Source: Candidatus Enterousia sp. (GTDB lineage Bacteria > Pseudomonadota > Alphaproteobacteria > Rs-D84). Taken from it: a stretch of DNA of 64,000 nucleotides. Position numbers and translations under genes: made by a program. Within the stretch, counting starts at the first letter, position 1. The number at the start of each line of letters is the position of its first letter. Below, piece after piece: positions 1-64,000 of the stretch. The stretch spans positions 71,183 to 135,182 of the forward strand of contig JAZNVZ010000002.1 of assembly GCA_045593065.1 (NCBI GenBank). The letters run 5' to 3'. The notes under the pieces are model-generated. The model worked only from the letters and a program-made list of their open reading frames with translations, made no database searches and was not told the DNA's origin.

Positions 1-7
1 TGATAAA

Positions 8-514
8 ATGACAGATATGCGTTATTACGAATTGTGTAAAATTATGGCATCGCATGGCGTGTTTCAAGATGTTGATTTTATCAAGGCAAACAAGGGTAAT
101 GACAGTGGTGTATATCGTGTTGCCCAGGCGGCAATAGGGTCTTTTGGTAAAATAGAGCAGCCGTATATGTTGAAACATTATGCGCAATCTATTCGCGGTG
201 CGGTTGAAGCGCGTTCGTATATGACAGAGCCCCAGGCCGCACGGGTGCTGTTCCATTTGTGGTTGATTGTGCAAAATCCTGATGTGTCGGGTGTGTTAAA
301 TCTGGAAATTGCAAATTTGGCCGACCAAGGTTTAATCGGTGATGCTGTGGCGGGACAGTATGTAAAACAACTGTCCAATGCCAGTCAAACTCAAAATTTT
401 TCAGCATTGTTGGCGGCATATAGTCAGGGAAACAACAAAAGGGATATTCCTGTGTTTTGTAAACGGGCATATTATCAAATTGCAGATATATACAAACAAA
501 TGAAAACGCGTTAA
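8..514 (+). CDS. hypothetical protein (168 aa), no recognisable motifs
   Basis: Intact ATG ORF with a stop just upstream and a rho-independent hairpin downstream (523-550); no family recognised. Confidence 0.45.
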   Translation: MTDMRYYELCKIMASHGVFQDVDFIKANKGNDSGVYRVAQAAIGSFGKIEQPYMLKHYAQSIRGAVEARSYMTEPQAARVLFHLWLIVQNPDVSGVLNLEIANLADQGLIGDAVAGQYVKQLSNASQTQNFSALLAAYSQGNNKRDIPVFCKRAYYQIADIYKQMKTR

Positions 515-522
515 TAAAATAA

Positions 523-550
523 AAATCTGGCGATTGCCAGATTTTTATTT
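523..550 (+). terminator. rho-independent terminator
   Basis: Hairpin atctggc-gatt-gccagat followed by a T-run. Confidence 0.55.
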
Positions 551-610
551 GTATCTGGGTTGCAAGATATAAAAATTCGTGCTATCATTTGTGGGACAAA
601 GGAATTAAGT

Positions 611-1825
611 ATGCAAAATAGTTTGATGTATGAATTGCGCGCGCGCGGGTTTATTAACCAGTGTTCGAATATGGATGCGGTGGCGGATTTGTTGGATAAC
701 GGACAAATCGCGGTTTATTTGGGGTCTGATCCAACGGCGGACTCGCTGCATGTGGGACACCTGGTTCCGGTGATGATGATGCGCTGGTTGCAAAAATATG
801 GGCATAAACCATTGATGTTGGTTGGTGGCGCCACAGGGCGTATTGGCGACCCGTCTGGTCGTGATACAGGGCGACCCATGATGACCGAGGATGTTTTGCA
901 AAAAAATATTGCGGGTCTTAAAAAATCTTATTCTAAATTTTTGCGTTTTGGTGATGCGGCGGCGGACGCGTTAATTGTTGATAATTATGATTGGATGAAA
1001 AAATATTCTCACTTGGATTTCTTGGCACAATATGGGTTAGATTTTACAATTCCGCGTATGTTATCTATGGAAAGTGTTAAAAAGCGTTTGGAAAACGGTA
1101 TGACATTTTTGGAATTTAATTATATGACTTTCCAGGCGGTCGATTTCTTGACACTTTATCGTGAACATAATTGCGTGCTGCAACTGTGTGGCGCAGACCA
1201 ATGGGGCAACGCGATTATGGGTGTGGAATTGATACGCAAAAAATGTGGCCAAGAAGCATATGTATTATCAACATCCCTGATTACGGATTCTAATGGAAAT
1301 AAAATTGGAAAATCTGCGGGTAATGCGGTTTGGGTTAATGAAGATAAAACATCCGCATATGAATATTATCAATATTTCCGTAATACGCCGGACGAATTGG
1401 TTGAAAAGTTTTTGAAAATCTTTACAGAAATTCCGTTGGACGAGATTGCAAAATTGTCGGCATTGCAAGGTGCTGAATTGAACGAGGCAAAAAAAATTTT
1501 GGCATTTGCCGCAACAGAAATCGCACATGGGGTGGACGCTGCGCGTGATGCGGAATCTGCCGCGGCGGCATTGTTCGCGGGTGGCGCAAATTTATCAAAT
1601 GTGCCGTCTGTTGAAATCAAAATGGCAAGCGATATGAAAGTTTTGGATTACTTGGTCGCAATCGGCATGTTTGATTCTAAATCCGAAGCGCGCCGCATGG
1701 TCGAGCAGGGCGGAATCCAAATCGATGGCAATAAAATCACCGACAAAGAATTTGTTGTCGTTGCCGCGCCAGAGCATATGGTGCAAAAAGGCAAAAAGGT
1801 ATTTTTGAAAGTAATTTCAAAATAA
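611..1825 (+). CDS. tyrS: tyrosyl-tRNA synthetase
   Basis: Class I aaRS HIGH-type motif (HVGHLVPV), KMSKS-type motif (KIGKS), C-terminal S4-like domain; ATG at 611 (MQNSLMYEL) chosen over the longer upstream in-frame extension. Confidence 0.9.
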   Translation: MQNSLMYELRARGFINQCSNMDAVADLLDNGQIAVYLGSDPTADSLHVGHLVPVMMMRWLQKYGHKPLMLVGGATGRIGDPSGRDTGRPMMTEDVLQKNIAGLKKSYSKFLRFGDAAADALIVDNYDWMKKYSHLDFLAQYGLDFTIPRMLSMESVKKRLENGMTFLEFNYMTFQAVDFLTLYREHNCVLQLCGADQWGNAIMGVELIRKKCGQEAYVLSTSLITDSNGNKIGKSAGNAVWVNEDKTSAYEYYQYFRNTPDELVEKFLKIFTEIPLDEIAKLSALQGAELNEAKKILAFAATEIAHGVDAARDAESAAAALFAGGANLSNVPSVEIKMASDMKVLDYLVAIGMFDSKSEARRMVEQGGIQIDGNKITDKEFVVVAAPEHMVQKGKKVFLKVISK

Positions 1826-1832
1826 AACACCG

Positions 1833-1861
1833 TTGCATTGGTTCCCAAAAAATGTTATAAT
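1833..1861 (+). promoter_or_regulatory. sigma70-like promoter (TTGCAT-17-TATAAT) upstream of the 1888 ORF
   Basis: TTGCAT at 1833-1838, 17 nt spacer, TATAAT at 1856-1861, then GAGGGAG SD and ATG at 1888. Confidence 0.45.
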
Positions 1862-1887
1862 GTCAATATAACAGAGGGAGAGAAATC

Positions 1888-2712
1888 ATGTTAAAACCAA
1901 TCGTTTGTGCGGCATCTATGATGCTGATTTGTGGCACATCATTTGCGGCATTGCCAACCGTGAAATTAAATAATCAATACAGAAATACGGTGAACAATTC
2001 TGGGGTAGTCAGTGCGCCCGTATCTTATGACAGCCCTGTGATGGTCAGCAAGACCAGTGATATTACCACAGCGATAGGTAAAAATTATGTTGGTAAACCT
2101 TATGTCGGATATAATAATTCAGGCAGCGCAACAACTGCTGATTTGCGTCAAGATATTGCTAATTTGGAAAGCAAAATTACCGATGTTTTGGATGATTTAC
2201 AAAATTTGTCTGACAAGGTAGAGGCGGTTGCAGATGATATTCCCACGATTGGGTTGGTTTTGCCAAACAGAATGGATGATTTAGAAAAACGGCTTGATGG
2301 CGTTAACAAACGCATGGAATTAATAGAACAGCAAGATTTGCCAGGATATATTGACAAGGTTTCTGGCGAATTAAATGCACAAATGCAAAAAATTGCCGAT
2401 ATTGATAGGGTGACAGGCGAAGTAAAAGATGAGTTGGATAAACGTATGTCCAAAGTTGGCACAGAAATCGAAAGTTTGCAAAAACAGACCAAAGATTTAC
2501 AAACGACTTATTTGAATATCAGTGATACATTGCGCGATGATGTGCAGAAAAAAGTAGCGGCAAACGCTGAACATATCAGCGAGTTGAAAAACGGTTTGCA
2601 AAATGCAAATTTGTCGGTTATTGATTTGCAGAATAATGTTAGCGATATAAAAAAGCAAATGGAAAGTATGGAACAAAGAATTATTAGTTTGGAAGAAAAG
2701 ATGCAAAAATAA
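1888..2712 (+). CDS. secreted coiled-coil protein (signal peptide, heptad-rich), function unknown
   Basis: N-terminal hydrophobic signal (MLKPIVCAASMMLICGTSFA); long Q/E/K/L-rich coiled-coil region; good SD. Confidence 0.6.
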   Translation: MLKPIVCAASMMLICGTSFAALPTVKLNNQYRNTVNNSGVVSAPVSYDSPVMVSKTSDITTAIGKNYVGKPYVGYNNSGSATTADLRQDIANLESKITDVLDDLQNLSDKVEAVADDIPTIGLVLPNRMDDLEKRLDGVNKRMELIEQQDLPGYIDKVSGELNAQMQKIADIDRVTGEVKDELDKRMSKVGTEIESLQKQTKDLQTTYLNISDTLRDDVQKKVAANAEHISELKNGLQNANLSVIDLQNNVSDIKKQMESMEQRIISLEEKMQK

Positions 2713-2772
2713 TAATTCATAAAATATTAAAAAAAAATGGGCAAGCGCCCATTTTTTTGATACAATAAATCC

Positions 2773-3852
2773 GTGATAAAATTTTTTAGATTATTTTTTG
2801 TGTGTATATTTGCAGCAATTACATTGCCTGCGGTGGCGAATACAGAACTGGCCAAGATTCAATCGCAAATTCGCCAAACTGAACAGCAAAATAAAAAATT
2901 ACAAGAACAGGTTAAAAAATCTGATAAAAATGTGGCGCAAACCAAGCAGGATTTGGTGCGAACCGCCGACAGAGTCAGTTCTTTGGAAGAACAACGCGGT
3001 AAAATGCAAATCAAAATCGAAGAACTGGATGCACAACGCGAAAAAATTGCGCGTGAATTGGCGGCAAACCAAGGACGGATTTTGGATGCAATATCTGGGA
3101 TGCTGTATATGGCCAATCACCCCAGTTTTGATGTGAATGATATGCACGAATATGTGTTGACATCATCTGTGTTGTCTGGGATGTCGCAACAATTTGATGC
3201 AGAAATTCAAAAGGCATCGCGCCAGTTGGATGAATTGGCCAAAATTATCAATGCACGCAATGTCGAAAAAGAAAAATTGGATAGAACAGCAAAAAAATAT
3301 ACTCTGGAACGCAATGCGTTGGACAAATTATTAAAAACACGCAGTGCACAAAACGAGAAATTAAAAAATCAACAAATTGCGTTACAGAAAAAATTACGCG
3401 CGTTGTCTGAAAAGGCAAAAAGCATTTCTGAATTGTCTGCCGGGGTCGGCAGTTCGCAAATGTCCAGCGATGAACGGTTTTCGCGGCGCAAATTAAATTT
3501 GCCTGTGCGTGGACGCGTTGTTGTGCATTTTGGTGAAAAGACCGCCTTGGGATTAACATCTGACGGTTGGCGGATTAAAACGCGTGGCGATGTTTTGGTA
3601 ACGGCACCTGCGGATGGGGTGGTGAAATTTGCTGATGTTTTCCGTGGATTTGGGCGCGTTGTGATTATATCTCATAAAAATGGTTATAATACTGTGATTA
3701 CGAACATGGGGCGCGTGGATGTTGTCCCAGAACAAGAAGTTTTGGCAGGCGAGCCAATCGGTCGTATCAGTGCAGATAAATCAGAAACATATATAGAGGT
3801 TCGCCGTGGCAACAAGGCGGTTAATCCTGCGCGTTTGTTCAAAGAAGAATAA
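2773..3852 (+). CDS. EnvC-like murein hydrolase activator (coiled-coil plus degenerate LytM/M23 domain)
   Basis: Signal peptide, long coiled coil, C-terminal M23-like domain lacking the HxxxD and HxH metal ligands (WRIKTRG / TYIEVRRG in their place), as in EnvC; GTG start at 2773. Confidence 0.7.
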   Translation: MIKFFRLFFVCIFAAITLPAVANTELAKIQSQIRQTEQQNKKLQEQVKKSDKNVAQTKQDLVRTADRVSSLEEQRGKMQIKIEELDAQREKIARELAANQGRILDAISGMLYMANHPSFDVNDMHEYVLTSSVLSGMSQQFDAEIQKASRQLDELAKIINARNVEKEKLDRTAKKYTLERNALDKLLKTRSAQNEKLKNQQIALQKKLRALSEKAKSISELSAGVGSSQMSSDERFSRRKLNLPVRGRVVVHFGEKTALGLTSDGWRIKTRGDVLVTAPADGVVKFADVFRGFGRVVIISHKNGYNTVITNMGRVDVVPEQEVLAGEPIGRISADKSETYIEVRRGNKAVNPARLFKEE

Positions 3853-3855
3853 TTT

Positions 3856-4560
3856 TTATTTGGTGCGTTTATTCAGCGCTTTGATTATATCGTGTTGTGT
3901 TTTTAACATACTGTCGCACATGTATGTTGTGTATGCTTTGTTGTCGCCTTGTAATCGCGCGCGCAGCATGTCAACATATTGTTGTGTGTCGTGTTTTTTG
4001 TTAAATAATATTGGGGTATAATTATTTTGCAATAAATACCAATTCATAACAATACGCCCAGTGCGTTTATTAAAATCACAGAATGGTTGTATGGCAATAA
4101 TATTGTAATGAATGTCAAATGCCTTGGTCAAAATGTTGTTTTTGTCAGTATTCATTTTGTAAATGGCAGTATTCAATAAATCAATAACTTTTGTTGGGTC
4201 TGGTGCTGGGGCGCCCAAATTATATGCCATGCAATATCTAAAAGTACCGCCAGAAATACCGCAGTTATTATTTTGCGCGATTATTGAATTTATATGACAT
4301 ACATCAGCCATAGTAATAGGGTGTTTTGTTTTTAATCGTTGCAAAACATAATCCCAGGCATTTGCCATATTGCGTATGTTTGTAAAGTCCGTAATCCCTG
4401 TGTTATTTGGTTGCAACCTTTGTGCTTCGTTACCAAATTCACTGTATGCATAACTTTGTAAATTCCAACGCAGGAAACCATCGCCATGTGTCAATGGTTT
4501 TATCTGGGTTTCATTGATTTGTTTAATAAGATTTTTTTTATCTTTCATATTTGATATCAT
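3856..4560 (-). CDS. Fic/Doc family protein with non-canonical motif (QPFCDFNKRTGR)
   Basis: Fic core motif HPFx[DE]GNGRxxR is recognisable as IQPFCDFNKRTGRIV; catalytic His replaced by Gln and a Doc-like NKR in place of GNGR; start taken at ATG 4560 (MISNMKDKK). Confidence 0.65.
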   Translation of the reverse strand: MISNMKDKKNLIKQINETQIKPLTHGDGFLRWNLQSYAYSEFGNEAQRLQPNNTGITDFTNIRNMANAWDYVLQRLKTKHPITMADVCHINSIIAQNNNCGISGGTFRYCMAYNLGAPAPDPTKVIDLLNTAIYKMNTDKNNILTKAFDIHYNIIAIQPFCDFNKRTGRIVMNWYLLQNNYTPILFNKKHDTQQYVDMLRARLQGDNKAYTTYMCDSMLKTQHDIIKALNKRTK

Positions 4561-4692
4561 AATACACAAAACTGTTTTGTCAATAAAATTAAATTTGTGT
4601 ATTAAAAATACGAATTTTCGTGTTGCAGTAAATCTTTTTTTTTAATATGCTGTGTTCATAGTGGGCACGAGGAAGAGAAAGGATTCCAAATT

Positions 4693-6144
4693 ATGTTAAA
4701 AAAAATCTGTGTATGTTTGGCTTTGTTAACATTTTCTGTGGATTGTTTTGCCGCGAATAAATCAACACAGCAAGAACCTGTGGAACATTTGACCGATGCG
4801 CAAATCTATCAAGAATTACAAAAATTGGCGTTGGTTTTTGAAACGGCGCGCGATAATTTTGTCGAAGAAGCAGACGAAAAGAAAATGTTAGAGGCCGCAA
4901 TGAACGGCATGTTGGCGGAATTAGACCCACATTCTTCGTATTTGAATACCGATGATTTCAAAGATTTTAATGATAAATCCCATGGCGAATTTGGCGGTTT
5001 GGGGATTCAAATCACGTCTGACCGTGGGGCGATTCGTGTTATTTCGCCGATTGATGATACCCCCGCGGCCAAGGCAGGAATCAAGGCCGGTGATTACATT
5101 ACCCGCATTGATGATGAACAAGTGTTTGATATGACATTGAATCAGGCCGTTAAAAAAATGAAAGGGCGCCCCGGCACCAAGGTTAAATTAACTATTGTAA
5201 ACGAAGACCACGAAACCAAAACATTGGTGTTGAAACGCGATATTATCAAGGTAAAATCTGTCAAATTCCGCGAAGTGCAACTGGCGGATGGCGATGAAGA
5301 TACACCACGGGTTGGGTATATTCGTATTTCTGATTTTGGGGCAACAACTGTCAAAGAATTAAATGATGCAATCAAAAAATTAGAAAAGGCCAAGGTCGTT
5401 GGCTATGTCTTGGATGTGCGTAATAACCCAGGCGGGTATTTGACTGCGGCGATTGGTGTGTCGGATGCGTTTTTGGACGATGGCGAAATTGTGTCCACGC
5501 GTGGCAAAGAAAAAACAGATGTTGACCGCAGTTTTGCAAAACCTGGGGATTTAACGAATGGCAAACCGATTGTTGTGTTGATAAACCATGGTTCTGCATC
5601 GGCATCCGAAATTGTTGCAGGCGCGTTGCAAGATAATGGTCGTGCGTTGGTGATGGGGTCGCAAAGTTTCGGCAAGGGCAGTGTGCAACAACAAAAACCG
5701 TTGGGTGATGGGACCGCTATTCATATCACTATTGCGCGTTATTATACCCCCAGTGGACGTTCCATTCAAAACGAGGGTATTACCCCTGATGTCCCTGTTT
5801 TGCAATCGCGTGTCAAGGTGTTGGAAAAACGCGATAGCGAATATTCCGAGGCATCATTCAAAAATTCTTTGAAAAATGAAGATGCAAAAAAGACCAAGAA
5901 ATCTAAAAAAGATTCCAAGGTTAGGGATGATGATGACGATGATGAAGATATTGATGATAAAGATTTGACCGATGAAGAAAAAGATGCGCGTGATTATCAA
6001 CTGCAACGCGGCGTTAGTATGGTTATTGCAATGACAAAAATGCAAATGACCGTGGATGACAGACGCGCCGTTGTTGATGCAGAAAACGCCGAAAAAGAAA
6101 AGGCCAAAGAAAAAGCCAAGGCCAAAGCAGAGAAAGAAAAATAG
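4693..6144 (+). CDS. ctpA: carboxy-terminal processing protease (S41 family, PDZ domain) with highly charged C-terminal tail
   Basis: Signal peptide; PDZ segment (GIKAGDYITRIDD); S41 catalytic region (HGSASASEIVAGALQD, KGSVQ); C-terminal 100 aa low-complexity acidic/lysine stretch (DDDDDDEDIDD...KEKAKEKAKAKAEKEK). Confidence 0.85.
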   Translation: MLKKICVCLALLTFSVDCFAANKSTQQEPVEHLTDAQIYQELQKLALVFETARDNFVEEADEKKMLEAAMNGMLAELDPHSSYLNTDDFKDFNDKSHGEFGGLGIQITSDRGAIRVISPIDDTPAAKAGIKAGDYITRIDDEQVFDMTLNQAVKKMKGRPGTKVKLTIVNEDHETKTLVLKRDIIKVKSVKFREVQLADGDEDTPRVGYIRISDFGATTVKELNDAIKKLEKAKVVGYVLDVRNNPGGYLTAAIGVSDAFLDDGEIVSTRGKEKTDVDRSFAKPGDLTNGKPIVVLINHGSASASEIVAGALQDNGRALVMGSQSFGKGSVQQQKPLGDGTAIHITIARYYTPSGRSIQNEGITPDVPVLQSRVKVLEKRDSEYSEASFKNSLKNEDAKKTKKSKKDSKVRDDDDDDEDIDDKDLTDEEKDARDYQLQRGVSMVIAMTKMQMTVDDRRAVVDAENAEKEKAKEKAKAKAEKEK

Positions 6145-6162
6145 TAAAAATATCATAAAATA

Positions 6163-6197
6163 ACAGGGACAAAAATTTGTCCCTGTTGTTTTTTTGT
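6163..6197. terminator. bidirectional rho-independent terminator between convergent ctpA and 6212 gene
   Basis: Hairpin cagggac-aaaaattt-gtccctg flanked by A-run and T-run. Confidence 0.6.
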
Positions 6198-6211
6198 TGG
6201 TTATTTATGTT

Positions 6212-7606
6212 TTATGGGTTGGTATATTCTTCGCCGCTGTCGTCATATACAGAATACACGGTGCCACCAACATTAATTTTCAGGTATTGGTCGACATTAT
6301 CACTCATTTTAATATTTGCAGTAGACATGTTGGCATAATAAATCGTATTACCAATCTGTACATTTAATGTGCGTGTGGTTTGTCTGTTTTGACGCAAATA
6401 AATTGTATTTGTGCCGATATGTAATTCATATCCGCAATCGTTGGCCTCGTCTGCGCCAAAACCGTGCCCAACCGTGGTTAATCCTGTTGGGCATTGTGTG
6501 CGGATGTCGCTGTTGTTTGCGGACCAATATCCCGGTCCCACAGCAACACATACGCCGTTGTTGCGATAATAGCCGCCACCACACATTGTTCCAGAATCTG
6601 GGACCCATGCAGCATAAAATGTTTTGGGGGTTGTGGTATAAATTGGAATTGTTTGGGACATGGCGCAATCCGTCAGTGCGGAATCTGTGCACCATCCGGC
6701 AAATGTATAGTTTTGCTTTGTCGGTGTGCCAGAAATCGTTGTTGCCTCGTCGTCCCAGAATGTTGTTGGTGCGCCTGTGTAATTTGTTCCGCCGTCTAAT
6801 ACATATGTAATTGCGTATTGGGTTGCACATGATACCTTGGAATTCCAGTATGATTCATACCCTGTTATATATTGACGATGATTGGTCCCAGTGCATGATG
6901 TATCCAAACCTGTATTGTAAAATATGCTGGACATCATGGATGTTCCATACGGGTGCCCGTTTTGAATTAGTCCCCCAAATGTGGATGGCGGAATAAATCC
7001 AGACAATGATGAACAATTATAAAAAGCTTGATAAAATGTATAGTTGTATGCATCTGTTATCCCACGGAATAAATTTTCGGGAATAGATGTTATTTTTTTG
7101 CAATTATAAAATGTTCTGTAAAATCGGGGGCGCAAAGCATCCGTGGTGCCCAATATTGGGAACACAGCAGACAAATCGCCACTGATTTCAGTAAAATAAT
7201 CTTTGTTCGTGTTAGACGGTCTAAAAGAAATTGCGGGGGTTGTTGTACCATTGTAATACCCCGTGGCCACACCCCCAATTCGTATCTTGTATTCCCCTGG
7301 TTGAGAATACTGGTGTGTGATTGAATCAAGTGTTGTATTGTTGCGTGGTTTTGTTTCTGCATCACTGTTGTCGCCCCAATCAATATAAAATGTGCCGATG
7401 GCAGAGATGGAGAATGATACAGAGGTGTTTTTTTTGGACGTTTCGGCAGTAATGGTGAATTTTACATCCACACAGGAATTGTCCGGCAGGGTGATTTGGT
7501 CGGTGGTACATGCGTTTGCGGTATTTATTGCACCAAATAACAGCGCCACGGCATACCCCGTACGCATTGCAAATAATTGAAGATTTGATATTGTCAAATT
7601 ACGCAT
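6212..7606 (-). CDS. secreted cysteine-containing repeat protein, paralog of the N-terminal region of the 1116-aa protein at 29456-32806 (BspA-like LRR-type FxxCxxL repeats)
   Basis: Signal peptide (MRTGYAVALLFGAINTANA-C); N-terminal 150 aa alignable with the 29456-32806 product (FTITAETSKK...GTFYIDWGDNS vs FTVTTTNMAAN...GTFYVDWGEGT); repeated FYNCxxLxxIP motifs. Confidence 0.6.
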   Translation of the reverse strand: MRNLTISNLQLFAMRTGYAVALLFGAINTANACTTDQITLPDNSCVDVKFTITAETSKKNTSVSFSISAIGTFYIDWGDNSDAETKPRNNTTLDSITHQYSQPGEYKIRIGGVATGYYNGTTTPAISFRPSNTNKDYFTEISGDLSAVFPILGTTDALRPRFYRTFYNCKKITSIPENLFRGITDAYNYTFYQAFYNCSSLSGFIPPSTFGGLIQNGHPYGTSMMSSIFYNTGLDTSCTGTNHRQYITGYESYWNSKVSCATQYAITYVLDGGTNYTGAPTTFWDDEATTISGTPTKQNYTFAGWCTDSALTDCAMSQTIPIYTTTPKTFYAAWVPDSGTMCGGGYYRNNGVCVAVGPGYWSANNSDIRTQCPTGLTTVGHGFGADEANDCGYELHIGTNTIYLRQNRQTTRTLNVQIGNTIYYANMSTANIKMSDNVDQYLKINVGGTVYSVYDDSGEEYTNP

Positions 7607-7699
7607 CAATATAAAACCATCCCCCCACGTTTGTTGCGCTAAATCCTGATACCAGAATTGTAAGAAGTTCTGGCATTAAAAGCAAGGAGTAAAAATAAA

Positions 7700-7726
7700 A
7701 TCGGCACAAGGCCGATTTGATTTTTA
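7700..7726 (-). terminator. terminator downstream of tRNA-Ser(GCT)
   Basis: Hairpin tcggc-acaag-gccga with a flanking T-run on the minus strand. Confidence 0.5.
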
Positions 7727-7816
7727 TGGCGGAGCGTGTAGGATTTGAACCTACGGACCGCGTTACCACGGTCACGGATTAGCAATCCGCTGCATTTACC
7801 CCTCTGCCAACGCTCC
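7727..7816 (-). tRNA. tRNA-Ser (anticodon GCT)
   Basis: Reverse complement folds as a cloverleaf: acceptor GGAGCGT/ACGCTCC, anticodon loop TTGCTAA, long variable arm, encoded CCA end. Confidence 0.85.
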
Positions 7817-7862
7817 GGATGGTTGATATTATATATTTTTTTTTAATAAACACAAGCCAAAA

Positions 7863-9656
7863 TTATTTTGTTTTTGTGCTGGATTTAAATTGCATGTCAT
7901 ACAGCGTTTTGTATGCACCGTTTTCATTTTGTAATAACTCTTCATGGGTACCTGATTCAACAATTACACCTTCGTTAATAACCAAGATTTTGTCCGCATT
8001 GCGAATTGTTGATAATCTGTGCGCAATCACAAATACGGTTTTGTCGCGCATCAGGTTTTCTATCGCTTTTTGAACCACGGCCTCGGCCTTGTTGTCCAGG
8101 GCAGATGTTGCCTCGTCTAACACCAAAATAGGGGCGTTTTTCAAAAATGCACGCGCAATCGCCACGCGTTGTTTTTGCCCGCCAGACAGCAATACACCGC
8201 GTTCCCCAATTTGTGCGTCCAGACCGCCAGGAATCGTTTTTAACACATCGTCCAAACATGCCATTTTTACCGCTTGGTCTAATTCTTCGTTGGTTGCATT
8301 TTCGTTGCCCAGCATAATGTTTTCGCGAATCGTGCCCGCAAACAAGAAATTATCTTGGAATACAACACCGATATTTGCGCGCAACGATTTTAATGTAATG
8401 TCGCGAATGTCCACACCATCAATGGTAATCGCCCCAGATGTTACATCGTAAAAGCGCGGTAATAAACTGACCACTGTGGATTTGCCACCGCCAGAATTGC
8501 CAACGAATGCGATGGTTTCGCCACGTTTAACACGGAAATTGACATTTTTTAATACAGGAACCCCTTGATTATATTCAAATGAAACATTTTTATATTCGAT
8601 TTCATGGATGTCTGGGTTCATGTTTTGGGCGTTTTTGTGGTCTTTGATTTTGGGTTCCATATCCAAAATTTCGAACACGCGTTCAATCGCCAAAAACGAC
8701 ATTAACACATTGTTGTATGTTCCGCCAATAGATTTAATCGGTGTGTACAACATGATTAATGCAGTCAAGAAAGACACAAAACTACCCGCTGTGATTGTGC
8801 CATTCAAAATCAAATATGAACCAAACCAAATCGCCAAACCAATACCAATGGATAAAATAACATGCATAACTGGGGTCAACCAACGGGTGCGTTGCAACAT
8901 TTTCATACGCAGTTTAAATACGCCGTGTAATACATTTTCAAATTTGCCTTGTTGGGTGCCGTCTAAATTATATGCGATGATTGTTTTGTTGCCATTATAT
9001 GTTTCGTTGTATGCAGTCAATAACGCAGAATCTGCCAAAATGGTTTTTGCCATAACATCGTTTATCTTTTTGCGAACCAGTGTCATTGGCAACATTGCAA
9101 ATATCATAATTGCAACGCACACCACCGCCAGTTGCCATGAATTATAAAACAGCACAAAAATCAACGATACAGCAGTAAAAAATTTTTGAACAAATGTTTT
9201 TAAATTGTTTAATAGCCCAGCACATGCCATATCTGCATTGTTATTAAACATAAAAATAACATCCCCAGAATTTTTCTTGCTGAAAAAATCTGTTTCAAAC
9301 ATCAGCATTTTTTTATACAAATCTAATTTCAACAGATTTGTGGTTTTTGCGCCAACCCATGTGTTCAAGTATTGCGCAATATAACGAAACACGCCCTGGA
9401 CAACAGTAAAACCGATAATCATTAACGGAATGTACCATGCGGTTTGCAGGTTTTTATCCACCATAACCACATCCATATACGGTTTTAATGACATGGCGAT
9501 AACCGCGTCCAACGACCCAACAGGAATTGCCACCAATATAGACAACAATCCACGGAACCAATATGGTTTCATATATGGCCACATGCGTTTGTAATTTTGT
9601 ACAAACATGTTGCGTAAAACTCTTTCGCGAATTTCTTTGCTCAGTTTTTTCCCCAT
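7863..9656 (-). CDS. msbA: ABC transporter permease/ATPase, MsbA-like lipid exporter
   Basis: Six-TM N-terminal domain plus C-terminal ABC ATPase (GNSGGGKST Walker A, LSGGQKQRVAIARA signature, LVLDEATSALD Walker B); 597 aa. Confidence 0.8.
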   Translation of the reverse strand: MGKKLSKEIRERVLRNMFVQNYKRMWPYMKPYWFRGLLSILVAIPVGSLDAVIAMSLKPYMDVVMVDKNLQTAWYIPLMIIGFTVVQGVFRYIAQYLNTWVGAKTTNLLKLDLYKKMLMFETDFFSKKNSGDVIFMFNNNADMACAGLLNNLKTFVQKFFTAVSLIFVLFYNSWQLAVVCVAIMIFAMLPMTLVRKKINDVMAKTILADSALLTAYNETYNGNKTIIAYNLDGTQQGKFENVLHGVFKLRMKMLQRTRWLTPVMHVILSIGIGLAIWFGSYLILNGTITAGSFVSFLTALIMLYTPIKSIGGTYNNVLMSFLAIERVFEILDMEPKIKDHKNAQNMNPDIHEIEYKNVSFEYNQGVPVLKNVNFRVKRGETIAFVGNSGGGKSTVVSLLPRFYDVTSGAITIDGVDIRDITLKSLRANIGVVFQDNFLFAGTIRENIMLGNENATNEELDQAVKMACLDDVLKTIPGGLDAQIGERGVLLSGGQKQRVAIARAFLKNAPILVLDEATSALDNKAEAVVQKAIENLMRDKTVFVIAHRLSTIRNADKILVINEGVIVESGTHEELLQNENGAYKTLYDMQFKSSTKTK

Positions 9657-9675
9657 GGTATTTTTGCCTTTGTTG

Positions 9676-11415
9676 TTATTCTGTTACAGGTTCTGGTTGA
9701 TAAATTTCGACATCGCGTGTCATGGCAATAAATTTTTCTGCGCGGCGCGCGGGCAATTCGTCCACTGGCACATCGCGCAAAGATTCCAATGCACCGACAA
9801 CAGAATTTGCAACTAATTCCATTGTTGTTTGCCAATCATTGTGTGCGCCACCTGTGGGTTCGGCAATAATGCCATCAATCACATTCAGGTTTGCCATGTC
9901 GCGCGCAGTTAATTTCATTGCGCTGGCGGCGGCGGCCTTGAATTTATTGTCGCGCCATAAAATGGATGCGCATGATTCAGGGGCAATCACAGAATAAATT
10001 GCGTTTTCCATCATTAAAACCTTGTCGCCAGTTCCAATCGCAATCGCGCCCCCAGAACCGCCTTGACCCACATTGACCGCAACATACGGTGTTTTGATAG
10101 CCAATCCTGTTGAAATTGCCGCGGCGACTGCCTGGGATTGACCGCGTTCTTCGCTTTCACGGCCAGCAAACGCCCCAGCAGTATCAAATAATGAAATCAC
10201 AGGTAGGTTAAAACGTTCGGCCAAACGCATCATACGGACGGCCTTGCGATAACCGTCAGGATTTGCCATACCAAAACGATGTTTTTGACGGGTTTCAATC
10301 GTACGACCAGATTCTTGGCCGATAATTACAGCCGGAATTCCGCGCCAAAAACCGATGCCACTGGCCATTGCGGGGTCTTCGGCATAACATCTGTCGCCGG
10401 CCAGGTATGTCCAATCGTCCACAATCCCGGCGATATAATCCAAGAAATGCGGTCTGTTTTCATGACGCGCCAACAATACTTTGTCATAAGCATCTGTTTC
10501 GCCCATGCCACGAATTTTTTTATCTTTGTCAAATTTTGGTGTTTGTACCTTGATAACCTTTGGGGTAATGGTTTGATGTGTTAATACGCGTAAAATGCGC
10601 GCAATGTTGTCGTGCAAATCTGCGCGCGCAGACACAATGTCGACCATACCGTGTTCGTATAAATAATCAGCGGTCTGGAAATTGCCAGGTAATTTTTCAC
10701 GAATGTTTTGTTCAATTACACGGCGTCCAGCAAACCCAATACGGGCGCCGGCCTCGGCAATATGGATGTCGCCCAACATGGCAAAAGACGCGGTTACGCC
10801 ACCAAATGTCGGGTCTGTTAAAACAACGATATATGGGATTTTTTTGTCGTGCAATTTGTTGACAGCCACGGTTGTGCGCGCCATTTGCATCAATGATAAA
10901 ATATTTTCTTGCATGCGTGCGCCACCACTGGATGTAACCATGACAAATGGTCGATTTAATTCAGCAGCGTGTTCCATCGCAGCAATAATTCCATCGCCAG
11001 CCACGCGCCCCATAGACCCCATCATGAAAAATCCGTTTAATACACAAATAGTAGAATCAATCCCGCCGATTTTTCCATCAGCCGCCACAACAGCATCCGG
11101 GTCCCCGGTATCTTCGCGGGCGGCGGCCAAGCGGTCTTGGTATGATTCGCGGTCAACGAATTCCAATGGGTCATCTGTGGATACAGGTAAATTTAATTTT
11201 TGCCAATTTGCATCATCGAATAATAAATTAAATCTTTGTTTTGGGGTCATAATAAACACATGACCACAACGCGGACATACATAATGATTATCCTTGTAAT
11301 CGCGATAATATACCAATTTTCCGCAAGATTCGCATTTAATCCACATCAATTTAGGAACGCGATCGTATCTTGTGCGTTCTTGGTTTTTTATGCCCGTTTT
11401 TGATTTGAAAAACAT
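9676..11415 (-). CDS. accDA: acetyl-CoA carboxylase carboxyltransferase, fused beta (AccD) and alpha (AccA) subunits
   Basis: N-terminus has the AccD Zn-ribbon (CESCGK...CPRCGH) and CT-beta domain; C-terminal half aligns to AccA from about residue 70 (RPHFLDYI...GQESGR...LPVISLFDTAGAF...GGSGGAIAIG); one continuous 579-aa ORF. Confidence 0.8.
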   Translation of the reverse strand: MFFKSKTGIKNQERTRYDRVPKLMWIKCESCGKLVYYRDYKDNHYVCPRCGHVFIMTPKQRFNLLFDDANWQKLNLPVSTDDPLEFVDRESYQDRLAAAREDTGDPDAVVAADGKIGGIDSTICVLNGFFMMGSMGRVAGDGIIAAMEHAAELNRPFVMVTSSGGARMQENILSLMQMARTTVAVNKLHDKKIPYIVVLTDPTFGGVTASFAMLGDIHIAEAGARIGFAGRRVIEQNIREKLPGNFQTADYLYEHGMVDIVSARADLHDNIARILRVLTHQTITPKVIKVQTPKFDKDKKIRGMGETDAYDKVLLARHENRPHFLDYIAGIVDDWTYLAGDRCYAEDPAMASGIGFWRGIPAVIIGQESGRTIETRQKHRFGMANPDGYRKAVRMMRLAERFNLPVISLFDTAGAFAGRESEERGQSQAVAAAISTGLAIKTPYVAVNVGQGGSGGAIAIGTGDKVLMMENAIYSVIAPESCASILWRDNKFKAAAASAMKLTARDMANLNVIDGIIAEPTGGAHNDWQTTMELVANSVVGALESLRDVPVDELPARRAEKFIAMTRDVEIYQPEPVTE

Positions 11416-11419
11416 GTGT

Positions 11420-11698
11420 TTATCCGTTCATTTTTTTGGTTAATTCGCGGCTGGGTTTGAACAAAATGGTTGTGTTCGCAGCAATCGCCTGGGGGCGGCC
11501 CGTTGACGGATTATACCCAATTTTAGCCGCACGATTGCGCGGCTGGAAAGTGCCAAAACCGCGAATTTCGATACGGTCGCCATTTGCCACCGCGTCAATC
11601 ATAGATTCGGTAACAGTATCCAACATGGCCGCGGCATCGTTTGTGCGCATGCGTTTAAAACTGACCTGGATACTGCGAATAACGTCAGAACGTTTCAT
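11420..11698 (-). CDS. IHF/HU family DNA-binding protein
   Basis: HU/IHF fold signature (RIEIRGFGTFQPRNRAAKIGYNPSTG...ILFKPS); start taken at ATG MKRSD (track start is a TTG). Confidence 0.8.
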   Translation of the reverse strand: MKRSDVIRSIQVSFKRMRTNDAAAMLDTVTESMIDAVANGDRIEIRGFGTFQPRNRAAKIGYNPSTGRPQAIAANTTILFKPSRELTKKMNG

Positions 11699-11799
11699 AG
11701 TTTGTAATCCTTTTGTTATTACTGACAATTTAGCAAATCAGGCAAATATATCAAGTGTTTTTTATGAAATATGCGGTTTTAGGAATTTAATGAAATGGA

Positions 11800-12045
11800 T
11801 TATCTGGTTTTGAATTCTTTGTAAAAAACAGGGGTGTATGTTGGGCATATGGCGGGCGTATCAGGGGTGGATAAAACAGGGAATGTGTTGTTTGTAATAT
11901 TATTTTGTTTAACTGGTTCGGTTTTTTCATAACTAATAGAATTGCAAATCAATACCCATCCCGCAGAAACCAGCAGGGCGGCGGTCACGGATACAATAGC
12001 CCTGATTCCAGATATTTTTTGCTCTTCGGTTAGGCGCGATTTCAT
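11800..12045 (-). CDS. small membrane protein (81 aa), hypothetical
   Basis: ATG MKSRLTEEQ followed by a single TM helix (IRAIVSVTAALLVSAGWVLI); weak support. Confidence 0.3.
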   Translation of the reverse strand: MKSRLTEEQKISGIRAIVSVTAALLVSAGWVLICNSISYEKTEPVKQNNITNNTFPVLSTPDTPAICPTYTPVFYKEFKTR

Positions 12046-12209
12046 AATGTTATCCCGAATTTTGTATTGCTTTCGTATAATTAAAACACAAAATGCATAA
12101 TTTGTCAATACGATTTTTGTAAAAAAAATTGGTGCAATCCAGAACCAATGTTTTTTGTTTTTGTCCACAAACAACAAAAGCCCGCACATTCGGGGCTTTC
12201 GTTGTTTTG

Positions 12210-12455
12210 TTATCTAATTTTTCTGGCAAATGCAGAAATACCTGCGCCCGTCACAATAGAAACTGTACCGGCAACAACTTTGACAATATCTGACTTTTTC
12301 TGTTGTGATGTCCGCACTGTTTCAGATGCGCATGCACCATTGAAAATAAATATAAATCCAGCAATGGCCAAAATAAATGCCAACCCGTCAAAGCCAACAG
12401 TTCTTTTGACATTGTCGCTTTCTTTTTTTATTTCGTTTTTAATATTGTTTTTCAT
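12210..12455 (-). CDS. small hypothetical protein (81 aa) with hydrophobic segment
   Basis: ORF with a TM-like segment (LAFILAIAGFIFIF) and a downstream hairpin terminator at 12174-12212. Confidence 0.35.
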   Translation of the reverse strand: MKNNIKNEIKKESDNVKRTVGFDGLAFILAIAGFIFIFNGACASETVRTSQQKKSDIVKVVAGTVSIVTGAGISAFARKIR

Positions 12456-12779
12456 TGTTTATCCTTTTAGCTGGCACTAATATAATACAAAAAAATAGTT
12501 TGTCAAGATATATCGTGCCGAATTCTCCCCTAAAAATTTTGTTTGTTTTGCGTGAGTTTTGCATTCACGCCAGGGTTATTGGGCTGTTGTGTTTATCAAT
12601 TTGCACCATAGCGATTCGATATTTAGGGTTATCGAACCAGTAATCCTGTACTTTCTTAGGTGGTGCGACAGCATAACCATTGTCCTGTTTTGTCGCGCCA
12701 ATCTTGGGCAAAGCCCGAAAGTCGATTTATTGTAGCAAAAAAAATTATTTAATGCAAATGTTTTTTTGTGTGCTGCGAA

Positions 12780-13345
12780 TTTCTTGGCATTCCAATCGTC
12801 ACCCCGCCGCAGGGCGGGGCCCAGTTGGCGCAATGCGCCAACTTGTGTAATAAAGCAAAAAAACACAAGTTTTGCGGAACGCAAAACTGGATACCGCGCG
12901 TCCGCGGTATGACGGGACTGTTTATTCCCCCGCCACAAAATCGTCACCCCGCCGCATAATCGTCATTCCGGCGCATGCCGGAATCCAGTTTGCGGAGCAA
13001 ACTTGCTCACTTATTACACAAGTCCGCCTATGGCGGACTGGATACCGCGCGAAATTCGCCCACGAAAATTTGCAATTTTCGCGGGGCCCGAAACCGCGGT
13101 ATGACGATTCTGTGGCGGAATCATCAAAATTCAAATAACACAAAAAATATTTGTGATTATAATCAAAATATGATACAATACCCAGCGACAGGTAAGGGAG
13201 AAAACCAATGAAACCCGCAGACAACAAGTAGATGACGCAAACGAAGTTTGCGGAATCGTCACGGTTGCCCCGCAGTCACGGCGCCGGGAGCGCAGCGAAC
13301 GCAGGCGGACGAGGGAATCCTACACACACCTGGAAACGAACGGAG
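12780..13345. repeat. GC-rich cluster of short palindromic repeat units (REP/MITE-like) in an otherwise AT-rich intergenic region
   Basis: Recurring units: aatcgtcaccccgccgc (x2), ATTCCGGCGCATGCCGGAAT inverted repeat, tggataccgcgcg...cgcggtatgacg (x2), tttgcggaacgcaaa / tttgcggagcaaac, tgaaacccgcaga (x2); no credible ORF. Confidence 0.6.
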
Positions 13346-13377
13346 AGATAATTATGAACAACCTGAAACCCGCAGAA

Positions 13378-13412
<35 letters not shown>

Positions 13413-13505
13413 TAGATAACATCTATTGGATGACAGATTATTAATATCGACTGGGCGCGGATGCGTTCGGTCGATATTTTTTTACATATAACGAAAGGAG
13501 AAAAC

Positions 13506-13868
13506 ATGAAACGAATTTTAGTTTTTGCGATTGGCGCGCTGTTTTTGCTGGATGGCCATGCGGCGTTGGTTGTGAATAATAATGGTCCGCAAAAGGATTG
13601 GCAAAACAATATAGAATACCAAGAAGCGCAAGAAATCGCGGCATTAGAAAACGATATTCGTTTATTGGATGCAGAAATTGCAAAGTGTCAAAAAAAGAAA
13701 AAAGCATGGACTGCGGCAACCATCGTTGGTGGCGTGGGTGTTTTGGCGACAGGAACTGCGGCGATAGTTCAAGCGTCCAAGAAAAAAGAACAAAAAACAG
13801 AATTGTCGTCCAAGCAAACAGAACTGAAACAGGCGCAGACAGAGTTAAACAGGTTAAAAAAGGATTAA
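13506..13868 (+). CDS. secreted/membrane coiled-coil protein, first of a tandem paralog pair
   Basis: AAGGAG SD then ATG; signal peptide (MKRILVFAIGALFLLDGHA), coiled coil, Gly-rich TM segment (AATIVGGVGVLATGTAAIVQ), then charged tail. Confidence 0.55.
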   Translation: MKRILVFAIGALFLLDGHAALVVNNNGPQKDWQNNIEYQEAQEIAALENDIRLLDAEIAKCQKKKKAWTAATIVGGVGVLATGTAAIVQASKKKEQKTELSSKQTELKQAQTELNRLKKD

Positions 13869-13871
13869 AGA

Positions 13872-14744
13872 ATGAAAAAATATGCGATTATTGGAATAAT
13901 AGTTGGGCTGATACCGACATATGTGTTTGGTGCCAGTGTGCGGTATAACCAGTTGATAGAAAAAAAGCAACGCAAGATGCAAGAATTAGAAAAATGCACA
14001 GGGAATGTAAATGCTTGGAAAATCGCTGGCATATCAACGACTGGATTGACGGCGGTTGGTGTTGCTGGCAATGTTGTGTTGGCAAAACAACGTGGTGATT
14101 TGGACAAAAGTATTCAAAACACAACGAACCAAATAAGCACAACCAAAGACAAGATAGCTGAATTAAAAGCAAAAAAACAAAAATCAGGGCCCAGCGAAAC
14201 AGAACAAACCCCTGCGCAACCGGAAACCCCTGCAACAGAATCTGACAACACTTGGCAAACATTGACCGATGAACAAATGAAAGAATTCTGTTATTCGCTT
14301 GTATACAATGATGAGTCGAACGACAATCTATTTGATGACGATGCTTTTCAAGAACTGAGTGATTATTATTATGAAGATGAAGGAAGGAAGCCTGTCTATG
14401 GATTTTCTAATGACGTGGATGGAGAAAAACCTGATTATTATAATTATGACTCCTCAACACGTACATGTACGTTTATATATGTGGATAAGGAAACCCGATA
14501 TGCTGGGGTGGCCTGTATCAAATTTCCAGAAATAAAGGTAGTAAAAGTCGCAGACGGCAGTGCATCAGAAGATGCAGACGACGAATGGGATATAGACGGT
14601 AAGGTTTTTACGCTGGACTTTGAAGAAGATGGTGAGTCATATTGGGTTGGCAACAAAACGCGGTTGGATGACAATGATGCCGCTTCAAGTAATTATATAA
14701 ATGAAAACCAAGAGTATTGTATAAAAACCAGCGCCAGTCATTAA
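13872..14744 (+). CDS. secreted/membrane coiled-coil protein with acidic C-terminal domain, second of the tandem paralog pair
   Basis: Same architecture as 13506 ORF (signal, coiled coil, C-x-G-N...AWKIAGISTTGLTAVGVAGNVVLA TM segment) plus a 170 aa D/E-rich C-terminal extension. Confidence 0.6.
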   Translation: MKKYAIIGIIVGLIPTYVFGASVRYNQLIEKKQRKMQELEKCTGNVNAWKIAGISTTGLTAVGVAGNVVLAKQRGDLDKSIQNTTNQISTTKDKIAELKAKKQKSGPSETEQTPAQPETPATESDNTWQTLTDEQMKEFCYSLVYNDESNDNLFDDDAFQELSDYYYEDEGRKPVYGFSNDVDGEKPDYYNYDSSTRTCTFIYVDKETRYAGVACIKFPEIKVVKVADGSASEDADDEWDIDGKVFTLDFEEDGESYWVGNKTRLDDNDAASSNYINENQEYCIKTSASH

Positions 14745-15219
14745 TTAACCCGCACCGCCCGTTTGTCCTGTTTTATCATGATGAAAACAGATGGGCGGTT
14801 TTCCCCCGATAAACAATAAAAAAGTAGGGCGAAAGGATTGGCTCGGCATAAATGCCTGCGCCGCATTCGTTAGCACTCAAACTTCGCAAGGCTCGTTTTC
14901 GTTTACTCATAATCGAACCAGACAACTTCGTTGTGATGTATCAAATCCAAATTTCGCAACGATCACAAAATTAAAACCACCATAAAGGTGGTTTGAATTT
15001 TCTGGTCGGGGGCAATTCCCCCTCGATACACAATAACAAAAATCTATAAAAATTCGTGGGGACAAAAACTCCATTTTTATGATTTTTTTAATTGTGTATT
15101 CTCGTATTCACCATGCGTGTCTTGTTGGCTGTCGCCAACAAAAACTTCGTTTTCAAACGGCACCTGTCGTGCCGTTGACACTCTGGCGCATCCTTTCGCC
15201 CCGATGTAAACAGTTTAAT

Positions 15220-15253
15220 AAAAAAAGACCATCTTGTGATGGTCTTTTTTTAT
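15220..15253. terminator. hairpin terminator immediately 3' of tRNA-Pro
   Basis: agaccatc-ttgt-gatggtct flanked by A7 and T6. Confidence 0.6.
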
Positions 15254-15259
15254 TAAATC

Positions 15260-15336
15260 TGGTCGGGGCGAAAGGATTCGAACCTTCGACACCTTGGTCC
15301 CAAACCAAGTACTCTACCAGACTGAGCTACGCCCCG
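15260..15336 (-). tRNA. tRNA-Pro (anticodon TGG)
   Basis: Reverse complement CGGGGCGTAGCTCAG...anticodon loop TTTGGGA...TTCGAATCC...CGCCCCGACCA; 77 nt with CCA. Confidence 0.85.
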
Positions 15337-15435
15337 AAACAGACCACAGTATAACATGTTTTTTACTGATTGCAAGTGCAATTCTTAAAAAATATCTTGT
15401 GTATTTTATGTGTTTTGTTTTAGAATATTTATGAA

Positions 15436-16425
15436 ATGAAGGGATTGTTCAAAATTTTGCCTGTGTTATTAGTGCTGGTGCCGTTGGCGGGGTACGGGCG
15501 CAATGTCGTGTCGCGCGCTGCCCGGGTGACCAGTACGCCAACAGCAGGATACACATACAATTATATGTACCCTTATTTGAATAATCAAATGCGCCAGACA
15601 TTAAATCCAGGTGATGCCAATGACCAGAGTACCAGTCCTATAAATGTTTTGGTGCGTACCACACCAATGGCGGCGGCCCAAAATACCCAGGTTCGAAATG
15701 TTGCGCCGCGCCGGGCATCGCGTTCGGCGATAAATGCGGGTGGGGCAACGCCCAACAATAATCAAACAGTGGCGCGTTCCGCGCGGGGCAGTTATGCGCC
15801 AGCAACGGCAGTATCAAATATATCAAACGCGAATCGCAATGTTGCGCCGCGGCGGGCGGTTGCGCGTTCTGGGCGTTCAAATAATGCGTCAACAGTGGCA
15901 ACTGTGAATTATGCGGTTGGGGGCCGTTATGTGTCGTCCAGTCAATGCTTGTCTGATTATATGGAATGTATGAACAGTTATTGTGTGCGCACAGATATGC
16001 CGTATAATCGTTGTTTTTGCAGTTCTCGGTTGGCCCAGATTGATGGAACATACCAACCGCAAATTGATTCGTTGGTGCAACAGGTTTTGCGCGCCCGTGA
16101 TACAACCGCGTGGACAGATGCGGAAATGGCAACATATTGGTATGAAAATATTGGACAATATGTCGGCGAAAATACTTGGCAAAATCTGGACGATGCATTG
16201 GATATTGATTGGTCTGATGCAGGTGAACGTATGCGCGGTCAAAATGCCTATCTGGCGGGACACGAATATTGCGTGAATAATTTGAAAAATTGCGCGTATG
16301 CATCGCCAAATATGCGTGATTTATATCGGTCTGAAATTTCGCGTGATTGTACGGATTATGAAAATTCGTTAAAACGGTTAAAGACCGCATTGGAATCTGT
16401 GTTGGAAACATATCAAAATCAATAA
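15436..16425 (+). CDS. secreted protein with Ala/Arg/Asn-rich repeats and C-terminal Cys-motif domain
   Basis: Signal peptide; repeated NVAPRRA...ARS units; C-terminal CLSDYMECMNSYC motif resembling CTEKFMKCLTEFC in the 22392 product. Confidence 0.55.
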   Translation: MKGLFKILPVLLVLVPLAGYGRNVVSRAARVTSTPTAGYTYNYMYPYLNNQMRQTLNPGDANDQSTSPINVLVRTTPMAAAQNTQVRNVAPRRASRSAINAGGATPNNNQTVARSARGSYAPATAVSNISNANRNVAPRRAVARSGRSNNASTVATVNYAVGGRYVSSSQCLSDYMECMNSYCVRTDMPYNRCFCSSRLAQIDGTYQPQIDSLVQQVLRARDTTAWTDAEMATYWYENIGQYVGENTWQNLDDALDIDWSDAGERMRGQNAYLAGHEYCVNNLKNCAYASPNMRDLYRSEISRDCTDYENSLKRLKTALESVLETYQNQ

Positions 16426-16604
16426 GTTTCGCACATTTTATTGTGGCGATAAATATTGCGTGCTAAATCATCGCTGATAACATCCCAATCTGGGGCGTGC
16501 CCGAAAATTAAATCGCAATCGTGGTGTGTTTCAATCGGCAATGGTGTATTTTGCGCGCAAGATGTTACGAATATCGCGCATCCCAGTACGATAAGTTTCT
16601 GCAT
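16419..16604 (-). CDS. small putative lipoprotein (61 aa)
   Basis: AAGGAA SD, signal peptide with lipobox-like VTSC; overlaps the next ORF by 74 nt. Confidence 0.35.
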   Translation of the reverse strand: MQKLIVLGCAIFVTSCAQNTPLPIETHHDCDLIFGHAPDWDVISDDLARNIYRHNKMCETY

Positions 16605-16758
16605 TTATTTTTTCCTTTTTTATTGTTTGGGTTTGGTTGTGTTCGATGGTTTGTGTGATTATTTCTTGGGTGCATTTGGTGCGACCAACATGATGCCCAA
16701 TTAAATATATTCCCATCAATAGTGCGATAATTGCGCCATATAAATATATTTTAGTCAT
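16531..16758 (-). CDS. small membrane protein (75 aa), hypothetical
   Basis: AAGGA SD then ATG MTKIYLYG, one TM helix; overlaps 16419-16604 in another frame. Confidence 0.3.
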   Translation of the reverse strand: MTKIYLYGAIIALLMGIYLIGHHVGRTKCTQEIITQTIEHNQTQTIKKEKINAETYRTGMRDIRNILRAKYTIAD

Positions 16759-16769
16759 GTGAATCCTTT

Positions 16770-16800
16770 GATAAAAAAAAGACACCCGAATGGGTGTCTG
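16770..16800 (-). terminator. rho-independent terminator downstream of rho
   Basis: gacaccc-gaat-gggtgtc hairpin followed by T8 on the minus strand. Confidence 0.65.
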
Positions 16801-16822
16801 GATAATTTTTTGCTGATGTTTT

Positions 16823-18091
16823 TTACTGATTCATAGAATTGAAAAAATCATCGTTCGTTTTTGTTACGCGTAATTTATCCAATACAAATTCCATTGCCTC
16901 GGCCACGCCCATTGGGTTGATAACGCGGCGCAAAACATATGTTTTAGACAATATTTCTTTGCTGACCAACAAATCATCTTTGCGTGTGCCAGATTTTGTG
17001 ATGTCAATAGCAGGATAAATGCGTTTGTCGGACAATTTTCTGTCCAAAATAATTTCGCTGTTGCCGGTTCCTTTGAATTCTTCAAAAATAACCTCGTCCA
17101 TTTTGGAACCCGTATCAATCAAAGCAGTTGCGATAATTGTCAATGAACCACCACCTTCGATATTACGGGCGGCGCCAAAGAATCTTTTTGGTCTTTGCAA
17201 TGCGTACGCATCAACACCACCGGTTAAAACCTTGCCAGATGATGGAACGCAAGTGTTGTATGCGCGCCCCAAACGGGTGATAGAATCCAACAAAATCACG
17301 ACATCTTGGCCGGATTCAACCAATCTTTTTGCCTTTTCGATAACCATTTCTGCCACCTGGATATGGCGGGCGGCCGGTTCGTCAAATGTAGATGAAATTA
17401 CTTCGCCTTTGACACTGCGTTGCATATCGGTCACTTCTTCGGGGCGTTCATCAATCAACAAAACAATCAGTTTTACATCTGGATAATTTGTTGCGATAGA
17501 ATGCGCAATATTTTGCAACATAATTGTTTTACCAGTGCGTGGTGGCGCAACAATCAGTGAACGTTGCCCTTTGCCGGTTGGAGAAATCAAATCGATAACG
17601 CGTGCGGTTAAATTACGACCTTTGTCGGTATCGGTTGGAACCTCCATTTTCAGCATTTCATCTGGATAAAGTGGGGTCATGTCATCAAAAGAAATACGAT
17701 GACGCAATTTTTCAGGTGTGTCGCCGTTAACCTTTTCAATAGTTTCCAATGCAAAATAACGTTCGGATTCGTTTTGTGGTGCTTGGATTATACCTTCGAT
17801 ATAATCGCCAGTTTTCAAACCGTATTTTTTAATCAAATTTGGCGATACATACAAATCGTCCGGCCCCGCCAGATAATTACTTTCTGGGGCGCGCAAAAAT
17901 CCGTATCCATCAGGCAGACGTTCCAATACGCCATCACCGATTAACACGACATCCTTGTCCGCCGCATAAACGCGCATAACGGCAAAACGTAATTGCTGAA
18001 CATTTAATTGCGATGGGTTTTCAATACCCATATCTTCGGCAATTTTTAACAGTTGCTGTGGCGATTTTGCCTTTAATTCATTAATATTCAT
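16823..18091 (-). CDS. rho: transcription termination factor Rho
   Basis: N-terminal RNA-binding domain, RecA-like ATPase (PPRTGKT Walker A), 422 aa, high identity to the canonical Rho pattern throughout. Confidence 0.92.
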
Positions 18092-18229
18092 AAAAAGTCC
18101 TTTTGGAAAATTGGGCAGAATTCGCCCGTTGAGATAGGCATATTATATACAAATTTGATAAAAATGTCAAGAAATAAAGAAAACGCACTTGAATTTTTGG
18201 TAATTTTGGTTTAGAATATGCCGTGCGTT

Positions 18230-18306
18230 GCGCCCATGGCTCAACTGGATAGAGCAACAGATTTCTAATCTGTGGGTTGCAGGTTCGAGTCCTGCTGGGC
18301 GCGCCA
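18230..18306 (+). tRNA. tRNA-Arg (anticodon TCT)
   Basis: GCGCCCATGGCTCAACTGGATAGAGC...anticodon loop TTTCTAA...GGTTCGAGTCC...GGGCGCGCCA; 77 nt. Confidence 0.85.
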
Positions 18307-18488
18307 TCCGTCTTTGCTAACGCAAATCCGCGATTAGCAATTTTTTTATTATGTGGAATTAGCAGGACGAGAACCGACCAAAGTTGCGTCAGCAACGACA
18401 GGTTCGACAACGAGTAGATTTTGCAAACAAAGTGCAGCAAAATCGTTAGGAATGCCCCACAGCCGGCACAATTTTGTGCCGAGCGAGG

Positions 18489-18508
18489 GAGTCCTGCTGG
18501 GCGCGCCA
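18489..18508 (+). repeat. 20 bp direct repeat of the tRNA-Arg 3' end (gagtcctgctgggcgcgcca), 182 bp downstream of the gene
   Basis: Exact copy of tRNA positions 18287-18306; att-like scar. Confidence 0.75.
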
Positions 18509-18514
18509 TAAATT

Positions 18515-18541
18515 CAAAACCGCCAACCTGGCGGCTTTTTA
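18515..18541. terminator. hairpin terminator (aaaccgccaacctggcggcttttt)
   Basis: GC stem with T-run; sits at the 3' end of the convergent 18539-19684 gene. Confidence 0.55.
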
Positions 18542-19684
18542 TATGTCTGCGGCGTGGGCAGATGCCCATGCCCATTGCAAATTATATCCGCCCAAATCGC
18601 CCGCGATATCCAGCACTTCGCCAATAAAATACAGGTTTGGACATAATTTTGATTCCATTGTTCTTGATGATATTTGCGCTGTATCAATACCGCCACGCGT
18701 AACCTCGGCCAATTCCAATGTTTGCAAGGCAGGTTTTGCGATTTTTATATTTGCAATTTTGTCAGTAATGTCGCGTAGTTCGCTGTCGCGCCAATCAGCA
18801 ATGTTTCGCGTGTCGCCGTTTGTGATAAATTCTGCCACGCGTTCTGGCAATTTGGTGGCGAGTATTGTTTTTAACTGTTTTTTTCCGTTTGTTTTTTTAT
18901 TTTCGCGCAGCCAATCAAATATCTCTATGTTCGGCAATAAATTTATTGTAATGCCGTTCGATAAATCCCGCGCTGTTGCGCGATAAATCGCCGGGCCGCC
19001 CAATCCAAAATGCGTAAACAACATATCGTCATGGATTATATCGCGGTTGATTTTAATTTCGACCGGGATTGATATTCCAGATAACCCGGCATTAAAAAAA
19101 TCTGTCTTGATTGCGCACAGTGCAGGGCGAATTGGCACGATTTTATGCCCAAATTGTTTCGCAATTTTGTATCCAATGTCGCTGACCCCCAGGTTTGCAT
19201 AAGACATGCCGCCAGTTGCAACAACTAATTTGTGTGCAGAATATGTTGCGCCATTTATTGTCATTACAACGAATTTATTATCAATTTTGTGGACAGAATT
19301 CACAGTGGCGTTTGATAGAATTTTCGCGCCGTGCGCGTCTGTCAGTAATGCGTTGATAATTTTTGTAGATGATTCCGCAAAATATTGGCCAGGTGTTTTT
19401 TCATAAATTTTAATACCATGTGATTTTACCCAATCGACAGTATTTTGGGGTGTCCAACGTGCCAATGCGCCGCGTACAAAATCAGGGTTTTGCCCAAAAT
19501 AATGGGTGTGATTAGCACGCAAATTTGTAAAATTGCATTTGCCACCACCAGAAACACCAACCTTGCGCCCAGGTGTGGCACCCATATCCAGCACACACAC
19601 CGATTTACCGGCGGATACGGCACGCGCCGCTGCCATTAATCCGGATGCGCCTGCGCCAATAATAATAATGTCAAATGTGTTCAT
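18539..19684 (-). CDS. FAD-dependent flavoprotein, HI0933/YhiN-like family
   Basis: N-terminal dinucleotide-binding motif DIIIIGAGASGLMAA, 381 aa, family-typical length. Confidence 0.75.
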   Translation of the reverse strand: MNTFDIIIIGAGASGLMAAARAVSAGKSVCVLDMGATPGRKVGVSGGGKCNFTNLRANHTHYFGQNPDFVRGALARWTPQNTVDWVKSHGIKIYEKTPGQYFAESSTKIINALLTDAHGAKILSNATVNSVHKIDNKFVVMTINGATYSAHKLVVATGGMSYANLGVSDIGYKIAKQFGHKIVPIRPALCAIKTDFFNAGLSGISIPVEIKINRDIIHDDMLFTHFGLGGPAIYRATARDLSNGITINLLPNIEIFDWLRENKKTNGKKQLKTILATKLPERVAEFITNGDTRNIADWRDSELRDITDKIANIKIAKPALQTLELAEVTRGGIDTAQISSRTMESKLCPNLYFIGEVLDIAGDLGGYNLQWAWASAHAADI

Positions 19685-19776
19685 ACCACTGATTTTGGCA
19701 TAATAGGTCGCAAAAATAAAGCATTTTAATTTTTTGGCTTGCGTCCGTCAAAAAAAGGTGTAATAATCGCACCCGT

Positions 19777-19853
19777 GGGTTAGTAGCTCAGTTGGTTAGA
19801 GCGGAGCGCTCATAACGCTTTGGTCGTGGGTTCGAGTCCTACCTAACCCACCA
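19777..19853 (+). tRNA. tRNA-Met (anticodon CAT); elongator/initiator/Ile2 identity not resolved
   Basis: GGGTTAGTAGCTCAGTTGGTTAGAGC...anticodon loop CTCATAA...GGTTCGAGTCC...CTAACCCACCA; G1-C72 paired, so probably not initiator. Confidence 0.8.
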
Positions 19854-19859
19854 CAAAAA

Positions 19860-19886
19860 ATCGCACATGCTTTGTGCGTTTTTTTA
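19860..19886 (+). terminator. terminator after tRNA-Met
   Basis: cgcaca-tgcttt-gtgcg followed by T7. Confidence 0.55.
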
Positions 19887-19922
19887 TTTCTATTTTTAGT
19901 GTGTTTGGTATAGAATTGCGGT

Positions 19923-21194
19923 ATGACCGAATTAGTGCAAATTTTGAGTGATGTGCAAAAACAGGCGTTCAATACGATTGAACACACAAATTCTAATGTT
20001 TTAATTATGGGGCAGGCAGGCACCGGAAAATCTACATTTGTGAATTATTTAAAATCTGCATCGGCGAAACGCATTGTGTGTGCATGTCCTACGGCGGTCA
20101 GTGCGTTGAACATTGGTGGGCAAACAATTCACAGTTTGTTTCAAATTCAACCGCGTGATTTCATCATGCCTGAATTTTTGAAATTAAAGGCCAAAACACG
20201 AAATATATTGGCGGCAACAGATGTTTTGATTGTTGATGAAATATCTATGGTTGCGCCAGATTTGCTGGATGCAATGGATTTATTGGCGCGTCAGGCGCGG
20301 CGCAATAACGCACCGTTTGGCGGAATTCAAATTGTAGCAATCGGCGATTTGTACCAACTGCCGCCGGTAATTACAAATGACGCAACAAAATATTATAAGC
20401 AAGAATATGGTTTTGAAAATTCATATTTTTTCGATAGTCATGTATATGCCCGTGCGGATTTTTTGCGATTTTCTTTTAACCGGGTGTATCGTCAAAATGA
20501 TGGCGAATTGTTGGAAAATCTGGTGCGGTTGCGTGGCGGTGATTTAAATGCGCTGGAATTTTTTAATAAATGCAAAATTAATGACCCAGAATGTCGTGCT
20601 AATGCGGTATTAATCACACCTTATCGCGCAATGGCTGAAAACATCAACGCATCACGATTGCGGGAAATTAATGCACCAGAGTATGCTTTTACTGGTGAAT
20701 TGACTGGAAATTTTGTAGAAAAAGATGTGCCTGCGCCGATGCGTTTGGTATTAAAAGTTGGGGCTTTGGTTGTTTTTGTTAAAAACAGTGATAAATGGCA
20801 TAACGGTTCAATGGGTCGCGTTGTGGAAATTGGTGCGCGTGAAATTCGGGTGCAATTATTGGATACATCGCGAACGATTGTGTCTGTACGACCTGAAAAA
20901 TGGGAAAAAATTGAATATGTGCGTGATGATAATGACCGGTTAACCGAACATGAAATTGGTTCGTATAAACAATTCCCGTTGAATTTGGGGTACGCCATGA
21001 CAATTCACAAGGCGCAAGGAAAAACCCTGGATGCGGTGGTGGTTGATATTTCGCGTGGCGCGTTTGCACATGGCCAGACCTATGTCGCGTTATCACGGAC
21101 ACGCGCTGCGTGCGATATGCATGTGGCAAACATGTTGCGTCCACGCGATGTTATTTTTGATAAACGCGTTCTGGATTTTATGAACGCAGAATAA
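19923..21194 (+). CDS. PIF1/RecD-like superfamily 1 DNA helicase
   Basis: Walker A GQAGTGKST, DExx-like LIVDEISMV, conserved helicase motifs through the C-terminus; 423 aa. Confidence 0.75.
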   Translation: MTELVQILSDVQKQAFNTIEHTNSNVLIMGQAGTGKSTFVNYLKSASAKRIVCACPTAVSALNIGGQTIHSLFQIQPRDFIMPEFLKLKAKTRNILAATDVLIVDEISMVAPDLLDAMDLLARQARRNNAPFGGIQIVAIGDLYQLPPVITNDATKYYKQEYGFENSYFFDSHVYARADFLRFSFNRVYRQNDGELLENLVRLRGGDLNALEFFNKCKINDPECRANAVLITPYRAMAENINASRLREINAPEYAFTGELTGNFVEKDVPAPMRLVLKVGALVVFVKNSDKWHNGSMGRVVEIGAREIRVQLLDTSRTIVSVRPEKWEKIEYVRDDNDRLTEHEIGSYKQFPLNLGYAMTIHKAQGKTLDAVVVDISRGAFAHGQTYVALSRTRAACDMHVANMLRPRDVIFDKRVLDFMNAE

Positions 21195-21216
21195 TCTGTT
21201 GCAGGTTGCGGAAAAA

Positions 21217-22291
21217 TTATTGCATTTTTTGCAGATACGCCAACATAAATTCGTCTAAATCCCCGTCCAATACAGCAGTTGAATCTGTGTTTTCTACATT
21301 GGTACGAACATCTTTGATTAATTGATATGGGTATAAAACATAGTTTCTAATTTGACTGCCCCATTCAATTTTCTTTTGTGCAGCCAATGCGGCATTTTCT
21401 TCGGCCTCGCGCTTTTTTAATTCCAGTTCGTACAGGCGGCTGCGTAATATTTTCATTGCCATATCTTTGTTTTGAAATTGGCTGCGTTCGTTTTGGCATG
21501 TAACCACAGTATTCGTTGGGATATGCGTAATACGAACCGCGCTGTCTGTTTTATTAACATGTTGTCCGCCAGCACCCGAAGAACGATATGTGTCAATACG
21601 CAAATCTTTGTCGTTGATTTCAATTTCAATATTGTCGTCAACATCAGGCCAAACATCCACAGATGCAAAACTGGTCTGGCGTTTGCCATTGGCATTAAAC
21701 GGAGAAATGCGAACCAGTCGGTGTACGCCGATTTCGCCCCTTAACCAACCGTATGCATTATCGCCGTCAATTTTTATTGTTGTGCTTTTTAATCCAGCAA
21801 CATCCCCAGGGTGTTCGTCAACAGTTGTGCAAGAAAACCCGTGACGTTCTGCCCATCTGGTGTACATGCGTGCCAACATTTGTGCCCAATCCATGGCCTC
21901 GGTCCCGCCTGCGCCGGCCTGGATAAATACAAATGCGTTGTTTTTGTCGTTTTTACCATTGAATAATGTGATAAATTTTGCGTGTTTTGCGCGCACAGAC
22001 AAAGATTCAATCGCATTAATAACATCTGGGTCATCGGGGGCCATTTGATATAAATCAACCAGGTTGTTATAATCTGTTTCTAACGCTAAAAAATCAGCCA
22101 ATGTTTTTTCCAGACCAGATTTTTTTTGTAATAACAAACGCGCAGAATCAGGGTCATTCCATAAATTTTCGTCTGCGGTCTTGTCGTTTAATTGTGCAAT
22201 TTCAGCCCGTAAATTATCAGGGTCAAAGAAACCCCCTTAACGCGCTAATGTCGTTTTGAATTTGGGACAAGATGTCATTTTGTATTATCAT
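21217..22291 (-). CDS. prfB: peptide chain release factor 2 with programmed +1 frameshift
   Basis: GGQ motif (SGAGGQHVNKTDSAVRITHIPT); short ORF1 (MIIQNDILSQIQNDISALRGFL) ends at the CTT TGA C shift site preceded by internal SD AGGGGG; the +1 frame continues DPDNLRAEIAQ... into the long ORF. Confidence 0.85.
22222..22237 (-). promoter_or_regulatory. RF2 autoregulatory +1 frameshift site (AGGGGG TTT CTT TGA C)
   Basis: Minus-strand sequence AGGGGGTTTCTTTGAC 22 codons into prfB; canonical SD-assisted CUU UGA C motif. Confidence 0.8.
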
Positions 22292-22391
22292 CTGGGTGGT
22301 ATGTTATCAATTTAGTTTTACAAATCAATAAATAATTGCATTTGTTGCCAGAATATGATAAAATCACTTTATAAGTGAGAGAGGCCTGTAT

Positions 22392-23657
22392 ATGAAAAAT
22401 ATCATTGCTTTGTGTGGTTTGTTGGGATTTGTATTATGTGCGCATGATGCGCTGGGGGTTGGTGTTGTTGGCGGTGTATCTAATTCTGGGGATGCCAACA
22501 CCAGTCGGGGCAGTTCGTTAATCACCAGTCCAAATACGGGTTCAAATGGTGTGCGTGGCAACCAGGCAATCGCATCTGCGTATAAACAGGCACAATTACG
22601 GAATTTTTATATCACAACCCAGGTTGATGTGGAAAGTGCATGTACAGAAAAATTTATGAAATGTTTGACTGAATTTTGTGGCGGGACGGTTGTAACTGCT
22701 GGGGTGGTGCAAAATCGTTGTCAATATGTTGATCAAAATGATTTGTACAACTATGCATTACTATGTGTGCAGAGTGATACAACCAGATTATTGCCACAAT
22801 ACGATGTTAATTCCGCACGCAGCAGCGGACCGATGAATACGGCGGCCCAGTTATGCCCACCATACGCATCATCCAGTGTGATGACTTATTTGTCCATGGC
22901 CAATATGGCAGACCAATTATCCAAGGCCAGTTCGAATTTATGTATCCAAAGACGTCAAGAATTACAGGCCGCAATGTCTTGTCATTCTGCGGCATTGACA
23001 TACGGGAACGAAACCACCAGTAAATTGGTTTCTCATTTGACAGATTATTGTGGTTCTGGGGTGCCAGGTGGGTCCGCAGAAATGGTGTCGCGGTTTGCAA
23101 ATGCCGGGAACATAGGCGCAAATGTTTGGGGATGGGCGGAAAAAATCGTATCTTTGGATGTTAATTCCAAGGGTGCAGATTGGCAGGCCGCGATGGATAA
23201 TGTTTTGGTTGGATATACGAATCGCATGAATTTGGCGTGTGGTGATAATTTACAGGTAAATACAGGAACACAAACTGTATCTACGACTGGGACAACGGCA
23301 TTGTTAACAGCGGCGGCATTGGTGGGAAATACTGTTGGAAATTCTGGAAATGCTGGCGCACAATATAACAATCCAAATGCGTATCAATCATTGTGGATGG
23401 ATGTTCTGTCAAATTATAATATATTGGATTCAAATACCGCAACCCAGGTTGTTAACGCGGCATTGGTGAATACTGCATTGACATCAAATCCATTTTTAAC
23501 CAGTGCCCAAATGACACAAATGCAAGATGCATACAAACGTGGCACCAAGGTTTTCATCATTCGTGATGGTGTTCGTTGCTTTATTGTTCCTGTGCAAACA
23601 TTGACAGACAGTGAAACATCTATGGTTGCGACACAGTTTTCTACATGCAGAAAATAA
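22392..23657 (+). CDS. secreted protein (signal peptide, Cys-motif domain, Gly/Thr/Asn-rich), hypothetical
   Basis: Signal peptide MKNIIALCGLLGFVLCAHDALG; CTEKFMKCLTEFCGG motif; no enzymatic motifs. Confidence 0.55.
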   Translation: MKNIIALCGLLGFVLCAHDALGVGVVGGVSNSGDANTSRGSSLITSPNTGSNGVRGNQAIASAYKQAQLRNFYITTQVDVESACTEKFMKCLTEFCGGTVVTAGVVQNRCQYVDQNDLYNYALLCVQSDTTRLLPQYDVNSARSSGPMNTAAQLCPPYASSSVMTYLSMANMADQLSKASSNLCIQRRQELQAAMSCHSAALTYGNETTSKLVSHLTDYCGSGVPGGSAEMVSRFANAGNIGANVWGWAEKIVSLDVNSKGADWQAAMDNVLVGYTNRMNLACGDNLQVNTGTQTVSTTGTTALLTAAALVGNTVGNSGNAGAQYNNPNAYQSLWMDVLSNYNILDSNTATQVVNAALVNTALTSNPFLTSAQMTQMQDAYKRGTKVFIIRDGVRCFIVPVQTLTDSETSMVATQFSTCRK

Positions 23658-23679
23658 TAATTGTGCAAAATACGATGAA

Positions 23680-23712
23680 ATGCCGCCCGAAAGTTTGGGC
23701 GGTATTTTTTTA
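23680..23712 (+). terminator. rho-independent terminator after the 22392 ORF
   Basis: gccgccc-gaaagttt-gggcggt followed by T7. Confidence 0.6.
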
Positions 23713-23759
23713 TGTGTACACTTGTTTTATTGGTCAAAATTTGGTATAATAATCATATT

Positions 23760-24911
23760 ATGAAGGTATCAAGACGAACGCTTTTGAAAATGTCTGGGGT
23801 TGGTGTTGCGGCATTTACAATGTTGCCGCGTGTCGCATTTGCGGGTCGAAATTCTGTTTTGTCGTTGCGCACAGGAAACCAACCAGGTGGAAAAACGCGT
23901 TTGGTAATTGAAACATCTGCGCGGCCATCTTATGATTTGTCATATCCTGCGAATCAATTAATTGTATCGTTGCCAAATACTGTGGCGGGTGGTGTTGCGC
24001 CAAAATTGGCTGATGGAACATTGGTGAAAAATTTACGCCAGGTGCAAAATGGCGACAAATTACAGATTGTCGCAGATTTGCGCGGTAATGTTGTGCCGAT
24101 TGAAAAATCTGGGGTTATGATTTTATCTCCAAATGGCGACAGTGAATATCGTTTAGTATTTGATTTTGTTGGTGGGGCATCTGGGGCATCTGGAACGGCG
24201 GGCGGAACAACGGCAAAATCTGCAACGCCGGCAAAAAAATATGTCGTCGTGATTGATGCAGGCCATGGTGGCAAAGACCCTGGGTGCATTGGCAAGGGTG
24301 GTACCCAGGAAAAAACAATCGTATTGTCTGTGGCCCGAAAATTAAAGCGCGAATTAGATGCGATTGGATTTAAAACATATTTAACACGCAGTGATGATAC
24401 TTACTTAAAATTAGGGGACAGGGCGGCGATTGCCGAAAAACGGCATGCTGATTTGTTTTTGTCGCTGCATGCCAATGCGAACCCCAGTCGACAAACCCGT
24501 GGATATTCAGTTTATACATTGTCTGAAAAGGCATCGGACGAAGAGGCACGCAAATTAGCGGAAACAGAAAACGCGGTTGATAAAATCGGGGTTGAAGGGT
24601 TTGCTGGGTTTTCCAAAGAAATCCGTGTGGCATTATCGTCTTTGCAACAACGCGCGGTGGCGGAATTGTCCGAAGAGTATGCGTCAACATGTGCGCGTGC
24701 CATGAATAATGCGGACATTGCCCGTTTGCCGGGGCCAAACATTCGTCATGCGCCGTTCGCGGTTTTGCGTTCGACTGTGCCTGGGGCTTTGATTGAATTA
24801 GGACATTTATCGAATGTTGCCGAAGAAAAATTATTAAAATCGGATGCGCACCAAAACAAATTGGTTCGTGCGATTGTAAAATCTGTAAAAAATTATAATT
24901 TTGATGTTTAA
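23760..24911 (+). CDS. amiC: N-acetylmuramoyl-L-alanine amidase (Amidase_3, AmiC-like) with Tat signal
   Basis: Twin-arginine signal MKVSRRTLLKMSGVGVAAFTMLPRVAFA; N-terminal AMIN-like domain; catalytic domain VVIDAGHGGKDPG...SLHANA. Confidence 0.85.
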   Translation: MKVSRRTLLKMSGVGVAAFTMLPRVAFAGRNSVLSLRTGNQPGGKTRLVIETSARPSYDLSYPANQLIVSLPNTVAGGVAPKLADGTLVKNLRQVQNGDKLQIVADLRGNVVPIEKSGVMILSPNGDSEYRLVFDFVGGASGASGTAGGTTAKSATPAKKYVVVIDAGHGGKDPGCIGKGGTQEKTIVLSVARKLKRELDAIGFKTYLTRSDDTYLKLGDRAAIAEKRHADLFLSLHANANPSRQTRGYSVYTLSEKASDEEARKLAETENAVDKIGVEGFAGFSKEIRVALSSLQQRAVAELSEEYASTCARAMNNADIARLPGPNIRHAPFAVLRSTVPGALIELGHLSNVAEEKLLKSDAHQNKLVRAIVKSVKNYNFDV

Positions 24912-24952
24912 TTGTTGAAATTAAAAAGAAAATATATATAATCGACCCATAC

Positions 24953-25043
24953 GGAGATGTGGCAGAGCTGGTTGAATGCGCGCGACTCGAAATCGCGTAT
25001 ACGGGCGACCGTATCGGGGGTTCGAACCCCTCCATCTCCGCCA
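24953..25043 (+). tRNA. tRNA-Ser (anticodon CGA)
   Basis: GGAGATGTGGCAGAGCTGGTTGAATGC...anticodon loop CTCGAAA...long variable arm...GGTTCGAACCCCTCCATCTCCGCCA; 91 nt. Confidence 0.85.
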
Positions 25044-25191
25044 GGAATAAAAAGGCACGCGATTTATTGCGTGTATTTTTATTCGTGTGATGTTTTGGGT
25101 TCGAACCAACGAGTGGGGGTTCGAACCGTAGCAAAAAGGCGGAATAACGCCGGTTTGCCCACAGGGCAAATTTTGCAAGGTGGCGAAGCAC

Positions 25192-25208
25192 CCCCTCCAT
25201 CTCCGCCA
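25192..25208 (+). repeat. 17 bp direct repeat of the tRNA-Ser(CGA) 3' end (cccctccatctccgcca), 149 bp downstream of the gene
   Basis: Exact copy of tRNA positions 25027-25043; the intervening 148 bp also contains T-arm-like fragments (gggttcgaacc x2). Confidence 0.7.
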
Positions 25209-25368
25209 TCCGCTTTCGGGTTTGCCCACAAAATTTTTCAAATTTTGCGGGGGCCCGTTTTCGCTATAGCGAGATTGCATCCAGCAAGAAATAATATGCG
25301 ATTTTTTGTATTTGTTTTGTGTTTTGAAATGTGATAAAATATTGTTGTATATAGATGGGGGGGGATTT

Positions 25369-26247
25369 ATGAAAAATTATATTGTTATCTGTGTGTTGTG
25401 TGGTTTGATGTTGCCTGCATTTGGTGCAAATCGTTCTATGATTGCGGCGGCGCCAGCCGGCAACGACAGTGTTCGTGCCACCGCCATCAAGAATAATCAA
25501 TTTGTAATAAACAACAAATCAAATGACAATGTTAAATCGTCTGTGCGCAAACAACATGGTGTTGCCGTTTTATCTGCGGTGCCTGTGGATGAAACCCCGG
25601 GTGTCAGTGTGGTTGATGATGACCCACGGCCTGCGGATTCGCGTATATTAGAAAATGCCACGAAACGCGCCGCGTGTGTTGATAATAATGTTGGCGCATC
25701 AAACACATTTGTGTGGGCATCCCGTAACAGCAATACATCCAGTTATTCAACAATGATAGAAGATACAGAAAATCCTGAAAATAATGTTTGTTTTGTCGCG
25801 GTTTCTATGCAGTCCAAGGATTCACGTGTAAATATTTCTGATATCCAACCGCGTTATTTTGCAATGGGTGATGTGGTAAATTGCGGGTCTTGGGTTGACC
25901 AGGGTGTTTTAGAAAAACGCATTCTTGACGGCAAAAAAACGGTTCGTGTGTTGTCTGCGGTTGGCGCGGCGGTTGGTGGTGCGGCATTGGGTGTCGGCGC
26001 GATGGAGGCATTTGGAAACAAACTGTTGGCAAAAAATGATAGTTTGTCGGGATTAGAAGGACAAAGAGCGTTGGATGATGATAATTTGTTGGTTTCCAGG
26101 TTGTTGTCCGTCAAAGGGTCGGATGATTATAACAAAGTATATCAGGCCATAGAAACGCTTGCAGACGGTTGTAAAAGCTCGAACGATGGTGTGTGCGCAA
26201 AACACAACTGGAATCAAATAAAATCTCAGTTGGATAGCAGACAATAA
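25369..26247 (+). CDS. secreted hypothetical protein
   Basis: Signal peptide MKNYIVICVLCGLMLPAFGA; Gly/Ala-rich hydrophobic segment; no motifs. Confidence 0.5.
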   Translation: MKNYIVICVLCGLMLPAFGANRSMIAAAPAGNDSVRATAIKNNQFVINNKSNDNVKSSVRKQHGVAVLSAVPVDETPGVSVVDDDPRPADSRILENATKRAACVDNNVGASNTFVWASRNSNTSSYSTMIEDTENPENNVCFVAVSMQSKDSRVNISDIQPRYFAMGDVVNCGSWVDQGVLEKRILDGKKTVRVLSAVGAAVGGAALGVGAMEAFGNKLLAKNDSLSGLEGQRALDDDNLLVSRLLSVKGSDDYNKVYQAIETLADGCKSSNDGVCAKHNWNQIKSQLDSRQ

Positions 26248-26264
26248 CATACGGAGGAAATGAT

Positions 26265-27014
26265 ATGTCTATCAAAAAATTTATGGTTTTAGCAATTTTA
26301 TTGACACCGTGTGTTGGTATTAATGCCGCAAACGCCGCAAACTTGAAGTTTAATGATAACACGAGTGCGAATACCAAGAACGGGTTTTATTATATTTATG
26401 ACCTTAATGAAAAAAGTAATGTGACCGGTGTGTATGATGAATATGGTGGCAAGCAGACAAAATATAAGAATAGTGGCTTGGTACAAACTTGTAATGGTCA
26501 AAATTTAAGATATTACAACGATTGGGAAAAATATGCGAGTGCGGTTGTTATTGATTATGACTGCACAATTTACTACCACTGCAATAACCAAGAATCAGGG
26601 CAAGGCGACAGCGCATTTTTTAACGGCGCAGATTGCTGGCCGTCTTGTGAAGGTATGACAACCAAGGATAAATCTGGTTCGTCTTCATCATCATCTGGGG
26701 GTGATGCGACTGGTACTAGCACACCATCAGCCAACCAGGAATCACCATTGGTACGCGCGGCGGAGATAGTTGATAATTTTTCAAATGGTTTTGGTAAGGC
26801 CAATCAGTGGGTAAATGCGGATGGTGGTTTTAATACTGCGCGTTTGGTGTCTGATTCTGTTGCGGGTGTGCTGTTGGGTAGTGCAGGCGGCGTTATAACC
26901 GGTGTGGTTGTTAAAAAGAATCAGGTGAAAAAAGGATTCGAAGATATTTCTTGCAGTGTCGGTGGACAGATTTTGGGTAATTATGGTGATGATATTCGTA
27001 TCAGTAATCAATAA
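26265..27014 (+). CDS. secreted hypothetical protein with Ser-rich linker
   Basis: Signal peptide MSIKKFMVLAILLTPCVGINAANA; several Cys; SSSSSGGD linker. Confidence 0.5.
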   Translation: MSIKKFMVLAILLTPCVGINAANAANLKFNDNTSANTKNGFYYIYDLNEKSNVTGVYDEYGGKQTKYKNSGLVQTCNGQNLRYYNDWEKYASAVVIDYDCTIYYHCNNQESGQGDSAFFNGADCWPSCEGMTTKDKSGSSSSSSGGDATGTSTPSANQESPLVRAAEIVDNFSNGFGKANQWVNADGGFNTARLVSDSVAGVLLGSAGGVITGVVVKKNQVKKGFEDISCSVGGQILGNYGDDIRISNQ

Positions 27015-27049
27015 AATATAACAATATAAACACTGTATTTTAATGTTTT

Positions 27050-27084
27050 TGTTCTGCCCCAACCATAGGGCAGAATTTTTTTTA
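27050..27084 (+). terminator. rho-independent terminator
   Basis: ttctgcccc-aaccata-gggcagaa followed by T8. Confidence 0.65.
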
Positions 27085-27196
27085 GCAATTCCGCACAAGT
27101 GGTAGAGCGCACAAACAGGCAGAGTATTAATAATCTTGACAATATATATATTTGTGCTATTTTTGACAAAAAGAACCCAAAAAAAAGGATGCAAAT

Positions 27197-28237
27197 ATGA
27201 AATCCAAAAAAACAATTTTTACTGTTGGCATGGCGACATTATTGTCTGTGGTGACAGCTAATTCTAAAAACCGCACAGAAAACATAGCAACGCCTGAACC
27301 TGTGCGTAATACAGTTGTTGAACCCCGCGATACGGTGGCGGCGGCCAATGATTCTGTGATTTATAATGCGGCAAATGAAAAATCAACCGATGTGTCGGGT
27401 GTAAAACCGCGCATTGTTAAAACCCAGGCAGATGTATTACACAATAAAATTGTACAATCTGCAAAACCCATTATTATTGATGCTTTACAAGATTTAGAGC
27501 GTGTTTTGGCGTCTTATTCGTTGAACATAGATTGGAATGCGCAACGCGCAGAATTGATGAATATTTTGTCGCCATACGGCGAAGATTTAGATACGCCAAA
27601 TCGTGAAAGCGCGCGTTTGTTTGAATATGCGTGGAATCAAAATGAATTCTTGCGCGTATTGTTGCAGAAAAACAAAGTGTTCAGTAAATATGATGAACGC
27701 ACCCAGGCAGAAATTCAACGGTTTGTGATTCGTTGGTATGTTGGGACTATGCGCGAATTAAAACAAAACAGGGTGGCGTTATCTAAACAATTTGCAGAAT
27801 ATTATCCTGTGTTGAATTTGGATGATGTTCCCCAAGATTTACAAAAATTGTTTGCGGATTATGACCCTGCGGTTATGCAAAACGGCAACAAAATTTCGTA
27901 TGGTTATAAAAAATTATCAAATGCGCCTGTGTCTATTGAACGCAAAATAACCGTACGCAGTGGGAATATAAATCCTGCATTCTTTAATGTTGATAGCGCA
28001 AATTATGAATTAATATCTGTGGGAAAATACAGATGGCAAGTGTCCAGAACATTGGGCAATACGGTTGAAACATCGCCGGCGTTTTATTGTGCGGCTGATT
28101 TTGATACAGTATGGACATTTGGCGCACGCGATAATAGTTTTGTTGCCACCGCATATGGCGCAAAACCAGGTGTGCAAATATCTGTGTCTAATGTTTTATA
28201 TCAACGCGCTGCAACAAAAAATGACAAAGTGCGTTAA
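27197..28237 (+). CDS. secreted hypothetical protein (346 aa)
   Basis: Signal peptide MKSKKTIFTVGMATLLSVVTANS; no recognisable catalytic motifs. Confidence 0.5.
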   Translation: MKSKKTIFTVGMATLLSVVTANSKNRTENIATPEPVRNTVVEPRDTVAAANDSVIYNAANEKSTDVSGVKPRIVKTQADVLHNKIVQSAKPIIIDALQDLERVLASYSLNIDWNAQRAELMNILSPYGEDLDTPNRESARLFEYAWNQNEFLRVLLQKNKVFSKYDERTQAEIQRFVIRWYVGTMRELKQNRVALSKQFAEYYPVLNLDDVPQDLQKLFADYDPAVMQNGNKISYGYKKLSNAPVSIERKITVRSGNINPAFFNVDSANYELISVGKYRWQVSRTLGNTVETSPAFYCAADFDTVWTFGARDNSFVATAYGAKPGVQISVSNVLYQRAATKNDKVR

Positions 28238-28391
28238 TGTGTAAAACAAATTGTTGAATAATACCGCCAGATTTCCTGGCGGTATTTTTTGTGTGTTGTA
28301 TGGTATTATTTTACCATATCAATTTTTCTTGACTTTTTTGCGGGGTTGGGGCATAATGCTGTCAGTTTAAAACAAACAAAGGGTTAAACAA

Positions 28392-38454: not shown

Positions 38455-39228
38455 TCAATGTTTTTCAAATACCAAAACCCGTGTAATTTCACCTAAATCT
38501 TTTACAGATTTTATAAAAATCCATCCGTTATCTTGGAAAATTTTTATAACAGATTTTTCCATGTTTATTCCAATTTCCAGATAAATGCGGCCCGAGGGTT
38601 TTAACCAGTTTAATGCGGTTTTTGCAATTTTTTCGTATGCCGCCAATCCGTTATGTTTCGCAAACAATGCCATTTTTGGGTCGTGCATCGCGCCAGAATC
38701 CACACGGGTGTCATCGCGGTCAATGTATGGGGGATTTGATACAATTACATCAAATGTGTTGTGTGGTAATGCGTGTGGGTTGCCAAAATCGCCGTGTTGG
38801 ACGATAATTTTTTTATCCAGTTTTAAATTGTGCACATTTTTACAGGCAACACGAATCGCCCGATATGATTTTTCCAACGCGATACCATTGGCGTTTATGT
38901 TTTTTGTAATTGCACAAATTATGCACCCTGTACCTGTTCCTAAATCGGCGATATTGATATTATGTGCATGTGCGTAATCTTTTATAACACATTCAACCAG
39001 TGTTTCTGTGTCTGGTCGTGGGTCCAGTGTCCATTTATTCGTATAAAATCGTAATCCATAAAACCATTTGTTGTGAATAATCTTGGCAACTGGCACATTT
39101 TTGCGTAATTGATGCGAAATGCGCCACATGCGTATTCGCGACATATTGGGTATGGCATCGCATATTATTCGGGCGACATGCGGGCCTGCGATATTTGATA
39201 AAATCTTGAACGCTTGATTTGTTGTCAT
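38455..39228 (-). CDS. prmC: release factor glutamine N5-methyltransferase (PrmC/HemK)
   Basis: SAM motif I DLGTGTGCII and NPPY motif (VIVSNPPYI); 257 aa. Confidence 0.8.
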   Translation of the reverse strand: MTTNQAFKILSNIAGPHVARIICDAIPNMSRIRMWRISHQLRKNVPVAKIIHNKWFYGLRFYTNKWTLDPRPDTETLVECVIKDYAHAHNINIADLGTGTGCIICAITKNINANGIALEKSYRAIRVACKNVHNLKLDKKIIVQHGDFGNPHALPHNTFDVIVSNPPYIDRDDTRVDSGAMHDPKMALFAKHNGLAAYEKIAKTALNWLKPSGRIYLEIGINMEKSVIKIFQDNGWIFIKSVKDLGEITRVLVFEKH

Positions 39229-39249
39229 AAATTTATTATAATAGGTTTC

Positions 39250-40509
39250 ATGAAAAAAGTAAAAGAATATCTTGATACAAATATTTTAACCAAGGTTGTT
39301 ATGTGGTTGGCGGTGTTGCTGACGGTGGTGGCGTTGGTGTTGGTAATTGCGCATGGTTCTGGGGCGGTTAAAAATGATGCTGCGGGGCCGGACACTTGTA
39401 AATCTGTGGTGTCTGTGAATTCTGGGGATACTTTGTCTGGTCTTTTGTCCCAGCAAGGATTAACCCACGCGCAAATAAGTGAAATTGTACGAATTTTGAA
39501 GACCCAGGGAATTACTGGATTGCGTGCCAACAGGGATAAAATCGAATTTGTTCGCGCCACAGACAATGCGCCTGTGGATAAAATTGTGGTAATTCCATCC
39601 CCATGGCGTCAGGTTGAATTGACATGTGATGCCGGGGGGGCATGGCAATGCAATACCATTGATATTGAACGCGATACGCGCGCGGTTTACAAATCTGGGG
39701 TTATTTTGGACGGGGACAGTTTTTATCTGGCGGGTCAGCGCGCGGGGATTCCTGCGGGGATTTTGGCGGATGTGTACGATTTATTGGCGTTCGAAATGGA
39801 TTTTGAACGCGATGTCAGGGCGGGTCAAAAATTTTCGGTATTGTACGAAGAAAATTTTTCTGGTGGCGCCAAGGTTGATAATGGACATGTGCTGGCGGTA
39901 TCTTTTGATGCGTTGCGTGGTAATGTGAAAATGTATCGTTTTAAAAAGAAAGATGGCACCACAGGATATTATGACGAGAAAGGTAATGGCGCAATTAAAT
40001 CTTTGAAACGCACACCAATCAATAATGCCAAGGTTACCAGCAGTTTTTCAACCCGCCGCAAACACCCTGTGTTGGGATTTACGCGCGCACACAAAGGTGT
40101 TGATTTCCGTGCATCGACAGGTACACCAATTCCTGCCGCTGGCGCAGGGCGCGTGGTAAAAAAAGGGTATAACAGCGGACACGGAAATTTTGTGCGAATT
40201 CGCCACAATGGTACATTTGAAACACTGTATGCGCATATGTCCCGGTTTATGAAGGGCGTGAATGTTGGCACAACCGTTCGCCAGGGACAAACAATCGGTT
40301 TTGTTGGGTCTACGGGGTTGTCTACGGGGCCGCATTTGCATTACGAGGTTATCAAGGACGGTAAACATGTAAACCCGTTAACGGTTAAATTGCCCGCGAT
40401 AAATAATCTGGATGCTGCGAACAAGGAAAAATTTTTGGAATATCGGCGCGCATTGGATGACGGTATAAAATATTTGGCTGAACATCCGCATTTGTTTATT
40501 GTGTTGTAA
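39250..40509 (+). CDS. M23 family murein endopeptidase with LysM/OapA-like N-terminal domain (MepM-like)
   Basis: TM anchor; LysM-like (SVNSGDTLSGLLSQQGL); intact M23 motifs HKGVDFRASTGTPI and GPHLHYEV. Confidence 0.8.
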   Translation: MKKVKEYLDTNILTKVVMWLAVLLTVVALVLVIAHGSGAVKNDAAGPDTCKSVVSVNSGDTLSGLLSQQGLTHAQISEIVRILKTQGITGLRANRDKIEFVRATDNAPVDKIVVIPSPWRQVELTCDAGGAWQCNTIDIERDTRAVYKSGVILDGDSFYLAGQRAGIPAGILADVYDLLAFEMDFERDVRAGQKFSVLYEENFSGGAKVDNGHVLAVSFDALRGNVKMYRFKKKDGTTGYYDEKGNGAIKSLKRTPINNAKVTSSFSTRRKHPVLGFTRAHKGVDFRASTGTPIPAAGAGRVVKKGYNSGHGNFVRIRHNGTFETLYAHMSRFMKGVNVGTTVRQGQTIGFVGSTGLSTGPHLHYEVIKDGKHVNPLTVKLPAINNLDAANKEKFLEYRRALDDGIKYLAEHPHLFIVL

Positions 40510-40538
40510 AAAAATCCCGCATTTGCGGGATTTTTTTA
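40508..40538 (+). terminator. rho-independent terminator
   Basis: aaaaaaatcccgc-attt-gcgggattttttt. Confidence 0.65.
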
Positions 40539-40609
40539 TGAGAATATGTGCCTGTGGTGCGATATTTGTTTGTTTGGTATAATTTTCATCAAACCAAAGG
40601 AGATAGAAT

Positions 40610-41095
40610 ATGAAAACTTTTTTTACTTTGATTGCTGCGATACTTATTGCTTTTATTCCCGGCGTAATCGGGGTGTTGTTTACCCCAGTTACGGGCCACA
40701 CAGATGCGTGGTACAATACTTTGGCAAATTCTGCGCTGACACCACCACCGATGGTGTTTAGTGTTGCATGGACCATTTTATATGTTTTACTGGGTATCGC
40801 GTTGTTTTTTGTTTGGCGTGCCAAAACCAGAGGACGCAAATCAAAAGGTGTTAGTGCAGCAGAATGGTTGTTCTTTTTTCAAATGGTGTTGAATGCACTG
40901 TGGAGTTATGTGTTCTTTGGATTGCACATGACAACATTAGGGTTGTTCGTGTTATTAGGATTACTGATAGTGTCTATTTATATGGCGCGTGAATTCAAAA
41001 CAGTCAGCAAAACCGCATATTACCTGGTGTGGCCGTATATTGCATGGTTGATATTCGCGTTTTATTTGAATGGTGTGATTGTTTGTATGAACTAA
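40610..41095 (+). CDS. tspO: TspO/MBR family tryptophan-rich sensory protein
   Basis: Five TM helices with conserved Trp/Pro pattern (PPPMVFSVAWTILYVLLGIA, WSYVFFGLH). Confidence 0.8.
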   Translation: MKTFFTLIAAILIAFIPGVIGVLFTPVTGHTDAWYNTLANSALTPPPMVFSVAWTILYVLLGIALFFVWRAKTRGRKSKGVSAAEWLFFFQMVLNALWSYVFFGLHMTTLGLFVLLGLLIVSIYMAREFKTVSKTAYYLVWPYIAWLIFAFYLNGVIVCMN

Positions 41096-41418
41096 ATTTT
41101 CAAGATTTTTGTTCTGGAATCACCCATGTTTAATCGTTTCAGCCCCAGTTCTTCAATGTAATCGGGGCTGTTTTGTTGAACCAACTGGATGTGTTTTTTT
41201 AATTGGTCCAGTTTAGATTGTTCCATTACCAACTGTTGTTGGGCAGTGTTCAACCGCCAAATGTTTATCACAAATCCTTGGATGGTTGTTTTGCCAGTAA
41301 ATATGCCAATCGACCAAAATACGGCCACAATCGTCATAATAACGCCCCATTTGCCATGGATGCCAGCGGCCCATGCACGCGCAATAAATGAAAATAAATT
41401 TTTGATTTTTTCTTTCAT
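41092..41418 (-). CDS. ftsB: FtsB/DivIC-like septum formation initiator
   Basis: Single TM then coiled coil (LVMEQSKLDQLKKHIQLVQQNSPDYIEE..LGL); start taken at ATG MKEKIK. Confidence 0.55.
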   Translation of the reverse strand: MKEKIKNLFSFIARAWAAGIHGKWGVIMTIVAVFWSIGIFTGKTTIQGFVINIWRLNTAQQQLVMEQSKLDQLKKHIQLVQQNSPDYIEELGLKRLNMGDSRTKILKI

Positions 41419-41437
41419 ACATGCCATTATATCACAA

Positions 41438-42358
41438 ATGTTAGAAAAAAAGAATTTTTTTGTTGCACCATTGGCTGGAATCACAGACAGGCCGTTTCGC
41501 CGTATTGTGCGACAGTTTTCGCCAGATGCATCACTGGTTACGGAAATGATTTCTTGTCATTCTTTGGTGGCACAGCACAAAAATTGTCCGCGTAATTTTG
41601 ACAGATATGATGACGAAGGTAATATCGGTGCCCAGATTTTTGGTGCTGATGTTGATTTGATGGCAGATGCGGCCCGTATTTTGCAAGATAATGGCGCAAA
41701 ATGGATTGATATAAATATGGGGTGTCCTGTGCCCAAGGTTGCAACACGCGCAGGGGCGGGGGCGTTTTTAATGAAAAATCATAAATTAGCGGGCGATATT
41801 ATGCGCGCAGTGGTGCGTGCGGTTGATATTCCTGTGTCTGTGAAAACGCGTTTAGGATGGGACGATGCTAATAAAGATTGGCGAGACCTGGTGGATATTG
41901 CCGCGGACAGTGGTGTGCGTTTTGTTGCCTTGCACGGTCGTACACGGTCGGCGGGGTATGTTGGTTTGGCGGTACATCCATGTGTCGCAGATTGTCCAAT
42001 TCCAATTATTGCCAATGGCGATATTAAAACTGCTGGGGATGTTATGGAAATGGAAAAATTGGGCTATACAGGGGTCATGTTGGGGCGTGCAATGTTGGGT
42101 GCGCCCTGGAAATTGGCAGAAATTAATGGTTATACCCCCCCAGAAAATATCGGGCAAATTGTATTGCAGCATTTGAATTTGGTACTGGATTATTATGGTG
42201 CGCGTACAGGGGTGCCGATGTTTCGCAAACATGCGGCATGGTATTCAACAGGATTGCCTGGCGCATCGGCGTTCAGGGTCATGGTTAATCAAATTACAGA
42301 CGCAAACGAATTAAAATGCAAAATATGTGAATTTTGGGGTTGCGTTGACAAAATATAA
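41438..42358 (+). CDS. dusB: tRNA-dihydrouridine synthase
   Basis: Dus signature (FFVAPLAGITDRPFRRIVRQF, DINMGCPVPKV, catalytic Cys region); start at ATG MLEKKNFF. Confidence 0.85.
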   Translation: MLEKKNFFVAPLAGITDRPFRRIVRQFSPDASLVTEMISCHSLVAQHKNCPRNFDRYDDEGNIGAQIFGADVDLMADAARILQDNGAKWIDINMGCPVPKVATRAGAGAFLMKNHKLAGDIMRAVVRAVDIPVSVKTRLGWDDANKDWRDLVDIAADSGVRFVALHGRTRSAGYVGLAVHPCVADCPIPIIANGDIKTAGDVMEMEKLGYTGVMLGRAMLGAPWKLAEINGYTPPENIGQIVLQHLNLVLDYYGARTGVPMFRKHAAWYSTGLPGASAFRVMVNQITDANELKCKICEFWGCVDKI

Positions 42359-42402
42359 CGGTATTATATCATTGATATATAATTATCCAAAGAGGACAGA
42401 AT

Positions 42403-43248
42403 ATGAATGAAGAAAACATCGTTGAACAAAAAACAGAATTGACTGCGGGCGATATGTTGCGTAATGCGCGTACCCAGGGGCGCAGAAAACGTGAAATCAG
42501 CACTATCGCTAAACAATTATGTATATCTGAACAATTTTTAGAGGCGTTGGAAAATTGTGAATATAAAAAAATTCCAGAAATCGTGTATGTATTGGGCTTT
42601 GCCCGTAATTATGCGATGGAATTGGGTTTAGACCCTGATGTAATCGTGAATAAAATCAAAGATGAACTGGGAATTGAACCAGAATGCGAAACAACCATCA
42701 CAAATGAAGACCTGGAAGAACGCGACAGGGCGATGGCATTCAAGGCCAAGGCCCAAGAATTGTTGCGAAAATCGATTGAATATATTCGTAAACATTGGTT
42801 GTGGTTCGCTATTGGCGCCGGGGTTATCGTGTTGTTGATGTTGATAATCATTATTTTTGGTGGTTCATCCAACGATGAAAATGCGGACGCAACCCCGAAT
42901 GCCCCAGTGGCCGAGGTTGTCGCAATCGAAGAACCTGTGTACAATATTCCTGTGCGCGAACGGTTTGGTAAAGAAAATATGGCCAAGGCCAAGGTTGTTA
43001 TCCAAGCAATAGAAGATTCGTATGTCGGTGTAGAAAACGCCAAAGGTGTTACGGTGTTTGGCAAAACATTAATAACTGGCGATGTGTTTTATGTGCCAAA
43101 TGGTACCGGATACAAGGCAAAATTTGGCAATGCTGGTGGGGTTGATATTTGGGTCGAAGGTAAATTGGCACCAAAGGTTGGCGCAAACAAAACATCCAAA
43201 AAGGATGTTTCGCTTAATCCTGAATCTTTGATGAAAAAAGCCAAATAA
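42403..43248 (+). CDS. rodZ: RodZ-like cytoskeleton protein (HTH plus TM)
   Basis: N-terminal XRE-type HTH (GDMLRNARTQGRRKREISTIAKQLCISEQFLEALE), single TM (WLWFAIGAGVIVLLMLIIIIF), periplasmic C-terminal domain. Confidence 0.6.
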   Translation: MNEENIVEQKTELTAGDMLRNARTQGRRKREISTIAKQLCISEQFLEALENCEYKKIPEIVYVLGFARNYAMELGLDPDVIVNKIKDELGIEPECETTITNEDLEERDRAMAFKAKAQELLRKSIEYIRKHWLWFAIGAGVIVLLMLIIIIFGGSSNDENADATPNAPVAEVVAIEEPVYNIPVRERFGKENMAKAKVVIQAIEDSYVGVENAKGVTVFGKTLITGDVFYVPNGTGYKAKFGNAGGVDIWVEGKLAPKVGANKTSKKDVSLNPESLMKKAK

Positions 43249-43329
43249 TTTATGGTTAATATCGTGGGTGCGATGATTTTTTGTCGCGCCCATTGTATTT
43301 TTTAATAAATTGATTATATTTTAATTACT

Positions 43330-46167
43330 ATGTCAGGACAGATAAAAATTCGCGGTGCACGCGAAAATAATCTTAAAAATATTGATTTAGACATACCAAA
43401 GAATAAATTGGTGGTGTTTACTGGTGTGTCTGGGTCTGGAAAATCATCTTTGGCATTTAATACCATTTATGCCGAAGGGCAGCGCCGTTATGTCGAATCG
43501 CTGTCTGCGTATGCACGGCAATTTTTAGATATGCAAAAAAAGCCCGATGTGGATTTTATCGAAGGGTTGGCCCCAGCAATTTCTATTGAACAAAAAACAA
43601 CATCAAAAAATCCGCGTTCGACAGTTGGAACGGTAACAGAAATTTACGATTATTTGCGTTTGCTGTGGGCGCGTGTTGGTGTGCCTTATTCGCCAGTAAC
43701 CGGGTTGCCAATCAAATCCCAGACCATTGCAGAAATGGTCGATTGGACCATGAAAATCCCATCAGGAACACGAATTTATGTTATGGCGCCGTTGGTGCGT
43801 GATCGCAAGGGCGAATATCGCAAAGAACTGGCGTTTTTGGTAAAGCAGGGTTTTCAACGCGCGATTATTGATAATGAATTGGTTGATTTGGGGGCAATGC
43901 CTCAACTGGACAAAAATAAAAAGCATAATATTTTCGTAATTATTGACCGTTTGCAAATGCCGGCGGCAGATGATGCAAATATTGATGAATTTAAATCGCG
44001 CCTGTATTCTTCGTTCGAGGGTTCTTTGCGTTTGGTGCCTGGTGTGGTTTTGGTTCGCCGATTAGATACGAATGCGGACACATTGTATTCGCAAAATTAT
44101 GCCTGCCCAGTCAGCGGATTTACTGTGCCAAAAATAGAACCGCGGTTGTTTTCGTTTAATGCGCCATTGGGTGCGTGCCAAACATGTGGCGGATTGGGTG
44201 TACAATTAAACATATCGCCAGATTTGGTTGTCCCAGACCCATCAAAATCTATTTTATCTGGTGCGATTGCACCATGGTCGCGTGGCGGCATGTTGACTCA
44301 ATACGACCATTTGTTGGATGCGTTGCACAAAAAATATAAAATTTCATTGTCTAAACCATGGCATACTTTGCCCCAAGAACACAAAGATATTATTTTATAC
44401 GGTACAGGGGACGAAGAAATCAAGATTAATTGGAATGGATTTGTTTATTCTAAACCATTCGAAGGCGTAATTCCAAATTTGGAACGGCGTTTACGCGAAT
44501 CTGACAGTGATGCCACGCGTGCAGAACTGGCAAAATATCAAACTGCAACAGAATGTCCAATGTGTCATGGCAAACGTTTGAATATCCAGGCATTATGTAT
44601 CAAAATAAATGGTTTTGATATCATGGATGCGTGTGATTTGTCGGTGGCGGATTCTTTGCGGTGGTTTCGTGATTTGCCAAATCATTTAAGTTCCCAAGAA
44701 AACGACATCGCAAAAATTGTGTTGCGGGAAATTACAGACAGATTGTCTTTCTTGGAAAATGTGGGATTGGGGTATTTGACTTTGTCGCGCATGGCGGGAA
44801 CATTGTCCGGGGGCGAGGCCCAACGTATCCGCTTGGCATCCCAGATTGGTAGTGGTTTGTCTGGTGTATTGTATGTATTGGATGAACCGTCCATTGGGTT
44901 GCACCAAAGCGATAATGATAAATTGCTGGATACATTGAAAATGCTGCGCGACAAAGATAACACAGTTATTGTTGTCGAACATGACGAAGACGCAATGCGC
45001 AGTGCAGATTATTTGGTCGATATTGGTCGTGGTGCGGGTATAAACGGTGGAAATGTTATCGCGTTTGGTACCCCACAACAAGTAATCGACAATCCAGATT
45101 CTATCACAGGACAATATTTATCGGGCGTTCGCAAGATAGAGGTGCCGTCCAAGCGCAGAACTGGCAATGGTCAATCTATTAAAATCATGGGTGCGCGCGC
45201 AAACAATTTGAAAAATATTGATGTTGAAATTCCATTGGGAAAATTTGTTGCGTTGACCGGGGTGTCTGGGTCTGGCAAATCTACATTGTTATTAGATACA
45301 TTGTATCCTGCATTGATGCGCGCAATGTATAATTCTAAATTAGAGGTCGGCGCGCACGACATTATTCGTGGAATGGAAAATGTGGACAAGGTTGTTGATA
45401 TAGACCAATCGCCCATCGGGCGCAGTCCGCGCAGCAATCCTGCGACATATGTTGGTGTGTTTACAGATATTCGTGATTTCTTTGCCGAATTGCCCGAGGC
45501 CAAGGCCCGCGGATACACATCTGGGCGTTTTTCATTTAATGTCAAAGGCGGTCGATGCGAGGCATGTCAAGGTGATGGTCAAATCAAAATCGAAATGAAT
45601 TTTTTGGCAGATGTTTATGTCGAATGCGAAAAATGCCACGGGACGCGTTATAACGAAGAAACTTTGGCCGTGAAATACAAAGGCAAATCGATTGCTGATG
45701 TTTTGGATATGACGGTCGAAGAGGCGTACAGATTCTTTATCAATGTGCCAAAAATTGCCCGCAAATTAGAATTATTAAAACGCGTTGGATTGGAATATAT
45801 TAAACTGGGACAGAGTTCTTTGGATTTATCTGGGGGCGAGGCCCAACGTATCAAATTATCCAAAGAATTGAGTGCGCGCAGTACCGGGCAAACAATTTAT
45901 ATCTTGGACGAACCGACAACAGGTTTGCATTTCGAAGATATCAAAATGTTGCTGAATGTGCTGCAAGAATTGGTTGATGCAGGCAATACTGTTGTCGTGA
46001 TTGAACACAATTTAGATGTTATTAAATCTGTGGATTGGGTAATAGATTTGGGCCCAAATGGCGGTGATGGCGGCGGGCGCGTTGTTGCAACTGGCACGCC
46101 AGAGCAGGTCGCATCCGTCCCAGAATCTTTGACGGGTAAATATTTAAAGAAATATTTGAACAAATGA
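43330..46167 (+). CDS. uvrA: excinuclease ABC subunit A
   Basis: Tandem ABC ATPase modules ([12 protein letters not shown] / [14 protein letters not shown]), zinc-finger Cys clusters, LSGGEAQRI signatures; 945 aa. Confidence 0.95.
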
Positions 46168-46204
46168 TAAATGTTTGTTAAAATCTGGACAAAAGGAGTG
46201 ATAA

Positions 46205-46714
46205 ATGTTTGGTTTTGGTAAAAAGAAAAAAGAAGAAGCAACAAACGCGTCTGCAGACGAAGTGAAAATGCCGTCTGGTATGCGTGAAACTGCGGAACGC
46301 ATGATGTCTGGGCAATTTGACATGAACGATATGTTGGCGCAGTTAAAGCAAATTCGTAAAATGAGCAATTTCAGCGGTCTGTTGAAAATGGTGCCTGGTA
46401 TGTCTGGGGCGGTTAATGCGATGAAAGAAAAAATTAAAGACGGTAGTGTCGATGCTCAAATTAAAATTTTGGAAGCGATGACCGCCGAAGAACGCGCTGA
46501 CCCAGAAAAAGTTTTCGCAAATGCCAAGGCGCGTATTGCAGAAAGCGCGGGTTGTTCGGTTCGTGATGTTGAACACATTATCAAACAGTATTTGAATATG
46601 AAACGCCAAATGGCAATGATTCAACGCATGGGCGGGATGGAGGCCGTTATGCAACGCATGCAACAAAATGGTGGTATGCCAGGCAATATGCCAGGTACCC
46701 CGGGGGCAAAATAA
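46205..46714 (+). CDS. ffh: SRP54/Ffh M-domain-only protein (stand-alone ORF or 3' gene fragment)
   Basis: Aligns to the Ffh M domain from the FDLNDF helix to the Met/Gly-rich C-terminus (FDMNDMLAQLKQIRKM...AKARIAESAGCSVRDVEHIIKQY...GGMPGNMPG); no NG GTPase domain; own AAAGGAG SD. Confidence 0.65.
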   Translation: MFGFGKKKKEEATNASADEVKMPSGMRETAERMMSGQFDMNDMLAQLKQIRKMSNFSGLLKMVPGMSGAVNAMKEKIKDGSVDAQIKILEAMTAEERADPEKVFANAKARIAESAGCSVRDVEHIIKQYLNMKRQMAMIQRMGGMEAVMQRMQQNGGMPGNMPGTPGAK

Positions 46715-47016
46715 TGAAAAAGAATTTAGTCGATAACGCACAAATTATTTCTGTATCAAATGTGAACCCAGTTTATAACAAACACGGGCGCATTGTTAAA
46801 TGGACGGTCGTTGCAAAATATCGGTTATCGTCCAGTGATTTGTTTAATCCGTATGATATTTCGTCCCCTATGTTCGAAACTGTGATGATGCGAACATATA
46901 CTTTCCGCGATTGGTTTGGTTTTGGGTATGACCGTGCATGGAATTTTAGAATAAAATGCTTGGGTGAACTGGATACAATTAGACGCGCATTAAGGCAAAA
47001 TGAAAATACTAAATAA
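46714..47016 (+). CDS. hypothetical protein (100 aa), start overlaps ffh-fragment stop (TAATG)
   Basis: ORF translationally coupled to the upstream ORF; no recognised family. Confidence 0.4.
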   Translation: MKKNLVDNAQIISVSNVNPVYNKHGRIVKWTVVAKYRLSSSDLFNPYDISSPMFETVMMRTYTFRDWFGFGYDRAWNFRIKCLGELDTIRRALRQNENTK

Positions 47017-47659
47017 AAAAATTGCCGCAAAAAAATCTTCGGCTGCTTGGATTCAACGCCAGGCGGCAGACCCGTATGTTGAACGCGCACATCGGGATGG
47101 GTACCGTGCGCGCGCGGCATATAAATTGATTGAAATGAATGAAAAATTTCATTTCTTGAAAAATGGTCAGGTTGTTGTCGATTTGGGTGCGGCACCGGGG
47201 TCTTGGTCGCAATATATTGCGCGTGAATATCCGCGTTCAAAAATTTTTGCAATGGATTTGTTGGAAATTACACCAATAAATAATGTTGAATTTTATCAGG
47301 GCGATTTTACCAGTGACGAGGCGTTAAATTGGCTGGAATCCCGATTAGGATTGCCGCATGATGAAATGGGACATGGCACGGCAGATGTTGTGGTGTCGGA
47401 TATGGCACCGAATACGGTTGGGCATAAAAAGACAGACCATATTCGTCAAATGGTGTTGTTGGAATATGCGTTTGATTTTGCTGTGCGTGCGTTGAAACCG
47501 GGCGGGACATTTGTTGCAAAATCTTTTACCGGTGGCACAACAAACGATTTGTTGAAACAAATCAAAGAAAGATTTGAAAATGTGCATCATATAAAACCGC
47601 CTGCATCGCGCAAAGACAGTGTGGAAATGTTTATTGTTGCGACCGGCTTTCGCGGTTAA
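47000..47659 (+). CDS. rlmE: 23S rRNA (uridine2552-2'-O)-methyltransferase RlmE/FtsJ
   Basis: Full-length alignment to the RlmE pattern (YRARAAYKLIE...VVDLGAAPGSWSQY...DVVVSDMAPN...PGGTFVAK). Confidence 0.88.
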   Translation: MKILNKKIAAKKSSAAWIQRQAADPYVERAHRDGYRARAAYKLIEMNEKFHFLKNGQVVVDLGAAPGSWSQYIAREYPRSKIFAMDLLEITPINNVEFYQGDFTSDEALNWLESRLGLPHDEMGHGTADVVVSDMAPNTVGHKKTDHIRQMVLLEYAFDFAVRALKPGGTFVAKSFTGGTTNDLLKQIKERFENVHHIKPPASRKDSVEMFIVATGFRG

Positions 47660-47725
47660 AAAGTATTATATTTTGGTTCTTTTTATGATATAATCCCCTT
47701 TGGATAGGTCAGGGGATTTTTTATT

Positions 47726-49498
47726 TTGATGCAACGGGATAACACCAAAAATTTACGAAATGATAAAAAAGAAAAGCCGTCTTGGCGGTGGCGGTTGTTG
47801 TGTTTTTTCTTTAATTTGTTTTTGGTTGGTGTGATTTTTATCGTTGGTTATGTTGGTGTTATTTATCTGCGTATGCCGTCTTTGGATTCTATATTGCATG
47901 AAAAGCGTTTGCCAACAATCGTTTTCATGGATGATAATGGGGTTGAAATTCGCAGTTCTAATCGTATTATGGGAACGCCGGTATCTGTTGAAACTTTGCC
48001 GCCGCATGTGTGGCAATCAATTATCGCAATCGAAGATAAAAGATTTTTTGAACACGGGGCCATTGATATGCGTTCTACATTGCGCGCGGTGTTTTTGAAT
48101 CTTTTCCGTGGACGATTTGCCGCAGGCGGTTCGACCATTACTCAACAGACAGCAAAAAATATTTTCTTGTCGCGCGATAAAAAAATTTCACGCAAAGTGC
48201 AAGAATTGATTTTGTCGCAATGGTTAGAAAATAGATTTTCCAAAAACCAAATTTTGGATTTGTATATGAATCGCGTGTCTTTGGTTGGTGGCATGCGCGG
48301 AATCGATGCGGTGGCGCGTACCATGTTTGGTGTCGGTGCCAAAGATTTATCGATTGCACAATCTGCCCAGATTGCCGCGATGTTAAAAGCGCCAACATAT
48401 TACAGTCCGTTAAAGAATCCAGAAAAAAATATTGCGCGTGCGCGTGTTATATTGGCGGAAATGGTACGACAAAAATTTATCACATTAAATGATGCACGAA
48501 TTGCGGCGGCGCAATTAAAACAGGCACCCGGCATGCGCGACACAAATATATATCGTTATTGGACAGATTATGTGACCGATGAATTGGAATCTGTGTTAGG
48601 GGTGTTGGACAGCGATGTTTATGTGCATACAACTTTGAATAGGGCTTTACAAGAACGCGTTGCCGCCGTGTTGCCAAAACATACGGGCGAACATCAGGGC
48701 GCGGTTTTGGCAATGGCGCGTGATGGCGCGGTGCGCGCAATGTCGGGCGGGGCGAATTATCAAACCAGTCAGTTTAACCGTACATTGGCAATGCGCCAAC
48801 CGGGCAGTACTTTTAAATCTGTGGTGTATTTAGTGGCATTGGAAAATGGTTTAACCCCAGAATCTTATGTGAACGATTCGCCGTTTTCGATTGGCGATTA
48901 TAACCCAAAAAATTATAACGAACATTATTATGGTGATATACCATTGGCTGTGGCGTTCGCAAAAAGTGTGAATTCTGTGCCGATTAAATTGACCAAACAA
49001 TACGGTATTGATGCGGTGTTGAATATGGCGGGACGATTGGGTGTTGGCACAAAATTAAAGCGCGAATATTCAACCGTATTGGGGGCCAGTGAAATGACAT
49101 TGATTGACTTGACCAATATTTATGCGGTTATTTGGAATAATGGACAATCTGTGCATCCGTATTCTATTACAAAAATTACAAAACCAGATGGCACGATTTT
49201 ATACGAACGAAATCCATCGGAACCAATCCAAATTTTGCAGCCAGAAACAGTATCCGCAATGACTGGATTGTTGGCGAATGTTGTTGCGCCCGGGGGAACC
49301 GGGCATCGTGCGTCTGCGCCCAATGTGTTGGGCGGAAAAACAGGCACCAGTAATAACAACAGGGACGCCTGGTTCATTGGTGCCACAGATAATAATATAA
49401 TCGGTGTTTGGATTGGAAATGATGATTTCTCGCCTATGTCATCCAAGGTTACGGGTGGAACTATACCGGCTGAAATATTTCGTTCCATAGTACAATAG
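47726..49498 (+). CDS. class A penicillin-binding protein (glycosyltransferase plus transpeptidase)
   Basis: GT51 motifs (IIAIEDKRFFEHGAID, RFAAGGSTITQQ), transpeptidase SxxK (STFK), SxN (SVN), KTG (KTGTS); N-terminal TM anchor; 590 aa. Confidence 0.85.
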   Translation: MMQRDNTKNLRNDKKEKPSWRWRLLCFFFNLFLVGVIFIVGYVGVIYLRMPSLDSILHEKRLPTIVFMDDNGVEIRSSNRIMGTPVSVETLPPHVWQSIIAIEDKRFFEHGAIDMRSTLRAVFLNLFRGRFAAGGSTITQQTAKNIFLSRDKKISRKVQELILSQWLENRFSKNQILDLYMNRVSLVGGMRGIDAVARTMFGVGAKDLSIAQSAQIAAMLKAPTYYSPLKNPEKNIARARVILAEMVRQKFITLNDARIAAAQLKQAPGMRDTNIYRYWTDYVTDELESVLGVLDSDVYVHTTLNRALQERVAAVLPKHTGEHQGAVLAMARDGAVRAMSGGANYQTSQFNRTLAMRQPGSTFKSVVYLVALENGLTPESYVNDSPFSIGDYNPKNYNEHYYGDIPLAVAFAKSVNSVPIKLTKQYGIDAVLNMAGRLGVGTKLKREYSTVLGASEMTLIDLTNIYAVIWNNGQSVHPYSITKITKPDGTILYERNPSEPIQILQPETVSAMTGLLANVVAPGGTGHRASAPNVLGGKTGTSNNNRDAWFIGATDNNIIGVWIGNDDFSPMSSKVTGGTIPAEIFRSIVQ

Positions 49499-49508
49499 TT
49501 TATAATGG

Positions 49509-49552
49509 CATATCTGCTGGTTGTTTGTTCGTTCATGTACCGTTTTGTACAC
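49509..49552. repeat. 44 bp direct repeat copy 1 (contains palindrome TGTAC-N6-GTACA)
   Basis: catatctgctggttgtttgttcgttcatgtaccgttttgtacac; second copy at 49606-49649 with one mismatch. Confidence 0.85.
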
Positions 49553-49605
49553 TACACTTACAAACAACGGCGCATCTATACCATTATAAACTATTGTTGT
49601 TGTTG

Positions 49606-49649
49606 CATATCTGCTTGTTGTTTGTTCGTTCATGTACCGTTTTGTACAC
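49606..49649. repeat. 44 bp direct repeat copy 2
   Basis: catatctgcttgttgtttgttcgttcatgtaccgttttgtacac. Confidence 0.85.
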
Positions 49650-49750
49650 CGCACTCGCGTTTATTTTTTTGTATTTATGGATAAAAATCATTTTTTTTAT
49701 GTCGTATTTTATGGTATAATCTTGGTATAACTAAATAAAGCGAGTAGAGA

Positions 49751-50731
49751 ATGAAAAAATCTGTCTTAGTTTTTTTAACAAGTTTTTTTGTGGTATCTGG
49801 GGCAAATGCTAACTGGCAATACCCTGTGGACAAGGCGCAAGATACATGGGGCGGTGATGACGGCATGCGTTTTGTGTTGTCTGTGCGTGGTGGTGCGGCA
49901 TATGGGCGCGCCAAAATAAAAAACGAGATTGGTGGCTTGACAGGTCAATATGTTCAAAATGCAGATACAGGCGAAATCGTTACATTGGCGTGGTATAATT
50001 ATATGAAAGACCAAGGGTATATTACAGATGCTGACCCGTATTATGATGCGGGATATGGGCGTTTGGGTGATTTGCCTGCTAAAAAAGATTATGCCGAGGT
50101 TGCTTTTGCTGCGGGATTCAGTGCCGGGTTCACTATACCAAATTCGCCACAATGGCGTTTGGAATTTGGATTTGATCATATCGCTGAAACAGAATATAAT
50201 CAAAGCCCGCTGTTTGATGGAACAATGGTGTTGACCAGTGGTTTGTCAGTAGATGCACAAAGTGGCGCTGTACAATCCAGTTTGGCCAGTGATATTTACA
50301 GTGTGATGGCATTTTACGATTTCTTTAGCGGCGTTCAAAAACCGATGAATACATTAATTCCATACATTGGTATTGGTGGCGGATATGCTGATACGAAAAC
50401 AGTGTTGCAATTAACTGATTCTTATGGGGATTTATCGGATGTGTACGAATTGCAGAATTTTGGTATTATGGATGATGCGGGCGTTATACAATTTAACAAG
50501 GCAGAAACCCATACATCAAATTTAGCCCCAGTCGCCGCGATTGGTGTTTCGTATGGATTCAGTGATAAAATGTTCTTGGATTTCGGGGTTCGTGCAATGT
50601 ATTTGCCGAAAATAAAATGGCAATTAACAAATGGCGAAACAACCACAGATGCCCAAAAACGGCGCGATTGGTTTAATGCTGAAAACATGATGTATATAAA
50701 CGCCATGATTGGATTGCGTGTAGAATTTTAA
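49751..50731 (+). CDS. outer-membrane beta-barrel protein
   Basis: Signal peptide MKKSVLVFLTSFFVVSGANA; alternating amphipathic beta-strand pattern; C-terminal aromatic terminus (IGLRVEF). Confidence 0.7.
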   Translation: MKKSVLVFLTSFFVVSGANANWQYPVDKAQDTWGGDDGMRFVLSVRGGAAYGRAKIKNEIGGLTGQYVQNADTGEIVTLAWYNYMKDQGYITDADPYYDAGYGRLGDLPAKKDYAEVAFAAGFSAGFTIPNSPQWRLEFGFDHIAETEYNQSPLFDGTMVLTSGLSVDAQSGAVQSSLASDIYSVMAFYDFFSGVQKPMNTLIPYIGIGGGYADTKTVLQLTDSYGDLSDVYELQNFGIMDDAGVIQFNKAETHTSNLAPVAAIGVSYGFSDKMFLDFGVRAMYLPKIKWQLTNGETTTDAQKRRDWFNAENMMYINAMIGLRVEF

Positions 50732-50782
50732 AAATAATACTTGCAATATCAAAAAAAGTATGTCAATATACATGCACAAATT

Positions 50783-50859
50783 GCGAGCGTAGCTCAGTTG
50801 GCTAGAGCGCAACCTTGCCAAGGTTGAGGTCGAGGGTTCGAGCCCCTTTGCTCGCACCA
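50783..50859 (+). tRNA. tRNA-Gly (anticodon GCC)
   Basis: GCGAGCGTAGCTCAGTTGGCTAGAGC...anticodon loop TTGCCAA...GGTTCGAGCCC...TTTGCTCGCACCA; 77 nt. Confidence 0.85.
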
Positions 50860-50955
50860 AAGTTTTAAAACCGTCCGTTAGGGCGGTGTTTAATTTTGTC
50901 GGCAAAGGGGCGAGAATCTCGCCGTAGTGAAACGCAGGCGGATTGCGAGGCGAGG
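50843..50955 (+). repeat. 113 bp direct repeat, left copy (tRNA-Gly 3' end plus 96 bp)
   Basis: 112 of 113 identical to 54245-54357; a further 18 bp copy of the tRNA 3' end lies at 50976-50993. Confidence 0.9.
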
Positions 50956-51200
50956 TTATGAAATAACCGAAGTACTTTGCTCGCACCAAAGTTAAAATGT
51001 TAGAAATCCGGGCATTTGCACCGGATTTTTTGTTTTATATCGCAAATTACCGGTGCGGATAATGTTTTGAATTTTCAACATTTTTTGCTTTGCATACAAA
51101 AAACGCAGAAATCCGCCGTTTTTTGATAATTTACTATATCGGGGAAATAGTTTCTATCCAAATATGATGCAAAAAGTGCCCATAAGGGCACTATTTTTAA

Positions 51201-52124
51201 TTAAATTAAATCCGAATATGGCAAAGACTTGATATATTTTTCCATATAAACCCAGTCAGGTTCACCTTTATTATCGACAGGTAGTTTTATTTGATGCAAC
51301 ACAAAATCTTTTTGACGATATTGTCGTCCATATGCATACCTATACTTATCCATACTTATAACGGATGCTATAAATAATTTTATAAATTTGTTCAATGGCG
51401 TTTTTTCTTTTAACACTAAAATATTATCATCACAAGCAAAATCATATGACCTATAAAAACAATTACAAAACATATCAATCGTTATTGAGTTGTTGTATAT
51501 TTTCATTTCTGGATTTGATATATAATCAGATATACCCTCGTTTGATGCACCAGCCGTTGCCAATGGTATTTTACCAGGAATTCTGTTTTCTTTTGTTAAA
51601 CGCACTCCACGAGCAACACCGAACAAATCGGACAACTTAAAATGTTTCCATTTTGTCGTATCAAATTGTGATTCTTTGCGTTTTATTTTTGTACCAATTG
51701 AGCTGTAATCAATTTTGTATTTTTTTAACCAATCCGGCAATGGCGGCAAATTGATGTTTTTCAACGTTTTGTTCGCCTGACGGCCATAACTATAACGATA
51801 CGCATTCATTTTTATGACATGGCAATAAAACAATTTTTCTTCCAATGACATTTCTTTTTTAGGTATAAGCAAATATAAATCACGTCCACTGTAAAAAGGC
51901 TTATCTTGAACAAAGGTTGATAAAACACTGCCACCGCCAGCACACGTAAGTATTCCTGCCGGTTGTGGTTCTTTCCCAGAAATGCGTTTTACCCTTGCTA
52001 CAACACCATTGTTTTCAGCCGTTCTGGCAACAAAATTTATTGCATCTGCATCATCGGACTGTTCCAGAGCATCAAGTTCTAGATTTATTCCATATTTAAT
52101 ATCAAATAATTCAGATACTAACAT
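51201..52124 (-). CDS. restriction-modification specificity subunit (two tandem target-recognition domains; BcgIB-like)
   Basis: Internal two-fold repeat (SELFDIKYG...YRYSYGRQANK vs LSDLFGVARG...YRYAYGRQYRQ); directly downstream of and co-oriented with the MTase-ENase gene. Confidence 0.65.
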   Translation of the reverse strand: MLVSELFDIKYGINLELDALEQSDDADAINFVARTAENNGVVARVKRISGKEPQPAGILTCAGGGSVLSTFVQDKPFYSGRDLYLLIPKKEMSLEEKLFYCHVIKMNAYRYSYGRQANKTLKNINLPPLPDWLKKYKIDYSSIGTKIKRKESQFDTTKWKHFKLSDLFGVARGVRLTKENRIPGKIPLATAGASNEGISDYISNPEMKIYNNSITIDMFCNCFYRSYDFACDDNILVLKEKTPLNKFIKLFIASVISMDKYRYAYGRQYRQKDFVLHQIKLPVDNKGEPDWVYMEKYIKSLPYSDLI

Positions 52125-52126
52125 TG

Positions 52127-53989
52127 TTATTTACTCGTTTTTATCAGGTATGCCAGATAATTTTTTACCGTCTGTTCAAAATCAGATTGTTTCAAATTTG
52201 AATAATCGGTTTCCATATACGCTTCACATAACCACTCATCATTCCATTTAACAGGTTTTTTGGCGGTCAACCCATCTTTGACATCCAAATTTTCATATAA
52301 ATCCAGCCACTCTTTTTTGATTTTTTCCCAACGATTGAATTTATCAATGCGTCCAAGTTTTTTTGCTTTCACAAAACCATCATTTTTATAATATCCAAAG
52401 AACGTTTGTTTTGTTGAATCATGCGGTTTATGTGCTGTCCAAACCATGACACATACGTTGGTGTTGGCATTGTTTGAATAAAATATATCATCCGGCATTG
52501 AAAACACCGCTTTTAATGTATGGTGTTTGAACAATTTTTCACGTTCTGTTTTAAATTTGGTTCCGATTGCACAAGACATAGGCACAACCACAACCCCAGT
52601 TCCGCCAGGTTCTAATAAATCCAACATATTTTGAACAAAAGCCAGTTCAGTATGGTCTTTTTGTGAATACGGTGGGTTAATCAGACCAACATTTAAATGT
52701 TTTTCTTTTAACCATTTAACAATATCTGCACTAAAACAGTCGCCATATTTTATATTTGATTTACCATCACCACGAACAATCATATTTGCAATAGCCAATG
52801 TATAAATATCGTCATTAAATTCTACACCATATAAATGATTGCGTTTTATGTCGTCTATCTCATTGTCATTCGCGCCTTTGAACATTTTTGACATTGCCGA
52901 CACCAAAAACGCCCCAGACCCACAGCAAATGTCGACAACTTTACTATTTTTATTTACACCGGCCAAATCACACATAAATTCTGTCAAATGTTGCGGTGTT
53001 AAAACTATTCCTAATCCTTTACCATCACCGCCACTATATTTTACAAATTCATGATAAAATATTCCAAGTGCATCAATTGCACTATCTGCATAATCCATCA
53101 TTGGTTTAATTTTTCTATCCAATTCGGATATATACCATAATAAAGAATTATCTTCATTCAATGGAATGTCTTTAATTTTTCCGTCTTTTCCTATTTTTTC
53201 AAAATGCTTTTTTATGTCGCTAATCTTATCTTGTCTGATATCGCTGTTATCTAAAACGGTTATGATTGCATCTTTTAACAAACTCATTAAAGACCTAAAA
53301 GAATTCTGGTTTTGATAATTATTTACAAAATCATCATCTTTTAATGCGATTAAAATTCCGGCAATAAAGACGGGTTTATCTTTTTCCGTAATTTTTAAAA
53401 TACGTAAATTATCATGCATAACAAGTGCCAACTTACGAATTTCATCAATCGACACTTTTTTGCTAACTTTTTCACCTTTAACCATACGTAAATAATTTTC
53501 CGGGGCATATAAAACATCTTTACCTTTGCTTAATTCTTGTGGTTTTTCTTGACCTTTGCGCCAATCAAAAGCGCTAACCTTGTAATTATCCGATGATGTT
53601 CCAGATACAGCAATCGCAATCACATTAAAATAATCTTTGATAAATTTTGCATAATACAACGCACCGTCCACCGCAAACGCTTCCGGTTGATTCCAATTTT
53701 CTGATTCATGCTTTTTTAACGATGCTTTACATTCAACAACGATAACCGTATCACGTGCTTTGTCAAATGTTATCACAAATTCCGGTTTACCAATTCCTTT
53801 GCCACCACAATCATATTGATTCAAATCACAAATCTTTGGTTTGCCACCGGCACGTTCCAATGCTTCACGTAAATCACCGTTAATTTTTGATGCATCAGAT
53901 TGTGGATAAACAACACCCCATGAATTTTTACCGAGTGCAAAATCCATCTCTTTTTGTGTTAAATCCTCGGTTAAACGTTCACTTGCCAT
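52127..53989 (-). CDS. Type IIB/IIG-like restriction-modification protein: N-terminal PD-(D/E)xK nuclease fused to gamma-class N6-adenine DNA methyltransferase (BcgIA-like)
   Basis: Nuclease motif FDKARDTVIVVECK; MTase motif X GIVLTPQHL, motif I DICCGSGAFL, motif IV NPPY (GLINPPYSQ); 620 aa. Confidence 0.78.
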   Translation of the reverse strand: MASERLTEDLTQKEMDFALGKNSWGVVYPQSDASKINGDLREALERAGGKPKICDLNQYDCGGKGIGKPEFVITFDKARDTVIVVECKASLKKHESENWNQPEAFAVDGALYYAKFIKDYFNVIAIAVSGTSSDNYKVSAFDWRKGQEKPQELSKGKDVLYAPENYLRMVKGEKVSKKVSIDEIRKLALVMHDNLRILKITEKDKPVFIAGILIALKDDDFVNNYQNQNSFRSLMSLLKDAIITVLDNSDIRQDKISDIKKHFEKIGKDGKIKDIPLNEDNSLLWYISELDRKIKPMMDYADSAIDALGIFYHEFVKYSGGDGKGLGIVLTPQHLTEFMCDLAGVNKNSKVVDICCGSGAFLVSAMSKMFKGANDNEIDDIKRNHLYGVEFNDDIYTLAIANMIVRGDGKSNIKYGDCFSADIVKWLKEKHLNVGLINPPYSQKDHTELAFVQNMLDLLEPGGTGVVVVPMSCAIGTKFKTEREKLFKHHTLKAVFSMPDDIFYSNNANTNVCVMVWTAHKPHDSTKQTFFGYYKNDGFVKAKKLGRIDKFNRWEKIKKEWLDLYENLDVKDGLTAKKPVKWNDEWLCEAYMETDYSNLKQSDFEQTVKNYLAYLIKTSK

Positions 53990-54244
53990 AAATCTTTCCT
54001 TCCTTTACGCAATAATTATAGAAGTTTTTTTACAATCACCACAATAAAAAAATCATTCTCTCGGTATCTATTATACCACAAAAAATAATCGCAAATAACA
54101 AAAACGTAAAAAAATCGTTTGCTTTTACCAAAAAACACGATAAACCCAAAGGGTGTTAGGCAAAGCGTCAGGCAAACTGATAAAAAAGCAGGTAAAAAGC
54201 GGTCAAAAGGGTTAAAAAATTGGCTAAAAATGGTCAAATGCGTT

Positions 54245-54357
54245 CCCCTTTGCTCGCACCAAAGTTTTAAAACCGTCCGTTAGGGCGGTTTTTAATTTTG
54301 TCGGCAAAGGGGCGAGAATCTCGCCGTAGTGAAACGCAGGCGGATTGCGAGGCGAGG
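54245..54357 (+). repeat. 113 bp direct repeat, right copy
   Basis: cccctttgctcgcaccaaagttttaaaaccgtccgttagggcgg...gcgaggcgagg. Confidence 0.9.
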
Positions 54358-54432
54358 CGACATATAGCCATCGAAGTACTTGACAAAATGAAATAATGCA
54401 CTATAATTGTCTTTGTCAATAAACCAAGGGAG

Positions 54433-54927
54433 ATGATTGTGGCACACAAAGATGTAAAATTAACAAAAACACAAAGTCAATACCTGGCGCAATACAAGTA
54501 TGATATCAGTAATGCCGTGATTGATAAATTTGGTGGTTCTTATCAAAATTACGAAACATTATGCAAGACATGGCGTCAACAAATGGATTACAGACCAGAA
54601 ATTGAAGAATTTATTTTATCTAATAATAACATTATATTGGTAAAGGCCTTGCCAGATTATGCTATGCGTGATTTGAATTGTATGTATGGTTTGTGCAACG
54701 GTATTGCCGAATATTTATCAAAATACATGATTAAAAAATCTGCGGGATTGACCAGGGCGACTGTCCAAAATGAAATTGTGAACAGAATATTTTTTAATTC
54801 GCCTGTATTTATAAAACATTTCCAGGCAAGATATAAAAAACCTTTGGATTTAGATAACGCGGGTTGGGTTAATGCAAATCCTGGGGTTGTCGCGATGGCA
54901 AACGCATTAAAAGCAAAACAATATTAA
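54433..54927 (+). CDS. hypothetical protein (164 aa)
   Basis: AAGGGAG SD, clean ORF, hairpin terminator at 54948-54977; no family recognised. Confidence 0.5.
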   Translation: MIVAHKDVKLTKTQSQYLAQYKYDISNAVIDKFGGSYQNYETLCKTWRQQMDYRPEIEEFILSNNNIILVKALPDYAMRDLNCMYGLCNGIAEYLSKYMIKKSAGLTRATVQNEIVNRIFFNSPVFIKHFQARYKKPLDLDNAGWVNANPGVVAMANALKAKQY

Positions 54928-54947
54928 ATAATTTAATGCGTTGTGAT

Positions 54948-54977
54948 TAAACCGCATCGTTTGATGCGGTTTTTTGT
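54948..54977 (+). terminator. rho-independent terminator
   Basis: accgcatc-gtttg-atgcggt followed by T6. Confidence 0.65.
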
Positions 54978-55046
54978 CAATATTTAATTTGTTGAAATTG
55001 TTATACTATATTGACTATAATTCAGCGTGGCCAAATAGGAGTTGTC

Positions 55047-56156
55047 ATGACGCAAATATTATCAGGTGTATATTTGGATTATTCTGATGTTTTAATTCGT
55101 CCAAAAATGGGAATAAATCTTAACTCTCGCAAAGATGTCGAATTACAAAGGTTGTTTAAATTTAAACATGGTCAAACGCGAACAGGATTGGGAATATTTA
55201 ATGCCAATATGGCAACCGTTGGTAATTTTACAATCGCAAAAAAATTACTGGCGCGCGGCATGTTTGCCACATTGCACAAACATTATACAGTGGATGAAAT
55301 AGGGGAATTTATTAAATCTGCGCGTGCGGACAATGTGCCGTTGGACAATTTGTTTATTACCATCGGGCTGAAAAACATAGATGACGAAATTGCAAAATTA
55401 AAAGATTTAGAATCAAAATATGGTTGGATAGCACCGCGTAATATCTGCATGGATGCACCAAATTTCTATATCCAGAAAGCATTAGATGCGTTAAAGCGTG
55501 TGCGCACGGAATTTCCGGATTCTGTTATTATGGCGGGCAATATTGCCAGTGGCGATATTTGTTTGAAGCTGTTGGACTATGCCGACATTATCAAATGTGG
55601 CATTGGCAGTGGGTCTGCGTGTCTAACGCGTCGCCAGACAGGTTGCGGAACGCCGATGGTGTCGCTGATATTAGAATGTGCGGATATTGCGCATTCTGTG
55701 GGCGGTCATATTTGTGCAGATGGCGGAATTGTTGATGTCGGCGATATTTGCAAGGCATTTTGTTTGAATGCGGATTTTGTTATGGCGGGCGGCATATTTG
55801 CTGGCACTGACGAGGCCGAAGGCGAACGCCAAGAAAAACATTATCAAACAAATGAAATCATTGATGGCGCGCCGGTTGTGAAAACCAAATATTTCAAGGC
55901 ATATTACGGCATGTCGTCTGAATATGCGAATAATAAATTTGCAGGCGGAATGGGAAATTATAAAACCAGTGAAGGACGCGAATTGTTGATACCATACACT
56001 GGCGCGGTTGATAAAATTTTGCAGGATATCACGGGCGGAATCGCATCTTGTTGCACATATATTGGCGCGGCATCTGTGAAACACATGGCAAAATGCGCAA
56101 CGATAATACAGGTACACAATCAATTAAACAAGGTGTTTGAAAAATATTCTGTATAA
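55047..56156 (+). CDS. guaC: GMP reductase (IMPDH/GMPR family, no CBS insert)
   Basis: Near-collinear with the GuaC pattern (YSDVLIRPK...SRKDVELQRLFKFKHG...ANMATVGNF...CGIGSGSACLTRRQTGCGTP...ADGG...YYGMSSE); AGGAG SD. Confidence 0.85.
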   Translation: MTQILSGVYLDYSDVLIRPKMGINLNSRKDVELQRLFKFKHGQTRTGLGIFNANMATVGNFTIAKKLLARGMFATLHKHYTVDEIGEFIKSARADNVPLDNLFITIGLKNIDDEIAKLKDLESKYGWIAPRNICMDAPNFYIQKALDALKRVRTEFPDSVIMAGNIASGDICLKLLDYADIIKCGIGSGSACLTRRQTGCGTPMVSLILECADIAHSVGGHICADGGIVDVGDICKAFCLNADFVMAGGIFAGTDEAEGERQEKHYQTNEIIDGAPVVKTKYFKAYYGMSSEYANNKFAGGMGNYKTSEGRELLIPYTGAVDKILQDITGGIASCCTYIGAASVKHMAKCATIIQVHNQLNKVFEKYSV

Positions 56157-56197
56157 TATATTGTCGTATAATTCAATCTAAGTAAAGGAAATCGTAC

Positions 56198-57586
56198 ATG
56201 TTAATTCAAGAAAATGTGTTATCCCGAACCCAACAACATGATGCAGAAAATTTGGCAGCCATAGACAACGCAGTGCACGCAGGGCGTATAAATGAAGAGG
56301 CCGCCGATTATATGCGCGTCATGTATTCAAATGGCATGGATTGGTTTCGCGAGGTCTTTCATTTTCTGGGCAAATGTTTGGGCGCCCCAAAGGCCGCGGT
56401 TGTGCCATACGACCGAGAACATAATACTGGCATAAATATCAAAATGAAAATCGCGGACATTAACCCACTGGAAACATATTTGGTGCAACATCGTCTGGAT
56501 GCAGACCCAATGAGAAACCAGTTCTTTACATCGCCAGAAAAATGTCAAATCGATTTGTCTGTATCGTCTATTGTAACGGTAATTGTCGCGGCACAAAAAA
56601 GCGTGGACAGGGCGTTGGATAAAATCACAGGCAAATATTATATGCAATATTTAGAATCTGTGTTGGATGTTGTGAAAAATATTTTAGAACCACATTGTGA
56701 TAATCAGTCGATTAAGACATTGGAACGCGATATCCGGGAACAATTTGCCGCGCAATATATAACCAATGCTGCCGAGGTTGTATTGCGATTAATCGATACA
56801 GCAGATAAAAATGTAATTGTGAATTTGGTGCGCGCATTGGATAAAATTCGCAAACCATATACTCGTCTCAGCGATGTGTGGCGCATTAAATGTTTGTTCG
56901 ATTTAATCCCCCAGGCGCGTACTTTTATTGAAAGAATGCAAGAATTGATGCCTGACAGAATTTTGGAAATTCGTGATAAATTTTATGATATCAAAAATCC
57001 GCGTAATTACAGGGACGCAAAAATAATTATCAATATTGGCAAAGATGGCGCGGTGGTGCCCATGGAAATTATTTGCCAGGTGCGTAAATTTTTCGAAGCA
57101 GAAATTAAAACTCATAATAACTATGAAACAATCCGTTTAACCGAAGCATGCCGTGATGCCAGCAAAGAACAAGAATCATCTAACTATATGGAACACGGCG
57201 TTCAGCAATATAATTTGATGATTGTGGAATGTTTGGACGATTTGTTTGAACGGGTGGGGTGGAACATTTTGTATTCGCACGACCATAATGTATCTATGTT
57301 CGAAGGTTTTCCAAAAGATTGCAAATTGTATTATCCGCAATATGTTATGGATTCTATTCGTGGAAAATTGTTGTTGGCGGTGGAAAATGAAATATTTCAT
57401 ATTAACCAGGTGCCTGTAAAGTTAACCAAAGAACAAGAAAGCCGAATATTTTTATTTATGGCGCATTTTATATTGGTTGCGGCAATGCCTTATGTCAAGG
57501 CAGATTGGAAAGTTTCTGCGGATACTATGGCGGGTAAATTATTTAATTTTGTAATGAAAGAAGTTCAACGTTATTACAAAAAATAA
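56198..57586 (+). CDS. hypothetical protein (462 aa); weak resemblance to nucleotidyltransferase / RelA-SpoT-like synthetase motifs
   Basis: AAGGAA SD; segment YRDAKIIINIG...VPMEIICQVRKFFEAEIKTH loosely resembles the RSH YxxxHxxV / EIQIRT / AExxH pattern; not conclusive. Confidence 0.45.
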   Translation: MLIQENVLSRTQQHDAENLAAIDNAVHAGRINEEAADYMRVMYSNGMDWFREVFHFLGKCLGAPKAAVVPYDREHNTGINIKMKIADINPLETYLVQHRLDADPMRNQFFTSPEKCQIDLSVSSIVTVIVAAQKSVDRALDKITGKYYMQYLESVLDVVKNILEPHCDNQSIKTLERDIREQFAAQYITNAAEVVLRLIDTADKNVIVNLVRALDKIRKPYTRLSDVWRIKCLFDLIPQARTFIERMQELMPDRILEIRDKFYDIKNPRNYRDAKIIINIGKDGAVVPMEIICQVRKFFEAEIKTHNNYETIRLTEACRDASKEQESSNYMEHGVQQYNLMIVECLDDLFERVGWNILYSHDHNVSMFEGFPKDCKLYYPQYVMDSIRGKLLLAVENEIFHINQVPVKLTKEQESRIFLFMAHFILVAAMPYVKADWKVSADTMAGKLFNFVMKEVQRYYKK

Positions 57587-57712
57587 TTTTGTGTGTGGCA
57601 TAAAAACATAATTCTATTTACTTGCGTTAAATTCAAAAACTGTTTACAATAATACCAGGTTCTGGGTGGAATTTTAACCAGAACCATAACAAGCATAAGG
57701 AAAGGATTGGTT

Positions 57713-58063
57713 ATGCGTCAAGGAAAGGTTAAATGGTACAACGGTAAAAAATGTTTTGGATTTATCAGTCCAGACACCCCAAACGAAGATGGTAATACGG
57801 ATGATGTATTTGTGCATTCCAGTGCATTAAAGGCCGCCGATATTAGATTTTTGAACGAAAACGATATTGTCGAATTCGAAGAAGAACCGCGCAACGGCAA
57901 ATTATCTGTGACAACAATCAAATTGATTCAACGCGATGAAGAGGCCGCTCGCCGTTTTCAAGAACGCCGCGCAGAACGCCGCCGTGCCCGCGAAGAACGC
58001 AAATCTCGCGAGGAACGCGAAGAAAAATCTGCCCGCCGTGGATTCGCATTCTGGAAAAAATAA
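57713..58063 (+). CDS. cspA: cold-shock domain protein with Arg/Glu-rich C-terminal tail
   Basis: CSD motifs GKVKWYNGKKCFGFI and VFVHSSAL; C-terminal 45 aa ERRAERRRAREERKSREEREEK extension. Confidence 0.85.
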   Translation: MRQGKVKWYNGKKCFGFISPDTPNEDGNTDDVFVHSSALKAADIRFLNENDIVEFEEEPRNGKLSVTTIKLIQRDEEAARRFQERRAERRRAREERKSREEREEKSARRGFAFWKK

Positions 58064-58091
58064 AATTTTTTGTCAGGTTTAAATTGCCCGC

Positions 58092-58122
58092 GTTTGTGGG
58101 CAATTTTTATTTTGTATCTCTT
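58092..58122 (+). terminator. rho-independent terminator after cspA
   Basis: attgcccgcgtttgtgggcaat followed by a T-run. Confidence 0.6.
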
Positions 58123-58176
58123 GATTTTTTGTGCAATTTGAATTATATTTGTCATAACAAACCCAAGGAGTAAAAA

Positions 58177-58719
58177 ATGACAACGGTGCTAATCGTTTTA
58201 GGAATTTTGATTTTATATATTGTGTTTTCTTACAACGGATTGGTCGCCCGCCGCAACCAATCGCGCGAGGCATGGGCAACAATCGATACCCAATTAAAAC
58301 GCAGGTACGATTTGATTCCTAATTTGTTGGAATCTGTCAAGGGCGCAGCAAAACACGAAAAAGAAACATTAAATGCGGTAATTGCTGCACGTAATACGGC
58401 AATGTCTGCCACAGGCGCGGCGGACCGTGGCGCGGCAGAAAATGCGTTGTCTGGGGCGCTCAAAAATATTTTTGCGTTGGCGGAAAGTTATCCAAATCTA
58501 AAGGCCAACGAAAACTTTTTGGAATTGCAACGGGAACTTGCGGATACAGAAACAAAAATCCAGGCCGCGCGTCAATTTTATAACAATGTTGTGATGGGAT
58601 TGAATACTGCGATTGAACAATTCCCAACAAACTTGATTGCGCGTATGTTTGGTATTATGCCTGAAAAATTGTTTGAAATCGATGATACCGAACGCCAGGC
58701 GCCAAAGGTTAAATTCTAA
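58177..58719 (+). CDS. lemA: LemA family protein
   Basis: N-terminal TM then LemA core (YNGLVARRNQSREAWATIDTQLKRRYDLIPNL...ESYPNLKANENFLELQ). Confidence 0.85.
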   Translation: MTTVLIVLGILILYIVFSYNGLVARRNQSREAWATIDTQLKRRYDLIPNLLESVKGAAKHEKETLNAVIAARNTAMSATGAADRGAAENALSGALKNIFALAESYPNLKANENFLELQRELADTETKIQAARQFYNNVVMGLNTAIEQFPTNLIARMFGIMPEKLFEIDDTERQAPKVKF

Positions 58720-58727
58720 TAAAATCT

Positions 58728-58761
58728 GTCCCCCAGGGTGCGCCCTGGGGAATTTTTTTTG
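58728..58761 (+). terminator. rho-independent terminator after lemA
   Basis: ccccaggg-tgcg-ccctgggg followed by T8. Confidence 0.65.
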
Positions 58762-58822
58762 TTTTACACATTGACAAAGATTTATATTCGTGTAATATAA
58801 GCTGCACAAAAGAGGTAATGGT

Positions 58823-59272
58823 ATGGATTTGCATTATATTATTTGGACCGTAACAGAATTCAAAGACAAGATAGATTATGTGAATAAATTGGTGGGTGTT
58901 TGTGATTGCGACAATCCCGTGGTAGAGGTGCTTAATGAAACACACCTGACGAAAATATATAATATGAAATACACAACATATGAACGTGAGTATAAAAAAA
59001 TTAGTAAGTGTGAAGACATTATCGAGTTTAATGGCTCTATTGTTAAGTTTGCCAGACATTTGGATTATAGGTTTGACCGCGAGTTTGACTTGGATAAAAT
59101 CGGTTATATTGGCTGGAAACTGGGCGTATTGCAAAAAGCATTAGACAACAGAATCAAACAGCAAGAAAAAGTAAAAATGCGTGCTGAAAAAGCGAAAAAT
59201 ACAAGCAATTTGCAGACTAAAATACGGTATGCGTTGTTTAACAAGATTTTGGACCGCAATATTGGTCTGTAA
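58823..59272 (+). CDS. hypothetical protein (149 aa)
   Basis: AGAGG SD; no recognised motifs. Confidence 0.4.
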   Translation: MDLHYIIWTVTEFKDKIDYVNKLVGVCDCDNPVVEVLNETHLTKIYNMKYTTYEREYKKISKCEDIIEFNGSIVKFARHLDYRFDREFDLDKIGYIGWKLGVLQKALDNRIKQQEKVKMRAEKAKNTSNLQTKIRYALFNKILDRNIGL

Positions 59273-59427
59273 TTTCAAGAAAAAACTTGATTTTCTAAAC
59301 AAAATACTCTAATATATGCACCGCTGGGTAATCAGAACTGATTAAACGGCGGTGCTTTTTGGTCCCGTCCGCGATAAGGATTCTGTTGATACCTGGCACC
59401 GAAAAACCAAAAACAAAAGGATAAATT

Positions 59428-60060
59428 ATGGCAAGAGCCGGTGCAAAACGTAGCACACGTAAATTGAAAATCGCTCGTTCTTTGGGCGTAAATTTGTGGG
59501 GTCAGGCAAAATCCCCATTTAACAAACGTAAATATAAACCTGGCCAACATGGTCCAACATCTCGTGGTGGCAACAACTCTGATTACGCAAAACAGATGCG
59601 CGCAAAACAGACATTAAAGGGTTATTACGGCAATATCGGTGAAAAAAAGTTCCACGCATATTATGCCGAGGCCGATAATATGAAGGGCGATACCCCAGAT
59701 AATTTGATTGCTTTGTTGGAACGCCGTTTGGATGCGGTTGTGTATCGTGCAAAATTGGCACCAACTGTATTCTCTTCTCGTCAATTAATTAACCATGGTC
59801 ATATCATGGTAAATGGTAAACGCGTCAAGATTCCATCATATCGTGTTAACCCGGGCGATGTTATCACAGTCAGCGAAAAAGCAAAACAAATGCCATTGGT
59901 CGTATTGGCTTTGGAATCTGGTGAACGCAATTTCTGCGACTATGTAAATGTGGACAGTGCAAACTTTACTGCGACATTTGTTCGTGTACCTGCATTTGCA
60001 GACGTTCCATATCCTGTACAAATGTCACCAGAATTGGTCGTTGAATTCTATTCTCGTTAA
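59428..60060 (+). CDS. rpsD: 30S ribosomal protein S4
   Basis: S4 pattern (PGQHG...LERRLDAVVYR...SRQLINHGHIMVNGKRV...NPGDVI); 210 aa. Confidence 0.9.
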   Translation: MARAGAKRSTRKLKIARSLGVNLWGQAKSPFNKRKYKPGQHGPTSRGGNNSDYAKQMRAKQTLKGYYGNIGEKKFHAYYAEADNMKGDTPDNLIALLERRLDAVVYRAKLAPTVFSSRQLINHGHIMVNGKRVKIPSYRVNPGDVITVSEKAKQMPLVVLALESGERNFCDYVNVDSANFTATFVRVPAFADVPYPVQMSPELVVEFYSR

Positions 60061-60080
60061 TCATACGGGAAAACAAATAC

Positions 60081-60107
60081 AAAAACCGCCGAAACGGCGG
60101 TTTTTTG
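60081..60107. terminator. bidirectional terminator between rpsD and xerC/D
   Basis: aaaaaccgccgaaacggcggtttttt. Confidence 0.65.
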
Positions 60108-60123
60108 TTTGAATATAATTAGT

Positions 60124-61044
60124 TTAATTTTCAGGGTCGATGGCGCGGGGGTGCGCGTGGGCATAAATGTCGTTTATTTCCGCCATATTTACGCGCGTAT
60201 ATAATTGGGTTGTAGAAAGTGATGCGTGCCCCAATAATTCTTGTAAACTGCGCAAATCTGCGCCGCCGGACAGCAATGCGGTTGCAAATGTATGGCGCAG
60301 GGCGTGTGGTGTTACATAATCAGGTAATTGCAAATATGCGCGTAACTTTTCAACCGTTTTTTCCGCCATTCGTGCCGACATGGGCAATCCACGGACACTG
60401 CGAAACAATGGTTTTGTTGCATCGCCCATATATGGACATATGTCTAAATATTTTGCAATCGCATCATTGACCGCGGGTAACACCGGAACGATTCTTTCTT
60501 TGTTGCCTTTGCCAATTATGCGCAAAGTGTCAGGTCGATTTTGCATGTCGCATACGCGCAGTGATAATGCCTCGGAAATACGTAAACCACACCCAAAAAG
60601 TAATGTTATTAACGCCCAGTCGCGTGCGGCAATCCACGGATGGTTTTCGTCAATAGCACGGACGGCTGATTGCATATCTTGAACCTGGGTTGTTTCGATT
60701 GCTTTGGATAATTTGCGTGGAACTTTTGGGGACGAGATTAGGGCGATTGCCTCGTTTTTTATATCGTATTTTCGTGCAATAAATTTATAAAATCCGCGCA
60801 CAGATGACAATGCCCGTGCGGTGGATTTGTGTTCCATATTTCTGCGTGCGCGGTCAGCCAACCATGCCCGAAAACAAATCGTGTCAATACGACCTAAATC
60901 ATTTGGCAATAGTTCTGCGTTTGCCCAACGCACATAAAACGACAAGAAATCGCGAATATCTGTTTCATACGCTGTGGCGGTATGCGTGGAATATTGTTTG
61001 GTATTCAGTAAATAATCTATAAAATTGGCGATAATTTCGTTCAT
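60124..61044 (-). CDS. xerC: tyrosine recombinase XerC/XerD family
   Basis: N-terminal core-binding domain; catalytic R...HxxR...Y region (HALRHTFATALL...LGHASLSTTQLYTRV); start taken at ATG MNEIIANFIDYL. Confidence 0.82.
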   Translation of the reverse strand: MNEIIANFIDYLLNTKQYSTHTATAYETDIRDFLSFYVRWANAELLPNDLGRIDTICFRAWLADRARRNMEHKSTARALSSVRGFYKFIARKYDIKNEAIALISSPKVPRKLSKAIETTQVQDMQSAVRAIDENHPWIAARDWALITLLFGCGLRISEALSLRVCDMQNRPDTLRIIGKGNKERIVPVLPAVNDAIAKYLDICPYMGDATKPLFRSVRGLPMSARMAEKTVEKLRAYLQLPDYVTPHALRHTFATALLSGGADLRSLQELLGHASLSTTQLYTRVNMAEINDIYAHAHPRAIDPEN

Positions 61045-61045
61045 T

Positions 61046-61762
61046 TTACCTGATTTCAAATGTTGCAGACACTTGGACTTTGACATCGGTATCTTTGGAT
61101 GTTAATGTGCCAAATGCGCCGGCATCCATTGCCTCGGCAGTGGCCTTGGCGGCCATTAATCTATAATTTGCCGTTGGGTGCATGTCGTATGTGGCGTTTC
61201 CATAAGATACAGATAACAGTTTACCGATTGTACGGTCATCCCCACTAACCAACGCGGTTGCGCGTTCTTTGGCGTTGCGGACGGCATCGCCCAAACATTT
61301 TTCCATTATGGGTTGTAATGTTTCGCGACTGCTAAACATTTGCAAATTTCCAACATAAATATTTTCTTGACCAGCAAATTGATTTAGCACGGTTTCAATG
61401 GTGTCCATGTTCGCGGCAGAAACCTCGACAGCGATGGTGGTTTCGGTGCCCAAATTTACAGATTTTTGGGTTTGGTGGTTCCATTCGCTTTTTTCATAAG
61501 AATTAAATTCTGTTGTTTGAGATTTTACATCCAAAGTTGACAAAAACTCGTTGATTTCAGCAATCTTTTTTGTTGCGGCACGCATTGATGTTAATGCGTT
61601 TTTGTCCAATGTCGTAACCCGTAAAGTGATGGCGGTACGGTCGCGTGGCGCGGTTGTTAAACATTCGCCATTTGTGGACACGGTTCGGGTGGTTTCTGGG
61701 TAAAAATATGCGTAACCCACGACCGCTAAAATTGCGCCTAAAATCCAAGTTGCTATTTTCAT
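61046..61762 (-). CDS. SIMPL domain (DUF541, YggE-like) periplasmic protein
   Basis: Signal peptide MKIATWILGAILAVVGYA; SIMPL-like pattern of alternating beta/alpha regions; 238 aa. Confidence 0.7.
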   Translation of the reverse strand: MKIATWILGAILAVVGYAYFYPETTRTVSTNGECLTTAPRDRTAITLRVTTLDKNALTSMRAATKKIAEINEFLSTLDVKSQTTEFNSYEKSEWNHQTQKSVNLGTETTIAVEVSAANMDTIETVLNQFAGQENIYVGNLQMFSSRETLQPIMEKCLGDAVRNAKERATALVSGDDRTIGKLLSVSYGNATYDMHPTANYRLMAAKATAEAMDAGAFGTLTSKDTDVKVQVSATFEIR

Positions 61763-61791
61763 GTTTATCTCTCCCTTTGATATTTATTTTT

Positions 61792-62787
61792 TTATCCCAA
61801 CATAACCCGTTTTACGCGTTCTATTGTTTTATTGGCGATTTCACGGGCGCGTTCAGCACCGTTTGCTAAAATTGTGTCTAATTCATCGGTGTGTGCCATT
61901 AAATAGTCATATTTTGTACGCGGCGCAGCCAATGTATTATTGATTTTTTCAAACAACATTTTCTTGGCATCGCCATATCCAATTTTACCATTTTCGAATA
62001 ATTCGCGCATATTTTTAATTTCGGTATCTGTACCAAAATGTTTGTACAATAAATATATGGTCGATTCATCAGGATTTTTTTTCTCGGTCGGTAATTTACT
62101 ATCTGTGATTATTCGCATAATTTTCTTTTTTAATTCATTTTCTGGTGCAAATAATGGAATTGTATTATCATAAGATTTACTCATTTTGCGGCCGTCCAGT
62201 CCAGGGATTAAACCGATGTCGCGCCCAATCTGGGGTTCTGGCAACCGGAACACATTGCCGTATGTGCGGTTAAAGTATTCGGCAATATCGCGTGCAAATT
62301 CCACATGTTGTTTTTGGTCTGCACCAACGGGTACAATGTCGGCATTATACAATAAAATGTCTGCGCTCATTAAAATAGGGTATGTGTATAATCCCATGTT
62401 GACACCGTTATCAGGGTCATCGCCCGCGGCGGCATTTTTTTCCAACATGGCCTTGTAAGAATGTGCGCGATTCATTAATCCTTTTGGGGTTATGTTCATT
62501 AAAAATGTATTTAATTTATATATTGCATCAATATCTGATTGACGGAATAAAATGGCATTGTCCAGATTTAACCCCATTGCCACCATTAATGCCGCAATTT
62601 CGTATGTGTGTGTTTGGATTTGTTTGGCATCGTGTATAGAATTCAGTGCATGCAAATCCGCAATAAAAACGACAGTTTTATGTGTTTGCGATTGTTCAAT
62701 CAATGATTTTATTGCGCCGATATAGTTGCCCATGTGTGGGGTTCCAGTTGGCTTGATTCCTGTTAAAATAATTTTATTATCTGCCAT
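61792..62787 (-). CDS. trpS: tryptophanyl-tRNA synthetase
   Basis: Class I motif TGTPHMGNYIGA and KMSKS; 331 aa. Confidence 0.9.
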   Translation of the reverse strand: MADNKIILTGIKPTGTPHMGNYIGAIKSLIEQSQTHKTVVFIADLHALNSIHDAKQIQTHTYEIAALMVAMGLNLDNAILFRQSDIDAIYKLNTFLMNITPKGLMNRAHSYKAMLEKNAAAGDDPDNGVNMGLYTYPILMSADILLYNADIVPVGADQKQHVEFARDIAEYFNRTYGNVFRLPEPQIGRDIGLIPGLDGRKMSKSYDNTIPLFAPENELKKKIMRIITDSKLPTEKKNPDESTIYLLYKHFGTDTEIKNMRELFENGKIGYGDAKKMLFEKINNTLAAPRTKYDYLMAHTDELDTILANGAERAREIANKTIERVKRVMLG

Positions 62788-62855
62788 TGGTTATACCTTT
62801 TTATTGTCTTTATTACTTTATCAGTTTTTTTTAAGGAAAGCAAGGGATGCCGTAA

Positions 62856-62885
62856 AGAAAAAGCCCCCAAATGGGGGCATTTTTA
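62856..62885 (-). terminator. terminator downstream of the RNase J gene
   Basis: gccccca-ttt-gggggc followed by T5CTTT on the minus strand. Confidence 0.55.
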
Positions 62886-64000
62886 TTTTTGCACAAAGTG
62901 CACGCTGTATTGTGGCTTTTTATCAGCCCCCAACGATGCGCGCACGACCCGATTAGATGCCGTTTGGACTGCACGAACCAGGTTGTTTTTATCTTTGCGT
63001 TCGGTTTTGGTCAAACCATCAATCGCCTTGGTTATTTCTATTTGAATTTGCCGTTTCATGAAACCTGTGTCGTCCGTTTCAAATATTCCGGCACTGGAAA
63101 CCTCTGGCGTGCCTTTCAAGAAACCTTTTTTGTCGATTGGCAATGTAACAAAAACCGCGCCATTTGTGGCAATTTTTTTGCGGTTTTTATATACTTGGTC
63201 ATCAGCACTGCGTTCGGTTTCGCCCTCCATAACAACAAAGCGTGTTTCGATTGTTTCGGCAACATAGGCCTCTTGCCCATCTTGCAACGCAATCATTTCG
63301 CCGTTGTGAACGACCATCATCTGTTTTGCGCCGCCGCGTTCCATTGCCATTTTACCATTCAACATTTCGTTGATATAATCCCCGTGCATTGGGATTGAAA
63401 CCTGGGGATGAACCATGTCATAAAATCGTTCTAATTCAGGACGACCCGCATGCCCAGATGCATGCACATGGTCTGTATCAAATATGGTATGCGTTTTAAT
63501 TCCCATGCGTGCCAATTTATTATACAGGTAAGACACATCTTGTTCGCGGCCTGGAATAATAATCGCGCTGAAAATAATTGTATCGGTTGGCATCAATTTT
63601 AATTCTTTGACATTGCCATGGCACAAACGGGTCAACATTGCGAATTTTTCGCCTTGGGAACCGGTTAAAAATATCGCTTGTTTTTCAGCAGGTAAATCTT
63701 TGATTTCGCTGTGCAGATAAATATCGCCTGGGTCTAAATAACCAAATTCAATACCGATTTTGCGAAATTCTGGCAGTCCAACAAATGGTACAGGGTTTGG
63801 ATTGCTGCGTTCTTTGATTGCGGCAATGCGTCCCGCGGCATGTGCGGCCTCGGCGAACATCTTTAATCTGGCGATGCTGCGCGAATATCCGGTTACGAAT
63901 ACGCGGCCTGGGGCATTTTTCATCAATTCAGTCAATGTATCACGAACCTGAATTTCTGTTGTTTGGACACTTTGTCTGGAACTGGATGTTGAATCGCAAA
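62883..64000 (-). CDS. rnj: ribonuclease J-like MBL/beta-CASP RNase (partial; N-terminus beyond window)
   Basis: beta-CASP and C-terminal motifs (HASGHAGRPELERFYDMVHPQVSIPMHGD); the reading frame stays open upstream of the track's TTG start through position 64000. Confidence 0.72.
   Translation of the reverse strand, partial: CDSTSSSRQSVQTTEIQVRDTLTELMKNAPGRVFVTGYSRSIARLKMFAEAAHAAGRIAAIKERSNPNPVPFVGLPEFRKIGIEFGYLDPGDIYLHSEIKDLPAEKQAIFLTGSQGEKFAMLTRLCHGNVKELKLMPTDTIIFSAIIIPGREQDVSYLYNKLARMGIKTHTIFDTDHVHASGHAGRPELERFYDMVHPQVSIPMHGDYINEMLNGKMAMERGGAKQMMVVHNGEMIALQDGQEAYVAETIETRFVVMEGETERSADDQVYKNRKKIATNGAVFVTLPIDKKGFLKGTPEVSSAGIFETDDTGFMKRQIQIEITKAIDGLTKTERKDKNNLVRAVQTASNRVVRASLGADKKPQYSVHFVQK

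Follow-up and report, generated by a model that had tools for sequence, protein, structure and literature searches.

The window, a 64,000-nucleotide stretch of DNA from Candidatus Enterousia sp., carries on its minus strand a Fic-domain gene (3856..4560) whose product has glutamine at the position of the catalytic histidine and lysine at that of the second glycine of the Fic signature. The best explanation of the observations described below is that this product is a cytoplasmic, single-domain, class II (FICD-like) Fic protein, which is transcribed from its own promoter and belongs to a conserved subclass with a Gln/Lys active site. Canonical AMPylation has most likely been lost, and a catalytic site retooled for phosphoryl transfer or hydrolysis is weakly and tentatively favoured over a dead site.

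The open reading frame is intact and extends mechanically from a TTG codon (3856..4569); read from the ATG at 4560, it encodes 234 aa that are identical to an NCBI-derived protein (P0001) found in a large protein collection. The true start is probably the ATG at 4548 (MKDKK..., 230 aa), which is the one used in the homologue P0002, given that the conserved -10 hexamer of a putative promoter overlies the ATG at 4560. Direct reading of the N-terminus showed it to be hydrophilic, without a signal peptide. The Pfam Fic model (PF02661) matched with E=1e-14 and 55.5 bits versus a cutoff of 24, over profile positions 2-93 of 93. Moreover, a phmmer search against all PDB sequences returned human FICD as the top match (E=3.6e-9), with 'aiQPFcDFNKRTgRivmN' of the window protein paired with 'yiHPFiDGNGRTsRllmN' of FICD. 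In its longer form this pairing sets '...hyniiaiQPFcDFNKRTgRivmNwyLlQnnYtPI' of the window protein against '...hyklvyiHPFiDGNGRTsRllmNliLmQagYpPI' of FICD. The comparison of the family profile with the PDB gave FICD at E=1.7e-26 over profile positions 11-229, followed by C. elegans FIC-1, CdFic, BT_2513 and SoFic. A Fic fold was also predicted at high confidence by AF2, all-helical, with the signature loop between helices 4 and 5 and a beta-hairpin flap; the model used was obtained with an input of 78 sequences, the eight close homologues alone having given a pLDDT of 48.3. The profile and structure-sequence comparisons thus uphold the proposal of the sequence-only reading that this is a Fic-fold protein, and the alignments place it, most probably, among the class II, FICD-like Fic proteins, whose gatekeeper helix is intramolecular.

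The Fic signature loop QPFCDFNKRTGR comprises residues 158-169 (4054..4089, minus strand), as delimited by codon reading and by alignment with FICD, and pairs residue for residue with HPFIDGNGRTSR of human FICD. Its codons at 4054-4089 on the minus strand are CAA CCA TTC TGT GAT TTT AAT AAA CGC ACT GGG CGT. Gln158 occupies the position of the catalytic His (His363 in FICD). The nest reads Phe163-Asn164-Lys165, with Phe at the first Gly, Lys at the second and the Asn kept, the Gly-Asn-Gly sequence being absent. Asp162 at the Mg position, Asn164, Arg166 (the first Arg) and Arg169 (the second Arg) are canonical. The motif had therefore been read in the right register, with no canonical His at the catalytic position, and the two substitutions that had been noticed, His to Gln and a Lys at the second Gly as in Doc, correspond to Gln158 and Lys165.

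A putative gatekeeper (alpha-inh-like) helix was located at residues about 28-49 (4414..4479, minus strand) by profile alignment and by the AF2 helix 28-49. In the profile alignment the family segment 'selskEnkiL' lies over 'htvaiEGNtL' of FICD, which equates Glu45 (codon 4426-4428) with Glu234. Both E45 and L49 are invariant in the family alignment. The [ST]xxxE[GN] motif is otherwise reduced to its Glu, as neither the S/T nor the G/N position is kept (SEFGNEAQ) within the predicted helix 28-49. By homology alone, Glu45 would be placed beside Arg169 and Lys165. A third segment, at residues about 104-120 (GGTFRYCMAYNLGAPAP; 4201..4251, minus strand), was matched to the target-docking flap of FICD through alignment to 'eaGrFRttqv'. 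Gly105 and Arg108 of this segment are conserved in at least 90% of the family and are common to canonical Fic proteins, and AF2 predicts short strand or bridge residues at 107-118.

The conservation of this site was followed over increasing evolutionary distance. A word-indexed search gave eight proteins at 54-100% identity, among which the loop 'IQPFxDFNKRTxRIxMNW' is invariant, and a genome scan added seven loci from metagenome-assembled genomes, which were recovered from rumen, sheep colon and faeces and bear the label uncultured Alphaproteobacteria or Candidatus Enterousia. Even at 37-40% identity, family members keep QPFND[FY]NKRTAR. An exhaustive profile search of 1.84 billion cluster representatives yielded about 45 clusters below E=1e-21, every full-length one of which carries Q[PA]Fx[DN]xNKRxxR; the first-Gly position is F, Y, C, L or M across the window family. 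In the alignment of 40 representatives, which reaches down to 26% identity, the invariant residues are E45, L49, H151, Q158, N164, K165, R166, R169, L176, D191, Y195 and Y210, and D162 is conserved in at least 90% of the family. At the codon level, Gln is encoded by CAA at 14 loci and by CAG at 12, AAA and AAG both occur for Lys, and synonymous turnover is found across the loop. The invariance of the two residues while both of their synonymous codons occur indicates that purifying selection acts for Gln and Lys specifically.

Gut and rumen Alphaproteobacteria maintain the gene stably, in single copy. The Fic protein shows 37-63% identity across loci, versus 75-89% for CtpA and 66-86% for the M23 peptidase encoded on either side, and this faster divergence could reflect weaker constraint outside the pocket. 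The G+C content of the Fic gene is 0.34-0.36 versus 0.42-0.45 for the flanking M23 and ctpA genes (window 3600-4800), a difference for which either an old foreign origin or weaker constraint could account.

The two substitutions are coupled. In 150 relatives with a complete core, the residues at the His and second-Gly positions were Gln and Lys in 67, His and Gly in 78 and Gln and Gly in one, and the combination of His with Lys was not found (0). A column-by-column comparison with H-type Fic proteins identified positions 158 and 165 as the only class-specific columns, G105, R108, D162, N164, R166, R169, N173 and Y195 being common to the window family and to H-type Fic proteins. With a broader profile, 3,959 proteins were retrieved below E=1e-6, and in 113 of the 113 new matches listed QPFxDGNKRTAR occurs together with a canonical 'SS[KR]IEG' (SxxIEG) gatekeeper. 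The proteins of this sister class are mostly about 350 aa long, have an N-terminal winged-helix (wHTH) domain in those checked, come from Patescibacteria, one archaeal bin and gut-metagenome contigs, and are annotated just as 'Fic family protein'. In a motif-masked, unbootstrapped neighbour-joining tree, the wHTH QPFxDGNKR class groups next to the window family and a small third group, with QPFxDANKR, sits elsewhere; such a tree would be compatible both with a single origin of the Gln/Lys pair and with several. No Q/K-type Fic structure was found in the PDB, where the nearest solved relatives of the Q/K proteins are all H-type.

One wHTH-QPFEDGNKR Fic protein represents a cluster of 510 sequences on 227 contigs, which we take to be Bacteroides-like; its gene lies between AAA-ATPase/PDDEXK_9 genes and beside a class A beta-lactamase gene (5001-6041 in L020-L025). 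The occurrence of this cluster in gut-metagenome contigs implies that well-sampled gut bacteria commonly carry the Gln/Lys class. A different neighbourhood was observed in three independent contigs, where a DUF4325 gene (83-93 aa) lies 8 nt upstream of a gene for a 257-aa QPFYDGNKR Fic protein with a canonical TALEGN gatekeeper helix (DUF4325 genes at 2923-3174 in L016, 4081-4362 in L017 and 979-1260 in L018). The DUF4325 protein could be a partner for this QPFYDGNKR subgroup.

In the window, the Fic gene lies between two genes of the opposite strand. The first encodes an M23 (LytM/EnvC-like) coiled-coil peptidase (2773..3852, plus strand; Pfam Peptidase_M23, E=7e-16), is syntenic in related loci and converges on the Fic gene, the two stop codons lying 3 bp apart. 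The second is ctpA (4693..6144, plus strand), for an S41 carboxy-terminal processing protease with a PDZ domain (Pfam Peptidase_S41, E=1.5e-59, plus PDZ); it is separated from the Fic gene by a 132-bp spacer and is transcribed divergently from it, as had been noted from the sequence. This arrangement is old. The ctpA gene adjoins the Fic gene divergently in 12 of the 12 loci where that flank is present and was looked at (L001-L011 and L013; L012 lacks the ctpA-side flank, and the upstream gene of L019 was left out of the count). In 9 of 12 loci, among them that of P0037 at 27% identity to the window protein, M23 and ctpA are the immediate neighbours of the Fic gene, which is on the strand opposite to theirs. 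In L007 the M23 match is absent from the fetched stretch and an unassigned downstream ORF is present. In related loci with gene calls, tyrS lies upstream of the M23 gene. Close relatives were found on neither plasmids nor phages, the plasmid and phage collections containing only relatives below 30% identity. These observations point to an old insertion of the Fic gene into an M23-ctpA pair, since then vertically inherited as a stable chromosomal gene.

In two distant family members, the interval between Fic and M23 contains a gene of the APH family (aminoglycoside/choline kinase-like), which begins 4 nt past the Fic stop codon (8668-9600 in L008 and 8690-9619 in L009, plus strand; Pfam APH, E=1.6e-9). 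Neither the window nor any of the other loci has this gene, which could be a functional partner or a chance insertion.

Other interpretations of the locus were discarded. A functional link to M23 and ctpA is unsupported, given that the Fic gene is on the opposite strand with its own promoter, its product has no signal peptide, and the neighbours are envelope proteases. A mobile element was ruled out by the low identity, below 30% throughout, of the plasmid and phage relatives. An anti-phage defence gene was likewise ruled out: the PADLOC matches (SoFic, E=1e-16, and PDC-S04) are domain-level only, the SoFic equivalog model (NCBIfam NF046030) scored 27.8 versus a cutoff of 550, and the locus is a fixed housekeeping site and not a defence island.

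Upstream of the Fic gene, a consensus scan revealed a putative sigma-70-like promoter, TTGACA-16 nt-TATGAT (4556..4583, minus strand), with 11 of 12 matches. The sequence TTGACAAA followed by a -10-like hexamer was found upstream of the Fic gene in all 12 of the related loci examined, from which we infer that this element works as the gene's own promoter. In the window the -10 hexamer TATGAT (4561-4556) covers the ATG at 4560, and the ATG at 4548 lies 7 nt past it. This suggests that the Fic mRNA is leaderless or nearly so, starting near the ATG at 4548 and giving the 230-aa product. In some related loci TTGACAAA is followed by a short leader with an AAAGG-like Shine-Dalgarno sequence.

On the other strand, upstream of ctpA (window 4612-4651, plus), GAATTTTCGTGTTGCAG is followed after 17 nt by TATGCT. 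The core of this element (reverse complement CTGCAACACGAAAAT) is kept in L001-L005, and in L010 with one mismatch. This is likely to be the promoter of ctpA, perhaps combined with an operator, in which case ctpA, cut off from M23 by the Fic gene, is now driven by a promoter of its own.

Several further features of the region were observed. Between tyrS and M23 lies a gene for a 274-aa protein (window 1888-2712, plus strand) with an N-terminal signal-like segment and a long coiled coil. It gave no tblastn match in the related loci, where tyrS and M23 adjoin, and appears to be an insertion specific to the window genome. The C-terminal tail of CtpA (window 5850-6144, plus strand) is long, highly charged and of low complexity, KKTKKSKKDSKVRDDDDDDEDIDDKD...EKEKAKEKAKAKAEKEK; tblastn alignments of CtpA to the related loci end at residue 451-462, the tail being either missing there or too divergent or too low in complexity for alignment. 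Beyond ctpA, a 465-aa ORF with a TTG start (window 6212-7609, minus strand) has a hydrophobic N-terminus, a Flg_new (Listeria-Bacteroides repeat) match at E=1.9e-9 and a weak PKD match, and its product is probably a secreted or surface protein. A tRNA-Ser(GCT) gene at 7727-7816 lies just beyond it.

The chemistry of this site can be considered from what is known of other Fic enzymes. In canonical Fic proteins the His deprotonates the target hydroxyl, and triphosphate cannot bind in the normal way when the second Gly position bears a side chain (PMC8401265). The His of FICD is needed for both AMPylation and deAMPylation; in the latter reaction, the attacking water is aligned by Glu234, and His363 donates a proton to the leaving group (PMC8373988). 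Systematic differences between the pocket of the window protein and that of AMPylating Fic proteins are two, His to Gln and second Gly to Lys, to which the window sublineage adds Phe or Tyr at the first Gly. AMP transfer from ATP was most likely lost because there is no general base and because Lys, together with the aromatic residue, fills the alpha/beta-phosphate nest. In the retooled site that we propose, the pocket would still bind a phosphate-bearing ligand and a peptide segment from a target protein, with the ligand probably reoriented in a Doc-like manner, and the reaction would probably be a phosphoryl transfer or a hydrolysis (the erasing of a modification, or an NTPase-type reaction). 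The part played by Gln158 would be to orient the attacking hydroxyl or water, without deprotonating it. Our analogy for this role is Gln61 of Ras-type GTPases, which positions water or hydroxyl. Glu45 would have the role of a gate or of the base, in the manner of Glu234 in FICD deAMPylation. On a wider scale, it is possible, if rather doubtful, that the Gln/Lys Fic proteins, that is, the alphaproteobacterial family and the thousands of wHTH-QPFxDGNKR proteins, form a distinct, His-independent catalytic class of Fido enzymes. A conceivable mechanism would then be one in which the nucleotide would be inverted as in Doc, Gln would position the water or hydroxyl, and the gatekeeper Glu would be the base.

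The retooled site is favoured since the exact invariance of Gln, of the Mg-binding Asp and of Glu over thousands of proteins exceeds what a dead site would need. The preference is nevertheless a weak one. Gln cannot act as a general acid or base, and no characterised Fic activity dispenses with the His, phosphorylation by Doc and deAMPylation by FICD included (PMC8373988); a non-catalytic role is therefore equally natural. The protein also evolves much faster than its neighbours (37-63% versus 75-89% for CtpA), and there is no conserved partner or operon that would point to a substrate. A serious candidate, which falls somewhat short of being probable, is thus a pseudoenzyme, a dead binding module that would bind, but not turn over, a nucleotide or a phosphorylated or AMPylated protein segment, with pocket and flap serving as a sensor or adaptor; in the sister class this sensor would be coupled to the N-terminal winged-helix DNA-binding domain. 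It accounts directly for the general base lost at Gln158 and for the fusion of a like pocket to a wHTH domain, an architecture typical of ligand-sensing regulators, and strict pocket conservation is equally expected of a high-specificity binder. BepC, with a non-canonical Fic motif, acts purely by binding, which provides a precedent for it and counts against the retooled site (PMC8401265). A dead site, however, need not hold exactly Gln, as other polar or small residues would be tolerable, and the retention of the Mg-binding Asp and of the gatekeeper Glu would be unexpected. Moreover, the coupling of Gln with Lys resembles coordinated retooling, and Khater & Mohanty argued against death of such sites on selection grounds (PMC4454073). 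The sequence-only reading had offered either a dead pseudo-Fic or a divergent Doc-like enzyme. Its first alternative stands as a possibility, although simple loss of function is opposed by the invariant, coupled Gln/Lys pair; its second gave way to the evidence on kinship.

A Doc-type toxin, that is, an EF-Tu-phosphorylating kinase of a toxin-antitoxin module, would be in keeping with the xNKR loop, as in HxFx(D/N)(A/G)NKR, and with a weak match to NCBIfam DOC_P1 (E=0.0016). We regard it as very improbable. The Doc model (TIGR01550) scored 18.6 versus a cutoff of 38.65, Doc was absent from the PDB matches of the family profile at E<=1, and hhalign matched 24 columns with a probability of 41%, so that membership of the Doc family is largely refuted. 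The His that Doc needs is absent, and Phe occupies the Ala/Gly position, NKR alone being present. These alignments indicate that the NKR likeness to Doc lies in the pocket and does not signify kinship. The genomic setting also speaks against a toxin, with a fixed chromosomal site over deep divergence and no close plasmid or phage relatives. In agreement with what had been remarked from the sequence, there is no room for an antitoxin gene: the gaps are 3 bp and 132 bp and contain no conserved small ORF in other frames. The sole ORF entering the 132-bp spacer is not conserved (E>=0.057), other ORFs overlapping the Fic gene are shadows of its reading frame, and 15 of 17 family loci have no partner gene between Fic and its flanks. 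The missing antitoxin would be explained by the putative intramolecular gatekeeper helix, with its invariant Glu45 on Glu234 of FICD, and the protein is not a toxin of a toxin-antitoxin module. A canonical AMPylase with weak residual activity, in which Gln would be a poor substitute for His and the gatekeeper Glu would maintain autoinhibition, is improbable as well. An IbpA His-to-Ala mutant has residual AMPylation and H-to-Q mutants of other enzymes keep some activity, as cited in PMC4454073, and the remaining AMPylation residues and the gatekeeper Glu are all kept. Still, the canonical alpha/beta-phosphate nest should be obstructed by Lys in place of the second Gly and by Phe or Tyr in place of the first (PMC8401265), and the coupling of Gln with Lys, with no His/Lys pair among the 150 relatives, points to a different binding mode. 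A decaying gene or annotation artefact without function, which the lower G+C content (0.34-0.36 versus 0.42-0.45) and quick divergence might suggest, has next to no likelihood; it is refuted by an ORF intact in every lineage, a loop invariant despite synonymous codon turnover, a conserved promoter-like element of its own and a fold predicted at high confidence.

Fic enzymes are a model for the rewiring of one small active-site loop, in which GNGR is associated with AMPylation, ANGR with phosphocholination and ANKR with phosphorylation, with one catalytic His throughout. A coupled switch from His to Gln and from Gly to Lys would represent either His-independent chemistry or a widespread family of Fic 'reader' pseudoenzymes. 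If the His-independent class is real, it would enlarge the Fic repertoire, either by a novel post-translational modification or by novel eraser or NTPase chemistry. The window copy is a convenient minimal test case, being single-domain, about 230 aa long and free of any fused or partner protein. It is an entry point to a very large branch of the Fic superfamily and not a new kind of system.

Compared with FICD/HYPE and other class II Fic proteins (C. elegans FIC-1, BT_2513 and SoFic), the window protein has Gln in place of His, Phe in place of the first Gly and Lys in place of the second. It also lacks TPR, membrane segments and wHTH, and its [ST]xxxE[GN] motif is reduced to the Glu. With Doc of phage P1 (Phd/Doc) it shares a Lys at the second Gly followed by Arg (xNKR). 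Lys at this position in Doc prevents canonical ATP binding, and ATP is bound inverted, giving kinase activity (PMC8401265). Doc, however, is a 126-aa protein of a different lineage that keeps and requires its His and is paired with Phd, none of which applies to the window protein; it also lacks the beta-hairpin flap (PMC4454073). Bartonella Beps with degenerate FIC motifs (BepC and Bep8) resemble the window protein in combining a conserved fold and loop conformation with altered pocket residues. In these Beps, triphosphate binding is predicted to be blocked by a side chain at the second Gly, and BepC acts by binding, without detectable enzymatic activity (PMC8401265).

The Gln motif itself has been described before, of which the sequence-only reading was unaware. 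Khater & Mohanty (Sci Rep 2015) grouped Fic/Doc sequences by motif and defined a clade, D2, of 45 bacterial, mostly single-domain proteins with Qx[F/Y]x[D/E][G/V]NKR, in which the essential His is replaced by Gln; they placed it inside the Doc subfamily and argued from selection that it is possibly not dead (PMC4454073). In the searchable literature the Gln motif appears only in that work, with no experimental follow-up on Gln-motif Fic proteins. Like clade D2, the window family is single-domain and bacterial and combines Gln for His with NKR. The Q, F, D and NKR positions match, and the [G/V] position of D2 is Phe in the window protein and F, Y, C, L or M across its family. By its published description, D2 belongs to the Doc subfamily, whereas FICD-like class II membership, with a gatekeeper helix, is indicated for the window protein as well as for the QPFxDGNKR proteins. 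The wHTH-Fic proteins (QPFxDGNKRTAR) share with the window family the Gln/Lys pair and the gatekeeper Glu. Unlike the window protein, they are about 350 aa long, with an N-terminal winged helix, a canonical SxxIEG and Gly at the first Gly position, and their genes are scattered among accessory genes, in contrast with the fixed locus of the window family. What is novel in the window gene is the aromatic residue at the first Gly and a gatekeeper motif cut down to its Glu, in a protein without wHTH; the motif class itself is already known computationally.

Follow-up and report, generated by a model that had tools for sequence, protein, structure and literature searches.

Is the carboxyltransferase (CT) component of acetyl-CoA carboxylase (ACC), known in E. 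coli as the two proteins AccA and AccD, made as one protein at this locus, and if so, where did that protein come from and what would it do? The question is raised by a single gene in a 64-kb window (the whole stretch of DNA that was analysed, 64,000 nucleotides) from Candidatus Enterousia, a member of the order Rs-D84 of the Alphaproteobacteria. Members of the Enterousia lineage live in animal guts, have not been cultured and possess genomes of about 0.75-1.0 Mb (PMC12306168). Considered as a whole, the results are best explained by a genuine, expressed gene for a single-chain CT component of ACC that originated within Rs-D84, an explanation that we regard as highly probable. The locus would then offer a clean, probably independent case of AccD-AccA subunit fusion in a genome-reduced gut alphaproteobacterium.

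Anatomy and surroundings of the accDA gene

A listing of the open reading frames of the window places only one ORF, accDA, at 9676..11415 on the minus strand; it starts with ATG, ends with the stop codon at 9676-9678 and encodes 579 amino acids. As the preliminary description had proposed, the product is a natural single-chain AccD-AccA carboxyltransferase, with beta before alpha in one uninterrupted frame: the ORF, Pfam, NCBIfam and PDB alignments agree on this point, and the junction peptide quoted in that description occurs in the translation. Three Pfam families are matched along the 579-aa protein, namely Zn_ribbon_ACC (residues 25-50, E 5e-9), Carboxyl_trans, and ACCA (residues 266-565, E 1e-104). 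With E-values of 1e-60 to 1e-104, the profile and alignment matches cannot be due to chance.

The AccD (CT-beta) part spans residues 7-282 (10570..11397, minus strand). These residues cover positions 11-283 of the 285 in the AccD equivalog profile TIGR00515, with a score of 332.4 bits against a cut-off of 317.45, and E. coli AccD (2f9y_B) aligns to residues 13-279. The N-terminal Cys4 zinc ribbon (C28, C31, C47 and C50; Pfam PF17848), a feature found specifically in bacterial and plastid beta subunits, occupies residues 25-50 (11266..11343, minus strand), and the oxyanion-hole pair G205-G206 corresponds to G204-G205 of E. coli AccD in the alignment. The AccA (CT-alpha) core, which carries the G452-G-S-G-G456 loop, extends over residues 308-565 (9721..10494, minus strand), as delimited by alignments with 2f9i_A and 8uxz_A and by the short-type AccA_sub profile NF041504 (326 bits against a cut-off of 300, residues 311-565 matching profile positions 2-256 of 257). 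Full-length AccA models failed just under their cut-offs (349.5 against 357 for PRK05724 and 299.6 against 319.3 for TIGR00513) because the first 33-47 profile positions are unmatched. Residues 65-320 of S. aureus AccA align to residues 308-563 of the fusion, and residues 53-310 of E. coli AccA to residues 305-562; the AccA part is without the first ~55-60 residues of full-length AccA. AccA does follow straight after AccD, as noted earlier, and the alignments move its first residue from about 70, the position then suggested, to about 53-65.

Between the two parts lies a linker of near-constant length at residues 279-307 (10495..10581, minus strand), which overlaps the end of the AccD profile match. 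The chain order would then be CT-beta (AccD, with its zinc ribbon), a linker of about 29 residues, and the CT-alpha (AccA) core. The linker, THQTITPKVIKVQTPKFDKDKKIRGMGETDA, contains seven lysines in 31 residues, in agreement with the short Lys-rich segment already described as standing in place of the AccA N-terminal helical region. Its length differs by just one residue among 84 sequences (the window and 83 related loci), and its conserved positions (P285, K286, I288, T292, P293, K299, K300, R302, G303, G305 and E306) form a clade-specific motif, P-K-x-I-x3-T-P-x5-K-K-x-R-G-x-G-E. An internal restart yielding a separate AccA was rejected: the sole Met of the linker, M304, gives way to Leu, Ile or Ala in related sequences.

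The four cysteines of the zinc ribbon, the G205-G206 pair and the G452-G-S-G-G456 loop are invariant in 35 Enterousia sequences, and the cysteines are nearly so in 55 fused proteins of many lineages. Nei-Gojobori comparison with 11 close relatives gave dN/dS values of 0.046 for AccD and AccA alike and of 0.122 for the linker, all of them rough since dS is near saturation; these values indicate purifying selection on both halves and on the linker.

An AlphaFold (AF2) model computed with an input of 55 diverse fused proteins reached a pLDDT of 90.3 and a pTM of 0.89. A model from 35 close relatives alone had a pLDDT of 61.5, and its fold matches were discarded. In the retained model, the linker is a coil (pLDDT 78-94). 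The AccD half, which has the crotonase-type fold, fits E. coli AccD (8uz2_D) with an rmsd of 1.5 Å over 257 columns, and for the AccA half the rmsd is 0.8 Å with both E. coli AccA (2f9y_A) and Chloroflexus CT-alpha (9m70_B). The entire chain matches single-chain carboxyltransferases, 1vrg_A and 2bzr among them, over 510-550 columns (TMq 0.64-0.67), the match to the 12S transcarboxylase 1on9_E having a TMq of 0.67 and an rmsd of 4.0 Å. From this match, the halves would be expected to lie against each other in a single chain, arranged as the N and C domains are in these enzymes. Bilder et al. in 2006 are said to have equated beta with the N domain, and alpha with the C domain, of this enzyme family.

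Both neighbours of accDA are encoded on the same strand. A gene for an HU-type DNA-binding protein (Pfam Bac_DNA_binding; 11420..11728, minus strand) ends 4 nt upstream, and a gene for an MsbA-like ABC exporter (Pfam ABC_membrane and ABC_tran; 7863..9656, minus strand) lies 19 nt downstream. The HU-type gene is directly upstream of accDA in all 83 related loci, with gaps of mostly 4-27 nt, and the two are probably co-transcribed. The exporter gene adjoins accDA in 15 loci, all from close relatives, and is absent or elsewhere in 53. A terminator scan found no terminator-like site between the HU gene, accDA and the exporter gene, the first such site on the accDA strand being at 7718-7698, past a tRNA-Ser; matches from a promoter scan were no commoner than in shuffled sequence. 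The remaining window contains housekeeping genes, along with many ORFs that match no family.

Distribution and origin of the fusion

When 1.84 billion representatives of 50%-identity clusters were searched exhaustively with HMMER, the Enterousia clade fell into a single representative (P0121, 78% identity), the next match having just 44% identity. The top 150 representatives comprise 107 AccD-AccA fusions, five fusions in the reverse order (AccA-AccD), 15 stand-alone AccD and 23 stand-alone AccA. The lineages that contain AccD-AccA fusions include Actinomycetota, as well as Chloroflexota and Kiritimatiellia, where the examples are MAG proteins; those of cultured actinomycetes bear the RefSeq product name 'carboxyltransferase subunit alpha/beta' (for instance WP_184697008.1 of Saccharothrix tamanrassetensis); WP_357309443.1 of Micromonospora arborensis is a further named fusion. 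Marsh et al. had already counted the E. coli CT (2F9Y) as a 'prefusion' complex, a term for assemblies with subunits that other genomes encode in fused form (PMC4009401). The fusion in Enterousia is real and conserved, but the distribution of accDA fusions, to which the preliminary description had drawn attention, shows that the arrangement is not rare. The AccD-AccA architecture is already catalogued, and the Enterousia protein is, on sequence grounds, a new and probably independently arisen member. Our literature search, outside which lay the 2023 Enterousia genome paper (doi 10.1134/S0026261723603780), found no paper describing the Enterousia fusion. The case adds to the evidence for recurrent fusion of the AccD/AccA pair, a contribution of modest value.

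Most likely, sequence comparisons suggest, the fusion arose within the Rs-D84 lineage from two separate alphaproteobacterial-type genes. One gene would have been relocated before the fusion, the dispensable AccA N-terminal helices would have been lost, and a lineage-specific linker would have become fixed. Within the top 150 representatives, the AccD half scores 271-279 bits with the best stand-alone AccD and at most 241 with the AccD of other fused proteins, and the AccA half 253-256 bits with the best stand-alone AccA and 246 with the AccA of other fused proteins; these are modest differences for an argument of independent origin, the smallest being that for the AccA half. In neighbour-joining (NJ) trees without bootstrap, each Enterousia half is placed among stand-alone proteins. 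In other fused lineages the linker has 22-104 residues and no sequence relationship to that of Enterousia; where it is long, the N-terminal helices of AccA are retained, together with an 'L-D/E-F-E-x-P' motif. Two close stand-alone genes are informative for their surroundings: an accA (locus L084) has no accD within 6 kb and lies just after a phage-integrase-family gene, and an accD (locus L085) has no accA within 6 kb and is followed by a small ORF and then by a folC-type gene with Mur_ligase_M and FOL3_C domains. We take these to be the xerD-accA and accD-folC arrangements usual in proteobacteria. Score margins, NJ placement, unrelated linkers and the contexts of these two loci together favour an independent fusion in Rs-D84.

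The alternative that fares best is the acquisition of a ready-made fused gene by horizontal transfer from another phylum, such as Actinomycetota, Chloroflexota or Kiritimatiellia. Such a donor would be easy to imagine, given how widespread the AccD-AccA order is among the top representatives; many other fusions also have linkers of 22-36 residues and no AccA N-terminal helices, and the score margin of the AccA half is small. However, identity to other fused proteins is at most 44% overall, whereas the best stand-alone AccD proteins share 49-52% with the AccD half and the best full-length stand-alone AccA proteins share 46-49% with the AccA half, and we saw no linker similarity to any other fused lineage. 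Transfer is unlikely on this evidence, and we hold with moderate confidence that the unrelated linkers and the grouping of both halves with stand-alone proteins argue against common descent with the fused proteins of other phyla.

Function, partner genes and integrity of the frame

The analysis shows the ORF, its domains, its conservation, the selection on it and its predicted fold; its catalysis, dimeric state and partner proteins are inferred. An essential enzymatic role is indicated by the invariance of the catalytic residues and by a dN/dS close to 0.05, and the protein is almost certainly functional as a carboxyltransferase. By homology, the two halves would pack against one another inside a chain, and two chains would form a dimer that corresponds to the classical alpha2beta2 enzyme; a homodimer of this kind is, by analogy, the most likely working form. 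The fused dimer would transfer CO2 from carboxybiotinyl-BCCP to acetyl-CoA. Fusion would fix the subunit ratio at 1:1 and turn the first assembly step into an intramolecular one. It would also spare the cell the equal expression of two unlinked genes, a problem that E. coli must solve: there, accA and accD are regulated through the zinc ribbon by translational autoregulation (PMC2831308).

The ACC partner genes of E. coli sit elsewhere on the chromosome (PMC2831308), and the simplest expectation is a similar arrangement in Enterousia. Pfam scans of about 40 ORFs found no gene for biotin carboxylase, BCCP, ACP or fab functions in the 64-kb window, and a scan of the 10 ORFs of one related locus (L078) found housekeeping genes only. 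With E. coli queries, tblastn gave no match to AccB, AccC, ACP, FabZ, FabG or BirA in the window and the 83 related loci (1.17 Mb), the partner and FAS II searches bearing on those stretches only. Each of the 84 sequences contains exactly one copy of each half, and the search for separate accA and accD genes that the preliminary description had called for revealed no second copy of either in the window or the 1.17 Mb of related loci.

The Enterousia lineage has been reported to be without the TCA cycle, respiration and parts of glycolysis, and a pathway survey describes Rs-D84 genomes as lacking lipid biosynthesis pathways (PMC12306168). Enterousia might accordingly keep a fused CT in the absence of fatty-acid synthesis, either to provide malonyl-CoA for a process other than FAS II or to act in such a process, a proposal that we consider distinctly improbable. 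In a milder version of the same proposal, covered by the same low estimate, the conserved linker motif may have acquired a structural or regulatory role, in nucleic-acid or partner binding, and this role may replace what other bacteria obtain from the AccA N-terminal helices, lost here, or from autoregulation of unlinked genes.

Somewhat less probable still is an orphan or repurposed carboxyltransferase, with a use other than making malonyl-CoA for lipids, in an organism that would have no fatty-acid synthesis and perhaps no BC or BCCP either. Examples would be a decarboxylase- or transcarboxylase-type reaction, or RNA-binding regulation through the zinc ribbon, and to these we give the same very low credence. 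The reported lack of lipid biosynthesis would fit such a protein, as would the absence of any ACC partner or fab gene near accDA in the loci examined; moreover, the E. coli CT binds mRNA, its zinc ribbon being required both for catalysis and for accA/accD mRNA binding (PMC2831308). Yet catalytic and zinc-binding residues are all invariant under strong constraint, the ACC-specific accD equivalog cut-off is passed, partner genes at distant chromosomal sites are what E. coli has, and a pathway scored as 'missing' in a MAG survey is often an artefact of genome completeness. Profile scores led us to reject assignment to the PccB, MmdA or malonate decarboxylase family (70.9 bits against a cut-off of 998.8 for the methylmalonyl-CoA decarboxylase profile mmdA, TIGR01117; 57 against 278 for malonate decarboxylase), and the zinc ribbon is present. 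MAG records name such proteins only 'subunit beta' or 'subunit alpha', so that a pathway survey may count the partner subunit as absent. The gene raises the checkable question of whether lipid synthesis is really missing from Rs-D84 bacteria; if the ACC partners were truly absent, an orphan carboxyltransferase would be far more interesting.

The frame itself is repeated in many assemblies. Nine contigs, assembled independently from different samples, encode an identical protein (P0001, 100%). When one genome per species was scanned, at least 544 stretches proved to encode a relative; the best 80 of these are full-length, with 72-91% identity, and the titles of nearly all name Candidatus Enterousia or Alphaproteobacteria of the gut or rumen. 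The fusion is intact in two MAG chromosomes, each one long record: OZ246409.1 (716 kb), which carries the label 'chromosome: 1' but a title naming Muribaculaceae, and OZ007020.1 (958 kb), according to its title a circular metaFlye contig. In 84 of 84 sequences the two halves share one frame in an uninterrupted ORF of 573-612 aa. A merger of adjacent accD and short accA genes by an indel error, the sequencing artefact against which the preliminary description had warned, has only the a priori point in its favour that MAG assemblies can carry indels, and is refuted for practical purposes by the nine identical contigs and the 84 frames without a stop, to which the constant linker length and purifying selection across the junction may be added.

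Comparison with known carboxyltransferases

The single-chain CT of Enterousia is most readily compared with the heteromeric CT of E. coli and S. aureus (AccA2-AccD2; 2F9Y, 2F9I, 8UZ2). Its halves are homologous to these subunits, with 42-46% identity, and the Cys4 zinc ribbon, the beta GG pair and the alpha GGSGG loop are common to both. The differences are that E. coli and S. aureus make two polypeptides, from unlinked genes in E. coli, where Enterousia makes one, and that the AccA N-terminal helices (~55-60 residues) of these enzymes give way to a 29-residue linker. B. subtilis and its relatives have an adjacent accD-accA operon, and their two genes have been studied under the joint name accDA. 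For the preliminary statement that accA and accD are separate and unlinked in most bacteria, the documented case is E. coli (PMC2831308).

Fused proteins of other phyla share the order of zinc ribbon, CT-beta, linker and CT-alpha, have 550-650 aa, and in many cases are also devoid of the AccA N-terminal helices; they differ from the Enterousia protein in their low identity (at most 44%) and in linkers of 22-104 residues unrelated to its own. The arrangement of N and C domains is also found in single-chain acyl-CoA carboxyltransferases (12S transcarboxylase 1ON3/1ON9, PccB, AccD5/AccD6 and PCC beta), which are hexamers with different substrates. Identity to these enzymes is just 17-20% and, unlike the Enterousia fusion, they have no zinc ribbon.

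The CT of Chloroflexus aurantiacus (9M70) provides the closest parallel for the AccA half. Its CT-alpha is naturally without the N-terminal helices, residue 12 corresponding to residue 309 of the fusion, and 9m70_B is the best structural match for this half (TM 0.96, rmsd 0.8 Å); its CT-beta and CT-alpha, unlike those of Enterousia, are separate polypeptides. An ACC rebuilt with residues 1-253 of Chloroflexus CT-alpha has been reported to be active (PMC11077971). Loss of the AccA N-terminal helices is thus not peculiar to the fusion, since short stand-alone AccA proteins, such as those of the AccA_sub type and of Chloroflexus, exist.

The HU-accDA gene pair and divergent carboxyltransferase fusions

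The gene for an HU-type DNA-binding protein (11420-11728, minus strand) lies directly upstream of accDA, and this arrangement recurs in every one of the 83 related loci (L001-L083) that carry accDA relatives, generally with a gap of 4-27 nt between the two genes. The HU-accDA pair is strikingly conserved; the downstream neighbour of accDA depends on the lineage. We know of no functional link between HU and accDA.

The protein search with the Enterousia fusion also returned cluster representatives that are distant AccD-AccA fusions (P0176, P0198, P0199, P0200, P0223, P0226 and P0235), in which the zinc ribbon is kept and the catalytic glycine motifs are degenerate, the GGSGG loop of the AccA part being replaced by, for instance, GISES, ANSEG or ARGEA. 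Such proteins may be inactive or have acquired a new function. The reverse order, AccA-AccD, was found in five representatives (P0194, P0230, P0231, P0236 and P0246).

Strain or assembly differences and repeats around accDA

Comparison of the window with L081, the contig that encodes an identical accDA protein, revealed several indels between positions 2500 and 7800, and near the M23 peptidase gene the coordinates of the two are shifted by about 600 bp. Where the window carries a tRNA-Ser (7727-7816), a 44-aa ORF is called at the matching L081 position. Moreover, four window-edge proteins were looked up by exact sequence, and no identical sequence was on record for any of them. These indels and unmatched edge proteins show that the window derives from another strain or assembly.

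An intergenic patch at 12760-13400 contains short imperfect direct and inverted repeats; among them, AATCGTCACCCCGCCGCA occurs three times, and there are CCGCGGTATGACG arms. Two short repeat copies containing CACACAC are found nearby (13315-13329 and 13375-13389). The translation of a minus-strand ORF at 13352-13609 includes 'CVCVCVCVC', as expected from a run of CA/TG dinucleotides.

Restriction-modification genes, partial-domain ORFs and ORFs without a family

Type I restriction-modification genes encoding HsdS (Methylase_S) and HsdM (N6_Mtase) occupy 51201-53989 on the minus strand, within a patch whose GC content (0.34) is the lowest in the window and whose GC skew is opposite in sign to that of most of the window; this segment is probably an acquired island. 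Directly after uvrA (43330-46167), a 169-aa ORF on the plus strand (46205-46714) has the SRP54/Ffh M domain as its sole match (Pfam SRP_SPB, residues 37-136), and the NG GTPase domain would not fit into the space upstream. The ORF resembles either a stand-alone Ffh M-domain protein or what is left of a split ffh gene. An RNase J-like ORF (62883-63935, minus strand) comprises beta-CASP and C-terminal domains only, the metallo-beta-lactamase N domain being absent from a domain scan of the same ORF. Because the window ends 65 nt beyond it, a split gene, a frameshift and a truncation all fit.

Finally, a Pfam scan of several large ORFs (29456-32806, minus strand; 22392-23657, 25306-28237 and 56198-57586) returned nothing at E <= 1e-5 (1e-6 for most). 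These ORFs, which include a 1116-aa protein and three consecutive ORFs in a run, fit the 'hypothetical membrane-bound proteins' reported for the Enterousia/Rs-D84 lineage.

Follow-up and report, generated by a model that had tools for sequence, protein, structure and literature searches.

What kind of genes are two adjacent open reading frames that repeat a single protein plan, and on which side of the membrane do their products act? The question is raised by ORF A and ORF B in the 64-kb window (the whole stretch of 64,000 nucleotides of Candidatus Enterousia sp. DNA that was analysed). A sequence-only reading of this stretch had described them as a tandem, duplicated pair of Gly-rich transmembrane proteins of no recognised family, placed downstream of a putative phase-variable tract and fitting a role in host interaction or envelope variation.

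Layout and parts of ORF A and ORF B

ORF A and ORF B lie head to tail on the + strand, separated by 3 nt, and are real, translationally coupled genes. Because AAAGGAG stands before A, the gap is so short, and a stem-loop with a U-rich tail lies past B, the pair looks like a two-gene operon, of which this stem-loop is the likely terminator. The parts of the pair are listed below, with positions in the window; the sister strain is that of locus L001, whose flanking DNA is 97.4-99.2% identical to the window.

13494-13500, + strand: AAAGGAG, ribosome-binding site of ORF A
13506-13868, + strand: ORF A, 120 aa
ORF A, aa 1-19: signal peptide, predicted cleavage between GHA and A (by eye from sequence)
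ORF A, about aa 36-60: acidic helix ahead of the Cys
ORF A, Cys61 (13686-13688): single Cys of the mature protein, followed by KKKK
ORF A, aa 67-90 (13704-13775): Gly/Ala/Thr-rich hydrophobic segment
ORF A, aa 91-120: coiled coil, a heptad-like helix
13872-14744, + strand: ORF B, 290 aa, starting 3 nt past the ORF A stop
13872-14207, + strand: N-terminal conserved module of ORF B, aa 1-112
ORF B, aa 1-20: signal peptide, predicted cleavage between VFG and A (by eye from sequence)
ORF B, aa 22-41: basic helix, with Cys42 at its end (13995-13997)
ORF B, aa 49-71 (14016-14084): hydrophobic segment WKIAGISTTGLTAVGVAGNVVLA
ORF B, aa 72-104: coiled coil
14184-14246, + strand: Pro/Thr/Glu-rich linker of ORF B, SGPSETEQTPAQPETPATESD, aa 105-125; 6 residues are deleted in the sister strain
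14247-14744, + strand, stop codon included: variable acidic C-terminal domain of ORF B, aa 126-290, with 4 conserved Cys
14754-14799, + strand: stem-loop and then U-rich sequence, just 3' of the B stop; dG -24.6 kcal/mol, z -2.7

The common architecture of the two neighbours, as described in the sequence-only reading, was found at these coordinates, each ORF combining a signal peptide, a helix with a Cys, a hydrophobic segment and a coiled coil. Read from the sequence, both N-termini begin with MKR or MKK and continue with a hydrophobic core and small residues at -3 and -1. In both proteins a Gly/Ala/Thr/Val-rich segment of 23 residues begins 6-7 residues after the Cys and is followed by Lys/Arg. 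The helix ahead of the Cys is acidic in A (EAQEIAxLENDIRILDEEIAK, net charge about -5) and basic in B (RYTQLVREKQRKMEELEK, net about +2). The D/E-rich tail that had been ascribed to the second ORF is also there, with 43 D/E among the 178 residues from 113 to 290 and a net charge of -29; it is specific to the strain group of the window, other family members carrying unrelated tails.

Paralogy, family size and gene order

A direct comparison of the pair by BLASTP aligned EIAKCQKKKKAWTAATIVGGVGVLATGTAAIV with ELEKCTGNVNAWKIAGISTTGLTAVGVAGNVV at a marginal E of 0.009, alignment of the A-family and B-family profiles (hhalign) gave a probability of 96% and E 2.6e-9, and a joint alignment of 22 A and B sequences has invariant L, E, K, C, A, G and G. 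The shared motif that had been proposed for the two ORFs is thereby borne out by all three comparisons, and it is well supported that A and B are paralogues with a module of roughly 90 residues in common. No further paralogue was found elsewhere in the 64-kb window.

Beyond the window, word-indexed searches recovered nine relatives of B and 12 of A, none of them named; 37 columns of the A family are invariant among 13 homologues. A joint-profile HMM search of 1.84e9 proteins returned 591 cluster representatives at E<=1e-3, of which 404 also pass E<=1e-10, the clusters being drawn at 50% identity and 591 being a lower bound. Nearly all of these representatives are of the B type, consisting of the N-terminal module of about 112 residues and mutually unrelated tails, with total lengths of 84 to 743 residues. 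Among 177 representatives, the positions invariant or nearly so, counted from the module Cys, are L-14, K-10, K-7, L-3, C0, A10, G11, S13, T14, G16, T18, A19, G21 and N25. Named sources comprise only entries called 'hypothetical protein' from Alphaproteobacteria/Rickettsiales MAGs, and the interpretable record names of relatives point to animal guts (e.g., a water-buffalo rectum MAG); the family appears to be restricted to uncultured animal-gut Alphaproteobacteria.

An A-type gene lies directly 5' of a B-type gene in all eight assembled loci inspected (L001, L005-L010/L012/L014), while the neighbouring genes vary from locus to locus and include no conserved third gene. Gene order along the match strand was read at 80 metagenomic loci, the source of all cassette statistics given here (a scan of a genome collection gave two loci only). 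A is directly upstream of B in 60 of these 80: AB accounts for 56 loci, ABB for three and BAB for one. B stands alone at 19 loci, three of them at contig ends, and one locus (L053) is a BBBB array of four tandem B genes. A B gene without an adjacent A is seen in about 17 of 77 informative loci, which, together with the BBBB array, indicates that A is not always needed in cis. A-B is the usual unit, and B also occurs alone or in arrays; one 36-kb contig bears two family loci (L048 and L064). With the A-B order this frequent and the B family numbering at least 591 clusters, the pair is no recent local duplication. It represents instead an ancient two-gene cassette of distinct A-type and B-type subfamilies.

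Diversification of the B tail

Divergence between the window and the sister strain, estimated by the Nei-Gojobori method for this one strain pair, differs sharply along ORF B. The module (residues 1-112) has a dN/dS of 0.13 and the tail (113-290) a dN/dS of 2.2 (dN 0.148, dS 0.067), with 22 indel positions and all 4 Cys kept. Five of six neighbouring genes have values of 0-0.10, and a neighbouring Flg_new repeat protein has 0.31; A differs from its counterpart by three nonsynonymous and no synonymous changes. The dS of the B tail does not exceed that of the neighbours, which makes import of a divergent allele unlikely and leaves positive selection on the tail as the better explanation for this single strain pair. 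A homologue search with the B tail matched the sister strain and nothing else. The suggestion of host interaction or envelope variation is broadly right as regards predicted exported proteins with a tail at dN/dS 2.2, although the part that made them duplicated transmembrane proteins did not hold.

Several relatives show signs of rapid turnover. At L012 an in-frame TAA directly follows the B module and at L010 there is a frameshift, B being truncated at both loci; besides A and two B genes, L006 carries an orphan piece of tail sequence homologous to the B tail of a neighbouring strain. A conserved N-terminal module with unrelated C-termini, an orphan C-terminal fragment beside two B genes and truncated genes would all suit a polymorphic toxin or competition system, with an N-terminal delivery module, swappable C-terminal toxins, orphan modules and downstream immunity genes. 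However, no enzymatic or known toxin domain was found in 70 members, whose tails are Cys-rich, repeat-rich and adhesin-like; the genes downstream differ among loci and include no conserved small gene as an immunity candidate, and secretion-system genes are not adjacent. We regard a toxin system of this kind as highly improbable.

Location of the B tail

If a stop-transfer helix followed the cleaved signal peptide, the B tail would end up in the cytoplasm, where a C-terminus without a disulfide signature is expected. The tails present the opposite pattern. The number of Cys after the module Cys is even in 133 of 144 B tails (92%; B-type proteins of at least 150 residues with at least one Cys past the module Cys), for which the binomial p of 9e-28 is inflated, as the sequences are related. 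The dominant spacings between Cys are CxC, 4-5 and 11-14, which are EGF-like, His is rare, CxxC, the usual spacing at zinc sites, makes up 0.7% of consecutive Cys pairs, and a few tails match CPL1-like/EGF models. The hydrophobicity of the segment is itself marginal (Kyte-Doolittle over 19 residues, 1.84 in A and 1.42 in B). On the combined evidence of even Cys counts, EGF-like spacing, scarce CxxC, CPL1-like/EGF matches and marginal hydrophobicity, the B tails are probably disulfide-bonded and outside the cytoplasm. With the tail outside, the hydrophobic segment would not be an ordinary stop-transfer anchor, and the label of transmembrane protein becomes doubtful. The same Cys spacing rules out Zn-ribbon tails.

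These observations bear directly on the alternative that A and B are type I bitopic inner-membrane proteins, each with a cleaved signal peptide, a short helix in the periplasm, a Gly-rich transmembrane helix and a cytoplasmic coiled coil and tail. In favour of such a topology, 23 residues suffice to cross a bilayer and are followed by Lys/Arg in both proteins; FtsL/SLATT/holin-type models match weakly, and an AGISTIGL-like motif occurs both in the segment and in ATP synthase subunit c, helix 1 (E 0.06). The Cys pattern speaks against it: counts are even in 92% of tails, the spacing is EGF-like and CxxC is nearly missing. The Pro/Thr linker and the signs of positive selection in the tail do so too; in addition, A has KKKK also on the N-terminal side of the segment, and the hydrophobicity is marginal above all in B. 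A type I topology is accordingly improbable.

B is left with one odd Cys, in the module; its counterpart in position is the sole Cys of mature A. Together with the acidic and basic character of the respective helices ahead of it, the simplest reading is that A and B would form a coiled coil locked by a disulfide. A lipoprotein anchor is ruled out, as there is no lipobox and the GHA/A and VFG/A regions are without Cys. The data support A and B as exported envelope or surface proteins, with Sec export suggested by the predicted signal peptides; no route across the outer membrane was evident, and 'surface' could equally be 'periplasmic'.

A length-variable repeat upstream of the cassette

The 1-kb stretch 5' of A holds no + strand gene besides a small leader ORF, and the following elements were recognised in it.

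13135-13179, + strand: two overlapping sigma-70-like promoter matches from a consensus scan, ATAACA-17-TATAAT and TTGTGA-17-TACAAT with TG
13354-13419, + strand: small leader ORF, predicted translation MNNLKPAELY(TH)4TNR and stop, holding the (AC)n tract and preceded by GGAGAG
13382-13409, + strand: (AC)14 dinucleotide repeat, the sole such tract in the 64-kb window
13443-13485, + strand: 16-bp hairpin with a U7 run, terminator- or attenuator-like, ending 20 nt before the A start

The promoter region is conserved in the sister strain and is a candidate start of the leader/A-B transcript. The hairpin folds with a dG of -26.7 kcal/mol (z -5.1) and differs from that of the sister strain by one compensatory double change from G-C to A-U and one G-U change. 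An Rfam scan of the window at gathering thresholds found six tRNAs only, none in the A-B leader, and a permissive Rfam scan of the 1-kb region upstream of A returned nothing.

The tract is length-polymorphic between samples: among sister-strain assemblies with identical flanks, two have (AC)14 and four have (AC)13, and two further sister-strain contigs break at the tract. As at an SSR locus, a repeat at the 5' end thus varies among otherwise identical populations. The phase-variable tract suspected earlier does differ in length (13 versus 14 copies), but only as a property of this lineage; (AC)n-type repeats are absent at the other family loci, and a family-wide trait is ruled out.

In the sister strain, where the counterpart of the leader ORF reads MKPAELY(TH)n, the copy number is predicted to place the leader stop in one of three positions. 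With n = 13 or 16 the leader ORF would stop 28 nt ahead of the hairpin, with n = 12 or 15 on the first bases of the hairpin, and with n = 14 or 17 it would pass through the hairpin and end 15 nt short of the A start. A ribosome that got as far as the hairpin would keep it from terminating transcription, which makes the tract a possible ON/OFF switch, and the idea that it switches A-B expression is offered as a hypothesis. In the window strain the leader ORF starts elsewhere owing to a 155-bp insertion, and a C-to-T change has put a stop just behind the tract, so that only the n = 12/15 frame would reach the hairpin; the read-through version of the switch in the sister strain accordingly does not apply here as such.

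Neisseria Opa proteins and the products of repeat-controlled loci in Haemophilus are phase- or antigen-variable surface proteins of host-associated bacteria. The A-B cassette resembles them in having a conserved anchoring part, a variable part under positive selection and a 5' repeat of varying length, as well as several family copies per genome (L048 with L064; L053). It differs in that its anchor is not a beta-barrel, lipobox or pilin, and in that its repeat lies in a leader ORF 5' of a hairpin, rather than in a promoter spacer or coding region, with switching being hypothetical.

Comparison with known families and folds

Scans of A, B and the neighbouring ORFs against Pfam, NCBIfam, PHROGs and PADLOC gave nothing above curated cutoffs, in agreement with the earlier statement that no family was recognised, and no Pfam or NCBIfam model covers the module. 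PDB sequence searches with three profiles gave sub-threshold matches only. AlphaFold2 (AF2) modelling of A from 13 sequences reached a pLDDT of 49.5, at which the secondary structure alone, two helices, is usable. The B model, from 70 sequences, has a pLDDT of 62, with helices at 22-43 and 67-104 (for most of which the block pLDDT is about 79-95), the hydrophobic segment as low-confidence coil, and a tail that is mostly of low confidence apart from strands at 189-263 (block pLDDT 51-85, highest at 74-85 over 190-220). When the B model was compared with the PDB by Foldseek, the best E was 0.23, so that nothing passed E<=0.001. The profile and fold comparisons suggested for both proteins in the sequence-only reading thus revealed no confident homology to a characterised family.

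Glycine-zipper outer-membrane lipoproteins (SlyB/Pcp and the Rickettsia 17-kDa antigen) have a Gly-rich stretch that lies in one leaflet and oligomerises. A and B are likewise small exported proteins, as predicted, with a Gly-rich hydrophobic stretch, but their segment is half as long, is flanked by coiled coils and a conserved Cys, and comes without a lipobox; the Rick_17kDa_Anti and Gly-zipper Pfam families gave no match even at E<=1. A closer local resemblance is that to F-type ATP synthase subunit c, where AGISTlGLtAvGV in B aligns with AGISTIGLLGAGIG of helix 1 (E 0.06 over 26 residues). In the ring of subunit c, this motif serves the close packing of helices. B has a near-identical local motif in another context, without the second helix that bears the proton-binding carboxylate, and the comparison is one of packing by analogy, not of homology.

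Rz-type spanins are encoded in phage lysis cassettes and combine an N-terminal TM anchor with a lipoprotein partner in the outer membrane. Weak Rz-like spanin matches (phrog_739 at E 0.008; LysB for two of 70 sequences) and an Imm_superinfect gene near the cassette in L010 and L012 could speak for a prophage or lysis pair, spanin-like or acting in superinfection exclusion. Against this, neither profile has a relative in 2.9 million viral contigs, the neighbours of the cassette are housekeeping genes, and no lipobox, holin or endolysin was found; we give the idea next to no credence, and the viral search rules out a prophage or spanin origin.

The one resemblance that recurs, though weakly, is to the alpha-pore-forming toxins of the ClyA superfamily (XaxAB, YaxAB, MakABE, NheABC). 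On this reading A and B would be a minimal binary alpha-helical membrane-inserting system like XaxAB/YaxAB, Mak or Nhe, secreted or displayed, with hydrophobic-tipped coiled-coil hairpins that co-insert and a variable B head that targets a host-cell or partner-cell membrane. The head of XaxA is a coiled coil whose hydrophobic tip is only partly in the membrane, and XaxA acts with the product of an adjacent paralogous gene (PMC6086661). A and B share with these toxins their origin from adjacent paralogous genes and the succession of helix, Gly/Ala-rich segment and helix. NF033928 (alpha-xenorhabdolysin family binary toxin subunit A) was matched by 13 of 13 A-family members over positions 178-256 of 339, though with a score of 26.3 bits and E 4e-6 (best E 1e-6) against a curated cutoff of 125 bits, and this match is known by profile positions only. 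Models of MakE, NheC and XaxA each had one B match. In the PDB the B-module profile found MakE, MakA, Nhe L1-type chains and one unnamed chain at a sub-threshold E of 0.6-2, but these matches are each insignificant, and composition (a Gly/Ala-rich stretch beside a coiled coil) could explain them; the profile also matches the henipavirus F core at a similar sub-threshold level. A re-entrant hairpin would fit an extracytoplasmic tail, as both its ends lie on one side. The sequence pattern of a hydrophobic-tipped coiled coil and the adjacent paralogue are present, and the hairpin geometry is of low confidence in AF2.

In size and build, the differences from these toxins are considerable. Mature A has 100 residues, 3-4 times fewer than the 350-400 or so of the toxins, and lacks both their five-helix tail bundle and their neck; it shows two helices, and the B model, which has no fold match, shows no bundle. 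A and B have a classical signal peptide and a conserved Cys, and B bears a hypervariable disulfide-rich head. A binary toxin-like inserting system therefore keeps a small though real share of our belief, and the relation to XaxA-type toxins is best put as one in which A and B may work like them, not as membership.

A model for the A-B cassette

We propose that A and B form a self-contained two-gene operon for partner proteins exported by the Sec route, in which the module would serve as a unit of assembly and membrane association. The acidic helix ahead of the Cys in A would pair with the basic helix of B, and an intermolecular disulfide would lock the two. The hydrophobic segments, whose small and polar residues are extremely conserved, would pack tightly and dip into the membrane without acting as stop-transfer sequences, either as a hydrophobic-tipped coiled-coil hairpin or as an oligomeric helix bundle. 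Outside the cytoplasm, B would extend as a coiled-coil stalk and the Pro/Thr linker, bearing a disulfide-bonded head. Positive selection would diversify this head, as might be expected of a ligand-binding or antigenic surface that is exposed, and A would be the invariant small partner or base. In the lineage of the window, the length of (AC)n may set the stop of the leader ORF relative to the terminator hairpin and so switch expression. Taken as a whole, this reading of Sec-exported partners with an assembly module, a diversifying B head and A as the base has in our judgement about an even chance of being right.

A bolder version can be drawn from the same elements, in which the module would be an undescribed minimal membrane-insertion device that plugs a recognition head into the membrane of a host or partner. 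It would consist of an A/B coiled coil, locked by a disulfide and tipped with a glycine-rich hydrophobic stretch, and would be functionally akin to an XaxAB-type head, and also to a viral fusion peptide with its heptad repeat. Gut Alphaproteobacteria of reduced genome that depend on partners would use it to hold on to a cell membrane, and phase variation would be switched by the tract, the dinucleotide repeat in the leader ORF deciding whether ribosomes reach and melt the terminator hairpin. This version is a long shot. A dependence on partner organisms is assumed for some related gut alphaproteobacterial lineages, whose genomes are smaller than 1 Mb (PMC12306168).

Under the proposed model of Sec-exported partners, the module poses a topological puzzle, namely that a hydrophobic segment seems to let translocation proceed. 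The A-B cassette represents a large, lineage-specific and wholly unannotated family, in which a near-invariant anchoring module, a fast-diversifying and probably disulfide-rich outer part and, in this lineage, a polymorphic tract point to a role in contact. It is thus a candidate contact or antigenic surface of uncultured gut Alphaproteobacteria, and may be useful as a marker of strain-level variation.

Strain-level differences around the A-B cassette

Comparison with the sister strain, a close relative of the window's genome, shows that the 155-bp stretch at window 13209-13376 in the A-B leader is extra in the window, is bordered on both sides by a 13-nt direct repeat (TGAAACCCGCAGA), and splits the ancestral leader ORF, leaving a short MKPADNK* frame at 13208-13231 and moving the start of the remainder to 13354. 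The arrangement resembles that of a short insertion that has duplicated its target, and a search for a second copy across the 64-kb window returned none.

Upstream of the leader, a GC-rich stretch of ~240 bp (about 12800-13040) is likewise missing in the sister strain. It contains tandem repeats of 18-19 nt (12928-12976) and several inverted repeats with imperfect arms, and its make-up recalls a REP or MITE element; copies elsewhere in the 64-kb window were sought and none was found. On the other side of the cassette, ~180 bp of the window (18308-18488), beginning directly past the 3' end of tRNA-Arg(TCT) (18230-18306), are also missing from the sister strain, which makes this an indel bordering a tRNA gene.

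Two small ORFs placed between HU and the A-B leader are kept in both strains, and a family search with the two gave no match:

11800-12045, minus strand: gene call, 81-aa ORF with hydrophobic segments
12210-12455, minus strand: gene call, 81-aa ORF with hydrophobic segments

Several contigs of the sister strain (L018-L021 and L004) measure only 500-1700 bp. Some of them end at the (AC)n tract and others just past the stop of A or B, a pattern suggesting that both the tract and B vary within samples and that this variation breaks the assemblies.

Cassette variation among relatives

Among the loci of relatives, the composition of the cassette ranges from a tandem array of four B-type genes 3' of rpsK, with A absent (L053, 3929-8260), to A followed by two B genes and an orphan tail (L006, 177-2660). 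At two further loci the B gene is interrupted, either by an in-frame TAA directly after the B module (L012, 6001-7170) or by a frameshift separating module and tail (L010, 6001-7262); near the cassette, both also encode a protein of about 1085 aa that lacks annotation, a possible counterpart of the 1115-aa ORF at window 29456-32806. In a Rickettsiales MAG (L014, 6572-8737), the cassette adjoins the ACC-carboxyltransferase and HU genes, i.e., the same flanking genes as in the window, and comprises three proteins: A, with 109 aa; B, which is short at 188 aa; and one of 721 aa, mostly helical, with a signal peptide and a Cys-rich end.

Other putative exported or exposed proteins

The Flg_new (Listeria-Bacteroides repeat) protein at window 6212-7609 (minus strand) has a dN/dS of 0.31 in the single pair compared, that with the sister strain, a value several-fold higher than that of its housekeeping neighbours in the same comparison, and is probably another exposed protein. 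Three further ORFs carry an N-terminal signal peptide or hydrophobic leader and have no match in Pfam:

15436-16425, plus strand: signal-peptide protein, 329 aa
22392-23657, plus strand: signal-peptide protein, 421 aa
29456-32806, minus strand: 1115-aa ORF with a hydrophobic leader at the N-terminus

The short Cys-containing motif C..[FY]M.C...[FY]C....NRC occurs in both the 329-aa and the 421-aa protein (BLASTP E 0.01), and the two may represent another lineage-specific family of exported Cys-rich proteins.

Follow-up and report, generated by a model that had tools for sequence, protein, structure and literature searches.

A gene-less 202-bp insertion behind tRNA-Arg(TCT) of Candidatus Enterousia belongs to a conserved family of hairpin-rich, tRNA-linked elements

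Genes for tRNAs are the classic landing sites of genomic islands, which in the usual view bring their own integrase, and smaller pieces at such sites are counted as debris. Insertion of tycheposons and other tRNA islands goes together with flanking partial tRNA copies, tandem arrays formed by successive integration and degenerate remnants (10.1101/2020.12.28.424599). CIMEs have attL- and attR-like flanks and no recombination genes, and are presumed to rely on the recombinase of another element (PMC5704250, PMC6323972). A further system consists of the 178-bp repeats at tyrT/tyrV of E. coli (RtT RNA, rttR; RF00391), which we checked directly in NC_000913. These units stand in tandem directly 3' of the tRNA, in its orientation. 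The last 19 nt of each unit repeat the tRNA 3' end from within the T-loop onward (AATCCTTCCCCCACCACCA), and the 3' segment of the tRNA is also present in inverted form (GGGGAAGGAT) towards the 5' side. Inside each unit, a hairpin-rich stretch of about 70 nt comes after a GGTTCGA, and taking this stretch out restores the T-loop and 3' end of the tRNA. A mobilome signal has been reported at tyrT (10.1101/2024.07.17.603846). To our knowledge, the RtT repeats have been unexplained since 1978, and we know of no description of them as recent polymorphic insertions that coexist with cargo cassettes and integrases.

We analyzed a stretch of 64,000 nucleotides (the window) from Candidatus Enterousia sp., an uncultured alphaproteobacterium. 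In this window the tRNA-Arg(TCT) gene, whose neighbours are rho and the gene of an HI0933-like flavoprotein, is followed by a unit built on the same plan as RtT. A previous sequence-only reading had described the locus as an att-like scar. Its features, all on the plus strand, are the following.

18230-18306, plus strand: intact tRNA-Arg(TCT) with encoded CCA (ARAGORN; Rfam RF00005, 70.5 bits)
18287-18307, plus strand: left copy of a 21-bp direct repeat (attL-like), the tRNA 3' end from T-loop position 57 through CCA, plus a T
18307-18508, plus strand: inserted 202-bp unit, tRNA-linked type A (empty site in L081 and L127/L128)
18314-18347, plus strand: weak hairpin TTGCTAA(13)TTAGCAA followed by T7, read from the sequence as an element-borne terminator replacement
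18352-18368, plus strand: stretches on the 5' side, complementary to regions further along the unit (MFE fold)
18383-18396, plus strand: hairpin H1, GTTGC gtca GCAAC (position conserved in the family, sequence different in every lineage)
18401-18407, plus strand: GGTTCGA, 5' half of the T-loop of a partial tRNA copy that resumes as GTCCTGC... beyond the core
18408-18490, plus strand: 83-nt core (model R1, 75 bits, E 5.5e-17)
18489-18509, plus strand: right copy of the 21-bp direct repeat (attR-like)
18510-18543, plus strand: native tRNA-Arg terminator AAATTCAAAACCGCCAACCTGGCGGCTTTTT (terminator scan), which directly abuts the tRNA in empty sites

The 20-mer GAGTCCTGCTGGGCGCGCCA, on which the sequence-only reading was based, is indeed present in exact copies at 18287-18306 and 18489-18508. 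It has no further match at up to three mismatches and is matched in none of 100 dinucleotide-preserving shuffles; a shared T at 18307 and 18509 extends it by one base to 21 bp. The 182 bp between the 20-mers were said to lack an ORF and to contain small hairpins, and both statements hold: there are only mechanical ORFs of 40-52 aa, and the segment folds with an MFE of -71 kcal/mol (z = -4.2). In the MFE fold TGTGG (18352-18356) pairs with the CCACA of the core motif. Moreover, the 3' copy contains GTCCTGCT, of which AGCAGGAC at 18361-18368 is the inverted complement, and inverted copies of the same kind are found in the unit of locus L107, in winPro2, type B units and Gly-X (see below), and in E. 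coli RtT. The core comprises, in this order, CAACGAGTA, helix H2 (18417-18424 with 18437-18444), GTTAGGAATGCCCCACAG, helix H3 (18464-18470 with 18475-18481) and CGAGGGA. It is closed by the three pairs of helix P3, which join three C of the C-run 18455-18458 to the GGG at 18487-18489. The R1 match spans 18408-18486; its end falls at 18486 since, of two overlapping CGAG, the model took the first. When the core is excised, GGTTCGA^GTCC is restored, which is the tRNA's own T-loop. Of the two terminator hairpins only the second, native one passes the terminator scan; hairpin 18314-18347 is below the G+C rule of that scan, whereas other family members have strong terminators at the equivalent position.

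Comparison with relatives, proposed with the sequence-only reading, reveals that the unit is polymorphic. In L081, a locus from the same species with 98-99% identity to the window over 9 kb, tRNA-Arg directly abuts the native terminator. At the sister-species loci L127/L128 the gene order PIF1 / HI0933-like / tRNA-Arg / rho is retained and the site is likewise empty (alignment A9), with compensatory changes in the native terminator stem. The empty junction reads …GCGCGCCATAAATTC…. Since both the conspecific strain and the sister species have an empty site, 18307-18508 is a derived state, a precise insertion of 202 bp that came with a duplication of 21 bp, and the downstream copy is not part of an element present without polymorphism in all relatives. 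The empty site is ancestral and the 202 bp were gained, or are absent, as a single piece; its origin by precise deletion between the repeats is ruled out by the outgroup, the sister species. The gene-less insert is thus a recent, strain-polymorphic gain at the end of tRNA-Arg(TCT). In a scan of the genome collection for the HI0933-like protein all matches were distant, none exceeding 44% identity, and three window proteins and P0241 had no exact match on look-up.

The unit belongs to a conserved, previously undescribed family of small hairpin-rich tRNA-linked elements, which we term type A. This kinship was recognized through the homologous unit in L107. Pairwise BLAST of the window inserts was insufficient: among the Arg, Ser, Gly and Pro inserts it found nothing shared except Gly-X with Gly-X'. 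Using nhmmer and the covariance model R1, we detected cores in L107, where they follow tRNA-Arg(ACG), and in L081-L083, L091, L109-L113 and L119, where they follow tRNA-Pro. Cores are also present behind tRNA-Arg(TCT) in L130/L131 (E 4e-15), two loci outside R1 model building, and 945 kb of unrelated loci yielded no match. Type A units occur in several uncultured gut Alphaproteobacteria behind tRNA-Arg(TCT), Arg(ACG) and Pro(TGG), and in degenerate form at Ser(CGA), where they are found singly, in tandem or between integrase-less cargo cassettes. Their size is uniform (175-226 bp) and so is their plan, in which a terminator is followed by a partial tRNA copy with its T-loop GGTTCGA^ split by a three-helix core of 72-95 nt. 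The repeat measures from 21 to about 50 bp across the family. The 3' copy of a unit always matches the neighbouring tRNA and follows it from locus to locus (GAATCCTTTCGCCC vs CCCTCTCACCCCGACCA vs GTCCTGCTGGGCGCGCCA). All tRNA-adjacent forward copies lie on the same strand, immediately 3' of the tRNA, and the terminal units of arrays are without CCA. No Rfam family matches the type A module. A tRNA-like gene, a tmRNA piece, a group I/II intron, a known ribozyme and a riboswitch were rejected, as ARAGORN and Rfam find only true tRNAs; a protein-coding reading was rejected as well, the ORFs being mechanical and the family indels not multiples of three.

The core is under selection for secondary structure. 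Pairing is seen in 87% of cells, compared to 68% in shuffles, none of which (0/500) reaches the observed value, and in 30-44% when the structure is slid along as a control. Both sides change in 13 of the 17 pairs. This covariation is almost purely Watson-Crick, with G-U in a single one of 207 cells and one-sided changes nearly absent; P3, for example, is found as CCC/GGG, CAC/GTG and GGC/GCC. The count needed a hand-set structure and realignment to the covariance model, RNAalifold on the raw MAFFT alignment giving almost no consensus structure. The boundaries of the core are sharp and constant (...GA|CAAnnAGTA ... CGAGGGA|). Moreover, the Arg core of L131 and the Pro core of L082 are 93% identical and their left parts about 60%: the core has been exchanged between loci independently of the tRNA-specific flanks.

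Repeats of the same pattern had been noticed at tRNA-Ser(CGA), at tRNA-Gly and, more weakly, at tRNA-Pro, and all of them are real. The 3' end of tRNA-Ser(CGA) at 25027-25043 recurs at 25192-25208 (17 bp exact, 20 bp with one mismatch), that of tRNA-Gly at 50975-50988 (14 bp) and 54245-54261 (17 bp), and weaker copies of that of tRNA-Pro are found near 15010-15002 and 14839-14827. No 3'-end copies were found behind tRNA-Met and tRNA-Ser(GCT). The corresponding units, together with a core copy remote from tRNA genes, are as follows.

14827-15001, minus strand: second type A unit (winPro2) behind tRNA-Pro(TGG) (nhmmer 3.7e-29; R1 59 bits)
15002-15259, minus strand: type B unit (Pro1) directly behind tRNA-Pro
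13222-13316, plus strand: core copy outside any tRNA (R1 60.5 bits; alignment A5)
25044-25208, plus strand: unit behind tRNA-Ser(CGA), a degenerate relative of type A
50860-54376, plus strand: tRNA-Gly array

When the intervening segments are aligned, as had been suggested, the Ser, Gly, Pro and Arg inserts do not all fall into one sequence family: winPro2 is type A and the Ser unit a degenerate relative, and Pro1 and Gly-X are unit types other than A. WinPro2 has its core at 14839-14912 and ends in a truncated 13-nt copy, AATCCTTTCGCCC. Pro1 is composed of a terminator, an inverted copy GGGGCGAAAGGAT, hairpins and a copy CCCCGACCA, and its kin in relatives are units with about 1.8 kb of cargo. 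The core at 13222-13316 resides in a promoter-proximal mRNA leader. The insert that contains it measures about 155 bp (about 13218-13372), is missing in L081 and has the 12-bp repeat TGAAACCCGCAG on its flanks. The Ser unit has a terminator, T-loop fragments, a TTTGCCCACAG motif, hairpins and a 17-20-nt copy, and is matched by none of the models, including R1. Finally, the Gly array runs from a 115-bp X (inverted copy GCAAAGGGG) through the 14-bp copy, a 3.2-kb hsdS/hsdM island without an integrase and the 17-bp copy to a second X. The cargo proteins encoded beside type A units show no relationship between the window and L082.

How does the tRNA-Arg unit compare to the described systems? It agrees with RtT in its position and strand, the 19-20-nt 3' tRNA copy, the upstream inverted copy and the T-loop motif with an insert whose removal restores the tRNA end. 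Motifs recurring in both are GGTTCGAC..CGAG, TTGCCGCAG and GGCGAAGC. The unit differs from RtT in its size, in its host and in being single at tRNA-Arg. At the level of sequence models the two are separate: RF00391 finds nothing in the window at gathering score, nothing at E up to 10 over 18150-18600 and 25030-25320, and nothing at E up to 1 in L082 and L119, in the same search in which the E. coli units score 133-138 bits; conversely, R1 has no match in E. coli. With tRNA-integrating elements the unit shares insertion at the 3' end, a direct repeat at the far end, an intact tRNA and an empty site in relatives, and, as in tRNA-targeting islands, the arrays of L090 and L124 are headed by an integrase next to the tRNA. 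Unlike such islands, it measures 202 bp, is without any gene and hence any integrase of its own, has a conserved structured core, and shows with 21 bp an attachment-site identity at the short end of the range. It resembles CIMEs in its attL/attR-like bounds and in having neither recombination nor transfer genes; CIMEs, however, are kilobase-sized deletion derivatives of ICEs or IMEs, whereas the unit, uniform in size and conserved in structure, looks like a family of its own.

We favour, with somewhat more confidence than doubt, the view that 18307-18508 is a miniature, protein-less, non-autonomous tRNA-targeting integrative element, of which the recombinase and what the core does are inferred. 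A replacement hairpin with a T-run, a short inverted copy of the tRNA 3' segment, H1 and the core-split partial tRNA copy would make up the element in this order, the 3' part of the partial copy supplying the second 21-bp repeat. A small excised form, circular or other, would use the tRNA 3' segment that it carries as attachment site for Campbell-style recombination with the tRNA gene; the predicted circle junction is ...CGAGGGAGTCCTGCTGGGCGCGCCATCCGTC... / …GCGAGGGAGTCCTGCTGGGCGCGCCATCCGTCTTTGC…. The agent of insertion would be a site-specific integrase, and the likeliest catalyst a trans-acting tyrosine integrase of the family of about 500 aa that heads tRNA-Pro arrays in relatives and may mobilize the cargo cassettes without integrase as well. 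The core would function as DNA, either as a hairpin module associated with recombination or as a nested mini-element targeting GGTTCGA^, rather than as random filler. Besides the findings on integrases and excised forms given below, three points speak against the mini-element reading: a 202-bp circle is very small for synapsis, repeats varying from 21 to about 50 bp are equally expected from homologous recombination anchored on the conserved tRNA, and the position of the unit, framed on the tRNA strand by a weak terminator and then a strong one, is what a co-transcribed small RNA would have.

The arrays in relatives show such units in the company of integrases. Strains with an identical Rho protein have different arrays at tRNA-Pro; tandem units are found in L113 and L119, and L109 and L111 differ by one cassette plus one unit. 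A Phage_integrase gene of 501-504 aa adjoins tRNA-Pro in L090 and L124, and PF00589 is the only domain detected in these array integrases of about 500 aa. In L124 the integrase stands alone between 8-9-nt tRNA copies and is followed by integrase-less cassettes and a 157-bp mini-element with a reversed core, after which non-tRNA sequence follows. The integrase-only element has arm-type repeats; since it is without the core, the core is not demonstrably the site of the L124 integrase. The 64-kb window contains no island-type integrase of about 500 aa; its sole tyrosine recombinase is a protein of 320 aa (60124-61086) with SAM-like N-terminal and catalytic domains, an XerC/D-like architecture. 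The sequence-only reading had also suggested a comparison with phage, and here BLAST of the unit against plasmid and phage collections gave no match. In viral contigs the tRNA 3' 20-mer hits only phage tRNAs or attP sites with unrelated flanks, and two core motifs give only chance matches in coding regions (L108, L134). Patterns of both insert ends or containing the junction have no match there, and neither an excised circle nor an attP junction was found. A parent element with ends matching the unit was likewise not found in viral, phage, plasmid or relative loci.

The foremost alternative to a mini-element is a small RNA gene of the RtT kind, produced by read-through of the weak hairpin and ended at the native terminator, with mobility being secondary. 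The inverted copy would pair with the 3' end into a minihelix and, because the 3' end of the unit copies that of the tRNA, tRNA-processing enzymes would release it. This fits the uniform strand and position of the tRNA-adjacent forward copies, the failure of the first hairpin and success of the second in the terminator scan, the conserved helices, the architecture equal to that of E. coli RtT and the location of copy 13222-13316 in a promoter-proximal leader. Moreover, small RNAs between dual terminators have a precedent in rrn operons (PMC8144298). Almost purely Watson-Crick covariation with 1 G-U in 207 cells is, however, unusual for RNA helices, strong terminators precede the module in most family members, a reversed core exists in L124, terminal units are without CCA and no Rfam family matches. 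We consider the RNA gene unlikely as the primary explanation.

Another possibility is that the 72-95-nt core is itself a single-strand-DNA mini-element or a folded recombination site, nested in the 202-bp carrier, in the manner of IS200/IS605 PATEs, REP/RAYT, integron attC or the folded attP of CTX phage. Its insertion point would lie 3' of ...GA, with a preference for the T-loop GGTTCGA^ of non-essential partial tRNA copies. Like those elements and sites, the core is small, has hairpins that covary by Watson-Crick changes only, one of them near each end, and has sharp ends without an obvious target duplication, as well as inverted repeats that can be folded into a duplex target copy. Its removal restores the T-loop, its three different left flanks (TTCGA, GGCGA, GCAGA) all end in GA, and the 93% identity of Arg and Pro cores stands beside unrelated flanks. 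The three bases ahead of the right boundary (GGG, GTG, GCC) covary with the segment 5' of the last hairpin (CCC, CAC, GGC), which resembles the pairing between guide and cleavage site of IS200/IS605 that is established for IS608. GTAG stands before H2, as in REP elements. On the other side, no HUH/Y1 transposase, TnpB or IntI is encoded in the window or among the genes examined in the fetched loci, and the window has no TnpA or RAYT gene. H2 and H3 are unlike each other and variable between copies, in contrast to the similar subterminal hairpins at both ends of IS200/IS605 PATEs and REPs. Furthermore, the integron core-site consensus (RYYYAAC / GTTRRRY) is absent from the unit ends, and IntI proteins are much smaller than the array integrases. 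The events observed transferred 202 bp and about 155 bp, more than the core itself, and independent target sites are too few to define a target motif. As the whole explanation, the nested single-strand element appears quite unlikely to us. A broader form of the idea, in which the core is a hitherto unrecognized kind of miniature mobile or recombination module, active as folded single-stranded DNA, that homes to the GGTTCGA^ of dispensable partial tRNA copies and RtT is its enterobacterial version, is offered as a tentative conjecture.

That the 182 bp are a plain decay scar, the functionless remnant between attL and attR of a larger island or prophage deleted at tRNA-Arg, is very unlikely. Larger cargo-bearing units with the same ends do exist for type B (L093, L094, L097) and in the tRNA-Gly island, and degenerate partial tRNA copies are common in such arrays, including those of tycheposons (10.1101/2020.12.28.424599). 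The ancestral empty site, the presence or absence of the 202 bp as one piece, the uniform unit size, and an interior that is conserved and covaries across species and tRNAs argue against this, and no cargo-bearing version with ends matching the unit was found. The words scar and decay hence do not suit this locus, where the unit arrived whole and shares its interior with other tRNAs and species; of the two origins first proposed, repeated integration followed by decay does not fit here and a small tRNA-targeting element does. Finally, a guide RNA, with the module as scaffold and the 14-20-nt tRNA copy as a 3' guide that directs an RNA-guided protein to tRNA 3' ends in the manner of TnpB omega-RNA or Cas12 crRNA, can hardly be correct, since a conserved scaffold of about 140 nt ahead of a variable segment corresponding to the neighbouring target, a fixed TTCGA 5' of the match in the tRNA and the resemblance of GAATCCTACACACAC after the non-tRNA core copy to the local target GAACTCTACACACAC (13/16 positions) are opposed by the lack of an effector gene near the module in any module-carrying locus, a target that would be the host's own essential tRNA gene, the non-tRNA sequence after the reversed L124 copy, the Watson-Crick-only covariation and an attachment-site repeat that explains the match equally well.

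A gene-less unit of 202 bp has here been caught as a clean, recent gain, and it belongs to a conserved family with selected hairpins, tRNA-specific ends and a core that is mobile between tRNA loci. This implies an unrecognized layer of tiny non-autonomous elements or recombination modules that help to build variable tRNA arrays in gut Alphaproteobacteria. The anatomy shared with the tyrT repeats of E. coli suggests a testable origin for the decades-old RtT curiosity, in a tractable organism for finding the responsible enzyme. Should the single-stranded-DNA reading of the core be true, tRNA-linked repeats would be widespread cryptic T-loop-targeting mini-elements that seed integrase-poor, integron-like cassette arrays.

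The 20-mer GAGTCCTGCTGGGCGCGCCA occurs in two exact copies in the window (18287-18306 and 18489-18508), and since one further T is common to both, the direct repeat is 21 bp long. No third copy was found in the window at up to 3 mismatches, and 100 shuffles gave no match. The repeat of the tRNA-Arg 3' end 182 bp downstream, described in the sequence-only reading, is thus real, as are the parallel copies at tRNA-Ser(CGA), tRNA-Gly and, more weakly, tRNA-Pro. No 3'-end copies of this kind are found at tRNA-Met or tRNA-Ser(GCT) in the window. The locus comprises:

16823-18091, minus strand: rho, on one side of tRNA-Arg
18230-18306: tRNA-Arg(TCT), whose 3' end, from T-loop position 57 to CCA, is the first repeat copy
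18539-19684, minus strand: gene for an HI0933-like flavoprotein, on the other side

In a terminator scan at this tRNA, only the hairpin past the second copy passes (18520-18534, followed by a T run).

A gene on a 258-kb metagenome contig (L081) specifies exactly the same Rho protein as the window, and the contig's 98-99% identity to the window across 9 kb places both in the same species. There, tRNA-Arg is directly joined to TAAATTCAAAACCGCCAACCTGGCGGCTTTTT, which corresponds to window 18509 onward. Since this empty site could stem from deletion between the repeats, an outgroup was sought and found in a sister species, with 83% identity in the HI0933-like protein and two assemblies of independent origin. 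Both have the gene order PIF1, HI0933-like, tRNA-Arg, rho as in the window, and a terminator stem with compensatory changes; their site is also empty. The empty state is therefore ancestral, and window 18307-18508 is a precise, recent 202-bp gain with a 21-bp duplication.

A metagenome scan using the chromosomal junction as query retrieved a locus (L107) from another organism and at another tRNA, Arg(ACG), whose interior aligns to the window insert and whose layout is the same: tRNA, terminator, ~170 nt, a 20-nt copy of its own 3' end and a terminator. Moreover, tRNA-Pro(TGG) lies ~1.5 kb from rho in all loci fetched around Rho homologues of related uncultured Alphaproteobacteria, and many of these carry the same module, termed type A, behind the tRNA. 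A profile and R1, a covariance model of the unit's core, detect three sites in the window (behind tRNA-Arg; behind tRNA-Pro, 14827-15001; and 13222-13316) and further ones in L081-L083, L091, L107, L109-L113, L119 and L124/L125. In a third species (L130/L131), fetched only once the model was already built, R1 also has a match behind tRNA-Arg(TCT) (E 4e-15). R1 gave no match across 945 kb of unrelated loci, nor any in the sister species, and no type A-like sequence was found in Rfam, a phage collection or a plasmid collection. The window insert is a family member, not debris.

Past the tRNA's CCA, a type A unit begins with a terminator-like hairpin, which is weak in the window Arg unit and strong in other units. 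Often a short inverted copy of the tRNA 3' segment follows (e.g., AGCAGGAC at 18361-18368, or GCGAAAtttGGAT in the Pro unit), then a hairpin, H1, whose sequence differs in each lineage, and GGTTCGA. The core, 72-95 nt long, consists of CAAnnAGTA, hairpin H2, AATCGTCACGATTGCCCCGCAG, hairpin H3 and CGAGGGA, and the unit is closed by a tRNA copy beginning at (A/G)TCC or CCC. Removing the core joins GGTTCGA to (A/G)TCC..., the tRNA's own T-loop and 3' end; the unit thus holds an incomplete tRNA copy, with the core inserted in its T-loop. This copy matches the adjoining tRNA in every case, including two sequence variants of tRNA-Pro.

Among 13 distinct cores, in an alignment that was guided by and fitted to the model and so favours structure, 87% of the cells are paired compared to 68% in column shuffles, and none of 500 shuffles reaches the observed value. 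Both sides change in 13 of 17 pairs, and pairing falls to 30-44% with slid partners. Read directly from the sequences, the three-pair closing helix is CCC/GGG, CAC/GTG or GGC/GCC. G-U accounts for 1 of 207 cells, and one-sided changes are nearly absent. Selection acts on the secondary structure of the core.

The cores form no groups that follow the tRNA: identity reaches 93% between that of L131, at tRNA-Arg(TCT), and that of L082, at tRNA-Pro, but only 75% between the two at tRNA-Arg(TCT). The left parts of the L131 and L082 units share ~60%, the noise level, and each unit has a copy specific to its own tRNA. In L124, a reversed core sits inside a 157-bp mini-element between two tRNA-Pro copies. 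The core copy at window 13222-13316 lies away from any tRNA, within a ~155-bp insert (13218-13372, plus strand) that is missing in L081, is flanked by the 12-bp repeat TGAAACCCGCAG and brings a replacement ribosome-binding site and start codon to the small ORF in which it sits. GA closes the left flank of the core in each of these three contexts. Some units stand in tandem (L113, L119), and others alternate with small cargo cassettes that lack an integrase; L109 and L111 differ by one cassette and one unit, and tRNA-Pro arrays are quite different among strains with identical Rho protein.

The interrupted ORF (MKPAELYTHTHT...) is tiny, hit at its 5' end, and lies upstream of ORFs 13461-13868 and 13872-14744. 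The strains differ in the length of its long (CA)n tract, which may therefore be phase-variable. At window 12811-13059, ~220 bp of G+C-rich palindromic repeats (GGTATCCAGT..., CGGCGGGGTGACGATT...) in two blocks, absent from L081, look like REP or MITE repeats. Directly behind tRNA-Pro, the terminators of the window (15215-15259, minus strand) and L081 (6833-6870) are wholly different between identical flanks, and that of L081 is the same as the terminator past the next tRNA copy, pointing to an exchange of modules or to gene conversion between repeats.

Further unit types at tRNA-Pro and tRNA-Gly share the logic of terminator, inverted copy, hairpins and direct copy. In L093, L094 and L097, ~1.8 kb of cargo interrupts type B, the unit found at tRNA-Pro. 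At tRNA-Gly (array at window 50860-54376), two copies of the 115-bp unit X, together with tRNA copies, bracket a 3.2-kb island with only two genes and neither hsdR nor an integrase:

51201-52124: hsdS
52127-53989: hsdM

The island's right arm contains direct repeats that resemble GGTCAAA, as is typical of integrase arm sites. Cargo cassettes elsewhere (L082 7765-7860; L109 6533-6660 and 7601-7720; L111 6533-6650) start with a conserved ~85-nt module that includes the inverted repeat GAGTTCGArAG...CTCGAACTC and, after it, a conserved GTGTCAAATTTTAATGGTTTCTGTATGG segment, which is also present beside the L124 integrase. Past the tRNA-Ser(CGA) unit, three consecutive ORFs (25306-28237, plus strand; 313, 249 and 346 aa) without Pfam match could be island cargo; a 1116-aa ORF (29456-32806, minus strand) also lacks a Pfam match.

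Neither an island-type integrase nor a transposase is encoded in the 64-kb window. The sole tyrosine recombinase there is:

60124-61086, minus strand: 320 aa, Phage_int_SAM_1 and Phage_integrase, the XerC/D-like pair

In the relatives L090 and L124, a gene for a Phage_integrase protein of 501-504 aa, from a large family in these Alphaproteobacteria, lies directly behind tRNA-Pro. In L124 (array at 9777-21027), the 501-aa tyrosine integrase gene stands alone in a 2.1-kb head element bounded by 8-9-nt tRNA copies. Behind it come several cassettes that lack an integrase, one of them with DUF4238, and tRNA 3' copies delimit each cassette; the reversed-core mini-element is part of this array, whose last tRNA copy is cut short on its 3' side. 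The arrangement recalls an integron. The integrase element contains arm-type repeats but no core, and its left end resembles that of the window tRNA-Gly island. Its position heading the array and this likeness make mobilisation of the units in trans by the ~500-aa integrase family plausible. Integrase-less att-flanked elements are known as CIMEs (PMC5704250, PMC6323972), and tycheposons form arrays in which partial tRNA copies lie between the elements and degenerate remnants occur (10.1101/2020.12.28.424599).

For direct comparison we fetched the E. coli K-12 tyrT-tyrV region (NC_000913, 1286300-1287800). Its RtT (Rfam RF00391; rttR) units are 178 bp long, and the last 19 nt of each repeat the tRNA-Tyr 3' end, beginning in the T-loop, with an inverted copy of the tRNA 3' segment upstream (GGGGAAGGAT). 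GGTTCGA is followed by a ~70-nt hairpin-rich insert, and taking this out restores GGTTCGA^ATCCTTCCCCCACCACCA. Judged from its sequence, each RtT unit is an incomplete copy of tRNA-Tyr in which the insert splits the T-loop (GGTTCGA^ATCC), an anatomy we did not find pointed out in the literature consulted. RtT and type A have the same architecture and a few short motifs recurring in both, but neither R1 nor an RtT covariance model recognises the other family; the type A unit is therefore not filed as RtT. One tyrT repeat unit reportedly encodes rttR, and the tyrT region shows raised coverage under stress in circular-DNA-enriched 'mobilome' sequencing, whose authors claim no circles (10.1101/2024.07.17.603846).

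That type A units produce an RtT-like RNA would agree with the common architecture; we consider it unlikely, as the near-absence of G-U and of one-sided changes, in a small and related sample, gives a modest hint that the core hairpins matter in DNA rather than RNA. The core being an independently mobile single-strand-DNA element would fit the 93% identity of cores at an Arg and a Pro locus, and is quite improbable, the insertions observed (202 bp and ~155 bp) having moved more than the core. A plain scar is very unlikely: the scar and decay proposed for the tRNA-Arg locus are unsupported, the empty state being ancestral and the insert belonging to a conserved family. A guide RNA is hardly credible.

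The other proposal, a small tRNA-targeting element, is supported. The gain is recent and precise, and the unit belongs to a conserved, structured and modular family behind several tRNAs, with an architecture common to RtT. Units would enter in a Campbell-type manner through the tRNA 3' segment, plausibly catalysed by a trans-acting integrase, and the core may play its role at the DNA level.

Follow-up and report, generated by a model that had tools for sequence, protein, structure and literature searches.

The 17-bp copy of the tRNA-Ser(CGA) 3' end that lies downstream of this tRNA in a genome of Candidatus Enterousia sp. is a true target-type duplication. Judged from its sequence, the DNA that ends in this copy (25044-25208) is a full-length, intact unit of the tRNA-linked repeat (TLR) type, belonging to a subfamily that we call E2, and the nuclease cassette adjoining it has decayed to a stub of its leader. 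Coordinates refer to the whole 64-kb stretch of DNA that was analysed (hereafter the window). Our preferred reading, to which we give a probability only a little better than even (about 0.55), is that 25044-25208 is a TLR-type repeat and that such repeats are derivatives or partners of a nuclease cassette, spread by break repair.

The repeat unit behind tRNA-Ser(CGA)

An earlier note on this locus had described a 17-bp repeat of the tRNA 3' end, a 148-nt spacer holding two T-arm-like boxes, and a hairpin terminator, all of which were recovered. The last 17 nt of the tRNA, CCCCTCCATCTCCGCCA, occur exactly at 25027-25043 and, 165 nt downstream, at 25192-25208 (17/17 identical), and the spacer has the length claimed; across the 64-kb window, 0.02 matches to this 17-mer would be expected by chance with three mismatches permitted. 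Both boxes, GGGTTCGAACC, are exact (25097-25107 and 25117-25127) and tRNA-derived, the tRNA's own T-arm copy lying at 25018-25028. With at most one mismatch the box gave nine matches against 0.76 expected, the remainder of which sit in real tRNAs, and the second box is part of a 13/13 match to the tRNA's own GGGGGTTCGAACC. The terminator scan found a stem of eight pairs and a T-run directly 3' of the tRNA (Table 1); a similar hairpin stands in the flank of a relative whose site is empty (L006; L-numbers denote related loci).

Table 1. Features of the tRNA-Ser(CGA) unit and of the other repeat copies in the window
Feature	Position	Strand	Source
tRNA-Ser(CGA), CCA encoded	24953-25043	+	ARAGORN; Rfam tRNA model, 55 bits
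First terminator, T1: hairpin 25055-25074 and T-run	25044-25088	+	Terminator scan; inverted repeat I1
Left inverted arm, IR-L/b: GATGTTTTGGGTTCGAACC	25089-25107	+	Read from sequence
7-nt loop AACGAGT between palindromic T-arm boxes	25108-25114	+	Inverted repeat I10; predicted hairpin
b' box GGGGGTTCGAACC (second T-arm box)	25115-25127	+	Sequence repeats, E2 alignment
E2-type TLR core: GTAGCAAAAAGGCGGAATAACGCCGGT, variable hairpin, then TTTTGCAAGGTGGCGAAGCAC	25128-25191	+	BLAST, alignment
a': direct copy of the last 17 nt of the tRNA	25192-25208	+	Sequence repeats
GIY-YIG cassette leader remnant (TCCGCTTTCG ... TTCGCTATAGCGAGATTGC); ORF absent	25209-25278	+	Comparison with L132 and L184-L191
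Canonical E1-type TLR behind tRNA-Arg(TCT) (18230-18306)	18307-18508	+	nhmmer, E=4.5e-22
Two tandem units behind tRNA-Pro(TGG) (15260-15336)	14827-15259	-	nhmmer, E=2.4e-20
Orphan E1 core, then start of tRNA-Ser(GCT) 3' part, AATCCTACAC	13220-13330	+	nhmmer, E=2.9e-13
Divergent TLR behind tRNA-Gly(GCC) (50783-50859); 14-nt end copy 50975-50988	50860-50988	+	
Third tRNA-Gly 3'-end copy (17 nt), with repeated terminator and TLR	54245-54376	+	

The left inverted arm is an imperfect reverse complement of the tRNA T-arm and the first acceptor bases; it includes the first T-arm box, and its position matches that of IR-L in other family members. The b' box, a direct copy of the T-stem 5' strand and T-loop, coincides with the generic start of the E2 core, while a' repeats part of the T-stem 3' strand, the acceptor 3' strand and the CCA. 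The spacer aligns over its full length to E2 copies associated with tRNA-Lys (L093), tRNA-Arg (L108) and tRNA-Glu (L132), as well as to one in L150. These share the invariant core GGAATAAC..CCGGT ... TTTTGCAAGG, between the parts of which a hairpin (TTTGCCC ACA GGGCAAA at 25154-25170 in the window) varies with compensating changes. The spacer had at first been taken for a degenerate, internally deleted copy of the E1 subfamily, because the E1 profile misses it; this reading was dropped once BLAST identified it as an intact member of a second subfamily.

Past the 17-nt copy, the leader remnant is interrupted by a small palindromic hairpin module (approximately 25219-25259) that is also present in L005, L007 and L160. 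Its intact counterpart in L132 and L184-L191 reads CCA, then TCCGCTTTCGCT.ACGCTACAGCGAGATTG, and runs into the ORF; a tblastn search of the 64-kb window for the GIY-YIG ORF returned nothing, and the leader remnant is all that is left of the cassette. The earlier note had suggested a decayed integrated element, and part of that suggestion stands: the DNA is inserted and non-conserved, it ends in a target-type duplication, and a cassette remnant adjoins it. An integrase scar is not supported: no integrase gene or signature was found at this or the other tRNA sites, and the spacer belongs to a defined repeat subfamily and is not what a large island would leave as a random scar.

Layout and distribution of the family

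Family members lie directly 3' of a tRNA and are co-oriented with it, in the order tRNA, terminator, imperfect inverted copy of the tRNA 3' part, GGTTCGA box, core, and direct copy of approximately A58 to CCA. The core is made of conserved motifs with hairpins of variable sequence between them, and the core types that occupy this one position (E1, E2, M2 and a tRNA-Gly type) are mutually unrelated; the E1 motifs are CAAYRAGTAG, CGTYACGG.T.CCCCRCAG and CGAGGG. Across the family the terminal tRNA copy spans 14-21 nt, right-hand identity can run on through the terminator (up to 60 nt), and the inverted arm and 3' copy pair over 10-20 positions.

In the window, TLR copies stand behind four of the six tRNAs, and one more is an orphan. 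The tRNA-Arg(TCT) copy ends in 20 nt of the tRNA 3' end (18489-18508) and has a predicted four-way junction fold (z=-4.5). Behind tRNA-Pro(TGG), unit 1 is of M2 type and is bounded by inverted and direct partial copies of the tRNA 3' end, and unit 2 (14827-14953) is of E1 type with a terminal partial copy of 13 nt. The orphan retains the first 10-11 nt of the tRNA-Ser(GCT) 3' part, the tRNA itself being absent nearby. The repeated tRNA-Gly segments 50843-50974 and 54245-54376 bracket a 3.2-kb low-GC island with hsdS and hsdM. At gathering score, Rfam returned six tRNAs and nothing else from the whole window, and around three of the copies no known family for the element was found at E<=10.

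Among 94 tRNAs in related loci, which for this count were picked solely by their amidase gene, 19 are followed downstream by their 3' 13-mer again, in direct orientation; there were no upstream copies of the 3' 13-mer and no copies of the 5' 13-mer. The copy usually ends 129-206 nt past the tRNA, the exception being the tandem array in L038; further arrays occur in L025, L096 and L137. When metagenomes were scanned with the pattern of the E1 core, the commoner one, 71 of 88 matches had a same-strand tRNA upstream, representing at least 17 tRNA species. The first E1 unit lies 54-135 nt from the tRNA (more in tandem arrays), and the right junction in these matches is fixed, CGAGGG being followed directly by A58.

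Occupancy of the tRNA-Ser(CGA) site differs among close relatives. Nothing is inserted in L002, L003, L006 and L009; a TLR alone is present in the window, L007 and L010, whereas a GIY-YIG ORF occupies the site in L184-L187. Other close relatives carry different modules there. Two further loci, L012 and L027, have large ORFs (1113 and 1394 aa) between the amidase gene and an inverted tRNA-Ser. Exact-protein look-ups of the window's amidase, downstream gene and rplM matched no record. Where filled and empty sites could be paired (L031 with L033-35, and L036 with L028), the native flank lies to the right of the copy. Two cores that are 97% identical over 63 nt stand behind tRNA-Ser in L010 and beside a 5'-truncated tRNA-Arg(TCT) in L004, which suggests common descent and movement of cores between tRNAs.

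Almost all pairs in the stems are Watson-Crick; G-U pairs make up about 5% and show no strand asymmetry. From a MAFFT alignment, RNAalifold recovered hairpin H2 alone, with compensatory pairs, as length variation obscured the remaining stems. Strand-specific RNA folding was considered and set aside: the asymmetry of G-U versus A-C pairs was weak over the whole element (p=0.03), and neither of the two main hairpins showed it.

The linked nuclease gene and a proposed origin of the repeats

A gene encoding a 79-aa Slx1/UPF0213-like GIY-YIG protein was found directly 3' of a tRNA or TLR copy, and co-oriented with it, in all 11 contexts inspected; this linkage is newly described here. The order at the orthologous locus is amidase, tRNA-Ser(CGA), GIY-YIG, NUDIX. 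The ORF also stands behind eight other tRNA species and, in L132, L104 and L109, inside TLR units. Its leader starts directly after the CCA (type A at 23 places, type B in 8/8), and the L184 ORF is followed by the E1 3' half seen in L008 and L010. Judging by L184 and L186, the variant end CCCCCGTCGTAGCCA is more likely a diverged tRNA-Ser end than a tRNA-Gln copy. Among solved structures, the protein is closest to UPF0213 proteins and to the structure-specific nuclease SLX1. One of the nuclease genes (P0106) bears the label 'Candidatus Dependentiae' in its source, and a TLR unit is present on its contigs.

From this linkage we infer that the nuclease mobilises the repeats, which would be non-autonomous derivatives or partners of a short cassette composed of (i) a structured leader abutting the CCA, (ii) the 79-aa gene, (iii) a TLR core, and (iv) a tRNA 3'-end copy. 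The cassette would probably be transcribed from the tRNA promoter. Its nuclease would most likely cut near T-loop position 57/58, either in the tRNA gene or in branched or cruciform DNA that the palindromic T-arm and the terminator might form. Repair that copies a filled site would then insert the segment from A58 to CCA together with the element and keep the tRNA intact; the native 3' end, pushed to the right, would then be the downstream repeat and double as the right-hand homology arm. Later unequal crossing-over between repeats could give rise to arrays, deletions and rearrangements.

Three features weaken a GIY-YIG homing model of this kind: it does not account for (i) the making of the inverted arm, (ii) the shift of a core to a non-cognate tRNA without a chimeric tRNA, or (iii) the immunity of filled sites, since the left-hand tRNA keeps the presumed cut site after insertion. 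That the 64-kb window has no nuclease gene also speaks against it. The gene could also be a mere passenger at a recombination hot spot, like the restriction-modification (R-M) island behind tRNA-Gly.

Tentatively, and with clearly less confidence, the preferred reading can be taken further, such that TLRs are the non-coding modules and footprints of widespread, selfish, minimal Slx1-like GIY-YIG cassettes. Such a cassette would seat itself directly after the tRNA CCA, where the tRNA promoter would drive its expression; since it carries a copy of A58 to CCA, a filled site could serve as the repair template for a T-loop break whatever its genomic surroundings. Once folded, the inverted arm and the 3' copy might mimic the target duplex or four-way junction that the nuclease recognises. 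If so, what lies 3' of most tRNA genes in some reduced genomes would be the work of these cassettes, which would also promote rearrangements and the capture of islands.

A transcribed, functional RNA would account equally well for the conservation of unpaired motifs, for the location between two terminators and for the precedents in E. coli (RtT and RrA/B/F). Under that explanation, which we regard as unlikely, the TLR is a trailer RNA useful to the host that acts as a small RNA and is released by tRNA-processing enzymes because its 3' end copies the tRNA processing determinants; the repeat would be a processing signal, not an insertion footprint, although a selfish origin would be compatible with it. 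Its position between two terminators equals that of rrB in the T1-rrB-T2 arrangement of E. coli rrnB, and RtT is a detected RNA whose curated Rfam structure has a closing stem that pairs an inverted arm with the tRNA copy. The elements always share the direction of the tRNA; conservation falls on motifs predicted to be unpaired, the stems being variable; and several copies fold more stably than shuffled sequences (z from -3.3 to -4.5). However, presence is patchy at orthologous tRNAs among close relatives; truncated, orphan and tandem copies occur; and unrelated core types share one position. The stems, moreover, have very few G-U pairs and no strand bias, no promoter was seen, and the element is preceded by a fairly strong terminator.

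An origin that needs no dedicated enzyme appears very improbable. Replication template switching at the palindromic T-arm and terminator hairpins could copy the tRNA 3' part in both inverted and direct orientation, so that the family would represent convergent local duplications homogenised by gene conversion. The sequence GGTTCGAACC is itself palindromic, the stems are nearly perfect in their Watson-Crick pairing, and the succession of tRNA 3' part, hairpin, inverted copy, hairpin and direct copy is the outcome expected of quasi-palindrome extension. Yet core motifs that do not derive from tRNA (the E1 set, and GGCGGAATAACGCCGGT...TTTTGCAAGG in E2) are common to different tRNAs and genomes, so local copying cannot be their source; the junction is fixed at A58, and the elements are associated with a nuclease gene.

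We consider very improbable a classical att scar, in which a tyrosine-integrase island entered the 3' part of tRNA-Ser with a 17-bp duplication and was later deleted until some 150 bp of attL and attR arm DNA, now joined, were left. Direct repeats of a tRNA 3' end around foreign DNA are a hallmark of such integration, the filled and empty pairs show native flank on the right and new DNA with a new terminator on the left, and the tRNA-Gly copies do bracket a gene-carrying island. Against this, Pfam identified no recombinase among 20 ORFs beside tRNAs, and an integrase motif scan of the window and 41 related loci returned only a Xer-like gene about 35 kb away (60124-61086). Phage contigs lacked the core, the E1 motif giving just 12 chance matches on viral contigs, in coding regions. 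Nearly identical cores occur at no fewer than 17 tRNA species, and in each case the inverted and direct arms derive from the tRNA and match it; a single attP cannot supply this. The right junction lacks the TTCG of the T-loop, and independent random deletions would not yield so regular a size and layout.

A pseudo-tRNA left by a tandem tRNA-Ser duplicate (the tRNA-gene remnants that the earlier note had also proposed), or a chance repeat, would explain the T-arm-like boxes and the exact 3'-end copy, but is effectively refuted: at E<=10 the true tRNA was the only covariance match in 24700-25500, ARAGORN found none in the spacer, anticodon and D-arm remnants are absent, the sequence between the boxes is a non-tRNA repeat core found behind other tRNAs, and the chance expectation for the 17-mer is the 0.02 given above. 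The refuting check proposed in the earlier note gave a divided answer: the spacer bears no covariance likeness to tRNA, but it is not strictly conserved among relatives either.

Several other candidates were examined and discarded. Rfam matches to sX4 and permuted tmRNA were weak and driven by the real tRNA or its T-arm. The direct-inverted-direct arrangement misfits IS200/IS605-type PATEs, TnpB omega-RNA guides and IS110 bridge RNAs, as well as CAST homing spacers, retron/PBS-like self-priming and integron attC sites, and no partner gene for any of these was seen.

Comparison with known systems

TLRs are a recognised yet almost unstudied class, and their architecture is no curiosity of E. coli. 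In gut and rumen Alphaproteobacteria near 'Candidatus Enterousia' they lie behind most tRNA genes, at no fewer than 17 tRNA species, with several core types and fast turnover among close relatives. The 79-aa GIY-YIG gene is a concrete, testable candidate for the enzyme behind them, and its linkage points to a possible role for stand-alone GIY-YIG proteins, a large family annotated as 'hypothetical'. As the repeats mark synteny break points and the borders of at least one R-M island, they matter for genome evolution and for the assembly and annotation of metagenome-assembled genomes; they should be annotated neither as att sites of lost prophages nor as pseudo-tRNAs.

Other sources cited for the TLRs of E. 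coli are Egan & Landy 1978 and Rudd 1999. These TLRs, 22 in number, include the 178-bp RtT units of tyrT/tyrV (RF00391, rttR) and rrA, rrB and rrF behind 5S rRNA; at rrnB, read-through transcription and processing take place beside a repeated 18 nt, and for RtT and RrA/B/F, production of a discrete RNA by processing of a transcript shared with the gene upstream has been demonstrated (PMC8144298). The TLR-derived RrA/B/F RNAs bind Hfq and CsrA. The unit at 25044-25208 resembles them in lying directly 3' of a stable-RNA gene, co-oriented with it, and in repeating the last nucleotides of that gene at its own end (17 nt here, about 18-19 nt there), from A58 onwards like RtT. In both, the repeat pairs with an imperfect inverted copy that lies upstream of it (GGGGAAGGATGAGAAGC in RtT and CCCCAGGACGAGAACC in E1, then AAGGTTCGAC), tandem arrays occur, several copies are spread over the stable-RNA loci of one genome, and placement between two terminators, as for rrB, is possible. 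No homology of sequence or covariance was detected beyond the tRNA-derived parts: RtT (RF00391) had no matches at E<=10 in regions of the window and five element-bearing loci, and the E1 profile did not match E. coli RtT with nhmmer. With the two models mutually blind, homology to the E. coli TLRs rests on layout and short tRNA-derived motifs. The present repeats differ further in occupying most tRNA species of a small alphaproteobacterial genome, as opposed to ten loci in E. coli, in having several core types, in the terminator that parts tRNA from element, and in the linked GIY-YIG gene; in the literature searched, no such linkage was reported for the E. coli TLRs.

Integrative islands and prophages at tRNA genes, bounded by the attL and attR of a tyrosine integrase, have gene-less derivatives, the cis-mobilisable elements (CIMEs). 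All of these share with our repeats an intact tRNA, a bounding copy of its 3' end, a native flank displaced to the right and the possibility of arrays. Here, by contrast, no integrase was found, the elements measure 110-200 bp, one core serves at least 17 tRNA species, the element itself contains the target in inverted form, and the junction is at A58 without the rest of the T-loop.

The Seg proteins of phage T4 are free-standing GIY-YIG homing endonucleases, SegB being encoded in the tRNA gene region (PMC13096335). As with these and I-TevI, a small GIY-YIG gene occupies a fixed position by conserved genes and is polymorphic for presence, and spread is proposed to occur by break repair that copies gene and flanks. 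The element in the window lacks an endonuclease ORF, and both filled and empty alleles are present among relatives. The systems differ in that the protein here is a 79-aa catalytic domain of Slx1/UPF0213 type without a DNA-binding domain, that the host is a bacterial chromosome and not a phage, and that structured non-coding modules and a target duplication accompany it.

REP/BIME sequences, MITEs and the neisserial NIMEs flanked by dRS3 are small intergenic mosaic repeats. Like them, the repeats described here are short, palindromic and non-coding, exist in many mosaic copies, form rearrangement hot spots, and probably rely on a trans-acting nuclease or transposase. As in MITEs, inverted arms are present, but they are not element-specific; the duplication, of 14-21 nt, can run on through the terminator. 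The repeats are set apart by their strict linkage to tRNA 3' ends in one orientation and by terminal arms whose sequence comes from the local tRNA target and not from the element.

The element at tRNA-Ser(CGA)

The repeat at tRNA-Ser(CGA) is a genuine full-length tRNA-linked repeat (TLR), together with the stub of an adjoining nuclease cassette. The final 17 nt of the tRNA, CCCCTCCATCTCCGCCA, recur exactly at 25192-25208, and exact GGGTTCGAACC boxes lie in the spacer at 25097 and 25117, the second being a 13/13 copy of GGGGGTTCGAACC from tRNA-Ser(CGA) itself. The repeat, the two T-arm-like boxes and the hairpin terminator after the tRNA had all been remarked on in an earlier note, and all are real. 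While the profile of core type E1 gave no match to this copy, BLAST assigned 25128-25191 to another core type, E2 (GYAGCAAAAAGGCGGAATAACGCCGGT and ATTTTGCAAGGKRGYGMAGCA on either side of a variable hairpin), and placed other E2 copies behind tRNA-Lys (L093) and tRNA-Glu (L132), as well as in L150. The E2 copy in L108 is the second unit behind tRNA-Arg. The window copy aligns with E2 copies over its full length.

Three genes without a Pfam match lie 3' of tRNA-Ser(CGA), followed by rplM and rpsI. On the minus strand at 21217-22137 is an ORF similar to peptide chain release factor 2, apparently lacking the N-terminal part; the programmed +1 frameshift usual in prfB would fit this arrangement. 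Below the gathering score of 70, matches of 24-37 bits to sX4 (Rfam; an sRNA of Xanthomonas) span tRNA-Ser and its trailer in the window (24941-25124), L184 (1781-1947), L112 and L078; the sX4 family may be a tRNA-Ser-linked element too.

Features of the window, with positions in comparison loci where indicated
Feature	Position	Strand	Remarks
Orphan core and start of tRNA-Ser(GCT) 3' part	13220-13330
Amidase_3-type cell-wall amidase gene	23760-24911		upstream of tRNA-Ser(CGA)
tRNA-Ser(CGA)	24953-25043	+	ARAGORN and Rfam tRNA model
Terminator-like hairpin	25055-25074		8-bp stem, then T-run
Inverted arm of the family	25089-25107		first "T-arm fragment" of the earlier note
GGTTCGA box	25115-25127		second "T-arm fragment"
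Stub of leader, TCCGCTTTCG...TTCGCTATAGCGAGATTGC	25209-25278		split by small hairpin module
Palindromic module GCCCACAAAATTT..AAATTTTGCGGGGGCCC	25219-25259; L005 16294-16320; L007 16710-16739; L160 1215-1241		~30-40 nt
Low-GC island	50989-54244		3.2 kb, 33-35% GC; bounded by 50975-50988 and 54245-54261
hsdS	51201-52124	-	type I restriction-modification
hsdM	52127-53989	-	type I restriction-modification
Xer-type tyrosine recombinase, HALRHTFATALL...LGHASLSTTQLY	60124-61086	-

Layout, polarity and turnover of the family

The family has a common layout, a strict polar tie to tRNA 3' ends and turnover between relatives. Inspection of the 3' flanks of all six window tRNAs revealed (i) behind tRNA-Arg(TCT), a 20-nt 3'-end copy finishing 202 nt downstream, with a predicted four-way junction fold (z=-4.5); (ii) behind tRNA-Gly(GCC), at +129, a copy of 14 nt, with a third copy lying 3.4 kb away; and (iii) behind tRNA-Pro(TGG), inverted and direct partial copies flanking a different core, then a second unit. 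No 3'-end copy was found behind tRNA-Ser(GCT) or tRNA-Met. A PIF1-like helicase gene (PF05970; 19923-21194) begins 70 nt past the TLR-free tRNA-Met(CAT) (19777-19853). Directly 3' of the orphan core, in the gene with its ATG at 13356, a (CA)n microsatellite begins at about 13378 (13356-13400), which could make this a phase-variable start region.

Alignment of 17 copies gave the order that defines core type E1: tRNA; terminator hairpin; imperfect inverted copy of the tRNA's T-arm plus acceptor 3' strand; optional hairpin; GGTTCGA; CAAYRAGTAG; hairpin H2; CGTYACGG.T.CCCCRCAG; hairpin H3; CGAGGG; and tRNA from A58 to CCA. The hairpins vary in sequence and length, with complementarity kept. In L004 (4480-4729), a tRNA-Arg(TCT) lacking its 5' part (no ARAGORN call) precedes a complete E1 unit, and two terminator types stand in reverse order relative to the window tRNA-Arg locus. 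A further family of small repeats is made up of the palindromic module GCCCACAAAATTT..AAATTTTGCGGGGGCCC, which sits directly after CCA ends or within the leader; a similar hairpin follows tRNA-Arg(CCT) in L135.

An amidase query, with one genome per species, yielded 41 orthologous loci (L001-L041). The organisms are without exception uncultured Alphaproteobacteria of gut or rumen, of which several are labelled "Candidatus Enterousia". For 19 of the 94 tRNAs in these loci, a direct copy of the 3'-terminal 13 nt, with no more than one mismatch, lies within 700 nt downstream; none of the 94 has such a copy upstream, and for none are the 5'-terminal 13 nt copied. The direct copies end 129-206 nt past the tRNA, except at the tandem-array locus L038. 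A metagenome scan with the E1 core pattern matched at least 120 stretches, of which 80 loci were analysed. Among the matches listed for these, a same-strand tRNA lies upstream of the core in 71 of 88, representing at least 17 tRNA species, at a distance of 54-135 nt for the first unit and more in tandem arrays; the 3' end of that tRNA closes most copies, and the junction is always ...CGAGGG|A58. Viral contigs scanned with an E1 motif gave chance matches only.

tRNA-Ser(CGA) adjoins the amidase gene in nearly all of the 41 loci; its strand differs, the distance ranges from 50 nt to 4.4 kb, and the next gene past the tRNA varies between species, the closest ones included. Since orientation, distance and next gene all vary, the tRNA 3' flank is a synteny break point, which points to repeated inversions and rearrangements there. 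Among the ten closest relatives, the repeat is absent at tRNA-Ser(CGA) in L002, L003, L006 and L009, L006 sharing its tRNA-Ser variant with the window. [quoted passage not shown] Inverted copies are present in L005 and L010.

A linked GIY-YIG nuclease gene and rival readings

The TLR family co-occurs with a nuclease gene, a linkage of which we found no report in the literature searched. Inside the E2 unit of tRNA-Glu in L132, between tRNA and core, lies a 79-aa ORF encoding a GIY-YIG domain protein (PF01541/PF10544) with thousands of relatives, the nearest solved ones being UPF0213 proteins and the structure-specific nuclease SLX1. By tblastn, the comparison loci hold two further copies, both within TLR units, and no such ORF is left in the window. 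The three ORFs first found and a look-up of six database relatives gave 11 gene contexts, and in 11/11 the gene shares the orientation of a tRNA and lies close behind its 3' end: directly after tRNA-Ser(CGA), Thr, Glu, Gln and Leu, with a structured leader starting right past CCA, or, at tRNA-Pro, Gly and Ser(TGA), behind a single TLR unit. The protein from the Ser(TGA) contexts bears the source label "Candidatus Dependentiae". For type A the leader start motif stands right after CCA at 23 sites, and for type B this holds in 8/8. L184-L187 represent the orthologue of the window's tRNA-Ser(CGA) locus, whose 5' part comprises amidase, tRNA-Ser(CGA), leader and GIY-YIG gene, followed by ACGGTTTCCCCGCAG-hairpin-CGAGGGA, a degenerate tRNA 3' copy, a terminator and NUDIX; past the ORF lies the 3' half of E1, as present in L008 and L010. 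A tandem pair of GIY-YIG genes, with one leader copy each, lies behind tRNA-Leu(AAG) in L196 and L198 (1397-2000).

We propose that the nuclease mobilises TLR modules by cutting near T-loop positions 57/58; the downstream copy would be the displaced native tRNA end and would provide the right-hand homology arm for repair, and the tRNA promoter would drive the cassette. A serious rival, compatible with this reading, is a transcribed, functional trailer RNA of the sort reported for E. coli RrA/B/F. The inverted arm and the 3' copy form 10-20 pairs, mostly reaching CCA. Stems in the family are nearly all Watson-Crick (~5% G-U) without strand bias, a composition that DNA-level palindromes fit at least as well as RNA.

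The decayed integrated element of the earlier note survives in part: the spacer is patchy and not conserved among relatives, in keeping with inserted DNA, but a classical integrase scar is poorly supported. The Xer-type gene, with near-identical proteins in L028 and L033, is the sole recombinase signature found in the window. No integrase was seen at the hsdS/hsdM island, which is flanked by tRNA-Gly(GCC) 3'-end copies and a terminator-TLR repeat of ~130 nt. A perfect sigma-70 promoter (TTGACA, 17 nt, TATAAT; 54377-54410) stands where a tRNA 3' copy would be expected behind the second tRNA-Gly TLR copy, and faces a gene starting near 54433. Remnants of tRNA genes, also suggested earlier, are poorly supported, the spacer having no tRNA-like fold at E<=10 under the Rfam tRNA model. 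Chance is likewise a poor explanation, with 0.02 matches to the 17-mer (at most 3 mismatches) expected by dinucleotide-preserving shuffling of the whole window.

Comparison with E. coli tRNA-linked repeats

The window family is formally identical to the class that a published account names tRNA-linked repeats. In E. coli, ten loci have 22 copies in all, marked by a perfect match of 18-19 bp to the 3' end of the preceding tRNA or rRNA, and no function has been assigned to them (PMC8144298). The three 5S rRNA-linked copies lie between T1 and T2 and are produced by T1 read-through, and their RNAs bind Hfq and CsrA in vitro (PMC8144298). On inspection of the tyrT/tyrV loci, each unit opens with an imperfect inverted copy, GGGGAAGGATGAGAAGC, then AAGGTTCGAC, and closes with the last 19 nt of tRNA-Tyr, from A58; the Rfam RtT model pairs exactly this inverted arm with the tRNA-Tyr 3' copy. 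The layout is common to both groups, whereas the RtT model does not match the window elements, nor the E1 profile E. coli RtT. The term "tRNA-linked repeats" is scarcely used in the literature searched. The kind of element is already known from E. coli; what appears to be new is how large the family is, that gut Alphaproteobacteria have several core types of it, and that it is linked to a minimal GIY-YIG nuclease resembling Slx1.
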